Source: Candidatus Latescibacterota bacterium (GTDB lineage: Bacteria > Latescibacterota > UBA2968 > GCA-2709665). From it: 64,000 bases of DNA. The position numbers were made by a program, and so were the translations under genes. Below the pieces are notes generated by a model. The model saw only the letters and a list, made by a program, of their open reading frames with translations. It had not been told where the DNA came from and ran no database searches. The stretch covers positions 288,001 to 352,000 of the forward strand of contig OZ242358.1 of assembly GCA_965208835.1 (NCBI GenBank), in the 5' to 3' direction. Shown one piece after another: positions 1 through 64,000 of the stretch. How positions within the stretch are numbered: position 1 is the stretch's first letter; every line of letters begins with the position of its first letter.

Positions 1-737
1 CCTCTACCCGAACCGCCCTGGCTGTGCTGAAATCCCAGTGCGTGCAGCGGCAGGTAGTCCATCTCAGGGTAGACGTCGGCGATCCTGTCCAGCAGCACAC
101 CCGCCTTGTGGGCGTAGCGTCGGTCACTGGTGAGCGCGTACGCTTCGGCCAGCGCGGCAACGCCTCGCTGTATCCGGCGCCACACGGCTTCGTAATTGTA
201 GTACGCGATCATATCGTGCCGGTTACCCTGTTCGTCGAACATCCCGTATCCGTCGTCCACGTAGAGTTCGTGCCGGGGATCGGACGGATCGGGATGATCT
301 GCGTTGAATAGCAGCGACCGGTCGCCCGACTCGCGCCTGAACATCCCGTGCGCGTCCAGGGCGGTCCTGTAGAACGCCCCGAAGTCGTTCTTCGGATAGA
401 CCTCTTCGCAATGCTCGCACCAGATCTTCCACGGCCTGGCGTCGTCGAATTCCCACCATTCGCGCCCCGATTTCGCCGGCGCCTCCTCCCCGCAGCCAGG
501 GCAGTACGGCTGCTGGCCCTTATAGGTCACGCCCTCATTCGTGTAGACTGTTCGCGGCAGCTCCTGTGCGGTCACCAATTCCCACAATGCTTCGTCCGTA
601 CAGCCCACCCACTCGTCGGCTGCCGCAATCGCGCGTTCCTGCTGTTCGCGTGCCCATTCGTGCTTCGTCGCATTGGCCAGCGCATTCGACCGCATCGAAG
701 CGCTCACAAATCGGCTTCGCTCTTTTCCGATTGACAT
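1..737 (-). CDS. Heparinase II/III-like protein, N-terminal part (runs off left edge; not in ORF track)
   Basis: Hand translation from ATG 737: MSIGKERSRF...LWELVTAQELPR...YCPGCGEE...PWKIWCEHCEEVYPKNDF...LYVDDGYG...LAEAYALTSDRRYAHKAGVLLDRIADVYPEMD; no stop before the window edge; AAGGGGTG RBS upstream. Confidence 0.6.
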   Translation of the reverse strand, partial: MSIGKERSRFVSASMRSNALANATKHEWAREQQERAIAAADEWVGCTDEALWELVTAQELPRTVYTNEGVTYKGQQPYCPGCGEEAPAKSGREWWEFDDARPWKIWCEHCEEVYPKNDFGAFYRTALDAHGMFRRESGDRSLLFNADHPDPSDPRHELYVDDGYGMFDEQGNRHDMIAYYNYEAVWRRIQRGVAALAEAYALTSDRRYAHKAGVLLDRIADVYPEMDYLPLHALGFQHSQGGSGR

Positions 738-961
738 CTCGTTCACCCCTTTCAGGTCGCATGGCAAATTTACATCTACGAGTCCCCCATTTTGCCTAAT
801 CATCCTGTCTCCCGCAAGCCGTAAACGCGCCGGTGGAGGTCCGCAGGGTCGAGGCGTCCGTATTGAGTTTACTTGCGGAATGGTTATATTACGTGGGCAA
901 GGGCGATACGGATCGCCGGGACAAGGCTAAATTGTGAGATAGACTTGCGGAGGAGAGTACA

Positions 962-1699
962 ATGGAAGAATCTACAGAGGCACACGACGTGGAGAGCAGA
1001 GAGGAGATGGGTATCGTCAGCAGGATGATCGGAGCCTTGATCTCACCCGGTCGGACATTCGCCGCCGTTAACGCGCGTGTCGATCACCGGGACTGGTATC
1101 TCCCAATGATCGTCATCGTGGTTGTGGGCATGATTTCCGCGTACCAGCTCATGCCCGCCGCGCAGACGGCCGGGATGGAGGCCATGCAGGAGCGGCTCGC
1201 GCAGGATGAATCCCTTACGGAAGAACAACGGGCGCTGGCTCTGGAAAACGTGCAGAGGGTGATGGGCCTGGGCGCCGTAGTCCTCCCTTCCATCGGGACT
1301 GCCGTGACGATATTCGTCCAGGCGTTGATATTTCTCGCGCTCGCCAATTTCGTCTTCGGCGGCGACGGCACGTACAAGAAGACCCTGGCCGTTGTGAGCT
1401 ACAGCTCCCTCGTGGTCATCCCTGCCGCCATTGTGACGGTGCTGATTTCCGCGGCATGGGATTCGCCATCGGTACAACCTGGCCTGGGTCTGCTTGTGCC
1501 TGAATCCATGGAAGGGAGCTTCGCGGACCACTTCCTAACCATGACTACCGTCTTCGCTGTGTGGAAATACCTGTTGGTTGCCGTGGGTCTGGGGGCTGTT
1601 GCGGGGATTCGAACAAAGCTCGCGGGGATGGGCGTCTTCGGACTCTGGATCCTCTACGTCCTCGCCGCCGCCTTCGCACGGTCCGCTGTTTCCGTTTGA
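962..1699 (+). CDS. Yip1 family membrane protein
   Basis: 245 aa, SPGRTF N-terminal motif, about 5 TM helices, GGAGAG RBS. Confidence 0.8.
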   Translation: MEESTEAHDVESREEMGIVSRMIGALISPGRTFAAVNARVDHRDWYLPMIVIVVVGMISAYQLMPAAQTAGMEAMQERLAQDESLTEEQRALALENVQRVMGLGAVVLPSIGTAVTIFVQALIFLALANFVFGGDGTYKKTLAVVSYSSLVVIPAAIVTVLISAAWDSPSVQPGLGLLVPESMEGSFADHFLTMTTVFAVWKYLLVAVGLGAVAGIRTKLAGMGVFGLWILYVLAAAFARSAVSV

Positions 1700-1770
1700 T
1701 GGCCGTGTACGGATATCACAGAGAGCACCCTATAGTTTGCACTATCGCAGAACCGGCACCCGGAGCCGCT

Positions 1771-1789
1771 CCCTGAGCTTGTCGAAGGG
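1771..1789. repeat. REP-like palindromic unit CCCTGAGCTTGTCGAAGGG
   Basis: Matches a widespread bacterial intergenic repeat half-unit as I recall it; single copy between convergent genes. Confidence 0.4.
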
Positions 1790-1888
1790 TCGGCGAAGGG
1801 TAAAAAAGCATCGAAACGCGGCCAGAAGGTTGAACGGCTCGGAAATACAATGAGCATTCAACCTTCTGGCCGCGTTTTGTTTCTACGC

Positions 1889-2227
1889 TTACTCACTTAC
1901 GATCGTCTCGAGATGCTCAATCAGCTGCGGCATGTCGTTTCGGATTATGGATCGCAGGATTTCGAGGTCAACGTCATCGTAGCCGTGAACCAGACGGTTT
2001 CGAAGCCCGATAATTTGAGACCAAGGAATCGAAGCGTTTTGCCGGCGAGTATCCTCAGAAACGCGTCTGGCCGCTTCGCCAACAACCTCCACCAATTTCG
2101 TAAGCGCCAGCTGCTTTACTCGATCTTCGACAATATCATCCAGTGTTGCCTCACCGAGTAACCCAACGGCCTCTCTTGCGTATATAAGCATATCCACGAG
2201 GCTTACACGGTCGTCACGTCTGCTCAT
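1889..2227 (-). CDS. HepT-like (DUF86) HEPN ribonuclease toxin
   Basis: RNRLVHGY = RX4HXY HEPN motif; overlaps upstream MNT gene. Confidence 0.9.
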   Translation of the reverse strand: MSRRDDRVSLVDMLIYAREAVGLLGEATLDDIVEDRVKQLALTKLVEVVGEAARRVSEDTRRQNASIPWSQIIGLRNRLVHGYDDVDLEILRSIIRNDMPQLIEHLETIVSE

Positions 2228-2525
2228 AGACCGCCTCCGCTGAGTTGAGTATTTCGTTCCGAAGCAGCCAGTTCGGGTTGCTTACAACCCCCCTGAAGGT
2301 GTGAAGGTCGACTTTTCTCCCGTATATTGCCGACAACTCATCCTGCATTGTGATGAACTTCAGTCCCGGCGTCTTGCCTGGCTTGAACTCCACGATCACA
2401 TCCACATCGCTCTCCGGCGTGAAGTCGTCACGGAGAACCGAGCCGAACAGCGCCAGCCGCTTGATCCCATTCCGTTGGCAGAACGAGGCGATCTCTTCTC
2501 TTGAGATGTCGATTTTCGCGTTCAT
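2214..2525 (-). CDS. MntA-like minimal nucleotidyltransferase antitoxin
   Basis: LFGSVLRDDFTPESDVDV (GSX10DXD) motif. Confidence 0.9.
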   Translation of the reverse strand: MNAKIDISREEIASFCQRNGIKRLALFGSVLRDDFTPESDVDVIVEFKPGKTPGLKFITMQDELSAIYGRKVDLHTFRGVVSNPNWLLRNEILNSAEAVYEQT

Positions 2526-2637
2526 CAGAGTATGCTCACACTAAGCAACGAAGACAATAAACGTACGATTTCCGATACCGTGAATTGTGCGTGTTTTCGC
2601 CTCAATCACTCTGTTTTCTGAGAGCGCTAATTCTCAA

Positions 2638-3963
2638 TCATTCGGTGCCGTTATTGTCGTCAGAAATGTCCGACAGGTTCGACATCAACTTTCTAATCAT
2701 CTCGTTTAACATCCTCTTGAGCACCTCAAGTTCTTGACCCGAGATTTTTTCTTCGTAGTCAAGCGAAGTGGACGAAAACCGCCAGTTGGAGCCACTCGTT
2801 CCAACTTCATTCACAATTCGGAAATAAAATTTCAAATCTTGCTTGGCCTGAAATTGATCAAAAGAGATTCCAAAGGATGTCGAGGCGAAGGCGGCGTATT
2901 CCGGCCAAGCCGCAATCTCATTATCAGGAATATCCAGGCTTGTTACTCTCGCGTCTGCGCTTCTCAAAGAACAGTCACCATTGAAAACATCGACACTCTC
3001 GAACATATCGGTAAACTGCTCACACTTATTTTTGCAATAGAAAAAAAATGGATACAATACCGTGCGCGCGTACTCTCTAGCCCGAATCAACTCACCTGTA
3101 CCCCTGTTAATCGACTGCTTAAAGAGTGCGATCTCCTTATCGATGTCCTCCGCGTCTTCGATGTCCTCTCCGCGTGCGGCTCGCAGATGGAGATTCAGGG
3201 TATATTCGCAGCAACCGGCAACATACGCGATGAATTCAGCCAGGTCTTCGGACTTGTCGGCCTGCTCGAGCGAGTCAATGTATCTGCTTCTCTCGTTAAT
3301 GGGTACAATTGCCACGGTGTAACCGTGTCGGATCAGAATCATATTCATCAGTAGCCGGGCCATGCGTCCGTTCCCATCGTCGAACGGATGAATTCTGACA
3401 AAGCGATAGTGAAACGTGGCTGCGACAACAATGGGATGTTCACCCTGGCTCTCGGCCCTTCTGTACCAGTCGACAAGATCGCTCATCTCCGGCTTTACCT
3501 GTTCGGGCGACGTGTAGTAGTATATTTCACCAGTCGAGGTCTCAACATTGTTTGGTTGGGTCTTGTATTGTCCGACGGTTATGAGTCGCCTCGTGGGCCG
3601 TCCATCCGGCGTAATTGCGTCAATTTCATAGGGCTCTTTCAATAATACCCTGTGGAGATTTCGGATGAAGACTTCGTTGAGAGCTTCGTTTTGTCTTACT
3701 GCATCATCTATCGCCTTTACAGCTTCGTCATGCCCTTCGATGTCCAGATGATCGCGCATCGATTTCCCGTGCGCAGTGAGTCCGTGGAGGATCAGACTTC
3801 GCGTCTCTCCGAGGGTGAGGCTGTTGCCTTCTATGGCATTGGAGTGATAGTTCGACTCGATCCGGAGCTTCTGTTCGATCCGCCCCACCACATCCGAAGG
3901 CAACGGCCGCAATGCGTCCAGCTCCGCTTTCAGCCGATCTATGTTTTCAATGACATTGCTCAT
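2638..3963 (-). CDS. Fic family protein with C-terminal extension
   Basis: HPFDDGNGRMAR Fic motif; SNAIEGN autoinhibitory-type motif. Confidence 0.9.
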   Translation of the reverse strand: MSNVIENIDRLKAELDALRPLPSDVVGRIEQKLRIESNYHSNAIEGNSLTLGETRSLILHGLTAHGKSMRDHLDIEGHDEAVKAIDDAVRQNEALNEVFIRNLHRVLLKEPYEIDAITPDGRPTRRLITVGQYKTQPNNVETSTGEIYYYTSPEQVKPEMSDLVDWYRRAESQGEHPIVVAATFHYRFVRIHPFDDGNGRMARLLMNMILIRHGYTVAIVPINERSRYIDSLEQADKSEDLAEFIAYVAGCCEYTLNLHLRAARGEDIEDAEDIDKEIALFKQSINRGTGELIRAREYARTVLYPFFFYCKNKCEQFTDMFESVDVFNGDCSLRSADARVTSLDIPDNEIAAWPEYAAFASTSFGISFDQFQAKQDLKFYFRIVNEVGTSGSNWRFSSTSLDYEEKISGQELEVLKRMLNEMIRKLMSNLSDISDDNNGTE

Positions 3964-4075
3964 GGTCGGTTTCTGAAGATCAATGACTTGACCCGACGCA
4001 GGACTGTTTCAGCGAGAGACAACTATACTGCACTTTGTATCTCGTCCCATGCTCGCGGGCCACGATACCGGCGAA

Positions 4076-4390
4076 TCAGACTCCATAAACTTCGATGCCT
4101 TCCTTGAGGGCGTTCTTATAGATCAAGCCGTCATTGTCCTTATGTTTCTCCAGATCTTGCACAGTAGCAACGACAATATCGAAGGGCACGCGCAGGCCCT
4201 TAATCTCACGGTAGAGTTTCTGTGCTGTGCGGCGGCGGTGTACACCATCGGGCATGACGACGAGCAGATCAATGTCGCTCTGCTCTCCCGATTCATCCCT
4301 GGCCGCCGATCCGAAGAGCACGATTCGCAAGGGGTTTACCCGCTTGACAACCTCACCAACGAGCCTGTCTATTGTCGAATCAGACACCAT
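4076..4390 (-). CDS. Minimal nucleotidyltransferase (MNT), no intact HEPN partner
   Basis: LFGSAARDESGEQSDIDLLV motif. Confidence 0.85.
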   Translation of the reverse strand: MVSDSTIDRLVGEVVKRVNPLRIVLFGSAARDESGEQSDIDLLVVMPDGVHRRRTAQKLYREIKGLRVPFDIVVATVQDLEKHKDNDGLIYKNALKEGIEVYGV

Positions 4391-4430
4391 TGCCTTCTTT
4401 CGCGGATGTGCGGGTTGTTCTGTTTCTCAA

Positions 4431-4459
4431 TGTATACACAATGACGGGGAAATCGTCAA
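4431..4459 (-). promoter_or_regulatory. Sigma70-type promoter for MNT/Fic genes
   Basis: TTGACG-17 bp-TATACA on the minus strand. Confidence 0.6.
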
Positions 4460-4485
4460 GGGGAAGGCGGGTTGTGGAGGCGGTT

Positions 4486-5238
4486 TCAGCGGCGCAGCCG
4501 GAAGCCCTGGGCGGTGAGGAATTCATCCAGTTCGGCGCGGGCGTGAAACTGTCCGGTGCGGCCGGCCATGACTTTTGTCCATCGCTCGTCGCCTTCGTGC
4601 ATCCCCTGCGAGGCGTAGAACTCGACCATCGTCCTGTCGTATTCCTCCATGGCCAGTCGATGCGTCTCGTCGCACAGGTATCGCTCGCGATGAAGGACCG
4701 CGTCCAGAGGCAAGCGCGGTTTGACTTCCGGCGCCTGGTCCGGATACCCGATGCAGAAACCGGCCACGGCTACGACATATGGGGGCAGATCGAGCAACCT
4801 GCCCACCGATTTCGGGTTGTTCCGCATCGCGCCGATCATGCAGATGCCCAATCCCAGCGATTCCGCGGCGATCGCCACGTTCTGCATCATCAGCGCCACG
4901 TCCACTGTCGCGATCATCAGCGCTTCCGCATAGTCCCCGTCAAACCGCTCCGCCTCGTGCATTTGGTTGGCCATCCTGTCCCGGTGCAGATCCGCGCAGA
5001 AGGCCAGAAACGCCGCGCTCTGGTGTATCTGCACCTGATCGGCGCACAGTTCGGCCAGTCGCTTCTTCCGCTTTGGATCGGCCACGTGAATGACGGTGTA
5101 GGCCTGCACATTGCTGGACGTGCTCGCCTGCTGCCCGCACCGGATCAGCGTTTCGAGCACACCGTCGGGAAGCGGCCGGTTCCGGAACCTGCGGATACTC
5201 TTGTGGGACATTAGAAGATCGATTGTGGGATTTGACAT
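4486..5238 (-). CDS. nfsA: NADPH-dependent nitroreductase / flavin reductase (NfsA/Frp family)
   Basis: HKSIRRF, ASTSSNVQ, AAESLGLGICMIGAMRN, KPRLP motifs. Confidence 0.85.
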   Translation of the reverse strand: MSNPTIDLLMSHKSIRRFRNRPLPDGVLETLIRCGQQASTSSNVQAYTVIHVADPKRKKRLAELCADQVQIHQSAAFLAFCADLHRDRMANQMHEAERFDGDYAEALMIATVDVALMMQNVAIAAESLGLGICMIGAMRNNPKSVGRLLDLPPYVVAVAGFCIGYPDQAPEVKPRLPLDAVLHRERYLCDETHRLAMEEYDRTMVEFYASQGMHEGDERWTKVMAGRTGQFHARAELDEFLTAQGFRLRR

Positions 5239-5255
5239 GTTGAAACCCTTTAAAA

Positions 5256-5388
5256 GCGGGGAGAGGTGAGACGTTAGAGGGTAGAGATTACCTGCCTTGT
5301 GAGGTTTCTTTTCGTGCCGGGGGCAAGAAGGAATAAATCATCGGGCAAGGATTTCCTCTATCGGCTTCCCTCTACGTTCTTACCGCCT
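5256..5388 (+). repeat. Repeat family C, copy 1 (heptamer-flanked element)
   Basis: Core GTAGAGATTACCTGCCTTGTGAGG...TCGTGCCGGGGGCAAG shared with 7423-7614 (inverted) and 24421-24579. Confidence 0.8.
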
Positions 5389-5509
5389 TTTGCAGACCTC
5401 GCCCCCGGCTAATTCGGTAAGGAACTTTAGGCCAAAAACAGAATCAAGATCCACTGCCCCTCAAATTCCCTGCCTGCGGCGTGTTCCTTTTGAAGCGACC
5501 AATAGGAAC

Positions 5510-5545
5510 AAAAAAAGCGGGTGGGTTTCGAAACCCACCCACGCT
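5510..5545 (-). terminator. Intrinsic terminator of the atp operon
   Basis: GGGTGGGTTTCGAAACCCACCC hairpin followed by a T7 run on the minus strand, just after atpC. Confidence 0.85.
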
Positions 5546-5579
5546 GTACCGCGGCTGAGGCATTGTCTTCCAGTCCGCC

Positions 5580-5984
5580 CTACTGTACCCCGATCCGCAG
5601 ACGGTTGACCGCCCGCGCCAGGGCCAACGTCGCCCGCGCCTCGTCGATCTGCTGATCGCGTTTTCGCGTCAGAATTTCCCGCGCGCGTTCTCTGGCGGCT
5701 TCGGCTCGGTTTACGTCAATATCCTGCGCGAATTCCGCTGTCTCGGCCAGCACGGTGACGCGGTCACGCTGCACCTCCGCGAATCCGCCGCTGATTGCGA
5801 CCGATTTCGGTCCCTGTTCTCCTTCGGAAAAGACCAACTCTCCAATGCGCAGCGAGGCCAGCATCGGATGGTGTCCCGCCAGCACGCCGAACCCGCCTTC
5901 GGTTCCCGGCGCCCGGAATTGCTCCACTTCGCCGGAGTAGACCGTCTTTTCCGGCGTTACAATTTCAAGCTGAAACGTCGGCAT
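5580..5984 (-). CDS. atpC: F1 ATP synthase epsilon subunit
   Basis: LEIVTPE, GVLAGHHP, ISGGFAEV motifs. Confidence 0.95.
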   Translation of the reverse strand: MPTFQLEIVTPEKTVYSGEVEQFRAPGTEGGFGVLAGHHPMLASLRIGELVFSEGEQGPKSVAISGGFAEVQRDRVTVLAETAEFAQDIDVNRAEAARERAREILTRKRDQQIDEARATLALARAVNRLRIGVQ

Positions 5985-5997
5985 CGCGTTCCTGGTA

Positions 5998-7410
<1,413 letters not shown>

Positions 7411-7422
7411 CTATCAGCTAAA

Positions 7423-7614
7423 GGCGGGAAGACGTGAGACGGAAGAGGGGGAGAAAACCGGGTAGACGGGAGACGTAAGACGGTAGAAGATATCCTTGCC
7501 GACGAATTTATCCCTCCTTGCCTCCGGCACGAAAAGAAGCCTCACAAGGCAGGTAATCTCTACCCTCTACCGGCTCCCTTCTCACCTCTACCGTCTAACT
7601 TCTACCTTCTCACC
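7423..7614 (-). repeat. Repeat family C, copy 2, inside the repeat-rich atpG-atpD spacer
   Basis: Reverse complement of the family C core with GGTAGA-like/TCTACC-like heptamer arms. Confidence 0.8.
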
Positions 7615-7798
7615 CAAGAAAGAAGCTATCAGCGATCAGCCGTCAGCTTGAAGCAAAACCGAAAAACAAACGGCAAAACCCATCAAAACCAAATATCGTA
7701 AGACCGTTCGGGTTATGTCTTCCTCTCCCGTCTAACGTCTACCTTCTCACCACGTAAAAGAAGCTGACAGCCGTCAGCGGGCAGCCTAAAGCAAAACC
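7591..7798. repeat. Imperfect ~70-bp direct repeat (7591-7660 and 7728-7798) with GCTATCA/GCCGTCA heptamers
   Basis: CCGTCTAAC.TCTACCTTCTCACC...AAAGAAGCT..CAGC...AAGCAAAACC occurs twice. Confidence 0.75.
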
Positions 7799-7862
7799 AG
7801 GCAACAGAGGATCGACAAGACCACTGCAAACAGCCTGTCGCAAATTGCAACAGTAGCCGTCG

Positions 7863-8714
7863 CTAAGCGACGGCCTCGGCGCCGCCAATGATATCCATTA
7901 ACTCCAGCGTGATTGAAGACTGGCGCACCTTGTTCATCTCGCGCGTCAATTCTTCGATCAGGTCTCCGGCATTCTTCGTGGCGTTATCCATCGCCGCCAT
8001 GCGCGCGGCCTGTTCTCCGGCATTGGACTCCAGGAGTGCGCGCCAGACCTGGAAATTCACGTGTCTCGGAACGAGTGTCTCAAGCAATTGTTCCGGATCG
8101 GGCTCAAAGATGTACTCGCCGGCCGCGCTCTCTTCGTCGGTTTCCTCAGGCACAATCGGCAGCAGCCGGTTGATTGCCGGCTCCTGGCGTCCGAGGGAGA
8201 GGAACTCGTTGTTGGCGATCCACACCTGGTCCACGTCTCCGGACACAAATCGACCCGTCAGGTCCCGCGCGATGGTAACGGCCTGACCCAGATTCAGATC
8301 GCCGAACACGTCGAGGTATTCCCGGCTGATCTCATATCCGCGTTGTCGAAAAAAGTCGCGCCCCTTCCTGCCGATCGCAACCAGTTCGACGTCACCGTGT
8401 TCTTCGAGCTCCGATAGCACCCTCCGGCAGATTCCTGCGTTGAACCCGCCGCACAGCCCACGGTCCGCCGTCACCACGGCGACCGCAATCCGACCGGATT
8501 CCCCCTGCCGGAACAGGGGATGCCGGTCCGCGTCTATACTTGCGGTCAGCCGTTGAAGAATTCGGTCCAGTTGTTCGGCATAGGGCCGGGCGGCAAGGAT
8601 CGCGTCCTGGGCCTTGCGCACCCGGGCCGCGGCCACCAGCTGCATGGCGTGGGTGACCTTCTGGATATTCGTGACACCGGTCACCCGGTTTCGGAGTTGA
8701 CGCAATGTCGCCAC
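7863..8714 (-). CDS. atpG: F1 ATP synthase gamma subunit
   Basis: TADRGLCGGFN, ARMAAMDNATKNA, RQSSITLEL. Confidence 0.97.
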   Translation of the reverse strand: MATLRQLRNRVTGVTNIQKVTHAMQLVAAARVRKAQDAILAARPYAEQLDRILQRLTASIDADRHPLFRQGESGRIAVAVVTADRGLCGGFNAGICRRVLSELEEHGDVELVAIGRKGRDFFRQRGYEISREYLDVFGDLNLGQAVTIARDLTGRFVSGDVDQVWIANNEFLSLGRQEPAINRLLPIVPEETDEESAAGEYIFEPDPEQLLETLVPRHVNFQVWRALLESNAGEQAARMAAMDNATKNAGDLIEELTREMNKVRQSSITLELMDIIGGAEAVA

Positions 8715-8733
8715 CGGCTACTCCTCCGTGCGC

Positions 8734-10254
8734 CTACGCCGACGCCTGAAAGCCGCGCTTGACACGCTCGATTGCGGCATCGATGACGCCCCGCGCCTCG
8801 TCGCTCAATTCTTCGCTGCCCGTAATCTCGTCCACCACATCCTGGTGGTGGTCGCGCATATGGGCAAGAACCTCAGACTCAAATCGTCTCACGTCGTCCG
8901 TGGGCAGTTCATCGATGCTCGCACCAACGGTAAGAGACACCACCTGCTCCCCGAGCGACATCGGCGCGTACTGGCCCTGTTTGAGAATCTCGATCAGTTT
9001 CTCGCCGCGGTTCAGCAGGTTGCGGGTGGCCGTGTCCAGGTCGGAGGCCCCGAATTGCGCAAAGGCCTGGACCTCGTTGTAGCGCGCGATATCGCCGCTT
9101 AAGGTAGCGGAGACCGCCTTCATCGCCCCGGTTTTGGCCGAGCTTACCCTGGAGACGGAAGCGCCCACGTCCATTGCCGGACGGATGCCCGAATAGAACA
9201 ACTCCGGCTTCAGCAGAATCTGCCCGTCCGTTATGGAAATCACGTTGGTCGGCACGAACGTGGATACGTCCCCTTCGAGGATCTCGATGACGGGCAGCGC
9301 CGTGAGAGAGCCACCGCCCTCTTCGTCGCTCAGTTTGCAGGCGCGCTCCAGAAGACGCGAGTGCAGGTAGAATACGTCGCCCGGATAGGCTTCCCGCCCC
9401 GGCGGCCGGCGCAGGACCAGGGCCATTTCACGGTATGCCCAGGCCTGCTTGGAGAGGTCGTCGTACACGATCAGCGCGTGTTCGCCCTTGTCGCGGAAGT
9501 GCTCGCCCATCGAACAACCGGCATACGGGGCCAGGAACTGAAGCGGCGCCGGATCGCTGGCCGTGGCCGAAACCACGATGGTGTATGGCAGCGCGCCGTT
9601 TGCCTCGAGCTCGGCGACGACCTTGGCCACGGATGACGCCTTCTGTCCGATGCCCACATAGATGCACTTGACGCCGCTGTCCTTCTGGTTGATGATGGCG
9701 TCCAGACCGATGGCCGTCTTCCCGGTCTGCCGGTCGCCGATGATCAGCTCACGCTGTCCGCGCCCGATGGGCGTTGCGGCGTCCACCACCTTGATTCCGG
9801 TCTGCAGCGCCTCTTCCACCGGCTGGCGCTGAATCACCCCGGGCGCAATCCGTTCCACGGGCAATGTCTGCGAGGTCTGAATCGGTCCCTTGCCATCCAG
9901 CGGTTCACCCAGAGGCGTAACCACTCGGCCCAGCAATTCGTCGCCCACGGGCACCTCGACGACGCGTCCCGTCCGCCTGACCTGGTCGCCTTCCTTGATT
10001 GCCGTGTCGTCCCCGAAGAGAACGCACCCGACATTGTCCTCTTCCAGGTTGAAAGCCATGCCCATGATGTTATCGGGAAACGCCACCAGTTCACTGGCCT
10101 GCGCGTTGCCCAGCCCGTGAACGCGCGCCACGCCGTCGCCCACCTGCAGCACGGTCCCGGTTTCGTAAACGTCAATGTCCCGTTCGGCCTCCAGAATCTG
10201 CTGTTTGAGAATATCGGAGACTTCATCGGGGCGAATCTGCAAGTTCATCGCCAT
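8734..10254 (-). CDS. atpA: F1 ATP synthase alpha subunit
   Basis: [29 protein letters not shown]. Confidence 0.97.
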
Positions 10255-10275
10255 AAGTGTCTACACCTCGGTTGT

Positions 10276-10343
10276 CAGCCCGTTGAAAAAATCCATCCGG
10301 TCTGCGGCCGCCTCGCCTGCAGAGCAGCTTTCTCAGCGGACTG
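10276..10343. mobile_element. MITE family B, internally deleted copy (68 bp)
   Basis: Terminal inverted repeats CAGCCCGTTGAAAAA / CTTTCTCAGCGGACTG; same ends as 17082-17241. Confidence 0.7.
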
Positions 10344-10889
10344 CTATGATAAACCCGAAACCAGCCTCTGGCGCATCCGGTTCAACTGCGCTTCGAGGGT
10401 TGCGTCGAATACGTGGTCGCCCATCCTGGTTACAAAGCCCGCTCTGAGTCCCCGGTCGATCTCGACGTCCAGGCGTACCTGCTTTCCGGACCAGGCCGAC
10501 AACCGCTGCGCGAGCCTTGCCCGCTGGTCCTGAGAGAGTTCCTGCGCCGACCGTACGTGTGCGGTGATCAGACCCCGTTGCTCGTCCAGGAGCATCAGAA
10601 ACGCCCGAATAATCCCGTCGAGACCCCGTTCGCGCCGTTTGTCGCACAGCAGCAGCAGGAAATTCAGGGTGAGATCCCCGATCCGGCCGGAAAAAAGCCT
10701 CCGGACCGCCGCGCGCTTCTGTTCCGGGTAAATCAGGGGGTCACTGAGAAAGGCGCGCAGGTCTTCCGATTCCCTGATCAGGTTCAGAAGGCCCTCCAGG
10801 TCCTCGCGCACCCGGTCCAGCGCGTCCCGCTCTTCGGCCGCCTGGATGAGCGCCCTGGCATAACGCATTGCGACGGGGGTTTCGTTCAA
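10344..10889 (-). CDS. atpH: ATP synthase delta subunit
   Basis: VAMRYARAL...FDATLEAQL OSCP/delta pattern; operon position. Confidence 0.93.
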   Translation of the reverse strand: MNETPVAMRYARALIQAAEERDALDRVREDLEGLLNLIRESEDLRAFLSDPLIYPEQKRAAVRRLFSGRIGDLTLNFLLLLCDKRRERGLDGIIRAFLMLLDEQRGLITAHVRSAQELSQDQRARLAQRLSAWSGKQVRLDVEIDRGLRAGFVTRMGDHVFDATLEAQLNRMRQRLVSGLS

Positions 10890-10904
10890 GCTTCGCTCCG
10901 GAAA

Positions 10905-11402
10905 TCAGTTTTGTCCATTGTCAGGAGTGCTGTCGATGAATTCGTCGACAAGCTTCCTGTTCCTGGCGTTGTCCAGGTTTTCGTCCAACACCTTGCCGGC
11001 GGCTTCGATGGCCAGGCCGGCGGCGTGCGTACGAAGTTCCTGGATCGCCTGCTCCTTCTCCTGCCGAATCGTTCGCCGGGCCTGCTCCAGCATCTGCCGG
11101 GCCTCGTCCGAAGCGCGTTGACGCACTTCCTGGGCTGCACGCTCTGCCGCCTCCCGTCCTTCCAAAATGGCCTGTCGCGCCTCGGCCTGGGCCTGCTCCA
11201 TTGCGCGCCGGTTTTCTTCAGCCGCACTCTGGGCTTCCTCCCGGGCCTTTTCCGCCTGGTTCAGGGAATCCCGAATACCCCTTTCACGCTCGTCCAGCAT
11301 GGCCAGCAGCGGTTTCCAGGCAACCGCCCTGAGAACAAGCAGCAGCAGGACGAAGGTAACGATGGTCCAGAACATCAGACCGGTATCGACATTCAGCAAC
11401 AT
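10905..11402 (-). CDS. atpF: Fo ATP synthase subunit b
   Basis: N-terminal TM helix, AWKPLLAMLDERE, coiled coil. Confidence 0.95.
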   Translation of the reverse strand: MLLNVDTGLMFWTIVTFVLLLLVLRAVAWKPLLAMLDERERGIRDSLNQAEKAREEAQSAAEENRRAMEQAQAEARQAILEGREAAERAAQEVRQRASDEARQMLEQARRTIRQEKEQAIQELRTHAAGLAIEAAGKVLDENLDNARNRKLVDEFIDSTPDNGQN

Positions 11403-11443
11403 ACCCGTTCCTCTGGTTTAGACGTCCTCAACGGTATGCGTAC

Positions 11444-11695
11444 TCAGCCGCCTTTTGTCGCCAGAAGGAAGCAGACCACCTGCCCGAAGAGGGCCACACC
11501 CTCTATGAAGGCTGCGGTAATGATCATGGAAGTCCGGATATCGCCGGCTGCTTCGGGCTGCCGTGCGGTGCCCTCCACGGCCATGCCTGCCAGACGTCCG
11601 ATACCAATTCCGGCGCCGATCGTTACCAGCCCCGCGCCAATGCCGGCGGACAAATAACCGTATGCTTCAGCCGCCACGGATGCCACGTCTGCCAC
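11444..11695 (-). CDS. atpE: Fo ATP synthase subunit c (H+-type signature)
   Basis: GAGIGIG, ARQPE loop, FIEGVALF; GTG start after GGAGGAGG RBS. Confidence 0.95.
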   Translation of the reverse strand: MADVASVAAEAYGYLSAGIGAGLVTIGAGIGIGRLAGMAVEGTARQPEAAGDIRTSMIITAAFIEGVALFGQVVCFLLATKGG

Positions 11696-11722
11696 AACAC
11701 ACCTCCTCCGCTAGGAAGTTAA

Positions 11723-11907
11723 GAAGCTGTCTTAAATTTCCAGCGGTCTTCGCGCGGCTGCAATAGCGCCGGTCGGCGTTGGTCAAATCCACCCGTCTTA
11801 CGAGATCGAGGCTGCGCTTGCTCGCCTCTCATAGACGGATTCTCCCGCCTTGACCGCCACTTTTTCGCTCGCGCTCGGGAACTCACCGGTAATTTTAAAA
11901 CAACTTC
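11723..11907. mobile_element. MITE family A, copy 1 (185 bp)
   Basis: TIR GAAGCTGTCTTAAA / TTTTAAAACAACTTC; near-identical copies at 27479, 28720 and 34941. Confidence 0.85.
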
Positions 11908-11947
11908 CAAGGGTTTACGATGAAGCGTTGACAACGATTTCCAACGA

Positions 11948-12748
11948 TCAGTGATCCTGATGCACCGCCATCCCGATGAAGACGGCGGACAACATGGTGA
12001 AGATATACGCCTGCACCAATGCCACGAAGATTTCGAGCAGGTAAATCGCCAGCGCGAACAGTACGGACACGGGCGCGACGGCATACGACTTGAACATGAA
12101 GATCAGCCCCAGCAACGCCAGGATGATCACGTGTCCGGCAGTCAAATTGGCAAAGAGACGAATGCAGAGGGCGAACGGCTTGGCAACCAGTCCGATGAGT
12201 TCGATCGGGATCATCAGAAGCGTGATCGGCAGGGGCAGCCCGTGGGGGACCAATCCCTTGAAATAGCCCAGAAAGCCGTTGTGAAGAATGCCGCCCATCT
12301 GAATGACGAGAAAGGCGCAGATCGCCAGCCCGGCGGTTACGCTCACATTACCGGTGGCGGTCGCGCCATAGGGTACGAGGCCCAGCAGATTGCAGGTCAG
12401 GATGAAGAAGAATACGGTAAAGAGAAAGGGTAGAAACCGTCCGGCTTCCTTTGCTCCGATGTTGGGAACGGCGACTTCATCCCTGATAAAAACGACGACC
12501 GATTCCAGGAGATTCGCAAATCCGGTGGGTACCAGGCCGCGACGCCGGGTCGTCCTGATGAAGACCCACAGGAGAAACCCCGCCGCAATCCACATCATGA
12601 CCACGTGCCGGGTGATGGACACGTCGACGCCGAACAGCTCGAAACGGGGTATTTCGACATGAAGAAAGGGCAGGTGGAGCTCTGAAGAATCGAGCAGATG
12701 CTCCATGATGTAGTCTTTTTTGCCTTCCGCGGCACTTTCCGAAGCCAT
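11948..12748 (-). CDS. atpB: Fo ATP synthase subunit a
   Basis: IRLFANLTAGH, LEIFVALVQAYIF. Confidence 0.96.
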   Translation of the reverse strand: MASESAAEGKKDYIMEHLLDSSELHLPFLHVEIPRFELFGVDVSITRHVVMMWIAAGFLLWVFIRTTRRRGLVPTGFANLLESVVVFIRDEVAVPNIGAKEAGRFLPFLFTVFFFILTCNLLGLVPYGATATGNVSVTAGLAICAFLVIQMGGILHNGFLGYFKGLVPHGLPLPITLLMIPIELIGLVAKPFALCIRLFANLTAGHVIILALLGLIFMFKSYAVAPVSVLFALAIYLLEIFVALVQAYIFTMLSAVFIGMAVHQDH

Positions 12749-12752
12749 TGAA

Positions 12753-13157
12753 TCAGACCCTCTCTCGAGTATCCCGCCGAACCGCGGCGCGCTTCACGAA
12801 GAATCGGATTTCCAGAATCTGAAAGAGCAGATAGGACAGAAACAGTGAGAAGACCAGACCGTAAACCGACAGCGCCGTGAATTTGATCAGCAGCACCAGC
12901 CCGACGCAGACGACCAGCATCCGAACGACCATTCCGCCCAACAGCGCTTTCAGAAAGACCGATTGCGGCCGGTCGAACGACCAGATGGCCGAGAGCCCCC
13001 CGGCCAGCGCGTTCAGTGCGCCGATCCCGCACCCGACGGCCGCCGCCCGGACCATGTCAACACCCCAGTTGACGTATAGCGGGTATCCGCCCAGAATTGC
13101 CGCCGCGATCAGGACAGCCCCGACCTGTCTTGCAAATCGGAGGAATTCGGTTCTCAC
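12753..13157 (-). CDS. atpI: ATP synthase protein I-like membrane protein
   Basis: 4 TM helices, immediately upstream of atpB. Confidence 0.7.
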   Translation of the reverse strand: MRTEFLRFARQVGAVLIAAAILGGYPLYVNWGVDMVRAAAVGCGIGALNALAGGLSAIWSFDRPQSVFLKALLGGMVVRMLVVCVGLVLLIKFTALSVYGLVFSLFLSYLLFQILEIRFFVKRAAVRRDTRERV

Positions 13158-13174
13158 GTCTCACCTCCGGACGG

Positions 13175-13426
13175 CTATTGGCGGTCCTGCTTTTCGCGTT
13201 CCTGGAGTCGCATTGCCGTTCTGTACAGGTTCAGGAACCCGACGGCGATTCCCAGAGCCAATCCCGCCAACATCAGGTACGGGGCCGTGCCGAGTTTGCC
13301 GTCCAGCCATTTTCCGGCAAAGAGACAGAGAATGAAAGACGCCGCAAACTCGACTCCAAGATTCAGATAAGGGCCTGCTTTACGATAGGCCGACGCCAGA
13401 CCCTGATGTTTTTTCTCCTCCGCCAT
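13175..13426 (-). CDS. AtpZ/AtpI family (ATPase gene 1) protein
   Basis: GKWLDGKLGTAP motif, 2 TM, first gene of the atp operon. Confidence 0.85.
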   Translation of the reverse strand: MAEEKKHQGLASAYRKAGPYLNLGVEFAASFILCLFAGKWLDGKLGTAPYLMLAGLALGIAVGFLNLYRTAMRLQEREKQDRQ

Positions 13427-13490
13427 CGATCAACGGACTGTTAGGCATCTGTGCTGAAATATCCTCGTACACAGCAAGTATCAAGGATGG

Positions 13491-14939
13491 TTATGTTCCA
13501 ATGAGGTTGTCTACCGTCTGCCTGGCCAGTTCCAGAAATCGTGACGGAGCCAGGCCGATATACAGGGTTGCAAGGGACGTCACCACGAGCGCGGTTCGTG
13601 CGAGCGCCGGAAACGTCCCCACCGGCTTTTCGTCGGCGGGCTGTCTCATATACATGCTGACGACGACCCCAAGATAGAAATAGACAGAAATCAGGCTGTT
13701 GAGCACGCCGATTATGGTGAGCGAGACCAGGCCGGCGTCAATCGCCGCACGGAATATGTAGAACTTCCCGAAGAATCCGGCAGTAGGCGGCAGACCCGCA
13801 AGCGAGAGCATAAACAGCGTCATCGTCAGCCCGAGGGCCGGATGTTTGAAACCCAGCCCCGCGTAATCCGTTATGTCGAGGTTCTCTTCGCCCTTCCGCG
13901 CAACCAGAATCACGACTGCGAAGGCGCCAATGTTCATAAAGGTATAGGCAAGCAGATAGAACAATGCGGCCGAAATCCCCTTGCCGCTGGCCGCGGTGAG
14001 CGCAACCAGCACGTAACCGGCATGGGCGACGCTGGAATAGGCCAGCATTCGCTTGATGCTGCGTTGCCCCAGCGCGCTCAGGTTTCCGACGGTCATGGTC
14101 AGCGCGGCCAGGATCCAGAGCACCGCCGTCCACTCTGTCTTCAACGATTCCAGAGATACCATCAGCACGCGCAGGAATGCAACGAAGGCCGCCGCCTTGG
14201 GCCCGGCCGAGAGAAAGGCGGTCACCGACGCGGGCGCGCCTTCGTAGACGTCGGGCGCCCACATATGGAACGGAACCGCCGCCACCTTGAACGCGAACCC
14301 CACGACCAGCAAGACCATTCCGGCATACAGCATCAGCCCGCCGCCGTCAACGCGCCGCACAATCATTGCGCCTACCTGTTGCAGGCTGGTGGAGCCGGTC
14401 GAACCGTAAATCAGGGCAATCCCGTAAAGCAGAAACCCGGTCGCGAAAGCGCCCAGCAAAAGGTATTTCAGAGAGGCTTCATTGGAGAGGGAGCGCGAAC
14501 TGAGGAATCCAACCAGGATATAGAGCGACAGAGACATCAGCTCCAGCCCCAGGAAGATAACGATCAGGTCCGTCCCCGCGGCCATGAGCATCATGCCCAG
14601 GGTGGCCGTCAGCAGCAGGAGATAGTACTCACTTCGGCTGCCCTGTTCCCGCCTGAGGTAACCCGTGGAGACAAAAATGGTCAGCGCCGTGCCAACCGTA
14701 AATATGATGTTGGAAAAGAGCGCAAAGTTGTCCAGCGCGAGCATCCCGCCGAAGGCCTGCTCGGACCGCCCCCAGAGTCCCGCGCAGGCGACCGCCGCCA
14801 GGCCCGTTCCGACAATGGCCGCGTATGCCGCTGCCTCCCCCCGATTTGCCGGTCGGACAATGTCGATGCACAGGATCAGCAGCGCACTACCCGCGACGAT
14901 CAGCGAGGGAACGAGTACAATCCAGTTCAGGTCAGGCAA
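13491..14939 (-). CDS. nuoN: NADH-quinone oxidoreductase subunit N
   Basis: EASLKYLLLGA, FKVAAVPFHMWAPDVYEGAP, KRMLAYSSVAHAGY. Confidence 0.93.
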   Translation of the reverse strand: MPDLNWIVLVPSLIVAGSALLILCIDIVRPANRGEAAAYAAIVGTGLAAVACAGLWGRSEQAFGGMLALDNFALFSNIIFTVGTALTIFVSTGYLRREQGSRSEYYLLLLTATLGMMLMAAGTDLIVIFLGLELMSLSLYILVGFLSSRSLSNEASLKYLLLGAFATGFLLYGIALIYGSTGSTSLQQVGAMIVRRVDGGGLMLYAGMVLLVVGFAFKVAAVPFHMWAPDVYEGAPASVTAFLSAGPKAAAFVAFLRVLMVSLESLKTEWTAVLWILAALTMTVGNLSALGQRSIKRMLAYSSVAHAGYVLVALTAASGKGISAALFYLLAYTFMNIGAFAVVILVARKGEENLDITDYAGLGFKHPALGLTMTLFMLSLAGLPPTAGFFGKFYIFRAAIDAGLVSLTIIGVLNSLISVYFYLGVVVSMYMRQPADEKPVGTFPALARTALVVTSLATLYIGLAPSRFLELARQTVDNLIGT

Positions 14940-15128
14940 CGCAGTGGTCCTCGGTGAAAATTATTAGCGACATTAATTAACGGGGATGCGATAAAAAAGT
15001 CAAGCCTAAAGTTCGAAATTGGCGCGCAGGCACGATATTGCGGGATGACACAGCTGTTTTGCGGAACGGAAAACGTATATAACTAACAGTGTTTATGTTA
15101 CTTATGTAACATTTAGGCTTCCCGGACG

Positions 15129-16817
15129 TCAGAAGCAGAAGATCATGAATGCGGCCAGAAAGACTGTCACGACCAACACGGCAGTACCCGTCGTCCAGGA
15201 TCGACCCAGAATGCCCTGGGGACCGTGGTATTGACGGCAGCCGGAAACGGCTGCCGCGACCAGCGCCTTTCCGCCCTCGAGGATCGACCTTCCGGCGGAA
15301 CCACCCGACCGCGCCATAACCCGGACGATGCCGGGAAGCAGCCGTCGATACACCCAGTCGGTATCCAGGTTTACGGACCGGTGTACCGCCGGATAAATTC
15401 CCGTACGCTTCAATACAAGGAAGGCCAGGGCGGAGAAAAACAACAATTGGAACTGCGTAACCAGGTGGTTCGCCGTGTAGGGTTCGTAATTCACTTCGTA
15501 GGGCAGAATCCCGTAGAGTAGCTTCGGAATGATGCCTATCAGGACACAAATTGCGGCTGCGGCGCCCATTGCGATGCGCATGTTCAGAGGCGCCTCCCTG
15601 CAGCGGATTCCCGAATCTGCGGAGAAGAAGGCAAGGTAGGGGATCCTGATGCCTGTATACAGCATTACGCCCGCCGAAGCGAATAACAACGCCAGCCAGG
15701 TCAGGAAGTAGTGTCCATCGGCCACCGCCCCAAGGATAAACGATTTGCTGACAAAGCCGTTGAAGAACGGGACGGCCGAAATCGACGCCGCGCCGACGAT
15801 GCAGAAAACCGCCGTCAGAGGCATGGACCGGTAAAGCCCGCCAAGTTCCGATGCCCTGGCCGTACCAGTACGAAAAAGCACTGCACCCATCGTCATAAAC
15901 AGCAAGGCTTTGTAGATGACGTGGGTGGCGGCGTGGGCGGCCGTTCCGTTCAGGGCCATCTGCGTCCCGATCCCGACTCCGACGACCATGAATCCCAGCT
16001 GGATGTTCAGGCTATAGGCCAGCACCCGCCTGAGGTCGTTTTCGATGACCGCGTAAAACATGGGAAACACGGTCATCGCGGCGCCAATCGGGATCAGGAT
16101 TTCCGTACCGGGAAAGCCCCGGGCAAGCGCGTAGACCGCCAGCTTGGTTGTGAAAGCGCTCAGGAACACGGTCCCGGTAACCGTCGCCTCCGGATAGGCG
16201 TCAGACAGCCAGTTGTGGAGCAGGGGAAACGCGCATTTGATCCCAAAGGCAATGAAGACGAGCGTCGTGCCCAGACCGTTCAGTCCCAACGCTTCAAATG
16301 CGATAGACCCCGTCTCACGCAAATGGATCAGAATGCCCGCCAGCAGAATCATGCCCGAGCAGACCTGCACGATCAGATAGCGCATTCCGGCGGCATAGGC
16401 GCGGTTGGTTCGGCGGCTCCAGATCAGGAATACGGAAGAAATCGCCGACAGTTCCCAGAAGACGAACAGGGTAATCAGATCGCCCGCGAAGAGGGCGCCG
16501 ACGGCGCTGCCCGCATAGAACAGGCCCGCGACGTGCTGCGCATTGTCCTTCACGTGCAGCGCATAGATGACGCCAAGCAGGGCGGCGATATGGAAGATGT
16601 AGCCGAAGACAAGGCTGAGGCTGTCGATGCGCACCAGCGTAAGGGAATAGTCGAAGATTCCGATCCTGCAGTATTCCCCCGGGTTGAGCCCGAGCAGATG
16701 GGCAAGCCCGGCAACCGGAAGCAGCAGCATATAGGCCGATTGCAGGCGCCCGCGCAGTAACGGTATCAGCAGCGACCCGATAATCAGGATCAACGCCGGC
16801 GGCAACTGGTCAATCAT
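15129..16817 (-). CDS. Mrp/Mnh Na+/H+ antiporter subunit D/A-like
   Basis: FWELSAISS, PLLHNWLSDAYPEA, RRVLAYS antiporter-like motifs. Confidence 0.85.
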   Translation of the reverse strand: MIDQLPPALILIIGSLLIPLLRGRLQSAYMLLLPVAGLAHLLGLNPGEYCRIGIFDYSLTLVRIDSLSLVFGYIFHIAALLGVIYALHVKDNAQHVAGLFYAGSAVGALFAGDLITLFVFWELSAISSVFLIWSRRTNRAYAAGMRYLIVQVCSGMILLAGILIHLRETGSIAFEALGLNGLGTTLVFIAFGIKCAFPLLHNWLSDAYPEATVTGTVFLSAFTTKLAVYALARGFPGTEILIPIGAAMTVFPMFYAVIENDLRRVLAYSLNIQLGFMVVGVGIGTQMALNGTAAHAATHVIYKALLFMTMGAVLFRTGTARASELGGLYRSMPLTAVFCIVGAASISAVPFFNGFVSKSFILGAVADGHYFLTWLALLFASAGVMLYTGIRIPYLAFFSADSGIRCREAPLNMRIAMGAAAAICVLIGIIPKLLYGILPYEVNYEPYTANHLVTQFQLLFFSALAFLVLKRTGIYPAVHRSVNLDTDWVYRRLLPGIVRVMARSGGSAGRSILEGGKALVAAAVSGCRQYHGPQGILGRSWTTGTAVLVVTVFLAAFMIFCF

Positions 16818-17055
16818 AATAGTCTTCCTTGCGTCGGAGAATCACGCGCAACCCTCTGGCTGCCAGCACGAACACCACACAGGCGGCAAACCCGTACCAC
16901 GCATGAAACCCGATCCACTCCTCAACCTCAAAATGGCCATATTTTTCCAGGAAGAGATCTACCGCCAGCAGCAGGACGCAGACCGCGTAGAACGCCAGGT
17001 GGATTTTCTTTGAGTTGCCCGGTTTGTCCGGCCGGCTTTTCTTTTTTTCGTCCAT
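16810..17055 (-). CDS. Small 2-TM protein of the Mrp cluster
   Basis: 81 aa, two hydrophobic segments, LRRKEDYYD tail overlapping the next gene. Confidence 0.7.
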   Translation of the reverse strand: MDEKKKSRPDKPGNSKKIHLAFYAVCVLLLAVDLFLEKYGHFEVEEWIGFHAWYGFAACVVFVLAARGLRVILRRKEDYYD

Positions 17056-17081
17056 GGTCTCTTCCGTCAGGGATGGGCTAT

Positions 17082-17241
17082 CAGCCCGTTGAAAAAGCCC
17101 GTCCTGGCTGCGGCCGGCCCTTGCGGTCGAAATACCGCGTTGCGCTCCCTCGCCGAATCGCAGGATGGGACTCGGTTGCGCGCCTTGTCTTCGGCCACAA
17201 TGGTTCGGCCTCGCCTGCAGAGCGACTTTATCAACGGACTG
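17082..17241. mobile_element. MITE family B, long copy (160 bp)
   Basis: TIR CAGCCCGTTGAAAAAG / CTTTATCAACGGACTG. Confidence 0.75.
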
Positions 17242-18697
17242 CTATGGGCGCCAGAAGCCGGTAGATATCATCGGCGCAGAAGAAGAGCGCCAGACATCCC
17301 AGCGCCGTCAGGCACAGGGGGACCACGCAGAACGCCGGGGCTTCCCGGATAGGAGATGGACCGGCGGGCACGGTGGCGGGTGTCGCGAAAAACGCGCGTG
17401 CGACGACCGGCATCAGGTACGCGACGTTCAGGAGCGAGCTGACGATCAACACGCCCACGAGGATTGTCCGGTCCGCATCCGCCGCGCCCAGCGCGAGGTA
17501 CCACTTGCTCCACGAACCGCCGAGCGGGGGCAGGCCGATCACGCTCAGCGATCCCACAAAAAAAGCGAACATGGTAATCGGCATTGTCTTTCCTATGCCC
17601 GCCATATCGCTGATTTCCGTCTTGTGTGCGGCCACCATGATAGCGCCGGCGCAGAAGAACAGCGTGATCTTTCCAAAGGCATGCATCGCAATATGCATGG
17701 AGCCGCCGATAATTCCCCAGCTATTGGCAATAGCCGCGCCGAGTACAACGTAGGACAACTGGCTGACCGTGGAATAGGCGAGACGCGCCTTGAGATTGTC
17801 TTTGGTCAATGCAACCAGGGATGCGATCAGCAGCGTTGCCGCGGCGACGTAGGCAAGCCACAGGCTCGTGCCGGTGTTGGCGAGCAGATCGATGCCGAAG
17901 ATGTAGACCACAATCTTCATCACCGTAAACACGCCGGCTTTGACGACGGCCACGGCGTGCAGCAGCGCGCTCACGGGCGTCGGCGCAACCATTGCCGCGG
18001 GCAGCCAGCGGTGAAAGGGCATCAGCGCCGCCTTGCCGGTCCCGAATGCATATAGCGCCAGCAGTATGCCCACCACGGCCGGGCTCGCTTTACCCGCCAG
18101 GATCCCGCCGGGTTCGAATTCCAGGGTGCCCGTCAGATTCCACGTCCACACCACTGCCAGCAGCATCAGCCCGACCGAGGTGCCGAGCAGTATGCCCATA
18201 TAGATCCTGCCCGACCGGAGCGCTTCCTCCGTCCGATGGTGGGTGACCAGCGGATAGGTCGACAGGGTCAATAGTTCGTAGAAGATGAACAGCGTGAACA
18301 TATTCCGGGCGAATGCAACGCCAAGGGCGCCCGTAATGGCCACCGCAAAGAAGACGTAAAAGCAGGTCTGGCCGGGTTCGTCATGACCGCGCATGTACCC
18401 GATGGAATACAGAGACGTCAGGATCCAGAGCCCCGAGGCGATCAGCCCGAAGAGCATGCCCAGCGGTTCGACTTCAAAGGCAAACGCAAGGCCCGGCATC
18501 ACCTCGAGAATCTCAATACCCGGTCTCGAACCCGACAGAACCTCCGGAACCAAAGAGAGCACGACGAAAAACAGCGCGCCTCCGGTCGCCAGCGTGGCAG
18601 CCTCACGGAGATTGGGCCGTTGTCCGAGAAGACCGATGAGCGGCGCGCCCAGCAGAGGCAGCACAACGGCGAGCAGCGTGGCATTCGAAGCGGTCAT
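17231..18697 (-). CDS. mrpD: Mrp/Mnh antiporter subunit D family
   Basis: PFHRWLPAAMVAPTPVSALLHAVAVVK; start at ATGA overlap with the previous stop. Confidence 0.88.
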   Translation of the reverse strand: MTASNATLLAVVLPLLGAPLIGLLGQRPNLREAATLATGGALFFVVLSLVPEVLSGSRPGIEILEVMPGLAFAFEVEPLGMLFGLIASGLWILTSLYSIGYMRGHDEPGQTCFYVFFAVAITGALGVAFARNMFTLFIFYELLTLSTYPLVTHHRTEEALRSGRIYMGILLGTSVGLMLLAVVWTWNLTGTLEFEPGGILAGKASPAVVGILLALYAFGTGKAALMPFHRWLPAAMVAPTPVSALLHAVAVVKAGVFTVMKIVVYIFGIDLLANTGTSLWLAYVAAATLLIASLVALTKDNLKARLAYSTVSQLSYVVLGAAIANSWGIIGGSMHIAMHAFGKITLFFCAGAIMVAAHKTEISDMAGIGKTMPITMFAFFVGSLSVIGLPPLGGSWSKWYLALGAADADRTILVGVLIVSSLLNVAYLMPVVARAFFATPATVPAGPSPIREAPAFCVVPLCLTALGCLALFFCADDIYRLLAPIAVR

Positions 18698-20211
18698 GGA
18701 GCGATTCCCATCAGCCATCCGGCGGCCTGCCTGGCAACGCCCACGGTGAGGGTCGTCGACATCCCGAAATAGAGGGTGGCCGCAATCAGGATCCACATCG
18801 GGATTTGCATCAGCAGCGGCGCCTCGTCCACGCCGGCCGGAACGGGGGGCTTGCGGAAATAGGCGACTTCAACCACGCGCCATACGTAGACGACCGCCAG
18901 AAGGGAACCCAGCAGGACCAGAACGGCTACCGGCCACCAGCCCTTTTCCAGGGCAGCCAGAACCAGGTACCACTTGCTGATGAAGCCCACCGTTAGAGGG
19001 ACGCCGATCAGGCTGAGCCCACCGAGGACAAAGGCGGCCATGGTCAACGGCATGCGCCGTCCGAGCCCGTGCATATCGTCGAGATTTACGGAGCCCACGC
19101 GGAGGGCAACACAACCCATGCCCAGAAACAGCGCGCCCTTCATCACGGCGTGATTGAAGAGATGGACGATTCCCGCCGTCAGGCCGTTCAACGACCCCGG
19201 CCCGAACCTGACGTCCGGTCCGGCGCCGCTGACCGACACAATACCGACTCCCAGCATCATGTATCCGATCTGAGCGACGCTGGACCAGGCGAGCATGCGC
19301 TTGATGTTGGTCTGGAAGATGGCGACCGTGGAGGCCGCGAATACGGCAAGGAGCGAGAGTGGCAACAGAATGGCGTGCAATCCGACCGTATCGAATGCGA
19401 ATCGGGGTCCGAATATGGTGAAGACGAAACGCAGGAGCACGTAGACGGAGACCTTGGTCGCCGTTGCCGCAAGAAAGGCAGTCACCATGGATGGCGCGTA
19501 ACAATAGGCGTTGGGCAGCCACATGTGCAATGGAAACAGGGCCAGTTTCAGACAGAGGCCGACGCCGAGAAACGCGAACGCCGCCAGCACTGTCCTGGTG
19601 TCCAGAACCGGACCGAGGCGCACCGCGAGGTCCGCCATGTTCAGGGTTCCCGTGGCCATATAAAGGAGGCCCACGCCGATCAGAATGAACGTCGCCCCGA
19701 CGGTTCCCAATACCAGGTATTGGTAGGCGGCCGTCAGGGCGCGGCGGTCGCCGCCAAGGCTGATCAGTGCATAGGTGGAAAGGGAGGAAATCTCGAGAAA
19801 GACGAACAGGTTGAACGCGTCTCCTGTGATGGCGATGCCGAGGAGGCCCGTCAGGCACAGGAGATATGCCGCGTAAAACAGGTAGTGGCGGTCGTGCGGG
19901 ATTTCACGGGCCGCGCTGTGAGGCGCGTAGACCAGTACAACGGCGCCTATGGACGCCACCAGGAGCAATATGAACGCGTTGACCGCATCGATCCGATACT
20001 CGATCCCCCAGGGTGCGCTCCAGCTCCCCATCGCGTATGAGATTGTACCGGCATCCAGGACCCTTATGAGCAGCAGCGCGGCGATCCCCAGCGCCGCCCA
20101 TGCGACAGCCGTGGTGAAGGCCCAGACCAGCATCCTTCGCCTCAACAACAGGCAGACCGGTGCGGCAATGAGGGGAAGGACGATCTGCAGAGCGGGCAAA
20201 TGGTCGGACAT
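18694..20211 (-). CDS. mrpD: Mrp/Mnh antiporter subunit D
   Basis: GDAFNLFVFLEISSL, LFPLHMWLPNAY. Confidence 0.9.
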   Translation of the reverse strand: MSDHLPALQIVLPLIAAPVCLLLRRRMLVWAFTTAVAWAALGIAALLLIRVLDAGTISYAMGSWSAPWGIEYRIDAVNAFILLLVASIGAVVLVYAPHSAAREIPHDRHYLFYAAYLLCLTGLLGIAITGDAFNLFVFLEISSLSTYALISLGGDRRALTAAYQYLVLGTVGATFILIGVGLLYMATGTLNMADLAVRLGPVLDTRTVLAAFAFLGVGLCLKLALFPLHMWLPNAYCYAPSMVTAFLAATATKVSVYVLLRFVFTIFGPRFAFDTVGLHAILLPLSLLAVFAASTVAIFQTNIKRMLAWSSVAQIGYMMLGVGIVSVSGAGPDVRFGPGSLNGLTAGIVHLFNHAVMKGALFLGMGCVALRVGSVNLDDMHGLGRRMPLTMAAFVLGGLSLIGVPLTVGFISKWYLVLAALEKGWWPVAVLVLLGSLLAVVYVWRVVEVAYFRKPPVPAGVDEAPLLMQIPMWILIAATLYFGMSTTLTVGVARQAAGWLMGIAP

Positions 20212-20570
20212 CAGGGCGCCTCCTCACCCTGACCGTAGATATCCTGCTCTTCTATTGTGCCGTAGGCTTCCTGTATCCGCACCACCAGTGCCAACCCCAA
20301 CGATGTCGTGGCGATACCGACCACGATCGCCGTGAGAATGAGTACGTGCGGCAGCGGATTCGAGTAGCTCTGCACCCCCTCCGCGATAATCGGCGCGCTA
20401 CCGCCGGAGACCTTGCCCAGGCTGATGTAGAACAGGAAGACGGACGTCTGAAAGATATTCAGGCCGATCAGTTTCTTGACCAGGTTGCCGCTGGCGATCA
20501 CCGCGTAGAAACCGATCATCATCAGGACGATGACGATCCAGTAGTTGAATAGACCCGGGAGCGCGGTCAT
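20211..20570 (-). CDS. mrpC: Mrp/Mnh antiporter subunit C
   Basis: NPLPHVLILTAIVVG. Confidence 0.92.
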   Translation of the reverse strand: MTALPGLFNYWIVIVLMMIGFYAVIASGNLVKKLIGLNIFQTSVFLFYISLGKVSGGSAPIIAEGVQSYSNPLPHVLILTAIVVGIATTSLGLALVVRIQEAYGTIEEQDIYGQGEEAP

Positions 20571-20986
20571 GATCGTGCCCTGCCGGCAAACGCGAAGAAG
20601 ACTCCGATAATCACCGAAGCCACGGTGATTCCCACGCCCAGTTCGATCAAGAGAATTCCCAGATGCTGACCGCCCACCGGATCAGCACCAAGCACGCCGT
20701 AGTCCAGGTAGCGGCCGCCCTTCAATATTCCCGCGACCCCGGTAACGGCATACAGGAGCAGGCCCAGGGCAATGACAATTTCCACGATGCCGGGCCCGAC
20801 CACCCGCTTTGCCTCGTCCAGGCCGAAAATCAGTGTGTACAGCACGAACCCCGCCGCAAAGATCACACCCGCCTGGAACCCGCCCCCGGGCCCGAAATCG
20901 CCGTGAAACTGGACATAAAGCGCAAACAGAAGGATCAGCGGGATGAACAGCTTGGCGATGACCCTGGGTATGATCTGGTGTTTCAC
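20567..20986 (-). CDS. mrpB: Mrp/Mnh antiporter subunit B
   Basis: HGDFGPGGGFQAG; GTG start overlapping the upstream stop. Confidence 0.9.
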   Translation of the reverse strand: MKHQIIPRVIAKLFIPLILLFALYVQFHGDFGPGGGFQAGVIFAAGFVLYTLIFGLDEAKRVVGPGIVEIVIALGLLLYAVTGVAGILKGGRYLDYGVLGADPVGGQHLGILLIELGVGITVASVIIGVFFAFAGRARS

Positions 20987-21552
20987 CGCTCTTCCTCCCG
21001 GTCGCGGCCTGGCCGTGACCCCTTCAGCAGCAGCAACACCCCGACGCCCGCGCAAAAGATCACCGTGGTCTCACCGAGCGTATCGTATCCCCGGTAGCTG
21101 GCAAGGACTGAAGTCACAATATTCTCAACGTCGACGCGCTTTGCTGAACCATCGACGTGGGGTACGGAATCCTTGAGAAATTCCGGCGCAATATGGGTAT
21201 GGACCGGCGCTTCGGCGTCGCCGAACCTCGGCATGTCCAGCGTCCCGTAGATCAGGACCGCCCCCGTCGCCAGGACCACGAGAAGAGGAAGCGGAGACGG
21301 TCGGGAAGGCCTCTTCTCCACCCGGGTTGTCAGCAGGAGGGTCCCGAGAAGCAGTACGGTCGAGATGCCCGCTCCCACGGCAGCCTCTGTAAACGCCACG
21401 TCGACGGCGTCCATCACGGTAAACAACCCCGCGGAAAGCAGGCTGAAGATCCCGGCCAGGATCACGGAGGCGAGCAGATTGCGGATGAGGACGACGGCGA
21501 CGGCGGTGGCGACCAGGAACGCCAGCAGAACAGCGTCGATGAGTTCGATCAT
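20983..21552 (-). CDS. DUF4040 / MrpA C-terminal-like subunit
   Basis: AVDVAFTEAAVGAG and NIVTSVLASYRGYDTLGE motifs. Confidence 0.88.
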   Translation of the reverse strand: MIELIDAVLLAFLVATAVAVVLIRNLLASVILAGIFSLLSAGLFTVMDAVDVAFTEAAVGAGISTVLLLGTLLLTTRVEKRPSRPSPLPLLVVLATGAVLIYGTLDMPRFGDAEAPVHTHIAPEFLKDSVPHVDGSAKRVDVENIVTSVLASYRGYDTLGETTVIFCAGVGVLLLLKGSRPGRDREEER

Positions 21553-21866
21553 GGTTGGCGGCTATCCTCGTGGCGGAGAGGCTTCAATCCGGAGGTAAAA
21601 GCGGCCTTTGCAACCGCGTGGGTCGATGCCGGGCCGGTCAAAAAGATCAGCAGGAGGATCAGAAACAGCTTGACGGTGACCATGCTGAGGCCGCCCTGCA
21701 GCATCAGCCCGACAAGCAAAAGCCCGGCGCCGAACGTATCCGTAATTCCGGCGCCGTGCATGCGGCTGTAAAAATCGGGAAGTCTGATCAGCCCGATACC
21801 GCCCACGATGCAGAAGAACGACCCCAGGAGCAGACATGCCCAGCTGGCGACATCGTTGACCATCAT
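21549..21866 (-). CDS. mrpG: Mrp/Mnh antiporter subunit G
   Basis: RLPDFYSRMHGAG. Confidence 0.92.
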   Translation of the reverse strand: MMVNDVASWACLLLGSFFCIVGGIGLIRLPDFYSRMHGAGITDTFGAGLLLVGLMLQGGLSMVTVKLFLILLLIFLTGPASTHAVAKAAFTSGLKPLRHEDSRQP

Positions 21867-22150
21867 CTGGTGGACTCTCCGCTCTCGCCGTCAGCTGAAC
21901 CAAAACTGCCGTACTGAACAAACTTGAGTACGGCAAATGTTCCGATGAAGTTCAGCAGGACGTAGATCAGCGCCAGGTCGAGAAAATCCGGCCTGCCGGT
22001 AAGAAAGCCCAGCACCGCGATCAGGAGAATCATCTTGGTGCCGAACATATTCGCGGCGAGGATACGGTCGTAAACCGTCGGACCCGCGAACGCCCGAATC
22101 AGAGCCAGAACCATCGTAATCAGGACCGCCGCCATCGCCGATGCAAACAT
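21863..22150 (-). CDS. mrpF: Mrp/Mnh antiporter subunit F
   Basis: GPTVYDRILAAN; ATG in a TGATG overlap (ORF track over-extends the 5' end). Confidence 0.9.
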   Translation of the reverse strand: MFASAMAAVLITMVLALIRAFAGPTVYDRILAANMFGTKMILLIAVLGFLTGRPDFLDLALIYVLLNFIGTFAVLKFVQYGSFGSADGESGESTR

Positions 22151-22635
22151 CAGGACTCTCCCTCCAGTGCCGTGACGCGGCGATCCATCCCGCCGTCCGC
22201 GAGTTCCTCCGCGCTTTCGAGCGAGAGCGCGTGGACCAGCACGACATCGTCTTGCACGTCCACCGACACGGTCCCTGGAGTCAGTGTGATCGAGTTGGCG
22301 TAGATGACCTTCCCGAGCGCGGTTTTCTGGGTTGCCCGGGTACGAATCAGGGTGGGGCTGACCGGCAGCCGCGGATTCAGTATTCGCAATGCCACGTCGA
22401 TATTGGACCGGAAGATGGCAAGCAGCAGCCAGGGAACGTACAGGATTGCGCGGCCGGCCAGGTGGATGGGATGCCCCTCGGAATCGACGATACGCATTCG
22501 CCGGACGATGCCGACCACCGCCAGACATGAGACGATTCCCAGAACGAGAACCAGCGTTCGTTCGATGGTATAATGGCCCGACCAGAGCAGCCATACACCG
22601 AACAACGTAACGCCAAGACTCAGCAGAATTCTCAA
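22150..22635 (-). CDS. mrpE: Mrp/Mnh antiporter subunit E
   Basis: ANSITLTPGT motif; TTG start after GGAGGG. Confidence 0.9.
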   Translation of the reverse strand: MRILLSLGVTLFGVWLLWSGHYTIERTLVLVLGIVSCLAVVGIVRRMRIVDSEGHPIHLAGRAILYVPWLLLAIFRSNIDVALRILNPRLPVSPTLIRTRATQKTALGKVIYANSITLTPGTVSVDVQDDVVLVHALSLESAEELADGGMDRRVTALEGES

Positions 22636-22749
22636 ACCCGGTTCCCTCCGATTCCGTCCTGTCCCGGCACTGACCCGCCATTCGGAAATCCATCCAGGGA
22701 CGGAACACCCACCGCGCAACTGCGGACCGCGCCCGATGTCCGGTTCGAC

Positions 22750-24270
22750 CTATCTGATTTGCTCATCTTTGCGAACCGTCGCGAAGAGTTCGTTCAGGCT
22801 TTCGATCTGCCGGATGCGCACCTGTTCGATCACGAGCTTTGCGGACAACTCGGTCTTTTTCAGAAACGCGCCCGGGTACAGGCCAATCCAGAACATCAGG
22901 ACCACCAGGGGCGTCATAATGAACCATTCACGCAGGGACAGGTCCGGCAGATTCCGGTTGCGTTCGTCTTTCACCTCTCCCCACACCACGCGCTGGAACA
23001 TCCACAGCATGTACACGGCGGCAAGGACGACACCCGACGCGGCTATGATGCCATACACCATGTTTGCCTTAAAGGCTCCGAGAAGGATCAGAAACTCGCC
23101 GACAAACCCGTTCAGCCCGGGAAGTCCGATGGAAGAAAGCGTTGTAATCAAAAAGAAGGTGGCGAATACCGGAATGGTTTTGGCCAGTCCGCCATAATCC
23201 GCAATCAGCCGCGTATGCCGTCGTTCGTATATCATGCCCACGATCAGAAACAGCGCTCCCGTTGAAAGTCCGTGGTTCACCATCTGGATGATTCCGCCCT
23301 GCATACCCTGGGCGTTCATGGCAAAGATGCCCAGGACCACGAAACCCAGGTGGCTCACACTCGAGTACGCCACCAGTTTCTTGATGTCCGTCTGTACCAT
23401 CGCGACCAGGGCGCCGTACACGATGCCGACCACGGAGAGCGCCATGATGTAAGGCGTGAAGTACAACGCCGCCAGCGGGAACAGCGGCAGACAGAACCGG
23501 ATCAACCCGTAGGTCCCCATCTTGAGCAGAACCCCCGCCAGGATGACACTGCCCGCCGTTGGCGCCTCCACGTGCGCGTCCGGCAACCAGGTATGAAGCG
23601 GGAACAGCGGGACCTTTATGGCGAAACTCAGGAAGAACGCCAGGAAGAGCCAGTGTTGTTGCGGGTGCAGATAGGTCATCTTCTGAAGAACCATGAGATC
23701 GAAGGTACCGTACTGCAGACCGAGATAGACAATCGCCACGAGCATCAACAGGCTGCCCGCCAGGGTAAACAGCACGAACTTCACCGCCGCATAGATCCGA
23801 CGTTCGCCGCCCCAGACGCCGATCAACAGAACCATCGGAATCAGCATGGCCTCCCAGAACACGTAGAAGAGGAACAGGTCAAGGGCGCAGAACACCCCTA
23901 CCATCCCCGTTTCCAGCAGAAGCATCGAAGCCATGTACTCCCGCACACGGGACGTGATCGACGACCATGAGGCAAGAATCGCCAGGAAGGTGAGCAGCGT
24001 GGTCACCAGTACCAGCAACAGGCTGATTCCGTCGATCCCCACGAAATACGAGATGCCGAACTGGCCCACCCATTCTGCCTTTTCCACAAACTGCATCCCG
24101 GGAACGCCCGCTCTGAATTCGACGTACAGCAAGACAGACAGCAGCAGGTTCACAAATGCCACGGCCAGAGCGAAAGCGCGGCTGAATCCGTCCCGCCCGC
24201 GACCGAACAGCAGGACCAGCACGCCGCCGGTCAACGGTATGAAGATCAGGCTTGTAAGGAGTCCGGGCAT
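22750..24270 (-). CDS. nuoM: NADH-quinone oxidoreductase subunit M
   Basis: FPLHTWLPDAHVEAPTAGSVILAGVLLKMG. Confidence 0.95.
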   Translation of the reverse strand: MPGLLTSLIFIPLTGGVLVLLFGRGRDGFSRAFALAVAFVNLLLSVLLYVEFRAGVPGMQFVEKAEWVGQFGISYFVGIDGISLLLVLVTTLLTFLAILASWSSITSRVREYMASMLLLETGMVGVFCALDLFLFYVFWEAMLIPMVLLIGVWGGERRIYAAVKFVLFTLAGSLLMLVAIVYLGLQYGTFDLMVLQKMTYLHPQQHWLFLAFFLSFAIKVPLFPLHTWLPDAHVEAPTAGSVILAGVLLKMGTYGLIRFCLPLFPLAALYFTPYIMALSVVGIVYGALVAMVQTDIKKLVAYSSVSHLGFVVLGIFAMNAQGMQGGIIQMVNHGLSTGALFLIVGMIYERRHTRLIADYGGLAKTIPVFATFFLITTLSSIGLPGLNGFVGEFLILLGAFKANMVYGIIAASGVVLAAVYMLWMFQRVVWGEVKDERNRNLPDLSLREWFIMTPLVVLMFWIGLYPGAFLKKTELSAKLVIEQVRIRQIESLNELFATVRKDEQIR

Positions 24271-24420
24271 GCGTTCGATTCCTAAACCTTGATTCGTAAG
24301 ATTTCGTAGACGTTAAATCGAATATGTGCTAGTTAATAAAGGCGATTGGAAAGCGGATTACCAGGATACACCAGGTCACTGGACGCGTTCGTGACCTCTC
24401 CTCCCAGCAGCCCGACCACC

Positions 24421-24579
24421 GGGTGAGACGTAAGACGGGAGAGGGTAGAGATTACCAGCCTTGTGAGGATTCTTCTCGTGCCGGAGGCAAGAAGGTACAA
24501 AAATAGCGGGCGAGTATTTCTTCTACCGTCTACCGGCTCCCGTCTCACCGCTTTTCGTCTGCCCTCTACCCTCTACCCG
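24421..24579 (+). repeat. Repeat family C, copy 3 (between nuoL and nuoM)
   Basis: GTAGAGATTACCAGCCTTGTGAGG...TCGTGCCGGAGGCAAG with heptamer arms. Confidence 0.8.
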
Positions 24580-24630
24580 CATTCAGACTTTTCGTGGCCA
24601 ATATGACTGTCGCCTTTTTTCGAATTGAGG

Positions 24631-26502
24631 TTAATTTTCCGACACATAATAAATCACCGCAACCACGCCAAGCACCATCCAGAGCGCATAGGTAGGCGCG
24701 TTACCCGACTGGAAGCGGGTAACGACCCAGCCGCCGCCTTTCACCAGCAGACCCAGCCCGTTCGCGATCCCATCCACCACGATTGCATCGATAACACGCG
24801 CCAATACCAGCGAAAGCCGATGAATCGGCCGCACAATGAAGGCGTGGTAAATCTCGTCGACGTACCACTTTCGAGTCAGCAGCCCGTGAACGGAATTGGA
24901 GGATTCCGCTCCCAGCCGGCCCGCTCTGTGCATCCGGTATGCAATCCCGATTCCGAGCAGACCCGCAAGGACGGAAATCCCCACCAGCATCCCACCGGAC
25001 AATCCTCCCGATGCAGTATGACGGGCCGCGCCGGCCGTATCGTTCAGGAATGCATCGATCCAGCCCTGCCCCGGTGGAACGCCCACGAAGCCGACGACGG
25101 CCGATCCCAGCGCCAGAACGACCAGCGGGACGGTCATGTTATACGGGGACTCGTGAGCGTGGTCGTACAGCTGCCGGTCCCGGGGCTGTCCATGGAACGT
25201 CATCAGGATCAGCCGGAACATATAAAAAGCCGTAAGGACAGCCCCCACGACGCCGAGAGCCCAGATCGCCAGGTTTCCGGAGCGGTACGCACTCACCAGG
25301 ATTTCGTCCTTGCTCCAGAAGCCGGCCAGCGGCGGAATTCCCGCGATGGCGAGCGCGCCGATCCAGAACGTAACGCCGGTGATCCGCATCTTGCGCAGCA
25401 GCCCTCCCATCTTCCGCATATCCAGTTCGTCCTGCATCGCATGCATCACACTGCCCGCCGCCAGAAACATCAGACCCTTGAAGAAAGCGTGCGTGAACAG
25501 GTGGAAAATTCCGGCAGTATATGCGCCCACCCCCACGCCAATGAACATGTACCCCAGCTGGCTGACCGTTGAATAGGCAAGCACCCGCTTGATGTCGGTA
25601 TTCACCAGCGCGATGGTCGCGGCCAGCAACGCCGTGGCGACGCCGACCCAGGCCACTACGGTGCCGGCGGTGGGCGCGAGCATATAAAGCACATTCGAGC
25701 GCGCGACCATATAGACCCCCGCCGTGACCATCGTGGCCGCATGGATCAGGGAACTCACGGGCGTGGGACCTTCCATCGCATCGGGCAGCCAGACGTAAAG
25801 CGGAAACTGCGCCGACTTCCCGCAGGCGCCCACGAAGAGAAGCAGCGCAATCGCCGTCGCGACCCCCGTAGACAACATCAGAGGCGCCTTTTCGAATACC
25901 TCGGTGTACTGCACCGTGCCCAGATAGCTTACCATCAAAAAAATGCCGAGCAGGAAACCGAAGTCCCCGATCCGGTTCACGATGAACGCCTTCTTGCCGG
26001 CATCGGAAGCGGACTTCCGCTCGTACCAGAAGCCGATGAGGAGATATGAACACAATCCCACGCCTTCCCACCCCACGAACATCAGCAGATAATTGTTCGC
26101 GAGCACCAGAACCAGCATCGAGAAGACAAAAAGGTTCAGGTATGCGAAGAATCTGGCAAACCCCGGGTCGTTGCGCATGTATCCGATAGAATACACATGG
26201 ATCAGAAACGAGATTGTCGTCACCGTCACGATCATGATCGTTGACAATGCATCGACCTGGAACCCCACCGAGGCTTTGAACGACCCCGCCGCAATCCACG
26301 CGTACACGTCTTCATTCAATTCTCCTCCGCCCATCACCCAGAACAGAACGCGCAGTGACAGAATCCAGGAGAGACCGACGGCCGCGGCGCCGATGTATCC
26401 GGACGCCTCCCGAAGCCGGTACCCGAACAAACCGTTGACGGCCGCGCCGGCAAGCGGAAAGAGAATGATCAGAATGACTACGGTCAGCATTTTCAATTCC
26501 AT
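24631..26502 (-). CDS. nuoL: NADH-quinone oxidoreductase subunit L
   Basis: GKSAQFPLYVWLPDAMEGPTPVSSLIHAATMV; exact start uncertain (26490-26511). Confidence 0.95.
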   Translation of the reverse strand: MELKMLTVVILIILFPLAGAAVNGLFGYRLREASGYIGAAAVGLSWILSLRVLFWVMGGGELNEDVYAWIAAGSFKASVGFQVDALSTIMIVTVTTISFLIHVYSIGYMRNDPGFARFFAYLNLFVFSMLVLVLANNYLLMFVGWEGVGLCSYLLIGFWYERKSASDAGKKAFIVNRIGDFGFLLGIFLMVSYLGTVQYTEVFEKAPLMLSTGVATAIALLLFVGACGKSAQFPLYVWLPDAMEGPTPVSSLIHAATMVTAGVYMVARSNVLYMLAPTAGTVVAWVGVATALLAATIALVNTDIKRVLAYSTVSQLGYMFIGVGVGAYTAGIFHLFTHAFFKGLMFLAAGSVMHAMQDELDMRKMGGLLRKMRITGVTFWIGALAIAGIPPLAGFWSKDEILVSAYRSGNLAIWALGVVGAVLTAFYMFRLILMTFHGQPRDRQLYDHAHESPYNMTVPLVVLALGSAVVGFVGVPPGQGWIDAFLNDTAGAARHTASGGLSGGMLVGISVLAGLLGIGIAYRMHRAGRLGAESSNSVHGLLTRKWYVDEIYHAFIVRPIHRLSLVLARVIDAIVVDGIANGLGLLVKGGGWVVTRFQSGNAPTYALWMVLGVVAVIYYVSEN

Positions 26503-26533
26503 GCAAATCAACAGACAGGGTAAAACGCAACGC

Positions 26534-26839
26534 CTACCATTTCAACAGATTCACGTCACCCACGTCCAAAGTCTGCCTGTTCCTGTAGAGCGCAATGATG
26601 ATCGCCAGTCCGACCGCCACTTCGGCAGCGGACACCGCCATCACGAAAAACACGAATACCTGTCCGGAACCCGAACCCATATAGCGCGCCATCGTCACAA
26701 ACAGGAGATTGACCGCGTTCAGCATCAGTTCGATGCACATGAAGATCACGATCGCATTGCGACGAATCAGCACGCCCGTCACGCCGATGGCGAACAGCAT
26801 CGCGCTCAGTATCAGATAATAGGTAACCGGAACTGCCAT
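26534..26839 (-). CDS. nuoK: NADH-quinone oxidoreductase subunit K
   Basis: [18 protein letters not shown]. Confidence 0.95.
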
Positions 26840-26916
26840 CTCGATCTCACTGTTATGCGGCCTTCACGAATTCACCGCGAATACAAAAGCCGGACGGGCG
26901 TTTGCGCCCTGACGAA

Positions 26917-27453
26917 TCAGGGCGCCTGCCTGGATTGGTTTCCTCCGCTTTCGCGGTCCCCTTTCACCATGACCATCACGCCGATCAGGGCGACCAGCAG
27001 AATAAGGGAAACCACCTCGAAAGGAAACAGATACCTGGTATACAGCATTTTGCCGATGGTGTTGATGTTGTCGGTAAACAGCGGCGCGTCGCCCGACGCG
27101 GGCGTGCCGACCCAACGCCGTCCTGCCATGAAGCCCAGTTGCGCCACCAGAGCCGCCGCCAGCAGGACAACGGCGACGCGTCGATATTTGCCCGCGACGC
27201 GCTCGAGGGTGTCGGAATGCCCCAGGTTCAGAAGCATGATTACGAACAGGAAGAGTACCATGATTGCGCCGGCGTACACGATAATCTGTACCACCGCAAG
27301 GAAATACGCATTCAGCAAAACAAAAAGCCCTGCCAGGGCGAAGAACGCAGCCACCAGAGACAGGGCGCTGTAGACCGGATTTCGAAACGCGACGAGGAGT
27401 ACTGCCGCAACCAGCGCGATTGCGGCAAAAACGAAAAAGAATATTTGCTCCAT
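26917..27453 (-). CDS. nuoJ: NADH-quinone oxidoreductase subunit J
   Basis: QIIVYAGAIMVLFLFVIMLL; start MEQIFF after GGGAGGG RBS. Confidence 0.93.
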   Translation of the reverse strand: MEQIFFFVFAAIALVAAVLLVAFRNPVYSALSLVAAFFALAGLFVLLNAYFLAVVQIIVYAGAIMVLFLFVIMLLNLGHSDTLERVAGKYRRVAVVLLAAALVAQLGFMAGRRWVGTPASGDAPLFTDNINTIGKMLYTRYLFPFEVVSLILLVALIGVMVMVKGDRESGGNQSRQAP

Positions 27454-27478
27454 TATCCCTCCCGCAGGGCGCCGCTTG

Positions 27479-27666
27479 GAAGCTGTTTTAAAATTACCGG
27501 TGAGTTCCCGAGCGCGAGCGAAAAAGTGGCGGTCAAGGCGGGAAAAGCCGCCCATATCCAATGTATCGTGGCTGCGCGCCCCTCGCCACTCTTGGGTGGG
27601 TTTGACCAACGCCGACCGGCGCTTTTGCAGCCGCGCGAAGACCGCTGGGAGTTTTAAAACAGCTTC
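27479..27666. mobile_element. MITE family A, copy 2 (188 bp), at the position where nuoI normally lies
   Basis: TIR GAAGCTGTTTTAAAA / TTTTAAAACAGCTTC. Confidence 0.85.
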
Positions 27667-27676
27667 TCAGTGTCAC

Positions 27677-28717
27677 TTAGTACGTTAGTGTCAGATAAAG
27701 CCCGGTCAAAAAGACGTTCAGAAGCGCCAGCGGCAGCAGCACCTTCCACCCCAGCCACATCACCTGATCGTACCGGAAGCGCGGAAGGGTCCAGCGTACC
27801 CACAGGAACAGGAACATGAAGAATCCGGTCTTGACCAGAAACGCGAGTACTTTGAGCAGGCTGGCGCCAAGCGAGGTACTTCCGGGATCCACCAGCCAGG
27901 GCATGTGCCAGCCACCGAAGAACAGCGTGGCGATAACGGCCGACGCCGTAATCATATGGGCATACTCGGCCATGAAGAACATGGCGAACTTCATACTGCT
28001 GTACTCGGCGTGATATCCGGCCACCAGTTCCTGTTCGGATTCCGGCAGATCGAACGGCAGCCGGTTGCTCTCGGCGAACGCGGCCGCGGTAAACAGCACG
28101 AACCCGAGCGGCTGCGTGAATACGTTCCATCCAGGCAGGAAACCGAACAGCGTCCGTTCCGACTGCTGCCTGACGATTTCATCCAGTTGCAACGTGCCCG
28201 CGGCCATCAGCACGCCGATCAGCGACAGCCCGAGCGCCAGTTCGTAGCTGATCATCTGCGCGGACGCCCGCAGCCCGCCCAGGAGGGCATACTTGTTGTT
28301 GGACGCCCAACCGCCAAGCACCACGCCGTAGACCCCCAGCGACGCCAGTGCAAGGAGATAGAGGATGCCAATATTCAAGTCCGCGATCTGCAGCCGGATC
28401 TCGCGGCCCCACAGGATAATGGAATCACCGAACGGTACGATGGCGAAACCCATGAGTGCGGGAACGAGAATGGCGGGCGGCGCGGCCAGATAGACGAAGC
28501 GGTTCACGTGCCGGGGGATTACGTCTTCCTTGAAGAGAAACTTGAGACCGTCGGCAATCGGCTGGAGCAATCCCCACGGCCCCACCCGGTTCGGCCCCAG
28601 ACGGTTCTGGATATATGCGCTGATCTTCCGCTCCGCCAGTACGAGATAGGCGACCGCGCCCATGAGCCCGCCGAATACCACAACGACCTTTACCGTACTC
28701 TCAATCGCGAAATCCAT
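27677..28717 (-). CDS. nuoH: NADH-quinone oxidoreductase subunit H
   Basis: GPNRVGPWGLLQPIADGLK, NRLPFDLPESEQELVAGY. Confidence 0.96.
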   Translation of the reverse strand: MDFAIESTVKVVVVFGGLMGAVAYLVLAERKISAYIQNRLGPNRVGPWGLLQPIADGLKFLFKEDVIPRHVNRFVYLAAPPAILVPALMGFAIVPFGDSIILWGREIRLQIADLNIGILYLLALASLGVYGVVLGGWASNNKYALLGGLRASAQMISYELALGLSLIGVLMAAGTLQLDEIVRQQSERTLFGFLPGWNVFTQPLGFVLFTAAAFAESNRLPFDLPESEQELVAGYHAEYSSMKFAMFFMAEYAHMITASAVIATLFFGGWHMPWLVDPGSTSLGASLLKVLAFLVKTGFFMFLFLWVRWTLPRFRYDQVMWLGWKVLLPLALLNVFLTGLYLTLTY

Positions 28718-28719
28718 AG

Positions 28720-28905
28720 GAAGTTGTTTAAAAATTACCGGTGAGTTCCCGAGCGCGAGCGAAAAAGTGGCGGTCCAGGCGGGAAAACCCGGCTATGAGA
28801 GGCGAGCAAGCGCAGCCTCGATCTCGTAAGACGGGTGGGTTTGACCAACGCCGACCGGCGCTTTTGCAGCCGCGCGAAGTCCGCTGGGAATTTTAAGACA
28901 GCTTC
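28720..28905. mobile_element. MITE family A, copy 3 (186 bp)
   Basis: TIR GAAGTTGTTTAAAAAT / ATTTTAAGACAGCTTC; ends 2 nt from the nuoH ATG. Confidence 0.85.
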
Positions 28906-28911
28906 TACGAT

Positions 28912-30528
28912 CTATGTTCCGGCTGCCTCGATCTCAATGAGCGGTCGGCCCTCATCACCGATAACGTCGTAGTCCATCTCTTTGAATGCCGCGACGATAT
29001 TCGACATGTCGGCCAGGACCTCTTCGACCCCGGTCTGCGTGGCCTCGCCCCCCATCACAAGGTTGACGTCCCGCAGGATCTCCCAGTCGGGCCGCGCGTC
29101 GCCCGCTGGCGCCAGGCCCTGTCTTATACGCTGCACCCGTCCGTCGACGTTTGTAAACGTGCCGTCCTTCTCGATAAAGGCCGCACCGGGAAGGACCACG
29201 TCCGCCATCGCCGTCCAATCGTGGGTCAGTACATCCTGAACGACCAGGAATTCCAAAGATGAGAGCGCCGCCTGTTCCTCGTCGGACAACGATTCCAGTG
29301 GATCACCGCCCACCAGGTAGAGTCCCCGAATCCGCCCTTCGGCCACGCCGCGCCAGATCTCGGAGGTCTCGACTGGAGACAACCCCAGACCCTCGAGAAC
29401 GGACCGCGCACCGCGTGCGTTCGGAGACTTGTCGGCGTGAATGGTGAATCCGCCCTTGAACACCACGTCGCCTTCGTCGCTGACGCGGTTACGTACCGCG
29501 ACGGGGCCTCCGGCCAGCCCGCTGCGGAAAAGGCTTCCGAACAGGTAGTGCTCTTCGTTGGTGAGACAGGCCGATGCAATGCCGGCCACGGCATTCTCGC
29601 CGTAATCCGTCCGAATGCGTTCGAACCCCGCCCTTGCCGCCTCCAGCGCGGCCTCCCACAATGCCAGTTCCTGTTCCTCGCCTCTTCCCAACATCGGAAA
29701 CAGAAGGCGGTCGTCGCTGTGGACATATCCCCACCCGTGGCGGCCGTCGTCACACATCCAGTACTCGTTCACGTCCGGATTCTGACGCGGCACGAGCCGG
29801 TAGATCCGTTCGTTGTTGTAATCGGCCCTGATGTTGCAGCCCGTGCTGCATCCGGGGCAGATGGTGTCAACCGACTTCAGAAACCATACACGCTGCTTGA
29901 AAAGGAACGACTTGTCCAGCAGCGCGCCCACCGGGCAGATATCGACTGTATTGCCGGACAGGCGATTGTCCATCCGCGCCCCCGGGAAGACGTCGATCTC
30001 GTTGTGGACGCCCCTGTTGAAATACCCGAGTTCGCCCGTGCCGGAAATCTCGTCGCAGAACCGGATACAGCGGGTACACCGGATGCACCTGTCGGAATAC
30101 AGCAACACGTGCCGGCCGATGTCTTTCTTGGGCTGTACCAGCTTCTTCTCGTGATACCGGCTCCTGTCGGATCCGTAGGTATAGCTGTAATCCTGCAGTT
30201 CGCACTCTCCGGACTGATCGCACACGGGACAGTCCAGCGGATGGTTCACCAGCAGGAACTCCATTACCGCATTCTGGTTTTCCTTGACGACGTCGGACTG
30301 CGTATCCACAACCATACCCTCGGCAGGCATGGCGGAGCAGGAAGGTCCAAGGCTGCTTCGGCCGCCCACCTCCATCTCCACAAGGCACATACGGCAGTTT
30401 GCCGGCGCGCTCAGCCCCGGGTGGTAGCAATAGTGCGGAACGTATATTCCGTTATCGATCGCCGTCTGGAGTACGTTCTTTCCGGGGACGATCTCGATTT
30501 CACTGCCATCTATGGTAAATGTCGGCAT
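28912..30528 (-). CDS. nuoG: NADH-quinone oxidoreductase subunit G (short form)
   Basis: HYCYHPGL..ANCRMC, NHPLDCPVCDQSGEC, CIRCTRCIRFC, CPGCSTGC Fe-S motifs. Confidence 0.92.
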   Translation of the reverse strand: MPTFTIDGSEIEIVPGKNVLQTAIDNGIYVPHYCYHPGLSAPANCRMCLVEMEVGGRSSLGPSCSAMPAEGMVVDTQSDVVKENQNAVMEFLLVNHPLDCPVCDQSGECELQDYSYTYGSDRSRYHEKKLVQPKKDIGRHVLLYSDRCIRCTRCIRFCDEISGTGELGYFNRGVHNEIDVFPGARMDNRLSGNTVDICPVGALLDKSFLFKQRVWFLKSVDTICPGCSTGCNIRADYNNERIYRLVPRQNPDVNEYWMCDDGRHGWGYVHSDDRLLFPMLGRGEEQELALWEAALEAARAGFERIRTDYGENAVAGIASACLTNEEHYLFGSLFRSGLAGGPVAVRNRVSDEGDVVFKGGFTIHADKSPNARGARSVLEGLGLSPVETSEIWRGVAEGRIRGLYLVGGDPLESLSDEEQAALSSLEFLVVQDVLTHDWTAMADVVLPGAAFIEKDGTFTNVDGRVQRIRQGLAPAGDARPDWEILRDVNLVMGGEATQTGVEEVLADMSNIVAAFKEMDYDVIGDEGRPLIEIEAAGT

Positions 30529-30582
30529 AGTTGCTTACCTTCGAACCCGATTGGAGTTTTCCTGGTGAACGGGGCATCGTCC

Positions 30583-31872
30583 TTACTTAATATGGGCCTC
30601 GAATTCGTCGCGGAACGTATGTACGAATCCGTGGATCGGATTTGCAAATGCCCCGCCGAAACCGCATATGGTTGTCAACCTCGAGGGCGGGCACAAAAAC
30701 GGCCCGACGTTATTGGCGACGTCGAGCAGCGTATCCAGGTCGCCCGGTTTCCCGAGACCGTTTTCGATTCGCCACACGATGTCTCGAGCCCAGGGACATC
30801 CCTCGCGGCACGGCGTACACTGACCGCAGGACTCGTGCGCGAAGAAGACCATGAAATTCAACAACGCATCCACCATGCAGGTTGTTTCGTCCATCACGAT
30901 GATCCCGCCCGTACCGAACATGCCCTGGAAGTCGCCGCCGCCCGGCGCCAGGAAGTTCGACGGGTCCATCACGATATCGATCTGGTCGGGCGTCATCGGA
31001 GGTGTTGAGGCCCCGCCCGGAATCACGGCTTTCAGTTCACGTCCGTCGCGTACGCCGCCCGCGAAATCCTCGATGATCTGGCGCATCGTGAACGCGCCGG
31101 TTTCCAGTTCGAACATCCCCGGCCTGTTCACGTGCCCGCTGACACAGAATATGAACGTGCCCGGAAACCGTTCGCTGCCGATACCCTTGAACCAGTCCGC
31201 GCCCCGGTTCACGATATGGGGAACGTAGGAAAGCGTCTGGACGTTATTCACCGTGGTGGGCCGTTCGAAAACACCCTGCTGGGCGGGAAACGGAGGTTTT
31301 GAACGCGGCTCGGCGCGGTTGCCGTTAAGGGACTGGATCAGACCCATTTCCTCGCCGCAGATATATGCGCCGGCCCCGGGGTGGACGTAGACCTCCAGAT
31401 CGTAGCCGGACCCCAGAATGTCCCGGCCGATGTAACCCGCGGCCCGCGCCTCGGCAATCGCCTGTTCCACGATCGTCCTCGCCTCGAACATTTCGCCGCG
31501 GATATAGACGTATGCCACGCTCACCCGCATCGCGTACGACGCGATGATGGTACCTTCAAGCATCTGATGCGGATTCTGCTCCATCAGGTGCCGGTCCTTG
31601 AACGTGCCCGGTTCGCTCTCGTCGGCATTGACACAGAGATAGCTGGGCTCTTTGGGCTCTTTCGGCATGAAACCCCATTTTACGCCTGCCGGAAACCACG
31701 CGCCTCCCCGTCCCGCCAGCGACGCCTCCCGCACCTCGTCGATCACCTCGTCCTGCGACATTCCAAAGGCCTTCTCAATGGCGCTGTATCCGCCATGGGC
31801 CCTGTAGACGTCTATATTCTGGAGGCCTTCGACGCCGAAGCCTTCGGTGATGATCTTGTATTCTTCGGGCAT
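30583..31872 (-). CDS. nuoF: NADH-quinone oxidoreductase subunit F
   Basis: GRGGA.FPAGVKW, NADESEPGTFKDR, GAGAYICGEE, ESCGQCTPCREG. Confidence 0.96.
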   Translation of the reverse strand: MPEEYKIITEGFGVEGLQNIDVYRAHGGYSAIEKAFGMSQDEVIDEVREASLAGRGGAWFPAGVKWGFMPKEPKEPSYLCVNADESEPGTFKDRHLMEQNPHQMLEGTIIASYAMRVSVAYVYIRGEMFEARTIVEQAIAEARAAGYIGRDILGSGYDLEVYVHPGAGAYICGEEMGLIQSLNGNRAEPRSKPPFPAQQGVFERPTTVNNVQTLSYVPHIVNRGADWFKGIGSERFPGTFIFCVSGHVNRPGMFELETGAFTMRQIIEDFAGGVRDGRELKAVIPGGASTPPMTPDQIDIVMDPSNFLAPGGGDFQGMFGTGGIIVMDETTCMVDALLNFMVFFAHESCGQCTPCREGCPWARDIVWRIENGLGKPGDLDTLLDVANNVGPFLCPPSRLTTICGFGGAFANPIHGFVHTFRDEFEAHIK

Positions 31873-31892
31873 ATCCGGTCAACCGTTCTGTT

Positions 31893-32372
31893 TCACTCGC
31901 ACCCGTCAAGGAGACGGTCCATCTTCTCCCGCGTCACATCGCGATGCAGTTCCTCGTTGATGAGTACCGCGGGCGCCCCCTCGCAGGCCGCGATGCACTC
32001 CACCTTGGCGAGGGTAAACCTCCCGTCCCCGGTGGTTTCGCCCACGTCGATTTTCAGCTTTTCCTTGAGATGCTTCGTGATTTCCCCGGCCCCGCAAAGC
32101 GCGCAGGACAGCGTTCCGCACACGTGGATAACGTATTTGCCCACGGGCGCCTTGTGGAACATGGGATAGAAGCTCATCACGCCCGCCGCGTGGGCCGGCG
32201 GAATATCCAGAAGGTCCGCGACGTATCTCAGCCCTTCGAGCGAGATGTACCCCCACTCCTTCTGCGCAAGGTGCAGAACCGGAAGGATTGCCGCCTTGCG
32301 CCACTCCGGCGGATAGTGCGTGATCAACTCCTCACACTTCTCCCGCGTCTTTTCAGACAGCGCGATCGCCAT
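31893..32372 (-). CDS. nuoE: NADH-quinone oxidoreductase subunit E
   Basis: VCGTLSCALCG and ECIAACEGAP 2Fe-2S motifs. Confidence 0.95.
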   Translation of the reverse strand: MAIALSEKTREKCEELITHYPPEWRKAAILPVLHLAQKEWGYISLEGLRYVADLLDIPPAHAAGVMSFYPMFHKAPVGKYVIHVCGTLSCALCGAGEITKHLKEKLKIDVGETTGDGRFTLAKVECIAACEGAPAVLINEELHRDVTREKMDRLLDGCE

Positions 32373-32411
32373 TTTTGTTGACCCGTGAAAATGATGCCGC
32401 GGTGGGGCAAC

Positions 32412-34184
32412 TTACCTGTCCAACTCTCCCGCGATGACGTTTATGCTTCCCAGGATGGCCACGACGTCGGCCACCATATGTCCGTGCGCCAGTTGCGGGA
32501 AACACTGGTAATTCATGAACGACGGGGGCCTTACCCGAAGCCTGTAGGCGGCCCCGCTTCCGTCGCTGACAACATAGAAGCCCAATTCCCCGTTGGGACT
32601 CTCCGTAGCCACGTAAATCTCTCCGGGGGGCGGTGCGATTCCGTGATCGTCCATCGTTACCTTGAAGTGGTGGATCAGCGATTCCATCCCGGTATACACG
32701 TCGTCCTTTTCAGGAAGAATGACCTTGGCGTCGTCGACCTTGACGGCCCCTCCGGGAAGGTTGTTCACCGCCTGTTCGACGATCCGGATGCTCTGGTTCA
32801 ATTCCTCCATCCGGACGAGGTAGCGGTCGTACACATCTCCCTTTTCGCCAACGGGAACCTCGAAGTCATACTCCTCGTAGCCCAGATAGGGTTCGGCCTT
32901 CCGCAAATCGTAGTTCACGCCCGACCCGCGCGCCATCGGCCCCGTCATGTTCCACTCGATGGCGTCTTCGGCCGAAATCACGCCGATTCCCTTGGTACGG
33001 TCGATCCAGATCCTGTTTCGGGTCAGCAGCCTGTCCACCTCCCCTGCCGCCCTGGGGAATTGCGCCGTGAAATCCGTTACCAGTTCGTGGAAATTGTCAG
33101 GCACGTCCCAGCCCAGACCGCCGACCCGTGTATAACTCGTGGTCAAACGGGTCCCGGTGACGGCCTCGAAGATATCGTAAAGGCGTTCACGTTGTTCGAA
33201 GGTGTACAGGAACACCGTCATCGCGCCGATATCCAGCGCGTGCGTGCCCAGCCAGACCATATGGTCCGCGATGCGCGACAGCTCCGAAAGGATGACGCGG
33301 ATTACCGTGGCGCGCGGCGGGATTTCCAGGCCCATCAGTTCTTCCACCGTCATCGCAAAACCGATGTTATTGCACAACGGCGAAAGGTAGTTCATCCGGT
33401 CGGTCACCGTGACCCACTGGTTGTACGTATGGTGTTCACCCAGTTTTTCAAAGCCCGTATGCAGGTAGCCGATGTCCGGAATGCACCTGGAGATGCGCTC
33501 GCCTTCCAGTTCGAGCGTGAGCCGAAGCGTACCATGGGTCGCCGGATGCTGGGGTCCGAGATTCAGGACCATGCGTTCCGATGCCAGCGGATCGTCGTCC
33601 GGAACATCGTCGCCCTCGAAGGGATTGCCCTCGAACCCGGGATCTTCCGGCGCGATGACGTCCCGTTCTCCGCGGCCGTTTACCGGGTAGTCTTTTCTCA
33701 GCGGATGGTATTTGAAATTCACCGGCATCAATATGCGCCGTAAATCCGGATGTCCCTCGAACCGGATGCCAAACATATCGTAGGCTTCACGCTCCGGCCA
33801 CTCGGCCCCCTTCCACAACCCGCACGCGGACGGGATGCAGCAGGTTTCATCATCCACCTTCGCCCTGAGCCTGAACCGGTGGTTGTGAAGGTGGGAATAT
33901 AGATGATAGACCACGTTGAACCGGGTGCCCGGATGCGGTCCCGGATACTCGGAATAATCGACCGCCGTCACATCCGACAGACGGTCGTACGCCAGGTCCG
34001 GATCGTCCCGCAGAAAGGCCAGCATATCCGATACCCGGTCCGCCTCGCATACGGCCACCCAATCGCCGCGAAAATCCGAAACCTCGAGGACGTCTTCGCC
34101 GAACCGTTCCTCCAGCTTCTTCGAAGTCAGGTTTCGGACCTCCGTGTCAGCCACCAGTGTCCCGCTTTTCTTTTCCAGGGCCAT
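32412..34184 (-). CDS. nuoCD: Fused NADH-quinone oxidoreductase subunits C/D
   Basis: [22 protein letters not shown] (C) and [14 protein letters not shown]...GELDR (D) in one ORF. Confidence 0.95.
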
Positions 34185-34237
34185 GCGTTCGCCCAATCGT
34201 CACACGTTAAAAGTCAATTCCTCTGTCGCTTAGTTCC

Positions 34238-34603
34238 TCAGTCCCAATCCAGGCCGCCCTTCCGCCAAACATACGCGAGCCCGAGAACCAGGACACCGAG
34301 GAACACCGCCATTTCCGTAAAAACAAAGCTCCCCTGAGCCAGCAGATCCTTGAAAACGACGGCCCAGGGGTATAGAAAGACGACTTCGATATCGAAGACG
34401 ATAAACAGCATCGCCACAACGTAAAACTTGACGGAGAACCGCAGCCTGGCGTCGCCCACGGGAGGAACGCCCGACTCGTACGGCGATAATTTAACCGGGT
34501 TGGGACGGCGGGGCCCGAACAGATGCGTAATGATCAAACTGACGGCGGCAAACCCGACGGCCACTGCCATCAGAATAACAATCGGAAGATAATCGACCAG
34601 CAT
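34238..34603 (-). CDS. nuoA: NADH-quinone oxidoreductase subunit A
   Basis: PYESG, FIVFDIEVVFLYPWA. Confidence 0.96.
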   Translation of the reverse strand: MLVDYLPIVILMAVAVGFAAVSLIITHLFGPRRPNPVKLSPYESGVPPVGDARLRFSVKFYVVAMLFIVFDIEVVFLYPWAVVFKDLLAQGSFVFTEMAVFLGVLVLGLAYVWRKGGLDWD

Positions 34604-34682
34604 CGTGCGCCTGGACCTCCCACGTACTCAAGAAGCGGATCCGGAATGGCATTCACTCCGAGGACCGCTTTTCGGCGGTGAA

Positions 34683-34711
34683 AGTATATCACAAGGAGTA
34701 CCAAATGTCAA
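34683..34711 (-). promoter_or_regulatory. Near-consensus sigma70 promoter of the nuo operon
   Basis: TTGACA-17 bp-TATACT about 80 bp upstream of nuoA. Confidence 0.75.
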
Positions 34712-34940
34712 GGCATTCCCATTGTCATTGAAAGCCCTGCTCACCGGGAGATAAATCGGTCGTACGGGGAGCGGTTTCTCCCTCCGTACGACTGGAGAAT
34801 TCGATCGAATACGACGGGTTGCGGATGGATGAATATCTGTTGACACAGCCTGTAATGTCGCTCATATTTTCGCGACGCACGGTCTCGGCTATGGATACTC
34901 CTTTCACGTTCGCAGACGACTGCCAAGGTCGATAACCTTA

Positions 34941-35102
34941 GAAGCTGTCTTAAAATTCCCAGCGGTCTTTGCGCGCCTGCAAAAGAGCCGGTCGGCGTTG
35001 GTCAAACCCGCCCGTATAGACAAATATGGGCGAATTTTCCCGCCTTGACCGCCACTTTTTCGCTCGCGCTCGGGAACTCACCGGTAATTTTAAAACAGCT
35101 TC
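34941..35102. mobile_element. MITE family A, copy 4 (162 bp) with TTA target duplication
   Basis: TTA-GAAGCTGTCTTAAAAT...ATTTTAAAACAGCTTC-TTA. Confidence 0.85.
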
Positions 35103-35118
35103 TTACGAGTAACTCGGT

Positions 35119-35697
35119 ATGTTTCGCAGGATTATTTCCATGTTAAATGCGAAGCCCCCGCCGCCTCCTTCGCCGCAGCTGGAAATGCAGCGGGATACGC
35201 TGCAGGACCTGCCGGAAATCAGGGTCCCCGAAGGGTATGGCCTGCGAACCTACCGTTCAGGCGACGAAGCCGGCTGGTGCGCGATCATGGAAGGTAACGT
35301 TGGGCGGGATTGGACTCCTGAACTATGTCGCGAGAAACTCGTTAACGATCCCCGCTTCCACCCCGAAAACCTCTATTTCGCCACCATCGATTCCCGGCTC
35401 GTGGGTTCCGCGTGTGCCTGGAGCCGGGATCTGACCGAGCGAATCGTCGGGGAAGTGCATATGGTTGCCGTACTTGAAGACCAGCGCGGGAAAGGCCTTG
35501 GACACCTCGTCAACGCGGCCGTACTCCACCGGCTCAGGGACCTGGGCTATCGCCAGGCCCACCTGCTGACCGACGACTGGCGCATCCCGGCCATCAAGAG
35601 CTATCTCACCGCCGGATTCCGGCCCCTGCACACCCACGACGATCACGCCAAACGGTGGTCGGACGTTTTTGCCCGACTCGGAATCGAGACTGGTTGA
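35119..35697 (+). CDS. GNAT family N-acetyltransferase
   Basis: VAVLEDQRGKGLG acetyl-CoA motif, AIKSYLTAGF. Confidence 0.88.
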   Translation: MFRRIISMLNAKPPPPPSPQLEMQRDTLQDLPEIRVPEGYGLRTYRSGDEAGWCAIMEGNVGRDWTPELCREKLVNDPRFHPENLYFATIDSRLVGSACAWSRDLTERIVGEVHMVAVLEDQRGKGLGHLVNAAVLHRLRDLGYRQAHLLTDDWRIPAIKSYLTAGFRPLHTHDDHAKRWSDVFARLGIETG

Positions 35698-35725
35698 CCG
35701 TCGTCATTTTCGTAAAGAGACAGAT

Positions 35726-36793
35726 ATGAAAGCAGCTGTACTCCACCGACCGCTGACCCGCGTCTCCGTCGAAGATGTGGACATCTCGTCTCCTCGCGAG
35801 GGTGAAGTGCTTCTGGATATCGTCGGCGCCGGGGTCTGCCACAGCGACTATCACTTCGTTGACGGACACGTCGCGCCTCGCGCGCTTCCCTGGGTTATGG
35901 GACACGAAGGCGCGGGGGTCGTCCGCGAAGTCGGCCCCGGGGTGACCGGTGTTCGCAATGGCGACAAGATCATTCTCTCGCTCGATGCAATGTGCGGATA
36001 TTGCCGCAATTGCAGCCATGGCAGCCCGGCGCTCTGCGAAACACATCAGGGCGAAGTACCGAGTCGCATCTCCAGACACGGGAAGGTCTATTTTCACAAC
36101 AGGCCCACCTATACCGAACAGTCCATCGTATCCGCGGATGCGTGCGTCAGGGTGCCGGACGACACGGACCTCAGGAAAGCGTGCCTGATCAGCTGCGCCG
36201 TGATCACGGGTATCGGCGCCGTGGTGAATCGCGCAAAGGTGGAAGCGGGCGCCGCAATGGCCGTATTCGGCTGCGGCGGCGTGGGCCTCAATGTCATCCA
36301 GGGCGGCGTCCTCGCATCGGCGGGGAAGATCATCGCTGTGGACAAGGTGCCGTACAAACTGGAACTGGCCGAACAGTTCGGCGCCACCCATTTCGTGAAT
36401 GCCGACACGGAAGATCCCGTACAGCGGATCGTGGAGATAACCGGCGGCGGCGCGGACTATGCGTTTGAAGTCGTGGGATTTCCGGCGCTGGTCAGACAGG
36501 CGTTTGCATCGGTCCGCGCCAGCGGGACCGCGGTCGTGGTGGGGGTGCAGCCAGCCGGGCAGGATATTTCCGTCGACGGCGATGATCTCTTGCGGGACCG
36601 CGCCGTGATGGGTTCCTGGCACGGCGCCGCCCGCGCCCGCGTGGATTTCCTCTGGATTCTGGATCTCTATCGACAGGGAAAGGTCAAGCTGGACGAGCTG
36701 ATATCCCGCTATCGCCCTCTGGATGAGATCAACGAGGCATTCGATGATATGCTCCAGGGAAAGGTCGCGCGGACGGTGCTGGTTTTCGATTGA
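35726..36793 (+). CDS. Zn-dependent alcohol dehydrogenase (class III-like)
   Basis: GVCHSD, GHEGAG, CGYCRNC..C, GCGGVG. Confidence 0.92.
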   Translation: MKAAVLHRPLTRVSVEDVDISSPREGEVLLDIVGAGVCHSDYHFVDGHVAPRALPWVMGHEGAGVVREVGPGVTGVRNGDKIILSLDAMCGYCRNCSHGSPALCETHQGEVPSRISRHGKVYFHNRPTYTEQSIVSADACVRVPDDTDLRKACLISCAVITGIGAVVNRAKVEAGAAMAVFGCGGVGLNVIQGGVLASAGKIIAVDKVPYKLELAEQFGATHFVNADTEDPVQRIVEITGGGADYAFEVVGFPALVRQAFASVRASGTAVVVGVQPAGQDISVDGDDLLRDRAVMGSWHGAARARVDFLWILDLYRQGKVKLDELISRYRPLDEINEAFDDMLQGKVARTVLVFD

Positions 36794-36862
36794 GGGACGT
36801 TTCAGGCGTTAGTTTCGTCCCGAAATGGAGGAGGCGTTTTCACTCTCGGATAGGACTGAACA

Positions 36863-39304
36863 ATGGCATTGAAGAAATCCCAACTCTATTCATCGCTCTG
36901 GCAAAGCTGCGACGAGTTACGTGGCGGCATGGACGCGTCTCAGTACAAAGACTACGTCCTGACCCTTTTGTCTATGAAGTATGTCTCTGACAAACACGCC
37001 GCCGACCCTAACGCGCTCATCGAAGTTCCTCCAGGGGGCGGCTTTGCGGACATGGTGTCGTTGAGAGGCGACAAGGAAATCGGAGACAAGATAAACAAGA
37101 TCATCGGAAGGCTCGCAGAATCGAACGACTTGAAGGGCGTCATCGATCAGGCGGACTTCAATGACGAGAGTAAGCTCGGTTCGGGAAAGGAAATGCAGGA
37201 CCGGCTTTCCAAACTGGTTGCCATATTCGACGGTCTGGACTTTCGGGCCAACCGCGGTGGTGGCGATGATCTGCTCGGCGACGCGTACGAGTACCTGATG
37301 ATGCATTTCGCTACAGAGTCGGGCAAGAGCAAGGGGCAATTTTACACGCCCGCCGAGGTCTCCCGGATCATGGCGAAAGTGATCGGAATCGGACCGGACA
37401 CCCGCCAGGACCAGACCATCTACGATCCTACCTGTGGCTCAGGCTCGTTACTGCTCAAGGCCGCGGACGAGGCGCCAAGCGGCATCACTATCTATGGGCA
37501 GGAGATGGACAACGCCACCTGGGCACTGGCTCGAATGAATCTGATCCTCCACGGCCACCCGACCGCAGAACTGTGGCGCGGCAACACGCTGGCTTCACCT
37601 TATTTCAAGAGTCCTGACGACAGTCTCAAGACGTTCGACTTCGCCGTCGCGAATCCGCCCTTTTCGGCAAAGGCCTGGACCAGTGGCCTCAATCCGGAAC
37701 ACGACGAATACGGTCGGTTTGTATACGGTATACCCCCGGCAAAGAATGGTGACTATGCCTTTCTCTTGCACCTCATTGCGTCGCTAAGGAGCAACGGAAA
37801 GGGTGCGATTATTCTCCCGCACGGCGTCTTGTTCCGCGGGAACAAGGAAGCCGATATCCGCCGAAACCTTATCCGGCACGGCTTTATCAAGGGTATCATC
37901 GGCCTGCCTGCCAACTTGTTTTATGGCACGGGCATTCCTGCCTGCATACTGGTTATTGATAAGGCGAACGCACACGCTCGCAAGGGAATCTTCATGATCG
38001 ATGCGAGCAAGGGATTCCTCAAGGATGGCAATAAGAACCGCCTGCGAGCACAGGACATCCACCGGATTGTCGATGTGTTCAACAGGCAGATCGAGACGCC
38101 TCGATATTCCCGTATGGTGCCTGTAGCTGAGATTGGCAATCCGTCTAACGACTATAACCTCAACATCCCACGATATATTGATTCGAGTGACCCGGAGGAT
38201 CTGCACGATCTTTACGCCCACCTGCACGGCGGTATTCCAAACCGGGACCTCGACGCACTTGGCACTTATTGGGAGGTTTTTCCCTCGTTGCGTCAGTCGT
38301 TATTTGTAGGCAATGGTCGTCAGGGCTACAGCGACGCCAGGACTGAGACGCAGGACGTGAAGGCCACGATTCTGAACCACGTGGAGTTTAAGACCTATTG
38401 TAAACGGGTGTTGGACATTCTGAACAATTGGCGTGAACACCAGGATCCGCGCCTCAAGGGGATTGAAAACGGTACCGACCCACAAAATATCATCCAAGCG
38501 TTATCCGAAGACCTGCTTGCTGGGTTCTCCAACCTGCCGTTGATCGACACGTACGACGTATATCAGCGATTGATAGACTATTGGGACGGAGTCATGCAGG
38601 ACGATGTATATCTCATCACGGAAGATGGTTGGATCAAAGCGGCGAAGCCGCGTGGGATAATTCAAGACAAAGAGAAACGGATTGAAGAGACCCCAGATCT
38701 GACCATCAAGCGGACGAAATACAAAATGGATATGATCGCTCCCGCGGTGCTCGTCGCGCGCTACTTCGCTGCCGATCAAGCGAACATCGACGCATTACAA
38801 ACCGTTGAAGAGGCTGCGACCAGCGAGCTGTCTGAGTTTGTTGAAGAACACACGGGCGAGGATGGGTTGCTGCAGGACGCAACGAATGACAAAGGAAGAG
38901 TCACCAAGACCGGGGTGACGATGCGGCTCAGGATAATCCGGGATGAGCCGGATAGCGTCGAAGAACGAGACATTCTGACACGCTTTATGGATCTGACGAA
39001 GGAAGAGTCGAAGGCAAGTAAGGATTTAAACGACAGCAAATCCGCGTTGGATTACAAGGTACTAGCCCGGTATCAAACGCTAACCGAGGACGAGATTAAG
39101 TCACTTGTGGTCGACGACAAATGGTTTGGAACAATCTACGCCACGATTCTCGAAGAGGTGCAGCGGCTTACCCAGCAGCTTACCGATAGAATAGGGGAAC
39201 TGGAAAAGCGGTACGCTCGAACGCTTCCTGAGTTGGAGCGGGAGGTCTATAGATACAGCGCGAAGGTCAAGGGCCACCTGAAGAGAATGGGGCTATCACT
39301 GTGA
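36863..39304 (+). CDS. hsdM: Type I R-M methyltransferase subunit (long form)
   Basis: GQFYTP, DPTCGSGSLL, NPPF (m6A), LPHGVLFRG. Confidence 0.95.
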   Translation: MALKKSQLYSSLWQSCDELRGGMDASQYKDYVLTLLSMKYVSDKHAADPNALIEVPPGGGFADMVSLRGDKEIGDKINKIIGRLAESNDLKGVIDQADFNDESKLGSGKEMQDRLSKLVAIFDGLDFRANRGGGDDLLGDAYEYLMMHFATESGKSKGQFYTPAEVSRIMAKVIGIGPDTRQDQTIYDPTCGSGSLLLKAADEAPSGITIYGQEMDNATWALARMNLILHGHPTAELWRGNTLASPYFKSPDDSLKTFDFAVANPPFSAKAWTSGLNPEHDEYGRFVYGIPPAKNGDYAFLLHLIASLRSNGKGAIILPHGVLFRGNKEADIRRNLIRHGFIKGIIGLPANLFYGTGIPACILVIDKANAHARKGIFMIDASKGFLKDGNKNRLRAQDIHRIVDVFNRQIETPRYSRMVPVAEIGNPSNDYNLNIPRYIDSSDPEDLHDLYAHLHGGIPNRDLDALGTYWEVFPSLRQSLFVGNGRQGYSDARTETQDVKATILNHVEFKTYCKRVLDILNNWREHQDPRLKGIENGTDPQNIIQALSEDLLAGFSNLPLIDTYDVYQRLIDYWDGVMQDDVYLITEDGWIKAAKPRGIIQDKEKRIEETPDLTIKRTKYKMDMIAPAVLVARYFAADQANIDALQTVEEAATSELSEFVEEHTGEDGLLQDATNDKGRVTKTGVTMRLRIIRDEPDSVEERDILTRFMDLTKEESKASKDLNDSKSALDYKVLARYQTLTEDEIKSLVVDDKWFGTIYATILEEVQRLTQQLTDRIGELEKRYARTLPELEREVYRYSAKVKGHLKRMGLSL

Positions 39305-39325
39305 TAAAAACTGAGGAGCGATGAC

Positions 39326-40171
39326 GTGTCTGCTTCAGATGCCCAAACACTCCCAACCGTCCCGTTCGGACGATATCGGATCAGCCGGCTTATCATGGGC
39401 GACAATCCGATCTATGGATATTCACACTTCAATCAGCTGCTCTCGGAACATCAGAAGGAAGCCAATACATCCGATCAGGTGATCGCGACCCTGCGCCGCG
39501 CCGAGGCAGTGGGCATCAACGCCTGGCAGAATACTCTGACCGACCGATCTGCCGCCGATCTTCAACGATACCGTGACGAGGGAGGTACAATCCATTACTT
39601 CTGTCTCAGCGGCGGTGGAAACTGGTATGACGATCCCTCGCTGATCGACGAAGCCGCCAAACACGGTCCGATTGGTATGGCGCCCCATGGTAGCGGTGTC
39701 GCAGGGCGATGTTTGAAGGAGAATCGCCTCGGGCATCTTCAGGATATCCTCAAGCGCATTCGGAACACCGGTGCCATGGTCGGCCTATCGGTTCACAATC
39801 CCCGCATCATCGATATTGCCGAAGAAGAAGATTGGGATATCGACTACTACATGACCGCCCTGTACTATCTGGAAGGCGCACGAGAGGAATTCGAACGACA
39901 ATTCGGTTATCCGCCGCTCGGTGAAATCTACCTCCGCGAACATCGCGACCGAATGTGTCGCATTATAAGACGCACCTCCAAACCCTGCATCGTCTTCAAA
40001 GTCCTCGCCGCCGGACGTTCGATTGGTTCCCGGAATCGGATTCGTGAAGAATTCGCGTATGCCCTCGATAACATCAAGGCCAACGACGTCCTTCTGGTCG
40101 GGATGTATCAGAAATTCAACGATCAACTGGGCGAAAACGCGGCGATCGTAGCTGAATTGTGTCATGGATAG
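39326..40171 (+). CDS. Aldo/keto-reductase-like TIM-barrel hypothetical protein
   Basis: LPTVPFG..RISRLIMGDNP N-terminus, GLSVHNP, KPCIVFKVLAAGR. Confidence 0.6.
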   Translation: MSASDAQTLPTVPFGRYRISRLIMGDNPIYGYSHFNQLLSEHQKEANTSDQVIATLRRAEAVGINAWQNTLTDRSAADLQRYRDEGGTIHYFCLSGGGNWYDDPSLIDEAAKHGPIGMAPHGSGVAGRCLKENRLGHLQDILKRIRNTGAMVGLSVHNPRIIDIAEEEDWDIDYYMTALYYLEGAREEFERQFGYPPLGEIYLREHRDRMCRIIRRTSKPCIVFKVLAAGRSIGSRNRIREEFAYALDNIKANDVLLVGMYQKFNDQLGENAAIVAELCHG

Positions 40172-40239
40172 TCAAGTGTGAGTCAGCGGCAGTTTATCTA
40201 CAGGCGTTGTTATGCAAAGATTGTGTGCGAGTATATCTG

Positions 40240-41598
40240 ATGAACAATGAACCCGATTCCATGGGCAAACGCCTTGACGTCGGACATAAACAATCGGGGA
40301 ATTTGCCGGTGGGTTACAAGCGAACTGAACTCGGTCTACTGCCTGACACGTGGGACGCAGTGCTTCTCGGTGACCTGTTCGTTTTCAAGAATGGCTTAAA
40401 CAAAGCCAAGCGTTTCTTCGGTACCGGGACACCTATCGTCAATTACATGGACGTTTTTGATCGCCCGGGGCTTAGTGCGGACGACCTATCAGGCAAGGTT
40501 TACCTCAGTCCTGAAGAGATCAAGAAATATGAGGTGCGGCAGGGAGACGTTTTCTTTACGCGTACTTCCGAGACTATAGAGGATGTTGGTGTTACATCCG
40601 TAATGCTCAACGAGCCCCGTGATACCGTGTTCAGTGGTTTTGTTCTTCGCGCCCGGCCGCGCGATGGTCGACTTGACAACAGCTACAAACAGTATTGCTT
40701 TGGACCCAGAGCAGTTAGGTCCCAGATCGTATCAAATGCAACATACACAACCCGTGCTCTGACGAATGGTCGATCCCTATCGGCAGTGTGGATCCCAGTT
40801 CCACCGAAGCCTGAGCAACGTGCCATCGCCGAGGCATTGTCGGATGTGGATGGTTTGCTTGCGGAGTTGGATGCGCTGATCGCCAAGAAGGGAGCCATCA
40901 AGCACGCCGCTATGCAGCAACTCCTCAAAGGCAAGAGCCGTTTGCAGGGGTTCAGCGGGGCGTGGCAGACTAAGCGGTTGGGAGATATGGGACGCTGCCT
41001 ACGCGGTGTTAGCTACGATCCGACGACAGACTTGTCTAGCTATGATAAAGACAGCACGGTAAGGCTTCTTCGATCGAGCAATATCCAAGATGCTGTCGTG
41101 ACGCCAACAGATGTCCATTATGTTGAAGCGCGAAAAGTGTCCGAGTCCCAAGTTATGCAACATAATGACATACTCGTCTGTATGGCGAATGGCAGTAAGG
41201 AGTTAGTCGGAAAAGCCGGGCTTTTTCGCATCCAAGATGGATATGCCTATACCTTTGGAGCGTTCATGGGATGCTTTCGCATCGAACTAACTATTGCTGA
41301 TCCGAGGTATGTATTTTATCTCTTCCAGTCATGCGAATTCCGCGACTTTGTTGGCCTAATCTTAGCTGGATCAAGCATCAACAATCTAAAGCCAAGCGAT
41401 ATCGAATCGGCTGAATTCCATATTCCAGACAGAAATGAACAACACGCAATCGCAGGCGTCCTCTCCGACATTGACACCGAGGTCGCCGGCTTGGAAGGAC
41501 GCAGGGAAAAGGCTTTCCTAATCAAGCGAGCCATGATGGAGCAACTTCTAACCGGGCGGGTGCGGCTGATCGAGGCAGAAGGAACAGAGGATGGCTAG
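40240..41598 (+). CDS. hsdS: Type I R-M specificity subunit
   Basis: GYKRTELGLLPDTW, two TRDs, PPKPEQRAIAEALSDVD and EQHAIAGVLSDID, MEQLLTGRVRL. Confidence 0.93.
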   Translation: MNNEPDSMGKRLDVGHKQSGNLPVGYKRTELGLLPDTWDAVLLGDLFVFKNGLNKAKRFFGTGTPIVNYMDVFDRPGLSADDLSGKVYLSPEEIKKYEVRQGDVFFTRTSETIEDVGVTSVMLNEPRDTVFSGFVLRARPRDGRLDNSYKQYCFGPRAVRSQIVSNATYTTRALTNGRSLSAVWIPVPPKPEQRAIAEALSDVDGLLAELDALIAKKGAIKHAAMQQLLKGKSRLQGFSGAWQTKRLGDMGRCLRGVSYDPTTDLSSYDKDSTVRLLRSSNIQDAVVTPTDVHYVEARKVSESQVMQHNDILVCMANGSKELVGKAGLFRIQDGYAYTFGAFMGCFRIELTIADPRYVFYLFQSCEFRDFVGLILAGSSINNLKPSDIESAEFHIPDRNEQHAIAGVLSDIDTEVAGLEGRREKAFLIKRAMMEQLLTGRVRLIEAEGTEDG

Positions 41599-44178
41599 CG
41601 TCGAGCAGGAAATCCGTAATTGGCTTCATCAGCAACAGGATTGGATTCAGGAAGCAGTTGAGAAACTGCTAGCGTCAGGTAGTTTGGAGGATAACGACAT
41701 CCAGGCCATCTCGGATCGTCTTAAGACCCCAGATGGGCAGCAGATAACGACTCACCGCAACTTCGAGGGTATTGGAAATTCCTCCTCATCCACAACCGAC
41801 GTTCACCTCCTTTCAATTGGTGATATCTGCGGAATCGAAAATCTATGTCCGCATCGTCCCCTTACGTTCGGAACCGGAAATCTCGCCGTGATCTACGGAC
41901 CCAACGGTTCGGGAAAATCCGGTTACACGCGCATCCTCAATAGAGTGTGCGGGAAACCGCGTGCGAAGGAGATCAAGCCCAACGTATTCGATAGTCGCCC
42001 TGCGAATCAGCAGTGTCGGATACGTTACGCAATAGGGGAAGAATACCAATCAGTTATTTGGCGACCGAGCGACATTGCGTTAGAGGACCTAAGAGCTGTC
42101 GATATATTTGACGCTGATGCTGCCGCTTTCTACATCAGCGAGGAAAAAGCGGTCTCCTACATGCCTCAGGCGGTAACGATGTTTGAGGCGCTAGCAAGTG
42201 TTTGCGACAGGGTCAAAGAGAAACTCCAATTCGAAAAGAGTCGATTGGTCAGCCAGCTGCCTAATCTGCCGCCAGAATATAGGTCGACTCCTCCTGGTAA
42301 AACATATACCCAGTTGAAACACGACCTCACCGAGCAACAGATCCAGTGTTTGACCAAATGGGGAGACGATAACGAAGAGAAACTTGGAAAATTGACAGAA
42401 CGCCTTAGTGCGGACGACCCGGTAAAGCTGGCGAAGATTAAGCGCAGCACGATAAGCCAACTCGAACAATTAGAATCTCAGTTGACGAACGCGGCGGAAG
42501 CCACAGGCAAGCAACAGGTGGAGGCCCTTCGGACAGCTCGAGAAAACGCAAGTCAGAAACGCAAGATTGCCGAAGAGGCAACCAACTTAAGTAAGCCAAG
42601 CTAGGCGGTATCGGCACCGAAACATGGAACGCTCTATGGGAGGCAGCGCGTGATTATTCGCAAATTGCCTATCCAGGACGAGACTATCCCGTTACAGAGG
42701 ACGACGCGAGGTGCGTCTTGTGCCATCAGAAATTGGCTCACGAGGCACGGAAACGTCTGCAGGAATTCGAAACTTTTGTCCAGGATGTAGTTGAAACTGA
42801 AGCCAAGTCGGCTGAAAACACCTACCGTGAAACGCTGGCAAAACTACCGACCAAATGGGATGACGCGGAGATCCGAACTAGATGTGAAGCTGCCGGGTTG
42901 ACGGAGGGTTGTTGGATCGACAAGCTTAGATCCTTTTGGGACAGAGTGGACGAAACGTGTAAGGATCTCTTGAACGGTGAAAACGATTCAAGAGCTGTCG
43001 CCATAGAACGACCCGATGATCTCTTGTTCGAGATGGCAAAACGTTCCGAATTACTGGAACGGGATGCACTGCAGCTTGATGAGGATGCGGAGAATTTCGA
43101 TCGAGAACAGGCACGCCAAGACAAGCTGAGTTTAGAGGCTTTGCGTTGGACGGCACAGCAAGCGACTGCAATTCACCTCGAGATCGTTCGACTAAAGAAA
43201 ATCGAGGATTATGACGAATGGGAACGACTGGCAAACTCACGGAGAATATCCCTAATGGCTGGACGTGTGGCTGAGAGGGTAGTCACGCAGGCGTATGTGG
43301 ATCGGTTCAATCGAGAACTCAAGCTGTTGGGCGCGTCGCGAATAAAGGTCAAACTAACCAAGACCCAGACGAGAAAAGGGCAAGCACTCCATGGGCTCCG
43401 CCTGAAGGGTGTACAACCTACGACAGAGAATGCTCCCGAAGCGGTCCTGAGCGAAGGAGAGCGTCGCGTCGTTTCTCTGGCGGCTTTTTTGGCCGATGTG
43501 GCAGAGAAGCCCCATGCGGCGCCATTCATTTTTGATGATCCGATCTCGTCGCTGGACCAAGACTTCGAGGGGCATGTGGCGACTCGTCTTGCGCAACTGG
43601 CACAAAGCCGCCAGGTACTCGTGTTCACACACCGGTTGTCTCTCTATGGTGCGATGGAGGATGCCGCAAGAAAGGTTGGTGCAGTTTGGAAAGACAGACA
43701 CCTTCAGCAGTGCTGTATTGAGTCGTTCTCAGGGTCCGCAGGACACCCGGCGGATGACGCTGTCTGGAATGTCAACACGAGGAAGGGCAACAATATCCTT
43801 TTGGAACGCCTCAAAGAGGCCAAGAAGGCCGGCGAAACGGGCGGTTCAAATGCCTACCAGATCCATGCACAGGGGATCTGCACTGATTTTCGCAAGCTTC
43901 TGGAGCGGACCGTCGAAGATGACTTATTGAATCAGGTCGTACGGCGGCACAGAAGGAGTGTAACGACGGAAAATAGATTGAATCCACTTGCAAGTATCAC
44001 ACGTGGAGACTGCGAATTTATCGACAATCTGATGACCAAGTATTCCTGCTACGAGCACAGTCAGTCGATGGAAACGCCGGCTTTCATTCCCGATGAGCCG
44101 GAACTTCGCGCTGACTTGGAGTCGCTGAAAGCATGGCGCGAAGAATTCAGGAAGCGTCCGCCGGAGTCCGGCATATGA
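41591..44178 (+). pseudogene. RloC-like SMC/ABC ATPase with zinc hook and HEPN-like tail, split by a 1-nt frameshift near 42592-42601
   Basis: Part 1 has Walker A GPNGSGKS; the alternate frame from 42595 reads AKLGGIGTETWNALWEAAR...CVLCHQ...LSEGERR...FDDPISSLD...VFTH...RKLLERTVE...KYSCYEH. Confidence 0.75.
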
Positions 44179-44526
44179 GCAACGTTGGCCGACCTGAGAT
44201 CCTCGCTCAAGTGTTTCCAATCTTGATGCCCTGCGGGACCACGCGACTGCCGTATTCTGGTTACATTGTAGCGTGTTCTGTTTCTGGCAAGATACGTAAA
44301 GGCCCGTCGTAAGAGGTTTCTCCTCTCAACTTAATGGGACACGATCCACGACTTGCGAGTTCATCAACTCAAGCGGTCGATTTTAGCGAAAAGTCACGCA
44401 AAAACCCAGATCGTGTTGAATGCTAAGCCGATCGTGACTATAATAGTGCAAATATCGTATCAATGAGATTCGCATTGGGGCGCGGAATTACAGATGATCA
44501 CCTAATCCTTAGGCCAGATAATTTAA

Positions 44527-44825
44527 GCCACAGGCGATCTGGAGAATGGTGCACCAGCACATGTTGGGTATTTCGAAGACGACACTCGTTCCAAGCGCCA
44601 GGCCCGGGAGTTTGAACCCGATGCCTTGTAGCGGATCGACTCCGCGCTCACCGTCTACTTCGATCCGGAACGGGAAGACCTATCGTCAGAACAGGTGAAG
44701 CTGTGGCGACAGGGAATCTGGAATCAGGGTTTCGTCCCTGTGCTATGAAAAGTTCCGCGACATAGGATTGATCTCCAAAACGGCTTCGGCTGTCCGAAAC
44801 GTATAGAGGATGCGGCGCCTTCTCT
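44527..44825 (+). pseudogene. Decayed N-terminal fragment of an N6-methylase/type IIG-like R-M gene
   Basis: Frame reads ATGDLENG...FEPDAL*RIDSALTVYF...WRQGIWNQGFVPVL*KVPRHRIDLQNGFGCP; stops TAG 44629 and TGA 44746 fall where Trp is expected. Confidence 0.5.
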
Positions 44826-44859
44826 TCGGCCAGGTGTGGCCCATCGAATTGTAATCGTT

Positions 44860-45342
44860 ATGGCGGTAACGTTTTTGGAACATGAGATAGAGTCGTTGAT
44901 ACAAGAGCGCAAGCAACTGCCTCAGGATTGGCGTACCCGGATTCGTCTAAAGTCCAAGCGTGGCCACGAAGAACAACACCTTGATATAGCAGGTGATGCG
45001 GGGAGCGAGTTTCGTCTGATTTTCAGGCAGAATAAGATCAATCCCCTCGACTTCTCAGTTATTCTGGCCGTTCGAGTACCGGGATCAAACCAACTCTTCC
45101 GCCTCCGGCGCTATAATGGCAAAGGCCAAGAACATTCGAACCGCATTGAAGGCGTGAAATTCTATGATTTTCACATTCATGTTGCTACGGAGAGGTATCA
45201 GGAACTCGGAACCAGGGAGGATGCGTACGCCGATCCAACCGACCGTTTCGGAGACTATCACGGTGCCCTTCGTTGTCTGATTTCCGATGTGAATCTTGTG
45301 GTGCCGCCGGACCTCCAAGTTGACCTTTTCGAGGAGGTGTAA
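44860..45342 (+). CDS. DUF6978-like hypothetical protein
   Basis: LRRYNG...HSN...FHIHVATERYQ His-rich motif; coupled to a DUF1828-like gene. Confidence 0.55.
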   Translation: MAVTFLEHEIESLIQERKQLPQDWRTRIRLKSKRGHEEQHLDIAGDAGSEFRLIFRQNKINPLDFSVILAVRVPGSNQLFRLRRYNGKGQEHSNRIEGVKFYDFHIHVATERYQELGTREDAYADPTDRFGDYHGALRCLISDVNLVVPPDLQVDLFEEV

Positions 45343-45345
45343 GCA

Positions 45346-46122
45346 ATGTCCTTTGAGACCATAGAGCGAGACTTTCACGAGAAGGTCTCGGCTCAGATTC
45401 GGATTGCGGCCGAGGGTATGGAACGCTTCCGCGTGTTTACCCCGTTCATGTTCGACGACGGCGATCATCTGGACATCGTTTTAAGGAAGGACGGTACACG
45501 TTGGGTGCTTTCCGATGAAGCGCATACGTATATGCATCTGACATACGACATCGATGAGAAGGATCTCCATGGTGGCACGCGTCAAAAAATCATCTCAAAT
45601 ACACTTTCCATGTTTCAGATCGAGGATCGCGACGGAGAGTTGATACTCGACGTGCCGGAGGAACGTTACGGTGACGCACTGTATTCGTTCGTTCAGGGGC
45701 TACTCAAGATATCTGACGTTTCGTACTTAACTCGGGCAAGGGTTAGTTCCACATTTATGGACGATTTTCGTACGGTGATGAGTAATGCCCTACCTGAAGA
45801 GCGCAGAGAGTTTGACTGGAGCGATCCTTTAAGGGATCCTCAAGGAAAGTATACGGTTGACTGTCGAGTCAACGGTATGCAGCGGCCCTTGTTCGTTCAT
45901 GCCCTTGCCAACGACGGCAGGACCCGCGACGCCACGATCTCGCTTCATCAATTCGAACGGTGGGAAATACCGTTTCGTTCACTCGCTATTTTCGAAGATC
46001 AGGAGTCCATCAGTCGTAAGGTGTTAGCCCGCTTCAGTGACGTCTGCGAGAAGCAATTCTCCAGCCTCACTGCAAATCAAGAGAGGATAACGCGCTTTCT
46101 GAGCGAGAACATATCGGGATAA
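45346..46122 (+). CDS. DUF1828/DUF1829-like protein (possible PD-(D/E)xK C-terminal domain)
   Basis: TPFMFDDGDHL...WVLSDE.HT N-terminal motif; GKYTVDC in the C-terminal half. Confidence 0.7.
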   Translation: MSFETIERDFHEKVSAQIRIAAEGMERFRVFTPFMFDDGDHLDIVLRKDGTRWVLSDEAHTYMHLTYDIDEKDLHGGTRQKIISNTLSMFQIEDRDGELILDVPEERYGDALYSFVQGLLKISDVSYLTRARVSSTFMDDFRTVMSNALPEERREFDWSDPLRDPQGKYTVDCRVNGMQRPLFVHALANDGRTRDATISLHQFERWEIPFRSLAIFEDQESISRKVLARFSDVCEKQFSSLTANQERITRFLSENISG

Positions 46123-46344
46123 ACCACGATTTAAGTAGACTTGCTTAGATCGCCTTGGCGGAGTTGTGCCGGGACAGGATCCGTTCTGTCAAAAAGGGAG
46201 TGATGCTGCAGCTTCTTCCTAGACGGATGAGCCTGATCGAACTGAGTTTTAGATGGCACAACGGGCCAACGTTAGACACACGGAACCGAGTTTCTTCAAT
46301 TACAGACCTGTGATGCCAAAACACAGATTTCAGGAGGCATTTTG

Positions 46345-47304
46345 ATGGTCAATGCCGTAAATAGCCAGCAAGAGTCAGCGCCAACGATTGTTGAGGACGA
46401 ACACTTTCCGGGGCTATATCAGAGTGCCGATCGGTCCTCGATCTCGGCACAGCGGCGCTATATTCACTTTCATCGATGGCATTTATTCTGTCTTATCTTT
46501 GGGAGCGTTAGTGTCGCCATAGCGACGAAATTTCCAGTTGCCGCCACATGGACCTACGTTCTCCTAGCGATCGTTCTGGCAATTGGCATCTTTCTTACTC
46601 TGATATCCCGGGTCCGTCGGGATAATGAAGTTTGGTTTGACTGTCGGGCGATTGCTGAGTCAACAAAGACCGCCACATGGCGATTCATGATGAAGGCTGA
46701 ACCATTCAAGGATGACAGTACGTCTGAGCAGTCATTTCTTGAGAAACTTCGGCAAATTAGAGGGGCGAGACCTTCCAGCCCGAAGGATTTAGCGCAAAAC
46801 CTCGATGCAAACGCTCAATCCGTTAGTGGTTTTATGAATGAAATTCGTCGGAAATCCGTGGAAGAACGGCGGAACCTATATCTTGAGTCGCGGCTTCGCG
46901 ATCAAAAAACCTGGTATTCAAATAAAGCCATCTTCAATTCAAGGAAGGAAAATCGTTGGTCTTGGACAGTTGTTGTGCTACAGATTTCCGCCATTGTTTT
47001 TGCGATTATTCAGGCGTGTTTGAGTGGCTTACCATTAAACGTGGTCCCATTGTTGATGACTTGCGCTGCTTCTGCGGTCGCCTGGAGCCATATGAAGCGC
47101 TACAGTGAGCTGGCTCAGTCCTATTCGCTCGCCGCCCAGGAACTCGGAGATCAGGAAACAGTCGCGTTGGATATAACGGAAGAGGCTGATTTCCTCGAAC
47201 TCGTGGAGCAGGTCGAGGAGACTATCTCTCGTGAGCACACTATGTGGTGTGTACGGCGAAATGTAATTTTCGGTCCAACCCACGCGGACGACGAAATGGC
47301 GTAA
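46345..47304 (+). CDS. Tandem SLATT (DUF4231-like) 4-TM effector
   Basis: Two TM hairpins; WFDCRAIAESTKTATWRFMM and YLESRLRDQKTWY..KA..N; LVEQVEETISREHTMW; AGGAGG RBS. Confidence 0.85.
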   Translation: MVNAVNSQQESAPTIVEDEHFPGLYQSADRSSISAQRRYIHFHRWHLFCLIFGSVSVAIATKFPVAATWTYVLLAIVLAIGIFLTLISRVRRDNEVWFDCRAIAESTKTATWRFMMKAEPFKDDSTSEQSFLEKLRQIRGARPSSPKDLAQNLDANAQSVSGFMNEIRRKSVEERRNLYLESRLRDQKTWYSNKAIFNSRKENRWSWTVVVLQISAIVFAIIQACLSGLPLNVVPLLMTCAASAVAWSHMKRYSELAQSYSLAAQELGDQETVALDITEEADFLELVEQVEETISREHTMWCVRRNVIFGPTHADDEMA

Positions 47305-47392
47305 AGTCAGTATTCTGTTCCGAAACTTACTCTTCGATGGACAGAAGTCTTACGTGGCGTTCTTCAGATTCAAGCAATCAAGGATGATTAGG

Positions 47393-48418
47393 ATGACAAT
47401 CCAACATTGCGATGGAGCCAAATACCTTAACGTCGAATCCTCTACGGCAATCGAACGAAGCCAGGAGTTATACATCGCTGAGACAACCGTTCAACTACCT
47501 TGTTTCTTTCCTTCAGTTTCGAGCGTGAAGACAAGCCTATCGCCGGTCAGTTACGCTGACTTTCTGACCGTTACTGGTCATCCACTATTTTTAGCCTCTG
47601 CATATGATTTAGCCCATTGTCCTGATGATCAGCGCCCGGGCATGGAAACTGCCCTTAATAGACGTATAGATAGCGGTGCCGTTGTACTTATTGATAGCGG
47701 AAACTACGAAAGCTATTGGAAACAAGATTCCGATTGGGGACCGGCTGATTTTCATAAGGTCGTGCAATCCTATCAACACGATCTCTGCTTCTGTTTTGAT
47801 AACCTGATGCCACCTGACTCTCCGAAATTGATCTCCGACGATGTCGTGGCAGGTGTAACAAGAGATCAGGAGAATGCACAGACAACAGTGCTTCCGATAG
47901 TCCATGGCAACGCGGAAGCACTGCCTGATGCGGCGCGATTAACAGCGGAAAAGCTCTACCCTTTATTGTTGGCTGTCGCGGAACGAGATTTGGGTGAGGG
48001 AATTCTCGATCGGGTTCGCACCGTACGGAGAATCCGAGTAGCGTTAAACGCATTAGGCTTCTATTGCCCGCTTCACCTGCTTGGAACCGGAAATCCGATT
48101 TCAATCATTGCCTATACATTGGCAGGAGCCGATAGTTTTGATGGATTGGAATGGTGTCAGGCGGTCGTTGATCACGAGAATGGCAGGCTCTTACATTTTC
48201 AGCAATGGGATTTGATCCGAAACCAAACAGAGTGGGGTCAATCTCCCGTACTACCGTACGTCCAATCTGTCTTAATGCACAATCTGGTTTTTTATCGCGA
48301 GTTCATGGTAGGGTTTCAGGAAGCACTGTATACCGGAAGAGTTGAATCGTTCGTACAAAAGTATGTAACTAAGGAACAATTGGATCTACTATTGCCTGCT
48401 ATCGAAGGAGTTCAATAG
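47393..48418 (+). CDS. tRNA-guanine transglycosylase-like protein (Cap10-like)
   Basis: FFPSVSS, DSGNYES, PIVHG, LHLLGTG, GADSFDG, HNL; start uncertain (47354-47393). Confidence 0.8.
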   Translation: MTIQHCDGAKYLNVESSTAIERSQELYIAETTVQLPCFFPSVSSVKTSLSPVSYADFLTVTGHPLFLASAYDLAHCPDDQRPGMETALNRRIDSGAVVLIDSGNYESYWKQDSDWGPADFHKVVQSYQHDLCFCFDNLMPPDSPKLISDDVVAGVTRDQENAQTTVLPIVHGNAEALPDAARLTAEKLYPLLLAVAERDLGEGILDRVRTVRRIRVALNALGFYCPLHLLGTGNPISIIAYTLAGADSFDGLEWCQAVVDHENGRLLHFQQWDLIRNQTEWGQSPVLPYVQSVLMHNLVFYREFMVGFQEALYTGRVESFVQKYVTKEQLDLLLPAIEGVQ

Positions 48419-48419
48419 C

Positions 48420-49133
48420 TTGGCGCCGAAAAATTTCACGCTACTTTCTATCGAACAAGCGATCCGCGATGTGTGCAACACATTACAAGAACGCCCGACT
48501 GTGTCCTGGAGAAACCACAGCGAAGATGAACTGTGGAGAGAGCTTGTGTCATGTATCCTGGGTAGTCGGGTAAGAGTCAAGGCTGTTAATGCTGCCATCG
48601 AACGCATGAGCAGTATGTGTCTGTTGACGCGACCCCATCCACGCGCTTGTTTTAATCAACTTGAACAGGACACTATAACAGCGCTTACGGGAGGTTATCC
48701 TTTTTTTCGTGTCCGTGCCAATCAGATTCGGCGGGCGGCAGAACACATATACACTTCCCGAGGGTCAATTCTAAACCTGCTTAATGACTTAGATGACGTT
48801 TGTATAGCTCGAAGACTGTTAGTGCGAGAGGTTCCGGGTCTGGGACCGAAACAGGCAAGTCTTTTCCTCCGCAACATATGTTTCGCAAAGTACATTGCGA
48901 TCTTGGATGTACATATACTGACTTATTTGCGGTGGATAGGCATTACAGACTCATCGCTAAAATCGATTCCGAATCTAGGCCAATACGAAGCGTTGGAAGG
49001 CGCCTTTATCGAACATGCTTGTGCATTCGGATACTCGCCTGACCGGTTCGACCTTGCAGTCTGGATTGTAATAAGGGTAGTAAAGGAGGAATCCAAAATT
49101 GCGGATCGTGACTCTTGTATCGGGTGGATTTGA
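48420..49133 (+). CDS. 8-oxoguanine glycosylase/lyase-like HhH protein (Cap11-like)
   Basis: LWRELVSCILGS, GLGPKQASLFLRN (catalytic K), AILDVH (catalytic D), FDLAVW. Confidence 0.85.
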   Translation: MAPKNFTLLSIEQAIRDVCNTLQERPTVSWRNHSEDELWRELVSCILGSRVRVKAVNAAIERMSSMCLLTRPHPRACFNQLEQDTITALTGGYPFFRVRANQIRRAAEHIYTSRGSILNLLNDLDDVCIARRLLVREVPGLGPKQASLFLRNICFAKYIAILDVHILTYLRWIGITDSSLKSIPNLGQYEALEGAFIEHACAFGYSPDRFDLAVWIVIRVVKEESKIADRDSCIGWI

Positions 49134-49695
49134 TTCAACTCTTGTGAGCGTGATGGCGAAAGAGGAGGGAGCAGAGCTGTTTCCGCTTTTTGTTGATTAC
49201 GGCCAACTTGCCGTGCGCAATGAATGGGCGGCCTGCAAGCGACTTCACTCACAATTCGGTCTACCACCTGTTACGTACATGGATTTGTCTGGGTTTGGTA
49301 AGACGATCTCGAGTGGTCTCACAGACTGTAGTTTACGTATTAATGAAGATGCTTTTTTGCCGGGTCGCAATCTCCTATTTGTCTTGGCAGGAGCGGCTCA
49401 TGCTATTGATGTTCAGGCAAATAGCATCGCGCTCGGACTACTGAATCCCGCGGATCACATTTTTCCAGACCAAACGAAACAGTTTTTGGAAGAATGTGAA
49501 AGGATGATCGAGGTTGCGATGGGGAGCCGCATTCTTGTCCTTGCGCCTTTACTCGAGTTGTCAAAGCGAGATGTCTTGCTCTTGGCTAGCAAACGAGGGA
49601 TCACACAAGCCTATTCGTGTCATGCTGGTGGTGAAGAACCTTGTGGAGTGTGTATCGCATGCATTGAGATATATAATGCGAAAAAAAGGAGGTAA
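49099..49695 (+). CDS. QueC-like 7-cyano-7-deazaguanine synthase homolog (Cap9-like)
   Basis: SGGFDS PP-loop, VDYGQ, PGRNLLF, FPDQT, SCH...PCGVCIAC Zn site; TTG start after AAGGAGG. Confidence 0.88.
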   Translation: MRIVTLVSGGFDSTLVSVMAKEEGAELFPLFVDYGQLAVRNEWAACKRLHSQFGLPPVTYMDLSGFGKTISSGLTDCSLRINEDAFLPGRNLLFVLAGAAHAIDVQANSIALGLLNPADHIFPDQTKQFLEECERMIEVAMGSRILVLAPLLELSKRDVLLLASKRGITQAYSCHAGGEEPCGVCIACIEIYNAKKRR

Positions 49696-49697
49696 TG

Positions 49698-50201
49698 ATG
49701 GGTGGCATCGGCAGTGGTAGAGGATTGGACCCAAACGAAATGGAGACACTCGAGCAGCGTGTCAGAAGGTCATTTAGGGATCGTGTCGACGAGCACAAAC
49801 GCAATGTGTTTATTAGTTTTACGTCGGATGATCTCAGTGAGGTTAACTTGCTTCGTGCTCAGGCGAGGAACCAAGACAGCAACATTAGCTTTAATGATTG
49901 GTCACTGAGAAAGCCGTTCGATAGTGAGGCAGCCGACTACATCAGGCGCGGCATCAGGGAACGTATTCGCCAATCCTCTGTGACTGTTGTTTATGTGTCT
50001 GAAAACACCGCTGATAGCAGATGGGTCAACTGGGAGATACGAGAGAGCCTTGCAATGGGGAAGGGCATCGTCGCCATGCACAAAGGAAATACACCGCCAC
50101 GAAGACTTCCTAAGGCGATAACCGAAAACAATATCAGTGTCGTACCATGGAGACAGGATCGTCTTGCAAGTATCATTGAGAGGGAATCCGAGAATCGTTA
50201 G
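49698..50201 (+). CDS. ThsB-like TIR domain protein (DUF1863) with Gly-rich N-terminus
   Basis: NVFISF, FNDWSL, YIRRGIRERIRQSSVTVV, SRWVNWEI (catalytic Glu), GKGIVA; begins MGGIGSGRG. Confidence 0.88.
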   Translation: MGGIGSGRGLDPNEMETLEQRVRRSFRDRVDEHKRNVFISFTSDDLSEVNLLRAQARNQDSNISFNDWSLRKPFDSEAADYIRRGIRERIRQSSVTVVYVSENTADSRWVNWEIRESLAMGKGIVAMHKGNTPPRRLPKAITENNISVVPWRQDRLASIIERESENR

Positions 50202-50416
50202 AAGCGCAGCTGTAAACATAGCCTCGACATTTTTCAATGGTTATTGCTGGGATCTGTCCGCAAAAAGAATAGATATTGACGTCTCGGGTCAACGATTCAC
50301 GAAGCCAACAGGCGTATATGGAGATAAAGTGAATTTGAACGAACAAGATTTCTCGCGCCTCCTGGGATTGCTAAGTTGACTTCTTACAATAAGGTACTCG
50401 CTGAGGAGGGTCCCAA

Positions 50417-51778
50417 ATGTTGACACGGCTACGCCTGGAGAATTTCAAATCTTGGGAAAATACAGGTGACATAACGTTTAGGCCTATCACTGGCTTTTTC
50501 GGTACCAATAGTTCTGGTAAGACCAGCCTTTTTCAAGCTCTGTTACTGATGAAACAAACGATAGATTCCCCAGACCCTGGAATTGTGTTGCACTTCGGTG
50601 ATGAGAAAACACTAGTCGACTTAGGCGATTTTGAGAGTGTGGTCCACGAGCATGACACAGACCGAAGTATTAGACTGTCGCTGGGCTGGAACTCAGAGAT
50701 TGATCTGCCATTTCCGGATACGACTAACACTGGGACTCCAACGTCAGGTAACGAAATCGGATTTGATGTTGATCTCGCGGAGGAGAATGTCGGTTCCGGG
50801 AAGTCGCCAATACTCAGAAAAATGGCATATAGTGTCCGTGGAAGGCGGTTTGGTTTGGCGCAAGTACTGGGTAGGAAGGAACACGATTTGTTTGTCAGCG
50901 GTGCCGGCTTGGATAGGTCTCACCGCGTCAGCGATGACGGTCGGTTAGCTCGTTCGATTAAATTTCACGAGTTTAGATATTGGCTTCCTGAGTTTTTCAA
51001 AGACCCGGCTATAATGTATCGTCTCCAATACGCATTGGAGTTGTTCTTAAGGGATCTATTTTATCTTGGACCTCTCCGTGCCTACCCGTCTCGGATCTAT
51101 GCACGGTCTGGAGCACAACCTCGGGACATGGGCCCGGCAGGTGAATTCGCGGTAGACGCAATCCTATCGTCTCGCGAACGTGGCAGGAAGATTAGTCATC
51201 GTCGACGATCTCTAAGTTTCGAGAGATATGTCGCGCAATGGCTTATGCGTCTCGGATTGATATACGACTTTCGCGTAGTGGCATTAACTAAAGGGAGACG
51301 CCTGTTCGAGGTAAGGGTCCGAAAGTCACCCAATTCGGCGGAGGTTCTCCTCACGGACATCGGCTTCGGAGTTTCACAGATACTTCCCGTGTTGGTGCTT
51401 TGCTTCTATGTCCCACGTAAGTCCAAGATCATCTTGGAGCAGCCAGAGATTCACCTGCATCCCTCTGTGCAGGCGGGACTTGCCGATGTATTCGTCGACG
51501 CTTGGAAGCAACGCAATGTGCAAGTATTGTTCGAAAGCCATAGTGAGCATTTACTGCTCAGACTTCAGCGTCGTATCGCCGAGGGAAAAATAAAAAGAGA
51601 TGATGTTAGCCTCTTTTTCTGTTCGATGGACGACCGAGGTGTCTCGACACTCAGCCAACTCGAAGTAGACGATTTCGGGAACATTTCGAATTGGCCGAGG
51701 GATTTCTTTGGTGACCAATTCGGCGAGATTGCTAATATGAATGAGGCTGCGCAGAAGAGGAAGCGAGGTACTGTGTAG
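50417..51778 (+). CDS. AAA_15/AAA_21-type ABC ATPase with DUF3696 C-terminus
   Basis: LENFKSW, GTNSSGKTS, YLGPLR, DIGFGVSQILP, LEQPEIHLHP, ESHSEH, WPRDFF. Confidence 0.88.
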   Translation: MLTRLRLENFKSWENTGDITFRPITGFFGTNSSGKTSLFQALLLMKQTIDSPDPGIVLHFGDEKTLVDLGDFESVVHEHDTDRSIRLSLGWNSEIDLPFPDTTNTGTPTSGNEIGFDVDLAEENVGSGKSPILRKMAYSVRGRRFGLAQVLGRKEHDLFVSGAGLDRSHRVSDDGRLARSIKFHEFRYWLPEFFKDPAIMYRLQYALELFLRDLFYLGPLRAYPSRIYARSGAQPRDMGPAGEFAVDAILSSRERGRKISHRRRSLSFERYVAQWLMRLGLIYDFRVVALTKGRRLFEVRVRKSPNSAEVLLTDIGFGVSQILPVLVLCFYVPRKSKIILEQPEIHLHPSVQAGLADVFVDAWKQRNVQVLFESHSEHLLLRLQRRIAEGKIKRDDVSLFFCSMDDRGVSTLSQLEVDDFGNISNWPRDFFGDQFGEIANMNEAAQKRKRGTV

Positions 51779-51780
51779 GA

Positions 51781-52278
51781 ATGAGCAAGACGGAAATAGT
51801 AATGGATACGAATGTAGCTATCGTTGCAAATGGTGAAGCCGAACAGGCATGCGAAGACTGCATTTGTGCATGTATTGCAAGATTACGCCATATTATGGAT
51901 GAGTGCCGCCTCTTAGTGGACGACAATTACCGGGTCTTTAACGAATATCAGAGACACCTAAGACGCTCTGGACAACCAGGACCCGGCGACGCCTTTTTTA
52001 AATGGCTCTGGCTAAACCAGGCTAATAACGAACATTGCAGGATGGTTCCGGTGACGCCTCATGAAGATGATGATTGTGGATTCGAGGAATTCCCTGATGA
52101 TCCAAATCTAAGCACATTTGACCGATCTGATCGCAAATTTGTCGCAATAGCGTTGGCAAGCGGTACAGAGCCAATGGTTCTAAATGCCACCGATACGGAC
52201 TGGTGGTCGCACCGGCACGTATTAGGAAGACATGGCGTTGGGTTAGTCTTCATCTGTCCAGAACTGATGATCCGCTGA
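51781..52278 (+). CDS. PIN-domain-like protein
   Basis: IVMDTNV, FNEY, DRSDRKFVA, NATDTDW acidic tetrad pattern. Confidence 0.7.
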   Translation: MSKTEIVMDTNVAIVANGEAEQACEDCICACIARLRHIMDECRLLVDDNYRVFNEYQRHLRRSGQPGPGDAFFKWLWLNQANNEHCRMVPVTPHEDDDCGFEEFPDDPNLSTFDRSDRKFVAIALASGTEPMVLNATDTDWWSHRHVLGRHGVGLVFICPELMIR

Positions 52279-52430
52279 AATCGAGATATTTGCTAAAGTT
52301 CATACCTTGGCAGAAGATAATGAAGATTTCTATTCCGCATATGACCAAGGGTGCCACAGTTGTGAAGAGTTGGTCCGGCAGCCGAATTGTAATACAGATG
52401 CACCAAAACTAAGACTCAGAACATTCTCAT

Positions 52431-55400
52431 ATGACCTCAGTCGGCCAAAAGGAAATACGCACACAGCGACAGGTGATCGCCTTCTTCCGGTATGCGCTTG
52501 GATACAACTATCTCGGTGACTGGCAGGATCGCACCGATAACAGCAATATCGAGAAGGGGCTGCTTACCAATTGGTTGAAGCGAAATGGTCACCGCGATAG
52601 GGTAATCAACAAGGTACTGCGTGATCTCGACAAGGCAGGTGCAATCGGCGGCAGTAAGACGCTCTACGATGCAAACCGTGAGGTGTACGGTCTGCTTCGT
52701 TACGGCGTGAAGGTACGACCTGACGTCGGCGAACCGAACGTCACTGTCTGGCTGATCGACTGGGTGAATCCGGCAAATAACGACTTCGCGATCGCCGAGG
52801 AAGTTACGGTGTCAGATACAAACACCAAGCGACCGGACATCGTACTGTACGTTAACGGACTCGCGCTTGGGGTGCTGGAATTGAAGCGCTCGACGGTATC
52901 GGTTGCGGAAGGTATCCGGCAGAACCTCGACAACCAGAAGAAGGAGTTCATCCGGCCGTTTTTTGCCACGGTGCAACTCGTGATGGCTGGAAATGATTCC
53001 GAAGGGTTGCGCTACGGCGTGATCGAGACACCCGAGAAATACTGGCTGCGCTGGAAAGAAACGAACGGCATCCCGGCTGCTGGCGACAATCCTTTACTGC
53101 GCGAGTTGAGCCAGCTCTGCAGCAAAGAGCGATTACTTGAAATCGTACACGACTTCGTCGTCTTTGACGCAGGCGTAAAGAAGATTTGTCGCCACAACCA
53201 ATACTTCGGTGTTCGTGCGGCCCAGGAGCGAGTGAAAAGCCGGGAGGGCGGCATCATCTGGCACACGCAAGGCAGCGGCAAGAGCCTGACGATGGTCTGG
53301 CTGGCGAAATGGATTCGCGAGAACGTCACCGACTCAAGAGTCCTTCTCATCACGGATCGTACCGAGTTGGATGAGCAAATTGAGGCTGTCTTTAAGGGTG
53401 TCAGCGAGGACATCTACCGCACGAAGAGTGGCGCTGATCTCGTGCAGGTGCTAAATAGACCTGACGAATGGCTGATCGGCTCCCTTATCCACAAGTTCGG
53501 TGCAACCGAGGACATCAGCGAAAGAGAAATCGAGGACTATGTCGAGGAGATCAAGAAGAATCTACCCGGTGGGTTCCGTGCCAAGGGCGAGATTTTCGTT
53601 TTCGTGGACGAATGTCACCGCACCCAGTCCGGGAAACTACACGAGGCAATGAAGGCAATATTGCCGGGCGCGATGCTGGTCGGCTTTACCGGCACGCCGT
53701 TACTTAAATCAGACAAACGCCGAAGTATCGAGACCTTTGGTACCTACATCCACACCTACAAGTACGATGAAGCAGTTCGCGACGGCGTGGTACTGGACTT
53801 ACGTTACGAGGCTCGTGACATCGATCAGAATACCACCTCCCAGGAGAAGATAGACCAGTGGTTCGAAGTCAAGACGCAGGGACTGAACGATGTGGCGAAG
53901 GCACAACTGAAGCAGCGCTGGGGCACGATGCGGAAAGTGTTAAGCTCACGGGATCGCCTGGAGAAGATCGTCGCCGACATTCAGATGGACATGGAGATAA
54001 ACGACCGACTCAAGAGCGGTCATGGCAATGCCCTTCTGATTTCTGGCAGCATCGACTCCGCCTGCCGCTTCTTTGAGATGTTTCAGCAGACAGATCTGGC
54101 GGGAAAATGCGCCATCGTCACGTCCTACAAACCGGCGCCAGGAGACATCAAAGGTGAGGAGACCGGCGAAGGACTAACGGAAAAGCTGCGGCGATACAGT
54201 ATCTATCGAAAGATGCTTGCCGCGCACTTCGACGAGCCGGAAGACACCGCAATGAACAAGGTTGAACGGTTTGAACTCGAGGTAAAGAAGCGATTCGTCA
54301 AGGAACCGGGCCAGATGAAGCTGCTGATCGTGGTAGATAAGCTGCTGACCGGTTTCGATGCGCCATCTGCGACATATCTCTACATTGACAAACACATGCA
54401 GGACCACGGGCTTTTCCAGGCGATCTGCCGAGTCAATCGCCTCGACGGCGACGACAAAGAATACGGATACATCGTCGACTACAAGGACCTGTTCCGCTCG
54501 CTGGAGCAGTCAATTCAGGATTATACCGGAGGAGCCTTCGGCGGGTACGACCAAGCCGATGTGAAGGGGTTGCTCAAAGATAGACTCACGAAAGGTCGGG
54601 AACGGCTCGAGGAAACGCGAGAAGCGATCCGGGCGCTGTGCGAACCTGTCGCGCCGCCACGCGACTCTGCGTCATACCGGCGTTTCTTCTGCGGGATCGA
54701 AAGTGGCGATATAGAGGAACTCAAGGAAAACGAGCCGCGGCGTATAGCCCTTTATAAGCGGACTGCGGCGCTTTTGCGAGCTTACGCAAACCTGGCCAAT
54801 GAAATGCAAGAGGCAGGTTATAGTGAAGCCGAAACGCAGCAGATCAGGATAGAGGTTGATCACTACGAAAATGTCCGAAAGGAGGTCAAACTCGCGAGTG
54901 GCGACTACATCGACCTGAAGATGTATGAGCCCGCTATGCGCCACCTCCTCGACACATACATCCGCGCTGAGGATAGCGAAAAGCTCTCGACATTTGACGA
55001 CCTAACACTTGTGCAACTGATTGTCAAGCAAGGTGAAAACGCATTGAATACGTTACCTGAGAGTATCCGCAGCGATCCCGAAGCGGCGGCCGAGACGATA
55101 GAAAATAACATGCGTCGTCTGATCATCGACGAGACGCCCGTTAACCCGAAATATTACGGCAGGATGTCTGAGCTGCTGGACGCTCTGATCCTCCAGCGGA
55201 AGCAGGAACGTCTAGACTACAAGATGTACCTGGCAAGAATTGTTGAATTGGCCGGAAAAGTGACCAACCCTGAAACCGAGACGTCGTATCCATCGGAAAT
55301 TGACAGCAACACACTCAGGACACTATTCGACAACCTACAGGGCGCTACAGTTGGACAGGATAGACCGTATGCCGATTCGGCCATAGAACGTTCCAAGGAT

Positions 55401-55580
55401 GAACTGATCGAAAAGGCGGTCGCGGTCGATCACGCCATCCGAAGTGTAAAGAAAGCCGACTGGCGAGGAAACAAGTTTAAGGAACGGGAGGTCCGCAATG
55501 CTATCAAGTCTCAACTTGGTGACAACGACGACCTCGTATACCAGATATTCGAGATTGTAAAGGCACAGAGTGAATACTAA
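52431..55580 (+). CDS. hsdR: Type I restriction endonuclease subunit R
   Basis: RPDIVLYVNG..LGVLELK nuclease, HTQGSGKS, DECHR, FTGTP, LLTGFDAP, QAICRVNR. Confidence 0.95.
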   Translation: MTSVGQKEIRTQRQVIAFFRYALGYNYLGDWQDRTDNSNIEKGLLTNWLKRNGHRDRVINKVLRDLDKAGAIGGSKTLYDANREVYGLLRYGVKVRPDVGEPNVTVWLIDWVNPANNDFAIAEEVTVSDTNTKRPDIVLYVNGLALGVLELKRSTVSVAEGIRQNLDNQKKEFIRPFFATVQLVMAGNDSEGLRYGVIETPEKYWLRWKETNGIPAAGDNPLLRELSQLCSKERLLEIVHDFVVFDAGVKKICRHNQYFGVRAAQERVKSREGGIIWHTQGSGKSLTMVWLAKWIRENVTDSRVLLITDRTELDEQIEAVFKGVSEDIYRTKSGADLVQVLNRPDEWLIGSLIHKFGATEDISEREIEDYVEEIKKNLPGGFRAKGEIFVFVDECHRTQSGKLHEAMKAILPGAMLVGFTGTPLLKSDKRRSIETFGTYIHTYKYDEAVRDGVVLDLRYEARDIDQNTTSQEKIDQWFEVKTQGLNDVAKAQLKQRWGTMRKVLSSRDRLEKIVADIQMDMEINDRLKSGHGNALLISGSIDSACRFFEMFQQTDLAGKCAIVTSYKPAPGDIKGEETGEGLTEKLRRYSIYRKMLAAHFDEPEDTAMNKVERFELEVKKRFVKEPGQMKLLIVVDKLLTGFDAPSATYLYIDKHMQDHGLFQAICRVNRLDGDDKEYGYIVDYKDLFRSLEQSIQDYTGGAFGGYDQADVKGLLKDRLTKGRERLEETREAIRALCEPVAPPRDSASYRRFFCGIESGDIEELKENEPRRIALYKRTAALLRAYANLANEMQEAGYSEAETQQIRIEVDHYENVRKEVKLASGDYIDLKMYEPAMRHLLDTYIRAEDSEKLSTFDDLTLVQLIVKQGENALNTLPESIRSDPEAAAETIENNMRRLIIDETPVNPKYYGRMSELLDALILQRKQERLDYKMYLARIVELAGKVTNPETETSYPSEIDSNTLRTLFDNLQGATVGQDRPYADSAIERSKDELIEKAVAVDHAIRSVKKADWRGNKFKEREVRNAIKSQLGDNDDLVYQIFEIVKAQSEY

Positions 55581-56304
55581 GCCGAAATCCTATACCATTG
55601 AGATACGTGGGACTGTGGTAGACGTCGTCCTCAAGGACATCAAGAACCTTCATATCGGGGTTTACCCGCCGAACGGCAGGGTGAGGGTGGCAGCTCCGCT
55701 CAGTCTCGGTGATGACGCGGTGCGCCTGGCAGTCATTTCTCGCCTCGGTTGGATTGGCCGCCAAAAGGAGAGATTCAAACGGCAGGATCGGCAATCCCAG
55801 CGAGAATTCGTGACAGGTGAAAGCCATTATTTCGAGGGCCGACGCTACCGGCTCGATGTAACGGAACAGAGCAGTCCACCTTCGGTTCGTCTACTCAATA
55901 ATTCTACCCTAGCGTTGTGCGTTCGACCGGGATCCGACCGGCATATTAGAGAGGCCTTGCTGGATCGATGGTACCGACGCAATCTTCGTGATCGCCTTCC
56001 AGGAATTATTGCAAAGTGGGAGCCCGAAATGGGCGTGCAGGTCAATGAAGCCCGCATACGAAAGATGAAGACCCGATGGGGAACCTGCAACCCCGCTGCT
56101 CGCCGAATTTGGTTGAATCTCGAACTTGCAAAGAAGCCTTCGGCCTGCATTGAATACGTCGTCGTGCACGAGATGGTCCACCTGATTGAGCGTCATCACA
56201 ACGATCGTTTTCGGAAGATGATGGACAAATTCATGCCACTCTGGCGTTTCCATCAGGATGAACTCAACCGTGCGCCGCTCGCGCATGCAGACTGGCGCTA
56301 CTAA
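55570..56304 (+). CDS. M48/SprT-like metallopeptidase (YgjP/DUF45), R-M associated
   Basis: MKTRWGTC, YVVVHEMVHL.ERHHNDRF (HExxH). Confidence 0.9.
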   Translation: MNTKPKSYTIEIRGTVVDVVLKDIKNLHIGVYPPNGRVRVAAPLSLGDDAVRLAVISRLGWIGRQKERFKRQDRQSQREFVTGESHYFEGRRYRLDVTEQSSPPSVRLLNNSTLALCVRPGSDRHIREALLDRWYRRNLRDRLPGIIAKWEPEMGVQVNEARIRKMKTRWGTCNPAARRIWLNLELAKKPSACIEYVVVHEMVHLIERHHNDRFRKMMDKFMPLWRFHQDELNRAPLAHADWRY

Positions 56305-56642
56305 GTTGGACTTTAGGCTCAGTACCCTTCCTCCCGTGTCCCCCACGTACCGTGTGGCCCCATTTCGGAAATGACGCCTCGCAGGGTTGCGATTGGAAAT
56401 AATTCCTTTAAATTTTCTATAGGGCATTTTTGTTGATAGAATCTGTATCTTTGTCATTGGCTTCAGTGACATATTTGTTCTCCCGGGTACTGCAGCGCGG
56501 GGTTCTTTTAGTTCCAGTTACCCAGGAAGTCCACTCGCGACCTTCTATCTTGAGGCGTCGCGGACGGGCGCTGTCCCGAGACCTCTGAGATTAGTCTGTG
56601 AATTCCGTGCGCGTTAAACGTTAGCAGGGAGGACTGATCGTC

Positions 56643-56990
56643 ATGGATCTGGACATCAGTTGGGAGCGGAAGGACGGGGTCCTGATCGCTGTGGTCGCGG
56701 GTCGTATCGATGGCAACAATGCCGATGTTCTCCAGGATACTCTGGAGTTTGGAATCGGTCCGGAAGATCGTGCTTTGATTCTGGATTTCGAGCGGGTCAC
56801 TTTCATCAGCAGCGCGGGCCTTCGCGTTGGTGTGATCATCGCCTGGAAATTCAAGGATCCCGGAAAGCAATTCGGTGTCTGCACCCTCGCCGATCCTGTC
56901 CGTGACGTTATCACAGTCAGCGGTTTCGATCAGATTATCGACATCTTCGAGTCGCAGGCGGAGGCTATAGAAACGTTCAGTTGCAATTGA
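56643..56990 (+). CDS. STAS domain anti-sigma factor antagonist
   Basis: GRID, LILDFERVTFISSAGLR with the phosphorylatable Ser. Confidence 0.9.
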   Translation: MDLDISWERKDGVLIAVVAGRIDGNNADVLQDTLEFGIGPEDRALILDFERVTFISSAGLRVGVIIAWKFKDPGKQFGVCTLADPVRDVITVSGFDQIIDIFESQAEAIETFSCN

Positions 56991-57059
56991 GTTCTAACCC
57001 GCCTGCATTCCATTCACCTGTGAAACGGAAGACCTACCTAACCGAATCGGAGTACCGAG

Positions 57060-57332
57060 ATGAACAGCAATGAAGAAAAAATCGGATCGATGCAGAGCGC
57101 GGTGGATATGGAGATCGTTGGGGACAACATTTCGGACATCGCTGAATTCACGGTTGAAAAATACGAATTCAGGATTGACAGCACCCTCTCACCGGAGGCG
57201 CGCGAGAAAGCGGTCGCCGCTATTGAGGAAGCTCTGTGGAAGCGGGTTGCGGAGTTGAATTTGTTGCGCAAGCAGTATCTGGCAGGGTTGTTCAGTTTGG
57301 CCGACGAGACGCTGGGCGAGATTGTCGATTAG
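57060..57332 (+). CDS. Hypothetical protein (90 aa)
   Basis: ORF with GGAG RBS; acidic, helical-looking; no family recognised. Confidence 0.6.
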   Translation: MNSNEEKIGSMQSAVDMEIVGDNISDIAEFTVEKYEFRIDSTLSPEAREKAVAAIEEALWKRVAELNLLRKQYLAGLFSLADETLGEIVD

Positions 57333-57840
57333 CGGCAACAACGCTTGTTTTGCTCATGTCAGACTGTATCTGAAGCGTTCGGTGAGTCTTGATTTAACCT
57401 CATTCGGAAAAAACAGTAACGCGGCGACGCGATCAAATCCTCCGAAACGGGGTGTTATCGACGTATGGAGTGTCGTTTTTTCCTTTCACGTCCAGTGACC
57501 TGGTGTATCCTGGTAATCCGCCGTATAATCGCCTTTATTTACAAGCACATATTTGAATTAACGTCCCCGAAGACTTACGAATCAAGGTTAACCTCAGCCG
57601 GCAAGATCATGCGGGATATGTGTCAGGGAGGATGAATTCGGAGGTCGGAACCATCGGTTTTTGAATCAAGAGAAGCCCTTTTTAACTTCCGATTTACGGG
57701 CAGCACGCGAGTACTCGAGCGGTGTACGCGCGTGCGACCCGCAAAGGATTTTAAAAGGGCTTTTTCGTTTTGTATCTTGATGTACTGCCGGGCTACAGAA
57801 TCACCTGACTCATCAGAAGACGGAACTGGAGGCGCATCAG

Positions 57841-59583
57841 ATGCCAGCCCCTGAAGGCGAGAGAATCCGCTACGAACGCGACGAGAGATGTCCCTGGCCA
57901 TTGGCATTCAGCGTGGGCATTCAGGGTCTCGTGATCGTACTGGCGCCGACGGTGTTGATTGTGGCCATCACGGTTCTTGCCGCCGGCCAGGATCAACGCT
58001 TCATGTCGTGGGCCGTGTTCGCAGCACTCATCCTTACGGGAGTTGCCACCGCTTTGCAGGCAGCCAGAATCGGCAGGGTGGGCGGCGGCCATCTTCTCAT
58101 CACGGGCGTAACTCCTAACTTCATCGCCGTCTCGATCCTGGCGCTGGAGGAGGGCGGTCCCGCATTGCTGGCGGGTCTCATGGTCGTCTCCTCGTTTTTC
58201 TACGTCGCAGTGGGAGCCTGGCTGCCGATGCTGCGCCGTATCATAACGCCGGTAGTCTCAGGTACCGTGCAGATGCTTATCGCGGCCATGGTCCTGCCTT
58301 TCGCCCTCGATCGGCTGAAAGACGTACCGGAGGGCGCATCCGGGGCGGCGGGTCCATGTGTGGCGGCGGTGACCCTGGTCGTTTCGACAATGCTGGTTTT
58401 GCGCGCTCCCAGATCCTGGCGGCCGTGGTCTCTTCTTGCGGGAATCGCCGCCGGCTGTGCGGCCGCCGCGCCGTTCGGGCTTTACGATTTCGCGCAATTG
58501 AGCGGTTCATCGTGGGTTGGAATCCCGTATAGCGAATTTCCGGTATTCAACCTGACGTTCAACGCAGGTTTCTGGGCATTGCTGCCCATGTTTCTCATTG
58601 TGACCCTGGTACAAGCCATCAAGGGCATCAGCGACGGTGTGGTGGCGCAACGTGTGGCGCTGAACAAGCCCCGGGCGACCGATTTCCGATTGATCCAGGG
58701 GTCGCTCTATGCCAACGGCGCGGGCATCCTGATGTCCGGAATCGCCGGAACGCCGCCCACGAGCACCTACTCATCGTTCACGACGTCACTCATCAATCTC
58801 ACGGGAGTGTCCGCCCGCAACGTTGGATATGCAATGGGCGGCCTTCTGGTGATCCTGGCTTTCTTTCCCAAGGTAACGGGTGTCCTGCTCACAATTCCCG
58901 GGCCGGTTATGGGAGGCTTTCTTCTGTTCGCCCTCGGCATGTTTTTCGTCGAAGGAATACAGACCCTGTCGCGTGCCGGCCTGGACCTGCAGCACGCCAT
59001 CGTGGCGGGGCTGGCGTTCTCCATCGGACTCGGTATGCAGCACCGGAATATCCTTGAGGACCTCCTGGGAAGTCCCTGGGGCGCATTGCTCGGCAACGGG
59101 ATGACCATCGGCACGGCGACGGCGATCGGGCTGACAGCGTTCCTTGAACTGACCAGTCCGCGCCGCCGGCGCCTGGAGGGCCGGCTGGATATATCCGAAC
59201 TTCCCCGTATCGACGCGTTTCTTAGAGAGATTGCAGACGGGATGGGCTGGGACGCCGCCGCGACCGGGCGGTTGCGCTCCGCGGGCGAGGAGACGCTGGC
59301 GAGTCTGCTGGAGCCGGAAAACGAGAATTCTACGGACCGTGTGCCGCGCCTGATCGTCGGTGCCCGCAAAGAGGGTGAAGCCGTGGAACTGGAATTCGTA
59401 GCGGTTTCTGACGAAGAAAACCTGGAAGATCGTCTCACTTTTCTCGACGAACAGGCGGAGACACCTGACGAAGGCGAGATATCGTTTCGCATACTGCGGC
59501 ATTACGCATCGTCGGTCCGGCACCAGAAGTACCACGACATGGACATTGTTACCGTGCGGGTGACCCGGAAGGCAGGTTCTTGA
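57841..59583 (+). CDS. NCS2 xanthine/uracil-type permease fused to a degenerate HATPase_c (RsbW-like) domain
   Basis: About 430 aa multi-TM with TGVATALQ..RIGRVGGG and IPGPVMGG; soluble C-terminus LPRIDAFL...RLRSAGEETLASL...EISFRILRHY. Confidence 0.75.
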   Translation: MPAPEGERIRYERDERCPWPLAFSVGIQGLVIVLAPTVLIVAITVLAAGQDQRFMSWAVFAALILTGVATALQAARIGRVGGGHLLITGVTPNFIAVSILALEEGGPALLAGLMVVSSFFYVAVGAWLPMLRRIITPVVSGTVQMLIAAMVLPFALDRLKDVPEGASGAAGPCVAAVTLVVSTMLVLRAPRSWRPWSLLAGIAAGCAAAAPFGLYDFAQLSGSSWVGIPYSEFPVFNLTFNAGFWALLPMFLIVTLVQAIKGISDGVVAQRVALNKPRATDFRLIQGSLYANGAGILMSGIAGTPPTSTYSSFTTSLINLTGVSARNVGYAMGGLLVILAFFPKVTGVLLTIPGPVMGGFLLFALGMFFVEGIQTLSRAGLDLQHAIVAGLAFSIGLGMQHRNILEDLLGSPWGALLGNGMTIGTATAIGLTAFLELTSPRRRRLEGRLDISELPRIDAFLREIADGMGWDAAATGRLRSAGEETLASLLEPENENSTDRVPRLIVGARKEGEAVELEFVAVSDEENLEDRLTFLDEQAETPDEGEISFRILRHYASSVRHQKYHDMDIVTVRVTRKAGS

Positions 59584-59607
59584 AGAAGTGAATCGGCGTC
59601 CGCATGG

Positions 59608-60462
59608 TCAGGAATTCCCGGGACGGGACACCAGTTGCGCCCGGTATTCCTCGACCAAAGCGGCGGCTCCCGCGCGGATGAACCCCAATTCCGATGTTGC
59701 TTCGTAAAACGCAGCTCCCCTGCGGGCCCAGTCGCCCGCGGCGGCGGCGCTCCACGGCATGGTGCCGAAGGCCACACCGTGCTTTTTGCAGCGTTTCAGT
59801 ACGTCTTCCATCGGACCACGCACCTCGGGGTGATCGAAATCGCCCGGGTGTCCGAATTCGATGGAGGTGTCCCCCGGCCCCACGAAACACATGTCGACCC
59901 CTGGCAGGCTCAGAATCTCCTCGGCGTTCCGATAACCCCTGACCGTTTCCAGGTGGACCACCAGTGTGGTTTCCTGGTCCTGTTCGTCCATCCATCCCCG
60001 CCAGTCCGCAACCTCCCTGTAGTCGCTGTTTCCCCAGCCCGGCGCCACGGCGCGGGTCCCCGTCGGGGGAAATTTAAGGTAGCTGAGCAATCGCTCGACC
60101 TGTTCCCTGGTTTCCGTACGGGGCAGCTGGATTCCCACCACGCCGGCTTCCAGCAGCTTTGAGACTTCCTGGCGTTCCAGCTGGGGCGTCTTGGCGATGA
60201 CGGGCATGCCGTTGTCGCGGGCCGAGAGAATGGTGTCGGCCAGGTCCTGCAAGTCGAAGAGGCTGTGCTCGTACTCGATGTAGAGGAAATCGAACCCGGC
60301 GTGCCGGAACAGCTTGACGAGCGACGGATGGGCGTACGCCTCCAGCGTCGCCCCGATCAACACGTCGCCTCTGTTCAGCCGGGCCTTGAGGTGGCGTCCC
60401 GGACCTCCTTCCGGGTACCACGGATTGTCTATTCCCTTACTGCTGTCTGAGAGCGGCGGCAT
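59608..60462 (-). CDS. HpcH/HpaI aldolase family protein
   Basis: GFDFLYIEYEH, KFPPTGTRA, HLET, FVGPGD. Confidence 0.88.
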   Translation of the reverse strand: MPPLSDSSKGIDNPWYPEGGPGRHLKARLNRGDVLIGATLEAYAHPSLVKLFRHAGFDFLYIEYEHSLFDLQDLADTILSARDNGMPVIAKTPQLERQEVSKLLEAGVVGIQLPRTETREQVERLLSYLKFPPTGTRAVAPGWGNSDYREVADWRGWMDEQDQETTLVVHLETVRGYRNAEEILSLPGVDMCFVGPGDTSIEFGHPGDFDHPEVRGPMEDVLKRCKKHGVAFGTMPWSAAAAGDWARRGAAFYEATSELGFIRAGAAALVEEYRAQLVSRPGNS

Positions 60463-60487
60463 TAAGGTCTCCTATTTTCAAGTCCGC

Positions 60488-61171
60488 TCATACGCGTATC
60501 TTTGAGATCGATATATGGCCTTTGAAACAGGCGTCCATGTCACTTCCGGGTTGCCGCGGCCGGTCGTGGTAGATACCAGTGTACCGAAAAGCGTCACCGG
60601 TTCGCACGTACGTCATCAGGTTTGGGCTGGTGTCCACGCGAGCTTGTCTTGTTTCCAGACGGACCCCATCGTGTTCGGGATGCGGCAGATTCACATTGAG
60701 AAAACACCCGGCCTCAAGCGTCTCGCTCAGCAGCCTGCCCAGAACCGGTTGAATCCGTTCGGCTGCAAGACGCCAGTCGATCGACCGGTCTTTCGCTCTA
60801 TAGTGTGACAGGGCAATGGCCTTATATCCGAGAATAGCCGCCTCCCGGGCCGCGGCCACGGTCCCGGAATCGTAGATATCCACTCCGAGATTGCTTCCGT
60901 TGTTGATCCCGGAGAGCAGCCAGTCGCCATCGGATGCCAGTTGGCTCAAACCCAGGCGAGTACAGTCGGCAGGCGTGCCCCAGACCCTGAACCGTTCTTC
61001 CGTCAGCTTATCGACCCGAACGGGTTTGTCGGTTGTCAAAGTATGTCCGACACCCGACTGCGGTTGTGCAGGTGCGACAACCACGACCTCGCCCCGCCGG
61101 GACGCCAGCCGAACCAGCGTGCTGATGCCATCTGCTTCAATGCCGTCGTCGTTCGTAACGATCAGTTTCAA
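60488..61171 (-). CDS. surE: 5'/3'-nucleotidase SurE
   Basis: TNDDGI, QSGVGH, GTPADC, SGINNGSNLG..IYDSGTV.AA.EA. Confidence 0.93.
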   Translation of the reverse strand: MKLIVTNDDGIEADGISTLVRLASRRGEVVVVAPAQPQSGVGHTLTTDKPVRVDKLTEERFRVWGTPADCTRLGLSQLASDGDWLLSGINNGSNLGVDIYDSGTVAAAREAAILGYKAIALSHYRAKDRSIDWRLAAERIQPVLGRLLSETLEAGCFLNVNLPHPEHDGVRLETRQARVDTSPNLMTYVRTGDAFRYTGIYHDRPRQPGSDMDACFKGHISISKIRV

Positions 61172-61192
61172 CTTGCGCTCCCCGTCAGACCG

Positions 61193-61798
61193 TCATTGCG
61201 AAGTCGCCCGCTTCGCTCGCGATTCGGTCTGGCCCGCCTGGCGCAGCGGTTTCTTCAACAGGCGGCCCCAGTAACTGTCGTACGGGTGGACGACCCGCAC
61301 CCGTTCTTCGGCCCGGTAGACAGGCCGTCCTTCATTCGCCCATCTGAATATTGACCCTTCGAGATTGTAGACTTCGGTAAAACCCGTCTTCATCAGAAAT
61401 TCGGCGAGTTCGGAGGAACGGTATCCTACGGAACAGTACACGACGATGCGACGGTTCGCGGGTACGCCCCGGAGAATTCTTATTGCCTCGTCCTTCGAGC
61501 TGGCAGCCCTGGCGCCCAGGAGATGGCTGACAGCATATTCCTCCGGTTTTCGTACGTCCAGCAGAATGAGCTCTTCCTGCTTCGGCGACTCGTCGAGCCA
61601 CGACTGCAGCGTATCGGTCGGGACATGGGCGACCGCGGGAAACCTCGCGCGAATCGTATTGAGCGTGGATGTCCACGACTTCGCACTGTCTTCGGCTTTT
61701 TCCTGTGCTATCGAGGAAGCGGGTGAGCAGGCAAGGATGCCGGCAAACATCAACAAGAGCGGGCGAGGTATAAAAGAAGGGCTGAAGAGGAACGCCAT
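61193..61798 (-). CDS. Rhodanese-like domain protein, probably exported
   Basis: LLDVRKPEEYAVSHL, YCSVGYRS, NLEGSIFRW; N-terminal hydrophobic segment. Confidence 0.85.
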   Translation of the reverse strand: MAFLFSPSFIPRPLLLMFAGILACSPASSIAQEKAEDSAKSWTSTLNTIRARFPAVAHVPTDTLQSWLDESPKQEELILLDVRKPEEYAVSHLLGARAASSKDEAIRILRGVPANRRIVVYCSVGYRSSELAEFLMKTGFTEVYNLEGSIFRWANEGRPVYRAEERVRVVHPYDSYWGRLLKKPLRQAGQTESRAKRATSQ

Positions 61799-61802
61799 GG
61801 AT

Positions 61803-62723
61803 TCAGATAAGCGAATGAATCTCGAGGAATTCGCGCATCGCCTCGACGCATTCCGCGGGTTGTTCCAATTGCAGGAGGTGGGTCGTTTCAGGGAGGAAAT
61901 CGTAGTCGACGGTGACGATATCGCTGAGATCGAGCGTCGGCAGATAGGAAAAAGGCAGAGTGGGATCTGCGCCGATGACCTTCAGTGGGCAACGGAATTT
62001 CGGAAAGTCGACGAGCACGGCAAACGTGGCGGCGTAATCGACGATCTGCGCTTCGTATTCCCGGGGACACCGGAGTTCGAAACCTTGCCCGTTCGGGCAT
62101 CTGCGAAGGGTCGTTCTCGCCACAAGCTCGAAGACGCCCGGCACAACGCGCTGGAAGGTCGGCAGGTAGGGGAGTACGTCCGCGAATTCCTGCCTGGCTT
62201 CGAAATGGTTCGCGCGGCGCCGCGTCATTGCGGCAACGCGTTCAGCCGCAGCATCGAATTCTTCGTAACTGGCGCCGTGCTTGCACAGTGGAGGGTCGAA
62301 CAGAACGCATGCGGAGAATCCGCTGCCTCTGGCGGACGAGAGTAGCGTGATCAGGGCGGAAACCGAATGGAATACGCCTATTCTCGGTTTTTTTTCGAAG
62401 TGCCGGTCGATTGCATCGAGAATACGGTCGTGGTCATTGACGAACGTTGGGACACTATGCTCGTGAATGGAACTGACCGTGTTCCAGCCGTGGTTCCTCA
62501 GGTCGTAGACAATCAGGTCGAAATCGTCCAGCAGCAATGACCAGAACGGGAAATAGAGATCGATCGCGAGACCGTTGCCATGGCTCAAAACGAGACGTGG
62601 ACCCTCAGGGTTTCCATGACGCCGCAACGTGATGCGGGTGTCGTCGTCCACGGGGACGTCAATCGTGGCATGCGGCTCGGGGATTTCCCATATCGTTTCC
62701 GGGCGCGTGGACAAATGGCACAT
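61803..62723 (-). CDS. Alpha/beta hydrolase of the sup-type PKS cluster
   Basis: SHGNGLA, YDLRNHG, atypical nucleophile elbow FHSVS, THLLQLEQP; start uncertain (ORF open to 62834). Confidence 0.8.
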   Translation of the reverse strand: MCHLSTRPETIWEIPEPHATIDVPVDDDTRITLRRHGNPEGPRLVLSHGNGLAIDLYFPFWSLLLDDFDLIVYDLRNHGWNTVSSIHEHSVPTFVNDHDRILDAIDRHFEKKPRIGVFHSVSALITLLSSARGSGFSACVLFDPPLCKHGASYEEFDAAAERVAAMTRRRANHFEARQEFADVLPYLPTFQRVVPGVFELVARTTLRRCPNGQGFELRCPREYEAQIVDYAATFAVLVDFPKFRCPLKVIGADPTLPFSYLPTLDLSDIVTVDYDFLPETTHLLQLEQPAECVEAMREFLEIHSLI

Positions 62724-62864
62724 CTTTCCAGGGAGTTGATTCAACGATGCAGTGGCCGCAGGATCTGACGGCACCGCATTGAATTCCCTTAAATTCAATG
62801 TGGCCCCGGACAAGAATCCGGGGCCAGTCGTCAATCAGTGAACGCGCTCCATTTGGGAACCGTC

Positions 62865-63104
62865 TCACCCGGCATTCAGGCGATCGACCAGTTCCCGGAC
62901 GCTCTTGACCTCTCCACAATCTTCAAGACTAAATTTAACTTCGAACTCCTGCGCGACCAGTTTCGCGAACGCCACGAGGTCCACGGAGGAAATACCGGCC
63001 TCCATGAGGCTGATATTCAGGTCATCCGGCAGCGCGATCGGCTGCCCGTCCACTTCGAGATTTTCCGCGATGAGCGTTCTGAGACGATCTTCGGTTGAAG
63101 CCAT
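62865..63104 (-). CDS. Free-standing acyl carrier protein (SupB-like)
   Basis: 79 aa acidic protein; EAGISSVD phosphopantetheine-site Ser. Confidence 0.8.
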   Translation of the reverse strand: MASTEDRLRTLIAENLEVDGQPIALPDDLNISLMEAGISSVDLVAFAKLVAQEFEVKFSLEDCGEVKSVRELVDRLNAG

Positions 63105-63148
63105 AGCTGCGACCCTTTCAATTAGGTAATCGGTTTATACGGACAGGT

Positions 63149-63177
63149 AAGATAGCGATCATCAAATGTCAAGTCAA
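63149..63177 (-). promoter_or_regulatory. Possible sigma70 promoter for ACP/hydrolase genes
   Basis: TTGACT-17 bp-TATCTT. Confidence 0.45.
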
Positions 63178-63194
63178 CAGGTTTTGTTGCTGGT

Positions 63195-64000
63195 TTATCT
63201 GGAACGATTGTTCGCTTCAATCCAGTGACGGCGGCGCTGGAACGGATAGGAAGGAAGCGAGATGCGGCGCCGGGATTCGCCCGCGAACAACCCCTTGAAC
63301 GAAACCGCGTGTCCCGACTCGAAAACACGCGCGACCGCCTCCGTGATGCCGCCGTCATTTGCGTCCGTGTTTTCGTCTGCTGCAAATCGCAGGCTGTCAA
63401 TCACATCCGGCGCCTCGCCGCCGTTCGAGGTGGTCGGCCAGGCTTGAACGATTTCGGGACCGGGCAATGCTGCCGGGCCGATCCCCACGACAACCTGTAC
63501 GCCCAGATCGGCCAACGTGTCGATGCAATTTCGGAACGGCACCGGCTCATCGACCTGGCGTTGCCAGTACTCCGCATCCCCGGCCTCGTCTGATGTAATC
63601 AACCTCCCGGTGACGTGGCTGATCAGGTCGACCGAAGGCGTTTTGGCCGTGACGTCCAGGGATCCGTTTGCGGCGCGGGCGGCCGAAAACCGCAATCCCT
63701 CCTCCAGGCTGAAGACGCCGGCCGCCTGCGCCGCCGCGATTTCTCCGATGTCGGTTCCGACGACCACGTTCGGTCGGATTCCCGCGCTGGACCAGAGTGC
63801 CGTAAGCGCGCATTCCAGCGCATAGGCGGCCGGCTGGGCCCACGCGGGATCGTCGAGCAGGCCGTCCGATCCGGCGCGCCCGAACATCACGTCAAGGAGC
63901 GAGGCGCCCCGAATTTCGCCAAAGGCCACCTCGCAGCGATCCAGTACCGCACGCACCACGGGCTCCGTTTCGTACAGCGCCAGGACCACGTCGGCACGAT
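63195..64000 (-). CDS. C-terminus of a type I PKS (SupA-like) ending in a degenerate AT domain; runs off right edge
   Basis: AQPAAYALECALTALW, GTDIGEIAAA (GHSxG lost), YWQRQ, LPSYPFQRRRHW. Confidence 0.85.
   Translation of the reverse strand, partial: RADVVLALYETEPVVRAVLDRCEVAFGEIRGASLLDVMFGRAGSDGLLDDPAWAQPAAYALECALTALWSSAGIRPNVVVGTDIGEIAAAQAAGVFSLEEGLRFSAARAANGSLDVTAKTPSVDLISHVTGRLITSDEAGDAEYWQRQVDEPVPFRNCIDTLADLGVQVVVGIGPAALPGPEIVQAWPTTSNGGEAPDVIDSLRFAADENTDANDGGITEAVARVFESGHAVSFKGLFAGESRRRISLPSYPFQRRRHWIEANNRSR

What the first reader, a model, noticed from the sequence alone, without database searches (positions are those of the whole stretch)
46345..50201. SLATT-TGT-OGG-QueC-TIR operon: type IV CBASS ancillary module wired to a Thoeris-type TIR instead of a CD-NTase
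Seen: five co-oriented genes inside a defence island, the last four abutting or overlapping. They encode a tandem SLATT 4-TM protein, a TGT-like protein, an OGG-like HhH glycosylase, a QueC-like enzyme and a ThsB-like TIR with its catalytic Glu (WVNWEI). No CD-NTase is recognisable in the window; the only nucleotidyltransferases are two small MNTs 42 kb away. Established: QueC/TGT/OGG homologs (Cap9/10/11) define type IV CBASS, where Cap9 attaches a 7-deazaguanine base to the N-terminus of the cyclase and Cap10 binds the modified cyclase. ThsB TIRs make NAD-derived signals, and SLATT domains are predicted membrane effectors. Inference: a hybrid anti-phage system in which deazaguanylation licenses a TIR signal generator that triggers a SLATT membrane effector. 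I know of no experimentally described system with this architecture, though comparative surveys may have listed the neighbourhood.
Basis: partly seen in the sequence, partly recalled or inferred. Interest (0 to 1): 0.95.

Follow-up and report, generated by a model that had tools for sequence, protein, structure and literature searches.

The report
TIR–SLATT defence operon with deazaguanylation genes
This is a five-gene anti-phage operon in which a TIR signalling enzyme carries the same glycine-rich front end that marks CBASS cyclases for tagging with a 7-deazaguanine base; the layout is real and widespread, but a 2025 preprint has already noted it.

Summary
Five co-oriented, tightly packed genes encode a tandem SLATT 4-TM protein, a Cap10-like TGT, a Cap11-like OGG, a Cap9-like QueC and a ThsB-type TIR. 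They sit inside a type I restriction-modification defence island.

The order TGT-OGG-QueC-TIR recurs in metagenomic loci wherever enough DNA is held: QueC 68/68, OGG 55/55, TGT 46/47. Of 39 loci with room for an effector, 34 have SLATT, 4 have a TPR-S effector and 1 has none recognised. No CD-NTase recurs, and the window's own genome has no SMODS match.

New here: the TIR starts Met-Gly-Gly with a glycine-rich tail and a helix, like type IV CBASS cyclases. A modelled Cap10-like/TIR complex scores 0.86 against a best control of 0.00.

Best reading: a type VII-like Thoeris system whose TIR is licensed by N-terminal deazaguanylation.

I file it as a new member of a known kind, of moderate interest.

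The parts
46345..47304 (+). Tandem SLATT membrane protein (SLATT_3 + SLATT_1, 4 predicted TM segments); presumed signal-activated effector (ThsH-like). The ORF opens at TTG 46342; ATG 46345 lies 6 nt after an AGGAGG.
   Evidence: (NCBIfam SLATT_3 6.8e-40, SLATT_1 9.7e-32). Full-length homologues (about 33% identity, 89-90% coverage) pair with a 134-aa TIR on enterobacterial plasmids in 3 of 3 loci inspected.
47354..48418 (+). Cap10-like TGT-family protein. The likely start is ATG 47393: residues 1-31 of the long ORF are disordered in the model, and homologues start later.
   Evidence: Cap10 9ntn is the only PDB hit of the profile, 5.6e-12; Foldseek top hit 9ntn_A, TM 0.64/0.69. D114/S115, H241 and D263 align with Cap10 D73/S74, H226 and D248. 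D149 is also shared with 3 of 3 plasmid CBASS Cap10s.
48420..49133 (+). Cap11-like HhH-GPD glycosylase (archaeal-type Ogg family).
   Evidence: K144 in GLGPKQ and D163 are invariant in 27 homologues; best PDB hit 3fhg, N-glycosylase/DNA lyase, 7.3e-23.
49099..49695 (+). Cap9-like QueC-family PP-loop enzyme (198 aa); presumed deazaguanine-protein ligase.
   Evidence: (SGGxDS, R90, D124 and the C174/C182/C185/C188 cluster are invariant or nearly so).
49698..50201 (+). ThsB-type TIR protein (167 aa) with catalytic Glu113; presumed NAD-derived signal generator. The ORF also has an ATG at 49695, but AAAGGAGG lies 5 nt before 49698 and homologues start MGG.
   Evidence: (top fold match B. cereus TIR 8fz9, TMt 0.72-0.74).
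49698..49802 (+). N-terminal handle of the TIR (residues 1-35): MGGIGSGRGLDP tail, then a helix (residues 12-27 in the model) and a linker. It is absent from stand-alone small ThsB-like TIRs and resembles the modified N-terminus of type IV CBASS cyclases.
   Evidence: CdnD peptide GGSGGSFGSGFDPR, modified on G2; 3 of 3 plasmid CD-NTases start MGGSGG; the strict tail motif occurs once in the six-frame translation of the genome; TIR residues 6-10 and 14-25 lie in the modelled interface.

Best explanation
The locus is a Thoeris-type anti-phage signalling system. Its layout is that of type VII Thoeris (a TIR signal generator with a SLATT membrane effector), joined to the ancillary module of type IV CBASS: Cap10-like TGT, Cap11-like OGG and Cap9-like QueC.

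Proposed sequence of events:
1. After the initiator Met is removed, the Cap9-like enzyme uses ATP and host-made 7-carboxy-7-deazaguanine to form an amide with the alpha-amine of Gly2 of the TIR (N-terminal deazaguanylation).
2. The Cap10-like protein binds the modified tail and the following helix, and holds the TIR in a primed but inactive complex.
3. Phage infection releases or relocates the TIR. The TIR self-associates and converts NAD+ into a cyclic ADP-ribose signal, most likely canonical cADPR.
4. The tandem SLATT protein binds the signal, oligomerises and breaches the membrane, aborting the infection.
5. The OGG-like glycosylase acts as a negative regulator or recycler.

Shown here: the gene content, its conservation, the shared N-terminal tail, the conserved catalytic residues and a modelled Cap10-like/TIR interface.

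Inferred by analogy with published systems: the chemistry of the modification, the identity of the signal, the trigger and the role of OGG.
For: Domains.

Conserved synteny. Upstream of the tailed TIR, where enough DNA is held, QueC is present in 68/68 loci, OGG in 55/55 and TGT in 46/47. These come from 83 loci carrying 63 distinct TIR sequences, which form 44 clusters below 85% identity. Of 39 loci with at least 3.9 kb upstream, 34 have SLATT, 4 have a TPR-S/MAP3K_TRAF_bd effector and 1 has none recognised. Synteny persists while the SLATT falls to about 30-35% identity to the window's protein and the TGT-like to about 37%.

The N-terminal tail.
- 119 of 120 database homologues start Met-Gly (111 MGG, 8 MGS), and 119 of 120 have at least 4 Gly in residues 2-9.
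- 73 of 77 locus TIRs start MGG.
- Three type IV CBASS cyclases on Bacillus and Pseudanabaena plasmids start MGGSGG, followed by an L..LEQ helix.
- The published CdnD peptide GGSGGSFGSGFDPR is deazaguanylated on G2 (passages read). The window reads GGIGSGRGLDP.
- Control: 74 of 9,945 crude ORFs of the genome start MGG, and the strict tail motif occurs once in the genome, at this TIR.

Complex model. Cap10-like + TIR gives a median ipSAE of 0.86 (runs 0.87, 0.79, 0.86) against a best of 3 controls of 0.00. That mark was reached by 58 of 80 solved complexes and 2 of 110 mismatched pairs. The runs share at least 84% of contacts and the partner's pLDDT is at least 80. No TIR-Cap10 structure appeared among the PDB sequence or fold matches of either protein, which makes a pass from memory less likely.

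Catalytic residues.
- Cap10 D73/S74, H226 and D248 have identical counterparts.
- Cap9 R86 and D117 have counterparts R90 and D124; Y115 is replaced by F122.
- The OGG-like Lys/Asp pair is invariant.
- The TIR Glu is invariant.

Host supply. The genome has two QueC equivalogs, a tgt, a QueD-like gene and a weak QueE-like gene.

Signal identity. The preprint reports that ThsH (SLATT) and ThsI (a TPR-bearing effector) both respond to canonical cADPR (passages read). In this TIR family the effector alternates between SLATT and TPR-S, and Rhizobium plasmids carry both.
Against: There is no experiment on any member of this architecture. The preprint offers only AlphaFold3 models.

The QueC-like profile scores higher against housekeeping QueC structures (2.2e-23 and 2.1e-21) than against Cap9 (2.5e-19). 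Only the single-sequence search ranks Cap9 first.

In the tree, the nearest relatives of the TIR-linked QueC-likes are QueC-likes from PfkB/deoxyribosyltransferase loci, not CBASS Cap9. An exclusive TIR+CBASS clade is 4.2 log-likelihood units worse, although it is not rejected (p-AU 0.19).

Cap10 K154 has no clear counterpart. D122 was mapped only through plasmid Cap10s, not through the solved chain.

Foldseek ranks Cap10 first only narrowly over ordinary TGTs.

The TIR model has modest confidence (pLDDT 70.7).

SLATT domains also serve CBASS, so the domain family does not fix the ligand. I could not compare this SLATT with the verified ThsH proteins.

26 of 83 loci also hold a second, tail-less small TIR, so in those loci the tailed TIR need not be the only signal source.

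The related loci were chosen by TIR similarity and are kin, so the counts are not independent events.

The consensus scan found no sigma-70-type promoter-like site upstream of the operon.
Confidence: 0.75

Rival explanations
1. The tailed TIR is itself the effector. It would be an NAD+-depleting NADase kept in check by Cap9/Cap10/Cap11 and would not make a signal. The SLATT protein would act independently, or be served by another TIR where one is present.
For: Some bacterial TIR proteins deplete NAD+ directly (established knowledge, recalled). 26 of 83 related loci carry an extra small ThsB-like TIR next to the effector, so TIR+SLATT could be a self-contained type VII pair beside a four-gene module. 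One locus (L055) has the four genes and no recognised effector.
Against: The window has no second TIR, which would leave its SLATT an orphan. 12 of the 25 loci with ample flanks on both sides also lack a second TIR. 38 of 39 informative loci keep a signal-responsive type of effector (SLATT or TPR-S) next to the module. The effector type swaps while the four-gene module stays, which is the expected behaviour of a generator-effector pair.
Confidence: 0.12
2. The QueC/TGT/OGG genes modify nucleic acid, that is, a Dpd-like 7-deazaguanine DNA modification or a tRNA modification. TIR and SLATT would be an unrelated neighbouring toxin pair.
For: QueC and TGT homologues make and insert 7-deazaguanines into tRNA and DNA (established). 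The QueC-like profile matches QueC structures well. The catalytic Asp/His pair of the TGT fold and the Lys/Asp pair of the glycosylase are retained.
Against: All three proteins fail the NCBIfam cut-offs for the housekeeping enzymes. The genome has separate housekeeping copies. The TGT-like C-terminal third holds a single Cys and no CxCxxC zinc motif (read from the sequence; the motif itself is recalled). A tblastn search of plasmids finds only Cap10-type relatives, each beside either a TIR or a CBASS cyclase. The TIR bears the Cap9-substrate tail, and the tailed TIR is always the adjacent gene. PADLOC gives no other system match for these proteins.
Confidence: 0.04
3. The operon is a degraded type IV CBASS that lost its cyclase and lies by chance next to an unrelated TIR.
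For: Cap9/10/11 homologues were first defined in type IV CBASS, and no cyclase is present.
Against: The same cyclase-less arrangement recurs in dozens of diverged loci, in three phylum-level labels of named records and on plasmids of cultured rhizobia. The TIR carries the tail. All genes are intact and have Shine-Dalgarno sites.
Confidence: 0.01
4. The architecture and logic are as in the best explanation, but the group attached to Gly2 is not 7-amido-7-deazaguanine. The QueC-like enzyme would activate a different carboxylate, as is still open for QatC.
For: The QatB/QatC paper states that the first substrate of QatC is unidentified (PMC13376578, passages read). The TIR-linked QueC-likes are not the closest relatives of CBASS Cap9.
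Against: The base-contacting Cap9 residues R86 and D117 have identical counterparts, and Y115 a conservative one (F122). A TGT-fold partner with the deazaguanine-pocket residues D114/S115/D149 is retained. The host has the CDG pathway genes.
Confidence: 0.08

Closest known systems
Thoeris operons with cap9, cap10 and cap11 (bioRxiv 10.64898/2025.12.03.692087, Fig. 6G and S10B; example ThsB from Pseudomonadales bacterium SP163)
   Same: A TIR and an effector, with Cap9-, Cap10- and Cap11-like genes, in one operon without a cyclase. The TIR is predicted to bind Cap10 (their AF3 ipTM 0.79; here ipSAE 0.86 against a best control of 0.00).
   Different: This is a different organism (the nearest named records are Candidatus Latescibacterota MAGs). 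I could not see their figure or supplements, so I do not know which effectors their examples carry, or whether they report the Gly tail. Neither they nor I have experimental data.
Type VII Thoeris (ThsB TIR + ThsH SLATT effector; signal canonical cADPR; same preprint)
   Same: A ThsB-type TIR with its catalytic Glu next to a SLATT-domain membrane protein. Full-length homologues of this SLATT pair with a small TIR on plasmids.
   Different: Type VII is a two-gene system with a tail-less TIR. Here three ancillary genes are inserted and the TIR has a 35-residue N-terminal handle. The signal has not been determined for this TIR.
Type IV CBASS (CD-NTase + Cap9 + Cap10 +/- Cap11 + effector; Wassarman et al., bioRxiv 10.1101/2025.04.06.647259)
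   Same: It has the same three ancillary families and the same kind of Met-Gly-Gly... tail plus helix on the signal-generating enzyme. The Cap10 pocket and catalytic-pair residues are conserved. SLATT-type membrane effectors also occur in CBASS.
   Different: The signal generator is a TIR, an unrelated fold with NAD+ as substrate, instead of a CD-NTase. The gene order differs (Cap10-Cap11-Cap9-TIR here; Cap9-Cap10-cyclase on the plasmids). The QueC-like is not the nearest relative of CBASS Cap9.
QatABCD (QatC, a QueC-family enzyme, acting on Gly2 of QatB; PMC13376578, PMC13279940)
   Same: A QueC-family enzyme is paired with a partner protein whose long N-terminal tail begins with Gly2.
   Different: There is no QatA, QatB or QatD here. 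The NCBIfam QatC model does not match the window's QueC-like protein, and PADLOC gives no Qat match.

Membership tests
Cap9/Cap10/Cap11-associated Thoeris (preprint Fig. 6G) | A TIR (ThsB-type) gene with its catalytic Glu in the operon | tested here: met
   ThsB_TIR 1.5e-24; E113 invariant; fold match to bacterial TIR/ThsB structures.
Cap9/Cap10/Cap11-associated Thoeris (preprint Fig. 6G) | cap9-, cap10- and cap11-like genes in the same operon | tested here: met
   The genes abut or overlap.
Cap9/Cap10/Cap11-associated Thoeris (preprint Fig. 6G) | An effector gene present and no CD-NTase | tested here: met
   Tandem SLATT. No SMODS match in the whole genome. No recurrent cyclase in 106 flanking ORFs of related loci (top 25 of 90 families shown).
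Type VII Thoeris | A SLATT-domain effector (ThsH) adjacent to the TIR | tested here: met
   Same operon, three genes apart. Homologues of this SLATT sit next to a small TIR in 3 of 3 plasmid loci inspected. Direct comparison with verified ThsH proteins was not possible.
Type VII Thoeris | The TIR produces canonical cADPR, which activates the effector | not testable with these tools
   Inference only, from the SLATT/TPR-S effector alternation and the preprint's finding that ThsH and ThsI both respond to cADPR.
Type IV CBASS | A CD-NTase signal synthase in the operon | tested here: not met
   No SMODS match in the genome at E<=0.001. The operon has no room for one. It is therefore not a CBASS, although it probably works like one at the licensing step.
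Type IV CBASS | The signal enzyme has a Met-Gly... N-terminal tail that is the Cap9 substrate | tested here: met
   The tail is on the TIR instead of a cyclase. The modification itself cannot be tested here.
Type IV CBASS | Cap10 pocket residues (D73, S74, D122, K154) and the D248/H226 pair | tested here: inconclusive
   D114/S115, H241 and D263 align directly with 9ntn. D149 was mapped only through plasmid Cap10s. No counterpart of K154 was found.
Housekeeping queuosine enzymes (QueC, Tgt) and repair Ogg | A score above the NCBIfam equivalog or superfamily cut-off | tested here: not met
   QueC 111.7 < 150.3; tgt_general 27.9 < 47.6; N-glycosylase/DNA lyase 83.2 < 183. The genome's own QueCs score 158.6 and 158.5, and its tgt scores 514 bits on Pfam TGT.
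QatABCD | QatC-type QueC with QatA, QatB and QatD partners | tested here: not met
   No NCBIfam QatC match for the window's protein. No PADLOC Qat match for any of the ten proteins scanned.

The most novel reading that the evidence does not exclude
The roughly 35-residue N-terminal handle (Met-Gly-Gly-rich tail plus an amphipathic helix) is a portable address tag. It lets the Cap9/Cap10/Cap11 deazaguanylation module license signal-generating enzymes of unrelated folds, CD-NTases and TIRs alike. On this reading the TIR-wired form is a major natural home of protein deazaguanylation, perhaps the main one. It also shows further elaborations that nobody has described mechanistically: Cap10 fused to an extra TIR domain, second tail-less TIRs, and swaps between SLATT and TPR-S effectors.
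Probability: 0.5. Interest if true: 0.6.

Novelty: new member of a known kind. Interest (0 to 1): 0.45.

Why it matters
Protein deazaguanylation was shown for one enzyme class, the type IV CBASS cyclases, and a related reaction is proposed for QatB. How the modified enzyme becomes active is still open, and so is the target of the modification.

A TIR-wired version gives an independent comparison. It has the same ancillary trio and the same tail, but a different catalytic fold and substrate. Features common to both must belong to the licensing mechanism rather than to cyclase biology.

The family is easy to reach. It occurs on plasmids of cultured Rhizobium and Agrobacterium strains and is frequent in metagenomes (413 relatives in one scan). 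The tail motif gives a simple, falsifiable mass-spectrometry prediction.

For annotation, these QueC, TGT and OGG genes should not be named as queuosine-synthesis or DNA-repair enzymes.

Tried and rejected
- Promoter and terminator scan of 45900-50600: 2 promoter-like sites against 5.7 expected, 6 terminator-like sites against 3.9 expected, none informative.
- tRNA scan of the window: none found, so there is no integration-site clue.
- First QueC tree, with only 2 housekeeping rows: it gave three clans and could not say which are sisters. I rebuilt it with 8 housekeeping and 4 other defence-linked rows.
- Sequencing runs: no RNA holder listed.
- Viral contigs: only 2 relatives of the TIR in IMG/VR, not followed up.
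- Burroughs et al. 2015 (NAR), which I recall as defining SLATT/SMODS and noting QueC/TGT/OGG links, is not held. A search for SMODS+SLATT+QueC found no paper. A search for SLATT/QueC/TIR/OGG returned only irrelevant papers.
- In the searched library, the only paper found to link Thoeris with Cap9/Cap10 is the Dec 2025 preprint. The other papers holding these terms were either seen only in the listing or, where I read passages (PMC13376578, PMC13434031), do not connect them. The QueC-family survey PMC13082051 contains no 'TIR', 'Thoeris' or 'SLATT'.
- Supplementary tables of the preprint (its Table S1, Fig. 6G and Fig. S10) could not be seen. They may already list this family, its effectors or the tail.
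- QueE: only a weak sub-threshold match to the E. coli-type model (43.6 bits against a cut-off of 200). The CDG pathway is therefore inferred, not shown in full.
- Direct mapping of Cap10 D122/K154 onto the solved chain failed, because HMMER aligned only chain residues 13-79 and 190-255.
- A bad coordinate range for L108 gave an error. The scan was resent without it, and the 362-aa frame in genome G055 was not examined.

Full report
**1. What is there**

Window 46.3-50.2 kb holds five + strand ORFs.

| Gene product | Coordinates | Size | Main evidence |
|---|---|---|---|
| Tandem SLATT | 46342/46345-47304 | 319-320 aa | Pfam SLATT_3 3.2e-33 and SLATT_1 5e-32; NCBIfam SLATT_3 6.8e-40 and SLATT_1 9.7e-32; four hydrophobic segments in two pairs |
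| TGT-like | 47354-48418 | 354 aa as the longest ORF | Pfam TGT 1.3e-10; PADLOC TGT 6.7e-23 |
| HhH-GPD glycosylase | 48420-49133 | 237 aa | Ogg-HhH 3.7e-22 |
| QueC-like | 49099-49695 | 198 aa | QueC 2.9e-34; PADLOC QueC 1.3e-27 |
| TIR | 49695/49698-50201 | 167-168 aa | ThsB_TIR 1.5e-24; 16 PADLOC families, 14 of them ThsB models |

The last four genes abut or overlap. Shine-Dalgarno-like sequences precede the starts at 46345, 47393, 48420, 49099 and 49698 by 5-9 nt. For the TIR, AAAGGAGG ends 5 nt before the second ATG (49698). Homologues begin MGG, so I take 49698 as the start.

The first 31 residues of the long TGT ORF are disordered in the AlphaFold2 model, so its real start is probably ATG 47393.

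**2. Context**

The operon lies in a low-G+C stretch (about 0.50 against about 0.59). This stretch is a nest of defence genes inside a type I restriction-modification system:

- hsdM, 36863-39304
- hsdS, 40159-41598
- a PDC-S06 homologue in two pieces, 41591-42604 and 42718-44178
- a DUF6978 / DUF1828 (PDC-M24B-like) pair
- the five genes described above
- HEC-03B and HEC-03A, 50417-52278
- hsdR, 52431-55580

No tRNA gene lies in the window.

The genome is a single 5.18-Mb contig, 97.8% complete. It has no SMODS match, and it holds separate housekeeping genes:

- two QueC equivalogs, 158.6 and 158.5 bits against a cut-off of 150.3
- one tgt, 514 bits
- a QueD-like gene
- a weak QueE-like gene

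**3. Is the arrangement conserved?**

Named genomes. The TIR finds two Candidatus Latescibacterota MAGs with the same five genes in the same order. It also finds a Proteobacteria MAG contig with TGT-OGG-QueC-TIR that is cut at its end.

Protein database. The TIR family has 1,109 clusters at E<=1e-5. The best 120 are all 161-175 aa long.

Metagenome scan. A scan with the family alignment found 413 relatives, of which 80 loci were kept. Together with the three genomic loci they make the 83 loci counted:

| Gene upstream of the TIR | Present / loci with enough DNA |
|---|---|
| QueC-like | 68/68 |
| OGG-like | 55/55 |
| TGT-like | 46/47 (L067 lacks it) |

Of the 39 loci with at least 3.9 kb upstream:

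- 34 have a SLATT protein: 27 tandem and upstream, 6 short or cut, and 1 tandem and downstream
- 4 have a 442-aa TPR-S/MAP3K_TRAF_bd protein instead
- 1 (L055) has no recognised effector

The loci hold 63 distinct TIR sequences in 44 clusters below 85% identity. They are kin chosen by TIR similarity, so the counts are not independent events. Even so, synteny holds while the SLATT falls to about 30-35% identity and the TGT-like to about 37%.

A Pfam tally of 106 flanking ORFs of 200-700 aa lists restriction-modification, BREX, AAA_21, WYL and TPR-S families and no cyclase. Only the top 25 of 90 families are shown, and 26 ORFs longer than 700 aa were not scanned.

Plasmids of cultured strains. 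Plasmids of cultured Rhizobium, Agrobacterium and Neorhizobium strains carry OGG, QueC and a tailed TIR behind a TIR-Cap10 fusion. In the locus inspected (Rhizobium sophoriradicis, L088) a PfkB-family gene lies upstream, and a SLATT, a TPR-S protein and a small TIR lie divergently.

Within the window's own phylum the TIR is patchy. It is found in 6 of 168 genomes including this one, and in 3 of 14 other genomes of the genus. This is the pattern expected of a mobile defence system.

**4. The new piece of evidence: the N-terminal handle**

- Of the 120 best database homologues, 111 start MGG, 8 start MGS and 1 starts MVG. 119 of 120 have at least four Gly in residues 2-9.
- Of 77 complete locus TIRs, 73 start MGG. 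Of the other four, two start MGV and MGS, and two are artefacts of my choice of start codon.
- After the tail comes a conserved motif, RGL(T/D)P.EL..LEQRAK. It forms a helix at residues 12-27 in the model, which has a pLDDT of 70.7.
- The first TIR strand begins near residue 38. In stand-alone small ThsB-like TIRs it begins at residues 5-8. The handle is therefore an addition of about 35 residues.
- Wassarman et al. (bioRxiv 10.1101/2025.04.06.647259, passages read) showed the following for the type IV CBASS cyclase CdnD. It loses Met1. It carries 7-amido-7-deazaguanine on Gly2 of the peptide GGSGGSFGSGFDPR. Cap9 installs the group. Cap10 binds the modified tail and helix alpha-1.
- The window's TIR reads GGIGSGRGLDP.
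- Three bona fide type IV CBASS operons that I found on Bacillus and Pseudanabaena plasmids have cyclases that start MGGSGG, followed by an L..LEQ helix.
- Control: 74 of 9,945 crude ORFs of this genome start MGG, and the strict tail motif occurs exactly once in its six-frame translation, at this TIR.

**5. The ancillary proteins**

TGT-like protein:
- Alone it matches Cap10 (9ntn) at 3e-7 and archaeosine TGT at 1.6e-4. As a profile it matches Cap10 only, at 5.6e-12.
- Its model (pLDDT 88.1) has 9ntn_A as the top Foldseek hit (TM 0.64/0.69). Ordinary TGTs follow closely, at TM 0.56-0.60.
- D114/S115, H241 and D263 align with Cap10 D73/S74, H226 and D248. D149 and 33 other positions are shared with 3 of 3 plasmid Cap10s. 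K154 has no clear counterpart.
- A tblastn search of 72,556 plasmid records finds only Cap10-type genes: 13 beside TIRs and 4 beside cyclases. Ten of the 13 are near-identical Rhizobium plasmids.

QueC-like protein:
- It keeps the PP-loop, R90, F122 and D124 (Cap9 R86, Y115 and D117), and the Cys cluster.
- Its placement is less clean. The single-sequence search ranks Cap9 first (6e-13 against 1.2e-10), but the profile ranks housekeeping QueC first (2.2e-23 against 2.5e-19).
- In a 31-row tree, a 95/91 branch puts 16 TIR-linked, 3 CBASS and 3 other defence-linked QueC-likes apart from all 8 housekeeping QueCs and the Moraxella QueC-like.
- Inside that set, the TIR-linked ones sit next to QueC-likes from PfkB/deoxyribosyltransferase loci (95/87).
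- An exclusive TIR+CBASS clade is not rejected (p-AU 0.19).

OGG-like protein:
- It keeps the HhH Lys (K144) and the Asp (D163) in all 27 aligned homologues. It resembles archaeal-type Ogg structures.

All three proteins fall below the NCBIfam cut-offs for the housekeeping enzymes.

**6. Modelled binding**

The Cap10-like protein plus the TIR, each supplied with its alignment, gave ipSAE values of 0.87, 0.79 and 0.86 (median 0.86). The best of three controls scored 0.00. That mark was reached by 58 of 80 solved complexes and 2 of 110 mismatched pairs. The runs agree in at least 84% of contacts, and the partner's pLDDT is at least 80.

The confident interface includes TIR residues 6-10 and 14-25, which are the tail and the helix. 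It also includes Cap10-like residues that flank the pocket: 108, 143-144, 177-178 and 235-236.

This is the model's own confidence, not a measurement. The Cap10-cyclase complex is solved, but no TIR-Cap10 complex appeared among the PDB matches.

**7. Which signal?**

The preprint (passages read) defines type VII Thoeris as TIR + SLATT (ThsH) and type VIII as TIR + a TPR-bearing CMP-hydrolase-like effector (ThsI). Both respond to canonical cADPR, and rare operons hold both effectors.

In the family studied here the effector alternates between SLATT and a TPR-S protein, and the Rhizobium plasmids hold both.

Full-length homologues of the window's SLATT (about 33% identity) pair with a 134-aa TIR on enterobacterial plasmids in 3 of 3 loci inspected, out of 81 records with a match.

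I therefore infer a cADPR-type signal, most likely canonical cADPR. This step is inference only.

**8. Prior knowledge and novelty**

The same preprint states that some Thoeris operons carry cap9, cap10 and cap11. It adds that AlphaFold3 predicts the TIR of Pseudomonadales bacterium SP163 to bind Cap10 (ipTM 0.79) and Cap9 (ipTM 0.62), 'suggesting a similar mechanism'. It reports no experiment on such an operon.

Searches for Thoeris with Cap9/Cap10, and for 'deazaguanylation', found no other paper that links the two.

The architecture is therefore already in print as an observation, and this locus is a new member.

- the shared tail-plus-helix handle, with counts and a genome-wide control
- the neighbourhood census
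- the effector alternation
- the TIR-Cap10 fusions and the second small TIRs
- residue-level and tree-based placement of the ancillary proteins
- a controlled complex model

**9. Verdict**

The best explanation is a type VII-like Thoeris system licensed by N-terminal deazaguanylation of its TIR (confidence 0.75).

The main rival is that the tailed TIR is itself an NADase effector (0.12).

Interest is moderate (0.45). The idea is no longer surprising to specialists, but the family offers a clean and accessible test of how deazaguanylation controls immune signalling enzymes.

Noticed in passing
window 36863-55580: The five-gene system, a PDC-S06 homologue, a DUF6978/DUF1828 (PDC-M24B-like) pair and HEC-03B/A are all inserted between hsdM/hsdS and hsdR of one type I restriction-modification system. 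Two related MAGs keep HEC-03 and hsdR downstream, but one of them differs upstream.
   Followed up: partly
window 41591-42604 and 42718-44178: PDC-S06 is split into two ORFs that match profile positions 1-334 and 382-859 of an 862-position model, with a gap of about 113 nt. It is either a broken gene or a two-part form.
   Followed up: no
L010, L011, L022, L025, L035, L038, L067-L070 and others (26 of 83 loci): Many related loci hold a second, tail-less small ThsB-like TIR (130-137 aa) next to the effector. The window lacks it.
   Followed up: partly
L080:5220-6662, L082, L088:4821-6224 (Rhizobium plasmid): In one subclade the Cap10-like protein carries an extra N-terminal TIR_2 domain (467-480 aa), so the locus holds up to three TIR domains.
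   Followed up: partly
L099, L100, L101, L102 (plasmids of Neotabrizicola, Cupriavidus, Bacillus cereus, Moraxella): This looks like a separate QueC-linked set of loci. A PfkB/nucleoside-deoxyribosyltransferase fusion sits beside a QueC-like gene (fused to it in one case). In three of the four loci a 118-125-aa protein starting MGSSGSG, MGSTGTG or MSGSGGG precedes it; none is annotated in the Neotabrizicola locus. The Moraxella locus adds an anti-phage dGTPase. These QueC-likes are the nearest relatives of the TIR-linked ones in the tree.
   Followed up: partly
L108 (genome G055, same genus): The TIR match covers only residues 55-164 of the query and lies in a 362-aa open frame, which may be a fused or rearranged form.
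   Followed up: no
L067:4400-5725: This is the one locus, out of 47, without a detectable TGT-like gene upstream of OGG. Its sister contigs L068-L070 have one, so the gene may be truncated or replaced here.
   Followed up: no
window 39326-40171: A 281-aa ORF lies between hsdM and hsdS with no Pfam or PADLOC match.
   Followed up: no

What the first reader, a model, noticed from the sequence alone, without database searches (positions are those of the whole stretch)
49687..49730. TIR protein starts MGGIGSGRG: a candidate N-terminal Gly acceptor for deazaguanylation
Seen: AGGAGG (49687-49692) lies 2 nt from ATG 49695 but 5 nt from ATG 49698, so the second ATG is the likely start. Met removal would expose GGIGSGRG, followed by a ~25-aa linker before the TIR core. 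The start sits directly after the QueC stop. Established: QueC-like Cap9 and QatC modify the N-terminus of their partners (type IV CD-NTase, QatB), at a Gly as I recall. Inference: the Gly-rich tail is a portable modification tag grafted onto a TIR, which would extend protein deazaguanylation to a third substrate class.
Basis: partly seen in the sequence, partly recalled or inferred. Interest (0 to 1): 0.85.

Follow-up and report, generated by a model that had tools for sequence, protein, structure and literature searches.

The report
Glycine-tagged TIR beside QueC-like enzyme
A bacterial TIR immune-signalling enzyme carries the same glycine-rich N-terminal tag that a neighbouring QueC-like enzyme is known to decorate with a modified nucleobase on other proteins, so it is very probably a third kind of target for that unusual protein modification, an idea already proposed in a 2025 preprint but not yet tested.

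Summary
AGGAGG (49687-49692), the QueC stop (TAA 49693-49695) and two ATGs (49695, 49698) are as described. In all 8 aligned relatives only the second ATG position (a GTG in one of them) is a start.

The gene ends a five-gene operon: SLATT effector, Cap10-like TGT, Cap11-like OGG, Cap9-like QueC and a ThsB-type TIR. This is a Thoeris system carrying the ancillary genes of type IV CBASS.

The tail tracks QueC. Of 73 QueC-linked TIR loci, window included, 69 begin start-Gly-Gly plus a Gly/Ser-rich run. None of 23 evaluable TIR loci without QueC does.

Cap9 and Cap10 catalytic residues are conserved, and the host has queuosine-pathway genes. A complex model docks TIR residues 9-33, a predicted helix, onto the QueC-like protein (0.64, best control 0.07). 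The "linker" is therefore probably a docking helix. The tail plus helix also resembles that of a Bacillus type IV CD-NTase.

Most likely Gly2 is deazaguanylated (NDG) by the QueC-like enzyme, which regulates TIR signalling to SLATT.

A December 2025 preprint already describes Thoeris operons with cap9/10/11 and models the interaction. This is a new member of a described kind, not tested by experiment in the papers searched.

The parts
46342..47304 (+). SLATT membrane effector (SLATT_3 + SLATT_1), ThsH-like
   Evidence: Pfam SLATT_3 E 3.2e-33 and SLATT_1 E 5e-32. A SLATT homologue lies in 48 of 72 QueC-linked relatives' loci.
47354..48418 (+). Cap10-like TGT-family protein
   Evidence: Pfam TGT E 1.3e-10; PADLOC TGT E 6.7e-23. 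The best solved relative is Cap10, 9ntn_A (E 3e-7 alone, 8.1e-20 with profile A4). The equivalents of Cap10 D73/S74, D122, H226 and D248 are invariant in 61 sequences.
48420..49133 (+). Cap11-like OGG / HhH-GPD glycosylase
   Evidence: Pfam Ogg-HhH E 3.7e-22. An OGG homologue is present in 65 of 72 QueC-linked relatives' loci.
49099..49695 (+). Cap9-like QueC-family enzyme (TTG start; its stop overlaps the first ATG)
   Evidence: Pfam QueC E 2.9e-34; PADLOC CBASS QueC model E 1.3e-27. The best solved relative is Cap9, 9nto_B, E 6e-13. SGGxDS, R90-N91, D124 and four Zn cysteines are invariant in 66 sequences.
49687..49692 (+). Shine-Dalgarno AGGAGG inside the end of the QueC-like gene
   Evidence: Read directly. 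GGAG is conserved in 8 of 9 aligned junctions; L006 has GGAC.
49698..50201 (+). ThsB-type TIR protein, 167 aa, start at the second ATG
   Evidence: Pfam ThsB_TIR E 1.5e-24. Solved relatives are TIR 8fz9_A and ThsB 6lhy_A. W112-E113 is invariant in 66 sequences. The start is supported.
49698..49730 (+). Gly/Ser-rich N-terminal tail (residues 1-11, MGGIGSGRGLD); Gly2 is the proposed NDG acceptor
   Evidence: G2 in 65 of 66 and G3 in 65 of 66 sequences. pLDDT is below 50 for residues 1-10. The tail goes with QueC.
49731..49778 (+). Predicted amphipathic helix (residues 12-27), proposed docking element for the Cap9-like (and possibly the Cap10-like) protein
   Evidence: DSSP helix 12-27 in the AF2 model. 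The confident interface residues of the TIR in the complex model all lie within residues 9-33. L18 is conserved in at least 90% of sequences.
49800..50198 (+). TIR catalytic core (residues 35-167)
   Evidence: AF2 secondary structure with strands from residue 35, pLDDT mostly 70-95. The profile matches solved TIR 8fz9_A over residues 35-159.

Best explanation
The gene is the signal-producing TIR (ThsB) of a Thoeris-type anti-phage system with a SLATT effector. The system has also acquired the three ancillary genes of type IV CBASS: Cap10-like TGT, Cap11-like OGG and Cap9-like QueC.

Proposed mechanism:
- Translation starts at ATG 49698, coupled to the end of the QueC-like gene.
- Methionine aminopeptidase removes Met1 and exposes Gly2 (established rule for a small second residue).
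- The helix at residues 12-27 docks on the Cap9-like enzyme.
- The Cap10-like protein then binds the NDG-tagged tail. By analogy with CdnD, it holds or primes the TIR until infection.
- The active TIR makes an NAD-derived signal, probably canonical cADPR, that triggers the SLATT protein to damage the membrane.

Shown here: the gene order, the domains, the conserved start, the conserved tail and its link to QueC, the conserved catalytic residues, and a supportive complex model. Inferred: the covalent modification, its chemistry, its regulatory effect and the identity of the signal.
For: - Operon and domains.
- The best solved relatives of the QueC-like and TGT-like proteins are Cap9 and Cap10.
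- Cap9 residues S18/D22/S23, L83, R86 and D117 have identical counterparts, and Y115 is F. SGGxDS, RN, D124, K156 and four cysteines are invariant in 66 sequences.
- The Cap10 D73/S74, D122, H226 and D248 counterparts are invariant in 61 sequences.
- The tail fits the published acceptor pattern: G2 and G3 each in 65 of 66 sequences, positions 4-8 mostly G/S, against the published M(G/S)G(G/S)GG with NDG on G2 (10.1101/2025.04.06.647259, section 6 read).
- The tail goes with QueC in 69 of 73 linked loci and in 0 of 23 unlinked ones. The scan patterns that found the loci lay in the TIR core, not in the tail.
- The QueC stop and the TIR start lie 0-3 nt apart in 49 of 69 adjacent pairs.
- Complex model: score 0.64, best control 0.07 (58 of 80 solved complexes and 2 of 110 mismatched pairs reached the mark). 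The runs agree in at least 71% of contacts and the partner's pLDDT is at least 72. The TIR interface is residues 9-33 only. The Cap9-like interface includes M19 and S109, which align with Cap9 M29 and L104, two of the three published interface positions.
- A Bacillus type IV CD-NTase begins MGGSGGNNIPSKTLSQLEQEK. The TIR profile aligns to it with 74% probability, E 2.8e-5, over 28 columns.
- The host has two canonical QueC genes, a QueD/PTPS gene and a Tgt gene, and a weak QueE-like match, so the substrate is plausibly available.
- The TIR E113 aligns with the Glu of the ThsB 'YE' motif in 6lhy.
- The preprint reports AF3 models of a ThsB with Cap10 (ipTM 0.79) and Cap9 (0.62).
Against: - No mass or peptide evidence exists for any TIR.
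- The complex model does not place residues 1-8 with confidence, so Gly2 in the active site is not modelled. A Cap9-CdnD structure is solved, so the pass may partly reflect that likeness.
- The window's own tail (MGGIGS) departs from the strict published motif at positions 4 and 6.
- Cap10 K154 aligns with a hydrophobic residue in this family (a weakly aligned stretch).
- Only 1 of the 3 acidic Cap10 helix residues that I mapped by hand is acidic in the window.
- Four QueC-linked loci lack the tail. L016 has Ala2.
- The QueE match is below the family's cut-off.
- The link between tail and QueC is partly shared ancestry, because most tailed TIRs form one family.
Confidence: 0.75

Rival explanations
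1. The tail and helix bind the Cap9-like and Cap10-like proteins, but the chemistry differs from NDG. The options are another deazaguanine derivative, adenylation only, or pure non-covalent regulation.
For: Residues 1-8 are not confidently placed in the complex model. Cap10 K154, a nucleobase-reading residue, is not conserved by the alignment. For QatC, one group could not reconstitute activity (PMC13279940, passages seen), which shows that QueC-family chemistry is not uniform.
Against: The Cap9 ATP-loop, the D117 and R86 counterparts and the Zn site are invariant. Four of five other nucleobase or catalytic Cap10 residues are invariant. The tail keeps Gly at position 2 in 65 of 66 sequences, as an acceptor would need.
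Confidence: 0.12
2. The QueC/TGT/OGG trio acts on nucleic acid, for example a deazaguanine modification of DNA or tRNA or its removal. The Gly-rich tail would then be an unrelated flexible extension that travels with the operon by descent.
For: All three enzymes come from nucleic-acid modification or repair families. Most tailed TIRs belong to one family, so the co-occurrence could be inherited.
Against: The best solved relatives are the protein-directed Cap9 and Cap10. The tail is kept across 43-89% identity and many phyla while the neighbouring residues vary. A similar tail sits on an unrelated CD-NTase next to Cap9/Cap10. The complex model passes its controls through the N-terminal extension only.
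Confidence: 0.06
3. Translation starts at ATG 49695, giving Met-Met-Gly. Met1 would then not be removed and no N-terminal Gly would be exposed in this organism.
For: An in-frame ATG exists at 49695 and overlaps the upstream stop (TAATG), an arrangement used elsewhere for coupled re-initiation. Three Pseudomonas-type loci (L061 and L069; L111) and one of the Rhizobiales-order sample (L126) also read MMGG.
Against: The spacing from AGGAGG is 2 nt to this ATG and 5 nt to the next. None of 8 close relatives has this ATG, and all keep the second start. 119 of 120 closest homologues are called from M-G-(G/S).
Confidence: 0.05

Closest known systems
[quoted passage not shown] 6G and S10B; passages seen, figures and tables not visible)
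   Same: A ThsB-type TIR plus an effector in one operon with cap9, cap10 and cap11 homologues. The interaction of the TIR with Cap9 and Cap10 is predicted by modelling, in the preprint by AF3 and here.
   Different: The preprint's example is from a Pseudomonadales bacterium. The window's nearest relatives are Latescibacterota genomes. In the passages I saw, the preprint does not describe the N-terminal Gly motif, its statistics or the docking helix.
Type IV CBASS (CD-NTase CdnD + Cap9 + Cap10 + Cap11; 10.1101/2025.04.06.647259)
   Same: The three ancillary genes, their catalytic residues, an N-terminal Met-Gly-Gly Gly/Ser-rich tail followed by a helix on the signalling enzyme, and a SLATT-type effector class also used by CBASS.
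   Different: The signalling enzyme is a TIR and not a CD-NTase, so the second messenger is NAD-derived and not a cyclic oligonucleotide. The gene order also differs: TGT-OGG-QueC-TIR here, OGG-QueC-TGT-CD-NTase in the Bacillus example. The Cap10 surface that grips CdnD helices is not conserved.
Type VII Thoeris (ThsB + SLATT effector ThsH, canonical cADPR signal; same preprint)
   Same: A ThsB_TIR protein with a SLATT effector. Relatives without SLATT carry TPR-S / MAP3K_TRAF_bd proteins, which resemble the type VIII effector said to answer the same signal.
   Different: Type VII as described is a two-gene system. Here three ancillary genes lie between the effector and the TIR, and the TIR has a 34-residue N-terminal extension.
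QatABCD (QatC QueC-like + QatB; PMC13279940, PMC13639016)
   Same: A QueC-family enzyme, and a partner with a disordered N-terminus that starts Met-Gly. G2 is essential, and an NDG peptide is reported for QatB.
   Different: QatC has large extra domains and a remodelled site. The QatB motif is MGTS, there is no TGT or OGG, and the partner has no known enzymatic fold.

Membership tests
Type IV CBASS | A CD-NTase (SMODS) signalling enzyme in the operon | tested here: not met
   No ORF in 44836-52278 matches a CD-NTase family. A ThsB TIR occupies the place after the QueC-like gene.
Type IV CBASS | Cap9 (QueC-like), Cap10 (TGT-like) and Cap11 (OGG-like) ancillary genes | tested here: met
   Pfam and PADLOC matches. 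The best solved relatives are Cap9 9nto_B and Cap10 9ntn_A.
Thoeris | A ThsB-type TIR protein with the catalytic glutamate | tested here: met
   ThsB_TIR E 1.5e-24. E113 is invariant in 66 sequences and aligns with the Glu of 6lhy ThsB. That this Glu is the catalytic one is recalled and comes from no call.
Thoeris | An effector gene in the same operon that answers the TIR signal | tested here: inconclusive
   A SLATT_3+SLATT_1 protein lies at 46342-47304 in the same direction. That it responds to a TIR product cannot be tested with these tools.
NDG (deazaguanylation) substrates | Met-Gly N-terminus with a Gly/Ser-rich motif | tested here: met
   The protein starts MGGIGSG. G2 and G3 are each present in 65 of 66 sequences. 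The strict published motif M(G/S)G(G/S)GG is not matched by the window at positions 4 and 6.
NDG (deazaguanylation) substrates | A flexible N-terminal tail ahead of the folded domain | tested here: met
   pLDDT is below 50 for residues 1-10. The extension is 31-37 residues long in 61 of 66 sequences; in the other 5 my pattern found no core start. This rests on a prediction only.
NDG (deazaguanylation) substrates | Forms a complex with its QueC-family enzyme | tested here: inconclusive
   The model supports binding: 0.64 against a best control of 0.07 (58 of 80 solved complexes and 2 of 110 mismatched pairs reached the mark). The runs agree in at least 71% of contacts and the partner's pLDDT is at least 72. 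This is a model and not a measurement, and a like complex has been solved.
NDG (deazaguanylation) substrates | Covalent 7-amido-7-deazaguanine on the Gly2 amine | not testable with these tools
   This needs intact-mass and peptide MS.
Cap9 family | SxGxDS pyrophosphate loop, RN, the D117 equivalent, the Zn cysteines, and a short length of ~185-200 aa | tested here: met
   S8-G-G-x-D12-S13, R90-N91, D124, and C174/C182/C185/C188 are invariant. The protein is 198 aa long.
Cap10 family | Nucleobase-reading D73, S74, D122 and K154 and the catalytic pair H226/D248 | tested here: inconclusive
   D114/S115, D149, H241 and D263 are invariant and align to D73/S74, D122, H226 and D248. K154 aligns to a hydrophobic residue in a weakly aligned stretch.

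The most novel reading that the evidence does not exclude
The Gly/Ser tail plus amphipathic helix is a self-contained, transferable recognition module for QueC-family protein ligases. On this reading it has been placed on unrelated enzymes: CD-NTases, TIRs, QatB, and possibly the small MGS(S/T)G(S/T)G-initiated proteins encoded upstream of the PfkB-deoxyribosyltransferase-QueC 'cluster 4' genes. N-terminal deazaguanylation would then be a general switch for immune signalling enzymes and not a peculiarity of one CBASS type.
Probability: 0.4. Interest if true: 0.7.

Novelty: new member of a known kind. Interest (0 to 1): 0.45.

Why it matters
Protein deazaguanylation is so far shown for the type IV CBASS cyclase, and an NDG peptide has been reported for QatB. 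A TIR target would show that the same nucleobase tag controls a second, chemically different immune signalling pathway, one that is NAD-derived and not a cyclic oligonucleotide. It would also give a compact 167-residue substrate with a 34-residue tag for working out what the Cap10-like transglycosylase does with the tagged protein. That step is still unknown for CBASS. The comparative data here define the tag (Gly2-Gly3, a G/S run and a docking helix) and give clear mutants to test.

Tried and rejected
- A profile of the TIR family against solved structures found only TIR cores. Nothing matched the N-terminal 34 residues, and CdnD was not retrieved.
- A scan of viral contigs with the Cap9-like alignment gave 12 loci. 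Only 2 were close relatives, and one of these (L111) was again TIR-linked; the downstream partner of the other (L112) was not identified. The rest were canonical-looking QueC genes. No new partner class came from it.
- A sample of 401 genomes of the order of G168 was searched with the PADLOC CBASS QueC model. It gave 4 full-length Cap9-like loci, all TIR-linked, and no CD-NTase example. The one CD-NTase tail I compared came from a Bacillus plasmid.
- Promoter and terminator scans of 46000-50500 gave no more sites than shuffles.
- The PF01702 search of the host genome listed only the canonical Tgt and not the window's own Cap10-like gene, so that tool's first look can miss diverged copies.
- The QueE search gave only a sub-threshold match, so CDG supply in the host is likely but not established.
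- I considered whether the tail could be an artefact of start-codon choice by gene callers and rejected it. The stop-to-stop frames show the start codon directly before G-G in 68 of 72 QueC-linked loci from other genomes.
- Supplementary tables of the papers were not opened. Table S1 and Figs 6G/S10 of the preprint may already list this family.

Full report
**What is in the sequence.**
AGGAGG lies at 49687-49692 and TAA at 49693-49695. One ATG lies at 49695 and shares its A with the stop. A second ATG lies at 49698. The upstream ORF (49099-49695, TTG start) is a QueC-family protein. The downstream ORF encodes a 167-residue protein from the second ATG, beginning MGGIGSGRGLDPNEMETLEQRVRRSFRDRVDEHKRNVFISF.

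**The operon.**
Five genes run head to tail on the + strand:

| Coordinates | Gene product |
|---|---|
| 46342-47304 | SLATT_3+SLATT_1 membrane protein |
| 47354-48418 | TGT-family protein |
| 48420-49133 | Ogg-HhH glycosylase |
| 49099-49695 | QueC-family protein |
| 49698-50201 | ThsB_TIR protein |

- The closest solved relative of the QueC-like protein is Cap9 (9nto_B, E 6e-13), ahead of canonical QueC.
- The closest solved relative of the TGT-like protein is Cap10 (9ntn_A, E 3e-7 alone and 8.1e-20 with a 61-sequence profile).
- The surroundings are a defence island: PDC-S06-like, DUF6978/DUF1828, HEC-03 and a type I restriction subunit.

**Which ATG.**
I aligned the junction with 8 relatives.
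- All keep GGAG (GGAC in one) 5-6 nt before a single start at the position of 49698. The start is ATG in 7 and GTG in one.
- In all of them the QueC stop lies 2 nt upstream.
- None has the first ATG, which the window creates by having TG in the two spacer positions.
- 119 of the 120 closest database homologues (61-92% identity) are called from M-G-(G/S); the exception is MVGG.
- If the first ATG were used, Met-Met would not be trimmed and no Gly would be exposed. The comparative data make that unlikely.

**Is the tail tied to QueC?**
The search for related loci used two peptide patterns that lie in the TIR core, not in the tail. It returned 80 loci at 43-89% identity from many phyla, out of 157 confirmed stretches in the genome collection.
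- A QueC homologue lies directly upstream in 72 of the 80 loci. Of those 72, TGT is present in 68, OGG in 65 and SLATT in 48.
- As a control I took the 30 best ThsB_TIR loci from 168 genomes of the host's phylum.
- With one rule (a start codon followed by G-G and at least 4 G/S in residues 2-8), 69 of 73 QueC-linked loci have the tail, the window included, and 0 of 23 evaluable unlinked loci do. These counts set aside 5 repeats in the control set: 4 loci that I judged to be the same as L001, L002, L003 and L005, and the window's own locus L097.
- The four QueC-linked exceptions are L016 (Met-Ala-Gly), L021 (Met-Gly-Asn), L028 (no start codon found) and L031 (QueC and TIR in one ORF with the tail region deleted).
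- Ten loci were set aside: seven at contig edges or with a truncated core, and three with no phmmer match to the query TIR.
- Two unlinked relatives, L058 and L066, start V-G-G-A-S and M-G-S-E-D. They fail the rule and sit next to TPR-S proteins.
- The loci are related, so these counts overstate independence. The tail nonetheless persists down to 43% identity while the flanking residues change.
- More distant ThsB proteins in the 50%-clustered library often begin directly at the TIR core: 31 of the 150 best representatives. 24 of the 150 have the G-G, G/S-rich start.

**Are the enzymes intact?**
In 66 Cap9-like sequences the SGGxDS loop, R90-N91, D124, K156 and four cysteines are invariant.
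- By the alignment these correspond to Cap9 S18/D22/S23, R86, D117 and the zinc site. Y115 is Phe.
- In 61 Cap10-like sequences D114/S115, D149, H241 and D263 are invariant. They align with Cap10 D73/S74, D122, H226 and D248.
- K154 aligns with a hydrophobic residue in a weak stretch, which counts against a perfect match.
- TIR E113 is invariant and aligns with the Glu of the ThsB 6lhy 'YE' motif.
- The host genome holds two canonical QueC genes, a QueD/PTPS gene, a Tgt gene and a sub-threshold QueE-like match. 7-carboxy-7-deazaguanine is therefore plausibly available.

**What the 'linker' is.**
AlphaFold2 with the 66-sequence alignment gives residues 1-10 at pLDDT below 50, a helix at 12-27, and the TIR fold from residue 35 (mean pLDDT 76.3).
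- The complex model of the Cap9-like protein with the TIR scored 0.64 against a best control of 0.07. That mark was reached by 58 of 80 solved complexes and 2 of 110 mismatched pairs. The runs agree in at least 71% of contacts, and the partner's pLDDT is at least 72. My own alignments were used, so the calibration holds only roughly.
- All confident TIR contacts lie in residues 9-33, mainly M15, L18, V22 and F26, which form one face of the helix.
- On the enzyme the contacts include M19 and S109. By these are the counterparts of Cap9 M29 and L104, two of the three residues whose mutation broke the Cap9-CdnD interface (paper section 7).
- A Cap9-CdnD structure exists, so part of this pass may be likeness. 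The model does not place Gly2.

**Comparison with a CD-NTase.**
A Bacillus mycoides plasmid carries a type IV CBASS with the order OGG-like, QueC, TGT-like, 'CBASS oligonucleotide cyclase'.
- The cyclase begins MGGSGGNNIPSKTLSQLEQEKQEQLE.
- The TIR profile aligns to it over 28 columns with 74% probability and E 2.8e-5.
- The published Rhizobiales CdnD peptide 2-15 is GGSGGSFGSGFDPR (paper section 6). The window has GGIGSGRGLDPN.
- The tail-plus-helix unit therefore looks alike on two unrelated enzymes. Whether this is by descent or by convergence I cannot tell.

**Mechanism.**
The most likely reading (0.75) has these steps:
1. Met1 is removed.
2. The helix docks on the Cap9-like enzyme.
3. Gly2 is amidated with 7-carboxy-7-deazaguanine to give NDG.
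4. The Cap10-like protein binds the tagged tail.
5. The TIR signals to the SLATT effector on infection.

The signal is probably canonical cADPR. The preprint reports that signal for TIRs paired with SLATT (type VII) or with TPR-containing effectors (type VIII). SLATT-less relatives of this family carry MAP3K_TRAF_bd/TPR-S proteins next to the operon. This last step is inference.

**What is known.**
- Wassarman et al. (10.1101/2025.04.06.647259; outline and sections 5-7 read) established NDG on CdnD Gly2.
- PMC13279940 (passages seen) showed that the QatB MGTS motif and G2 are essential.
- PMC13639016 (passages seen) reports an NDG-modified QatB peptide.
- The preprint 10.64898/2025.12.03.692087 (passages seen) states that Thoeris operons occur with cap9, cap10 and cap11. 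It also states that AF3 predicts ThsB binding to Cap10 (ipTM 0.79) and Cap9 (0.62).
- My searches were 'deazaguanylation'; 'QueC, TGT, SLATT, TIR'; 'Cap9, Thoeris'; and 'QueC, TIR domain, OGG, transglycosylase'. They found no paper that reports a modified TIR or describes the TIR Gly motif.
- Figures and supplements were not visible to me.

**Verdict.**
The system is a new member of a kind already described in a preprint. The experiment that would make it a finding, MS of the TIR N-terminus, is still open as far as the searched library shows.

Noticed in passing
L157:2275-5256; L154:3287-6291; L156:2452-4606; L158:3001-5323; L159:3001-3369 (plasmid records, outside the window): This is a different QueC-family operon. 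A small protein of 109-127 aa starts MGSSGSGNFSDY, MGSTGSGSFSDY, MGSTGTGRFGDY or MGSTGSGSFTDY (one Pseudomonas copy starts MSGSSTT). In 4 records whose context I read (L154, L156, L157, L158) it lies directly upstream of a PfkB + nucleoside deoxyribosyltransferase fusion and a QueC-like gene; in 2 more (Proteus, by hit coordinates) a QueC-like match lies about 1.3 kb downstream. The three are fused into one 658-aa protein in Bacillus, and an OGG-like gene often follows. The QueC family paper (PMC13082051, passages seen) files this 'cluster 4' under purine salvage and, in what I saw, does not mention the small protein. Its conserved Met-Gly-Ser N-terminus suggests a further protein target of QueC-type modification. 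The small protein has no Pfam or PADLOC family.
   Followed up: partly
L155:1700-6062; L111:1861-5057; L040:3479-4600: In Rhizobium and Pseudomonas-type variants the Cap10-like gene carries an N-terminal TIR_2 domain (467 aa in L155), so the operon holds two TIR domains. A PfkB-family kinase sits just upstream (L155, L078). L040 has a separate TIR_2 protein upstream of TGT.
   Followed up: partly
L020:3238-4596; L027:6914-8254; L038:7360-8784; L062:7451-8800; L058:5637-6998; L065:1349-3634: Relatives without a SLATT gene have a ~450-aa MAP3K_TRAF_bd / TPR-S protein next to the operon. The tail-less sister TIRs L058 and L065 sit directly after such a protein with no QueC/TGT. This suggests that SLATT and TPR-S proteins are alternative effectors for this TIR family.
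   Followed up: partly
L031:6254-7339: In one Latescibacterota genome the QueC-like and TIR sequences lie in a single 362-codon open frame. The end of QueC and roughly the first 50 TIR residues, tail included, are missing. This looks like a deletion that fused and probably disabled the pair. P0122 and P0161 in the representative library look like similar QueC-TIR and TGT-TIR chimeras.
   Followed up: no
window 41591-44178: Two adjacent ORFs (41591-42604 and 42718-44178) together resemble one PDC-S06 ATPase. The second ORF matches positions 382-859 of an 862-position PADLOC model (E 5.3e-186). The gene may be split or frameshifted.
   Followed up: no
window 44836-46122 and 50417-52278: The operon is flanked by other candidate defence pairs: DUF6978 + DUF1828 (PDC-M24B-like) upstream, and HEC-03B ATPase + HEC-03A downstream. 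A type I restriction R subunit-like ORF follows at 52431-55580.
   Followed up: no
G000:C1:2893962-2894591 and 4749717-4750334: The host genome has two full-length canonical QueC matches (208 and 197 bits) in addition to the Cap9-like copy in the window.
   Followed up: no
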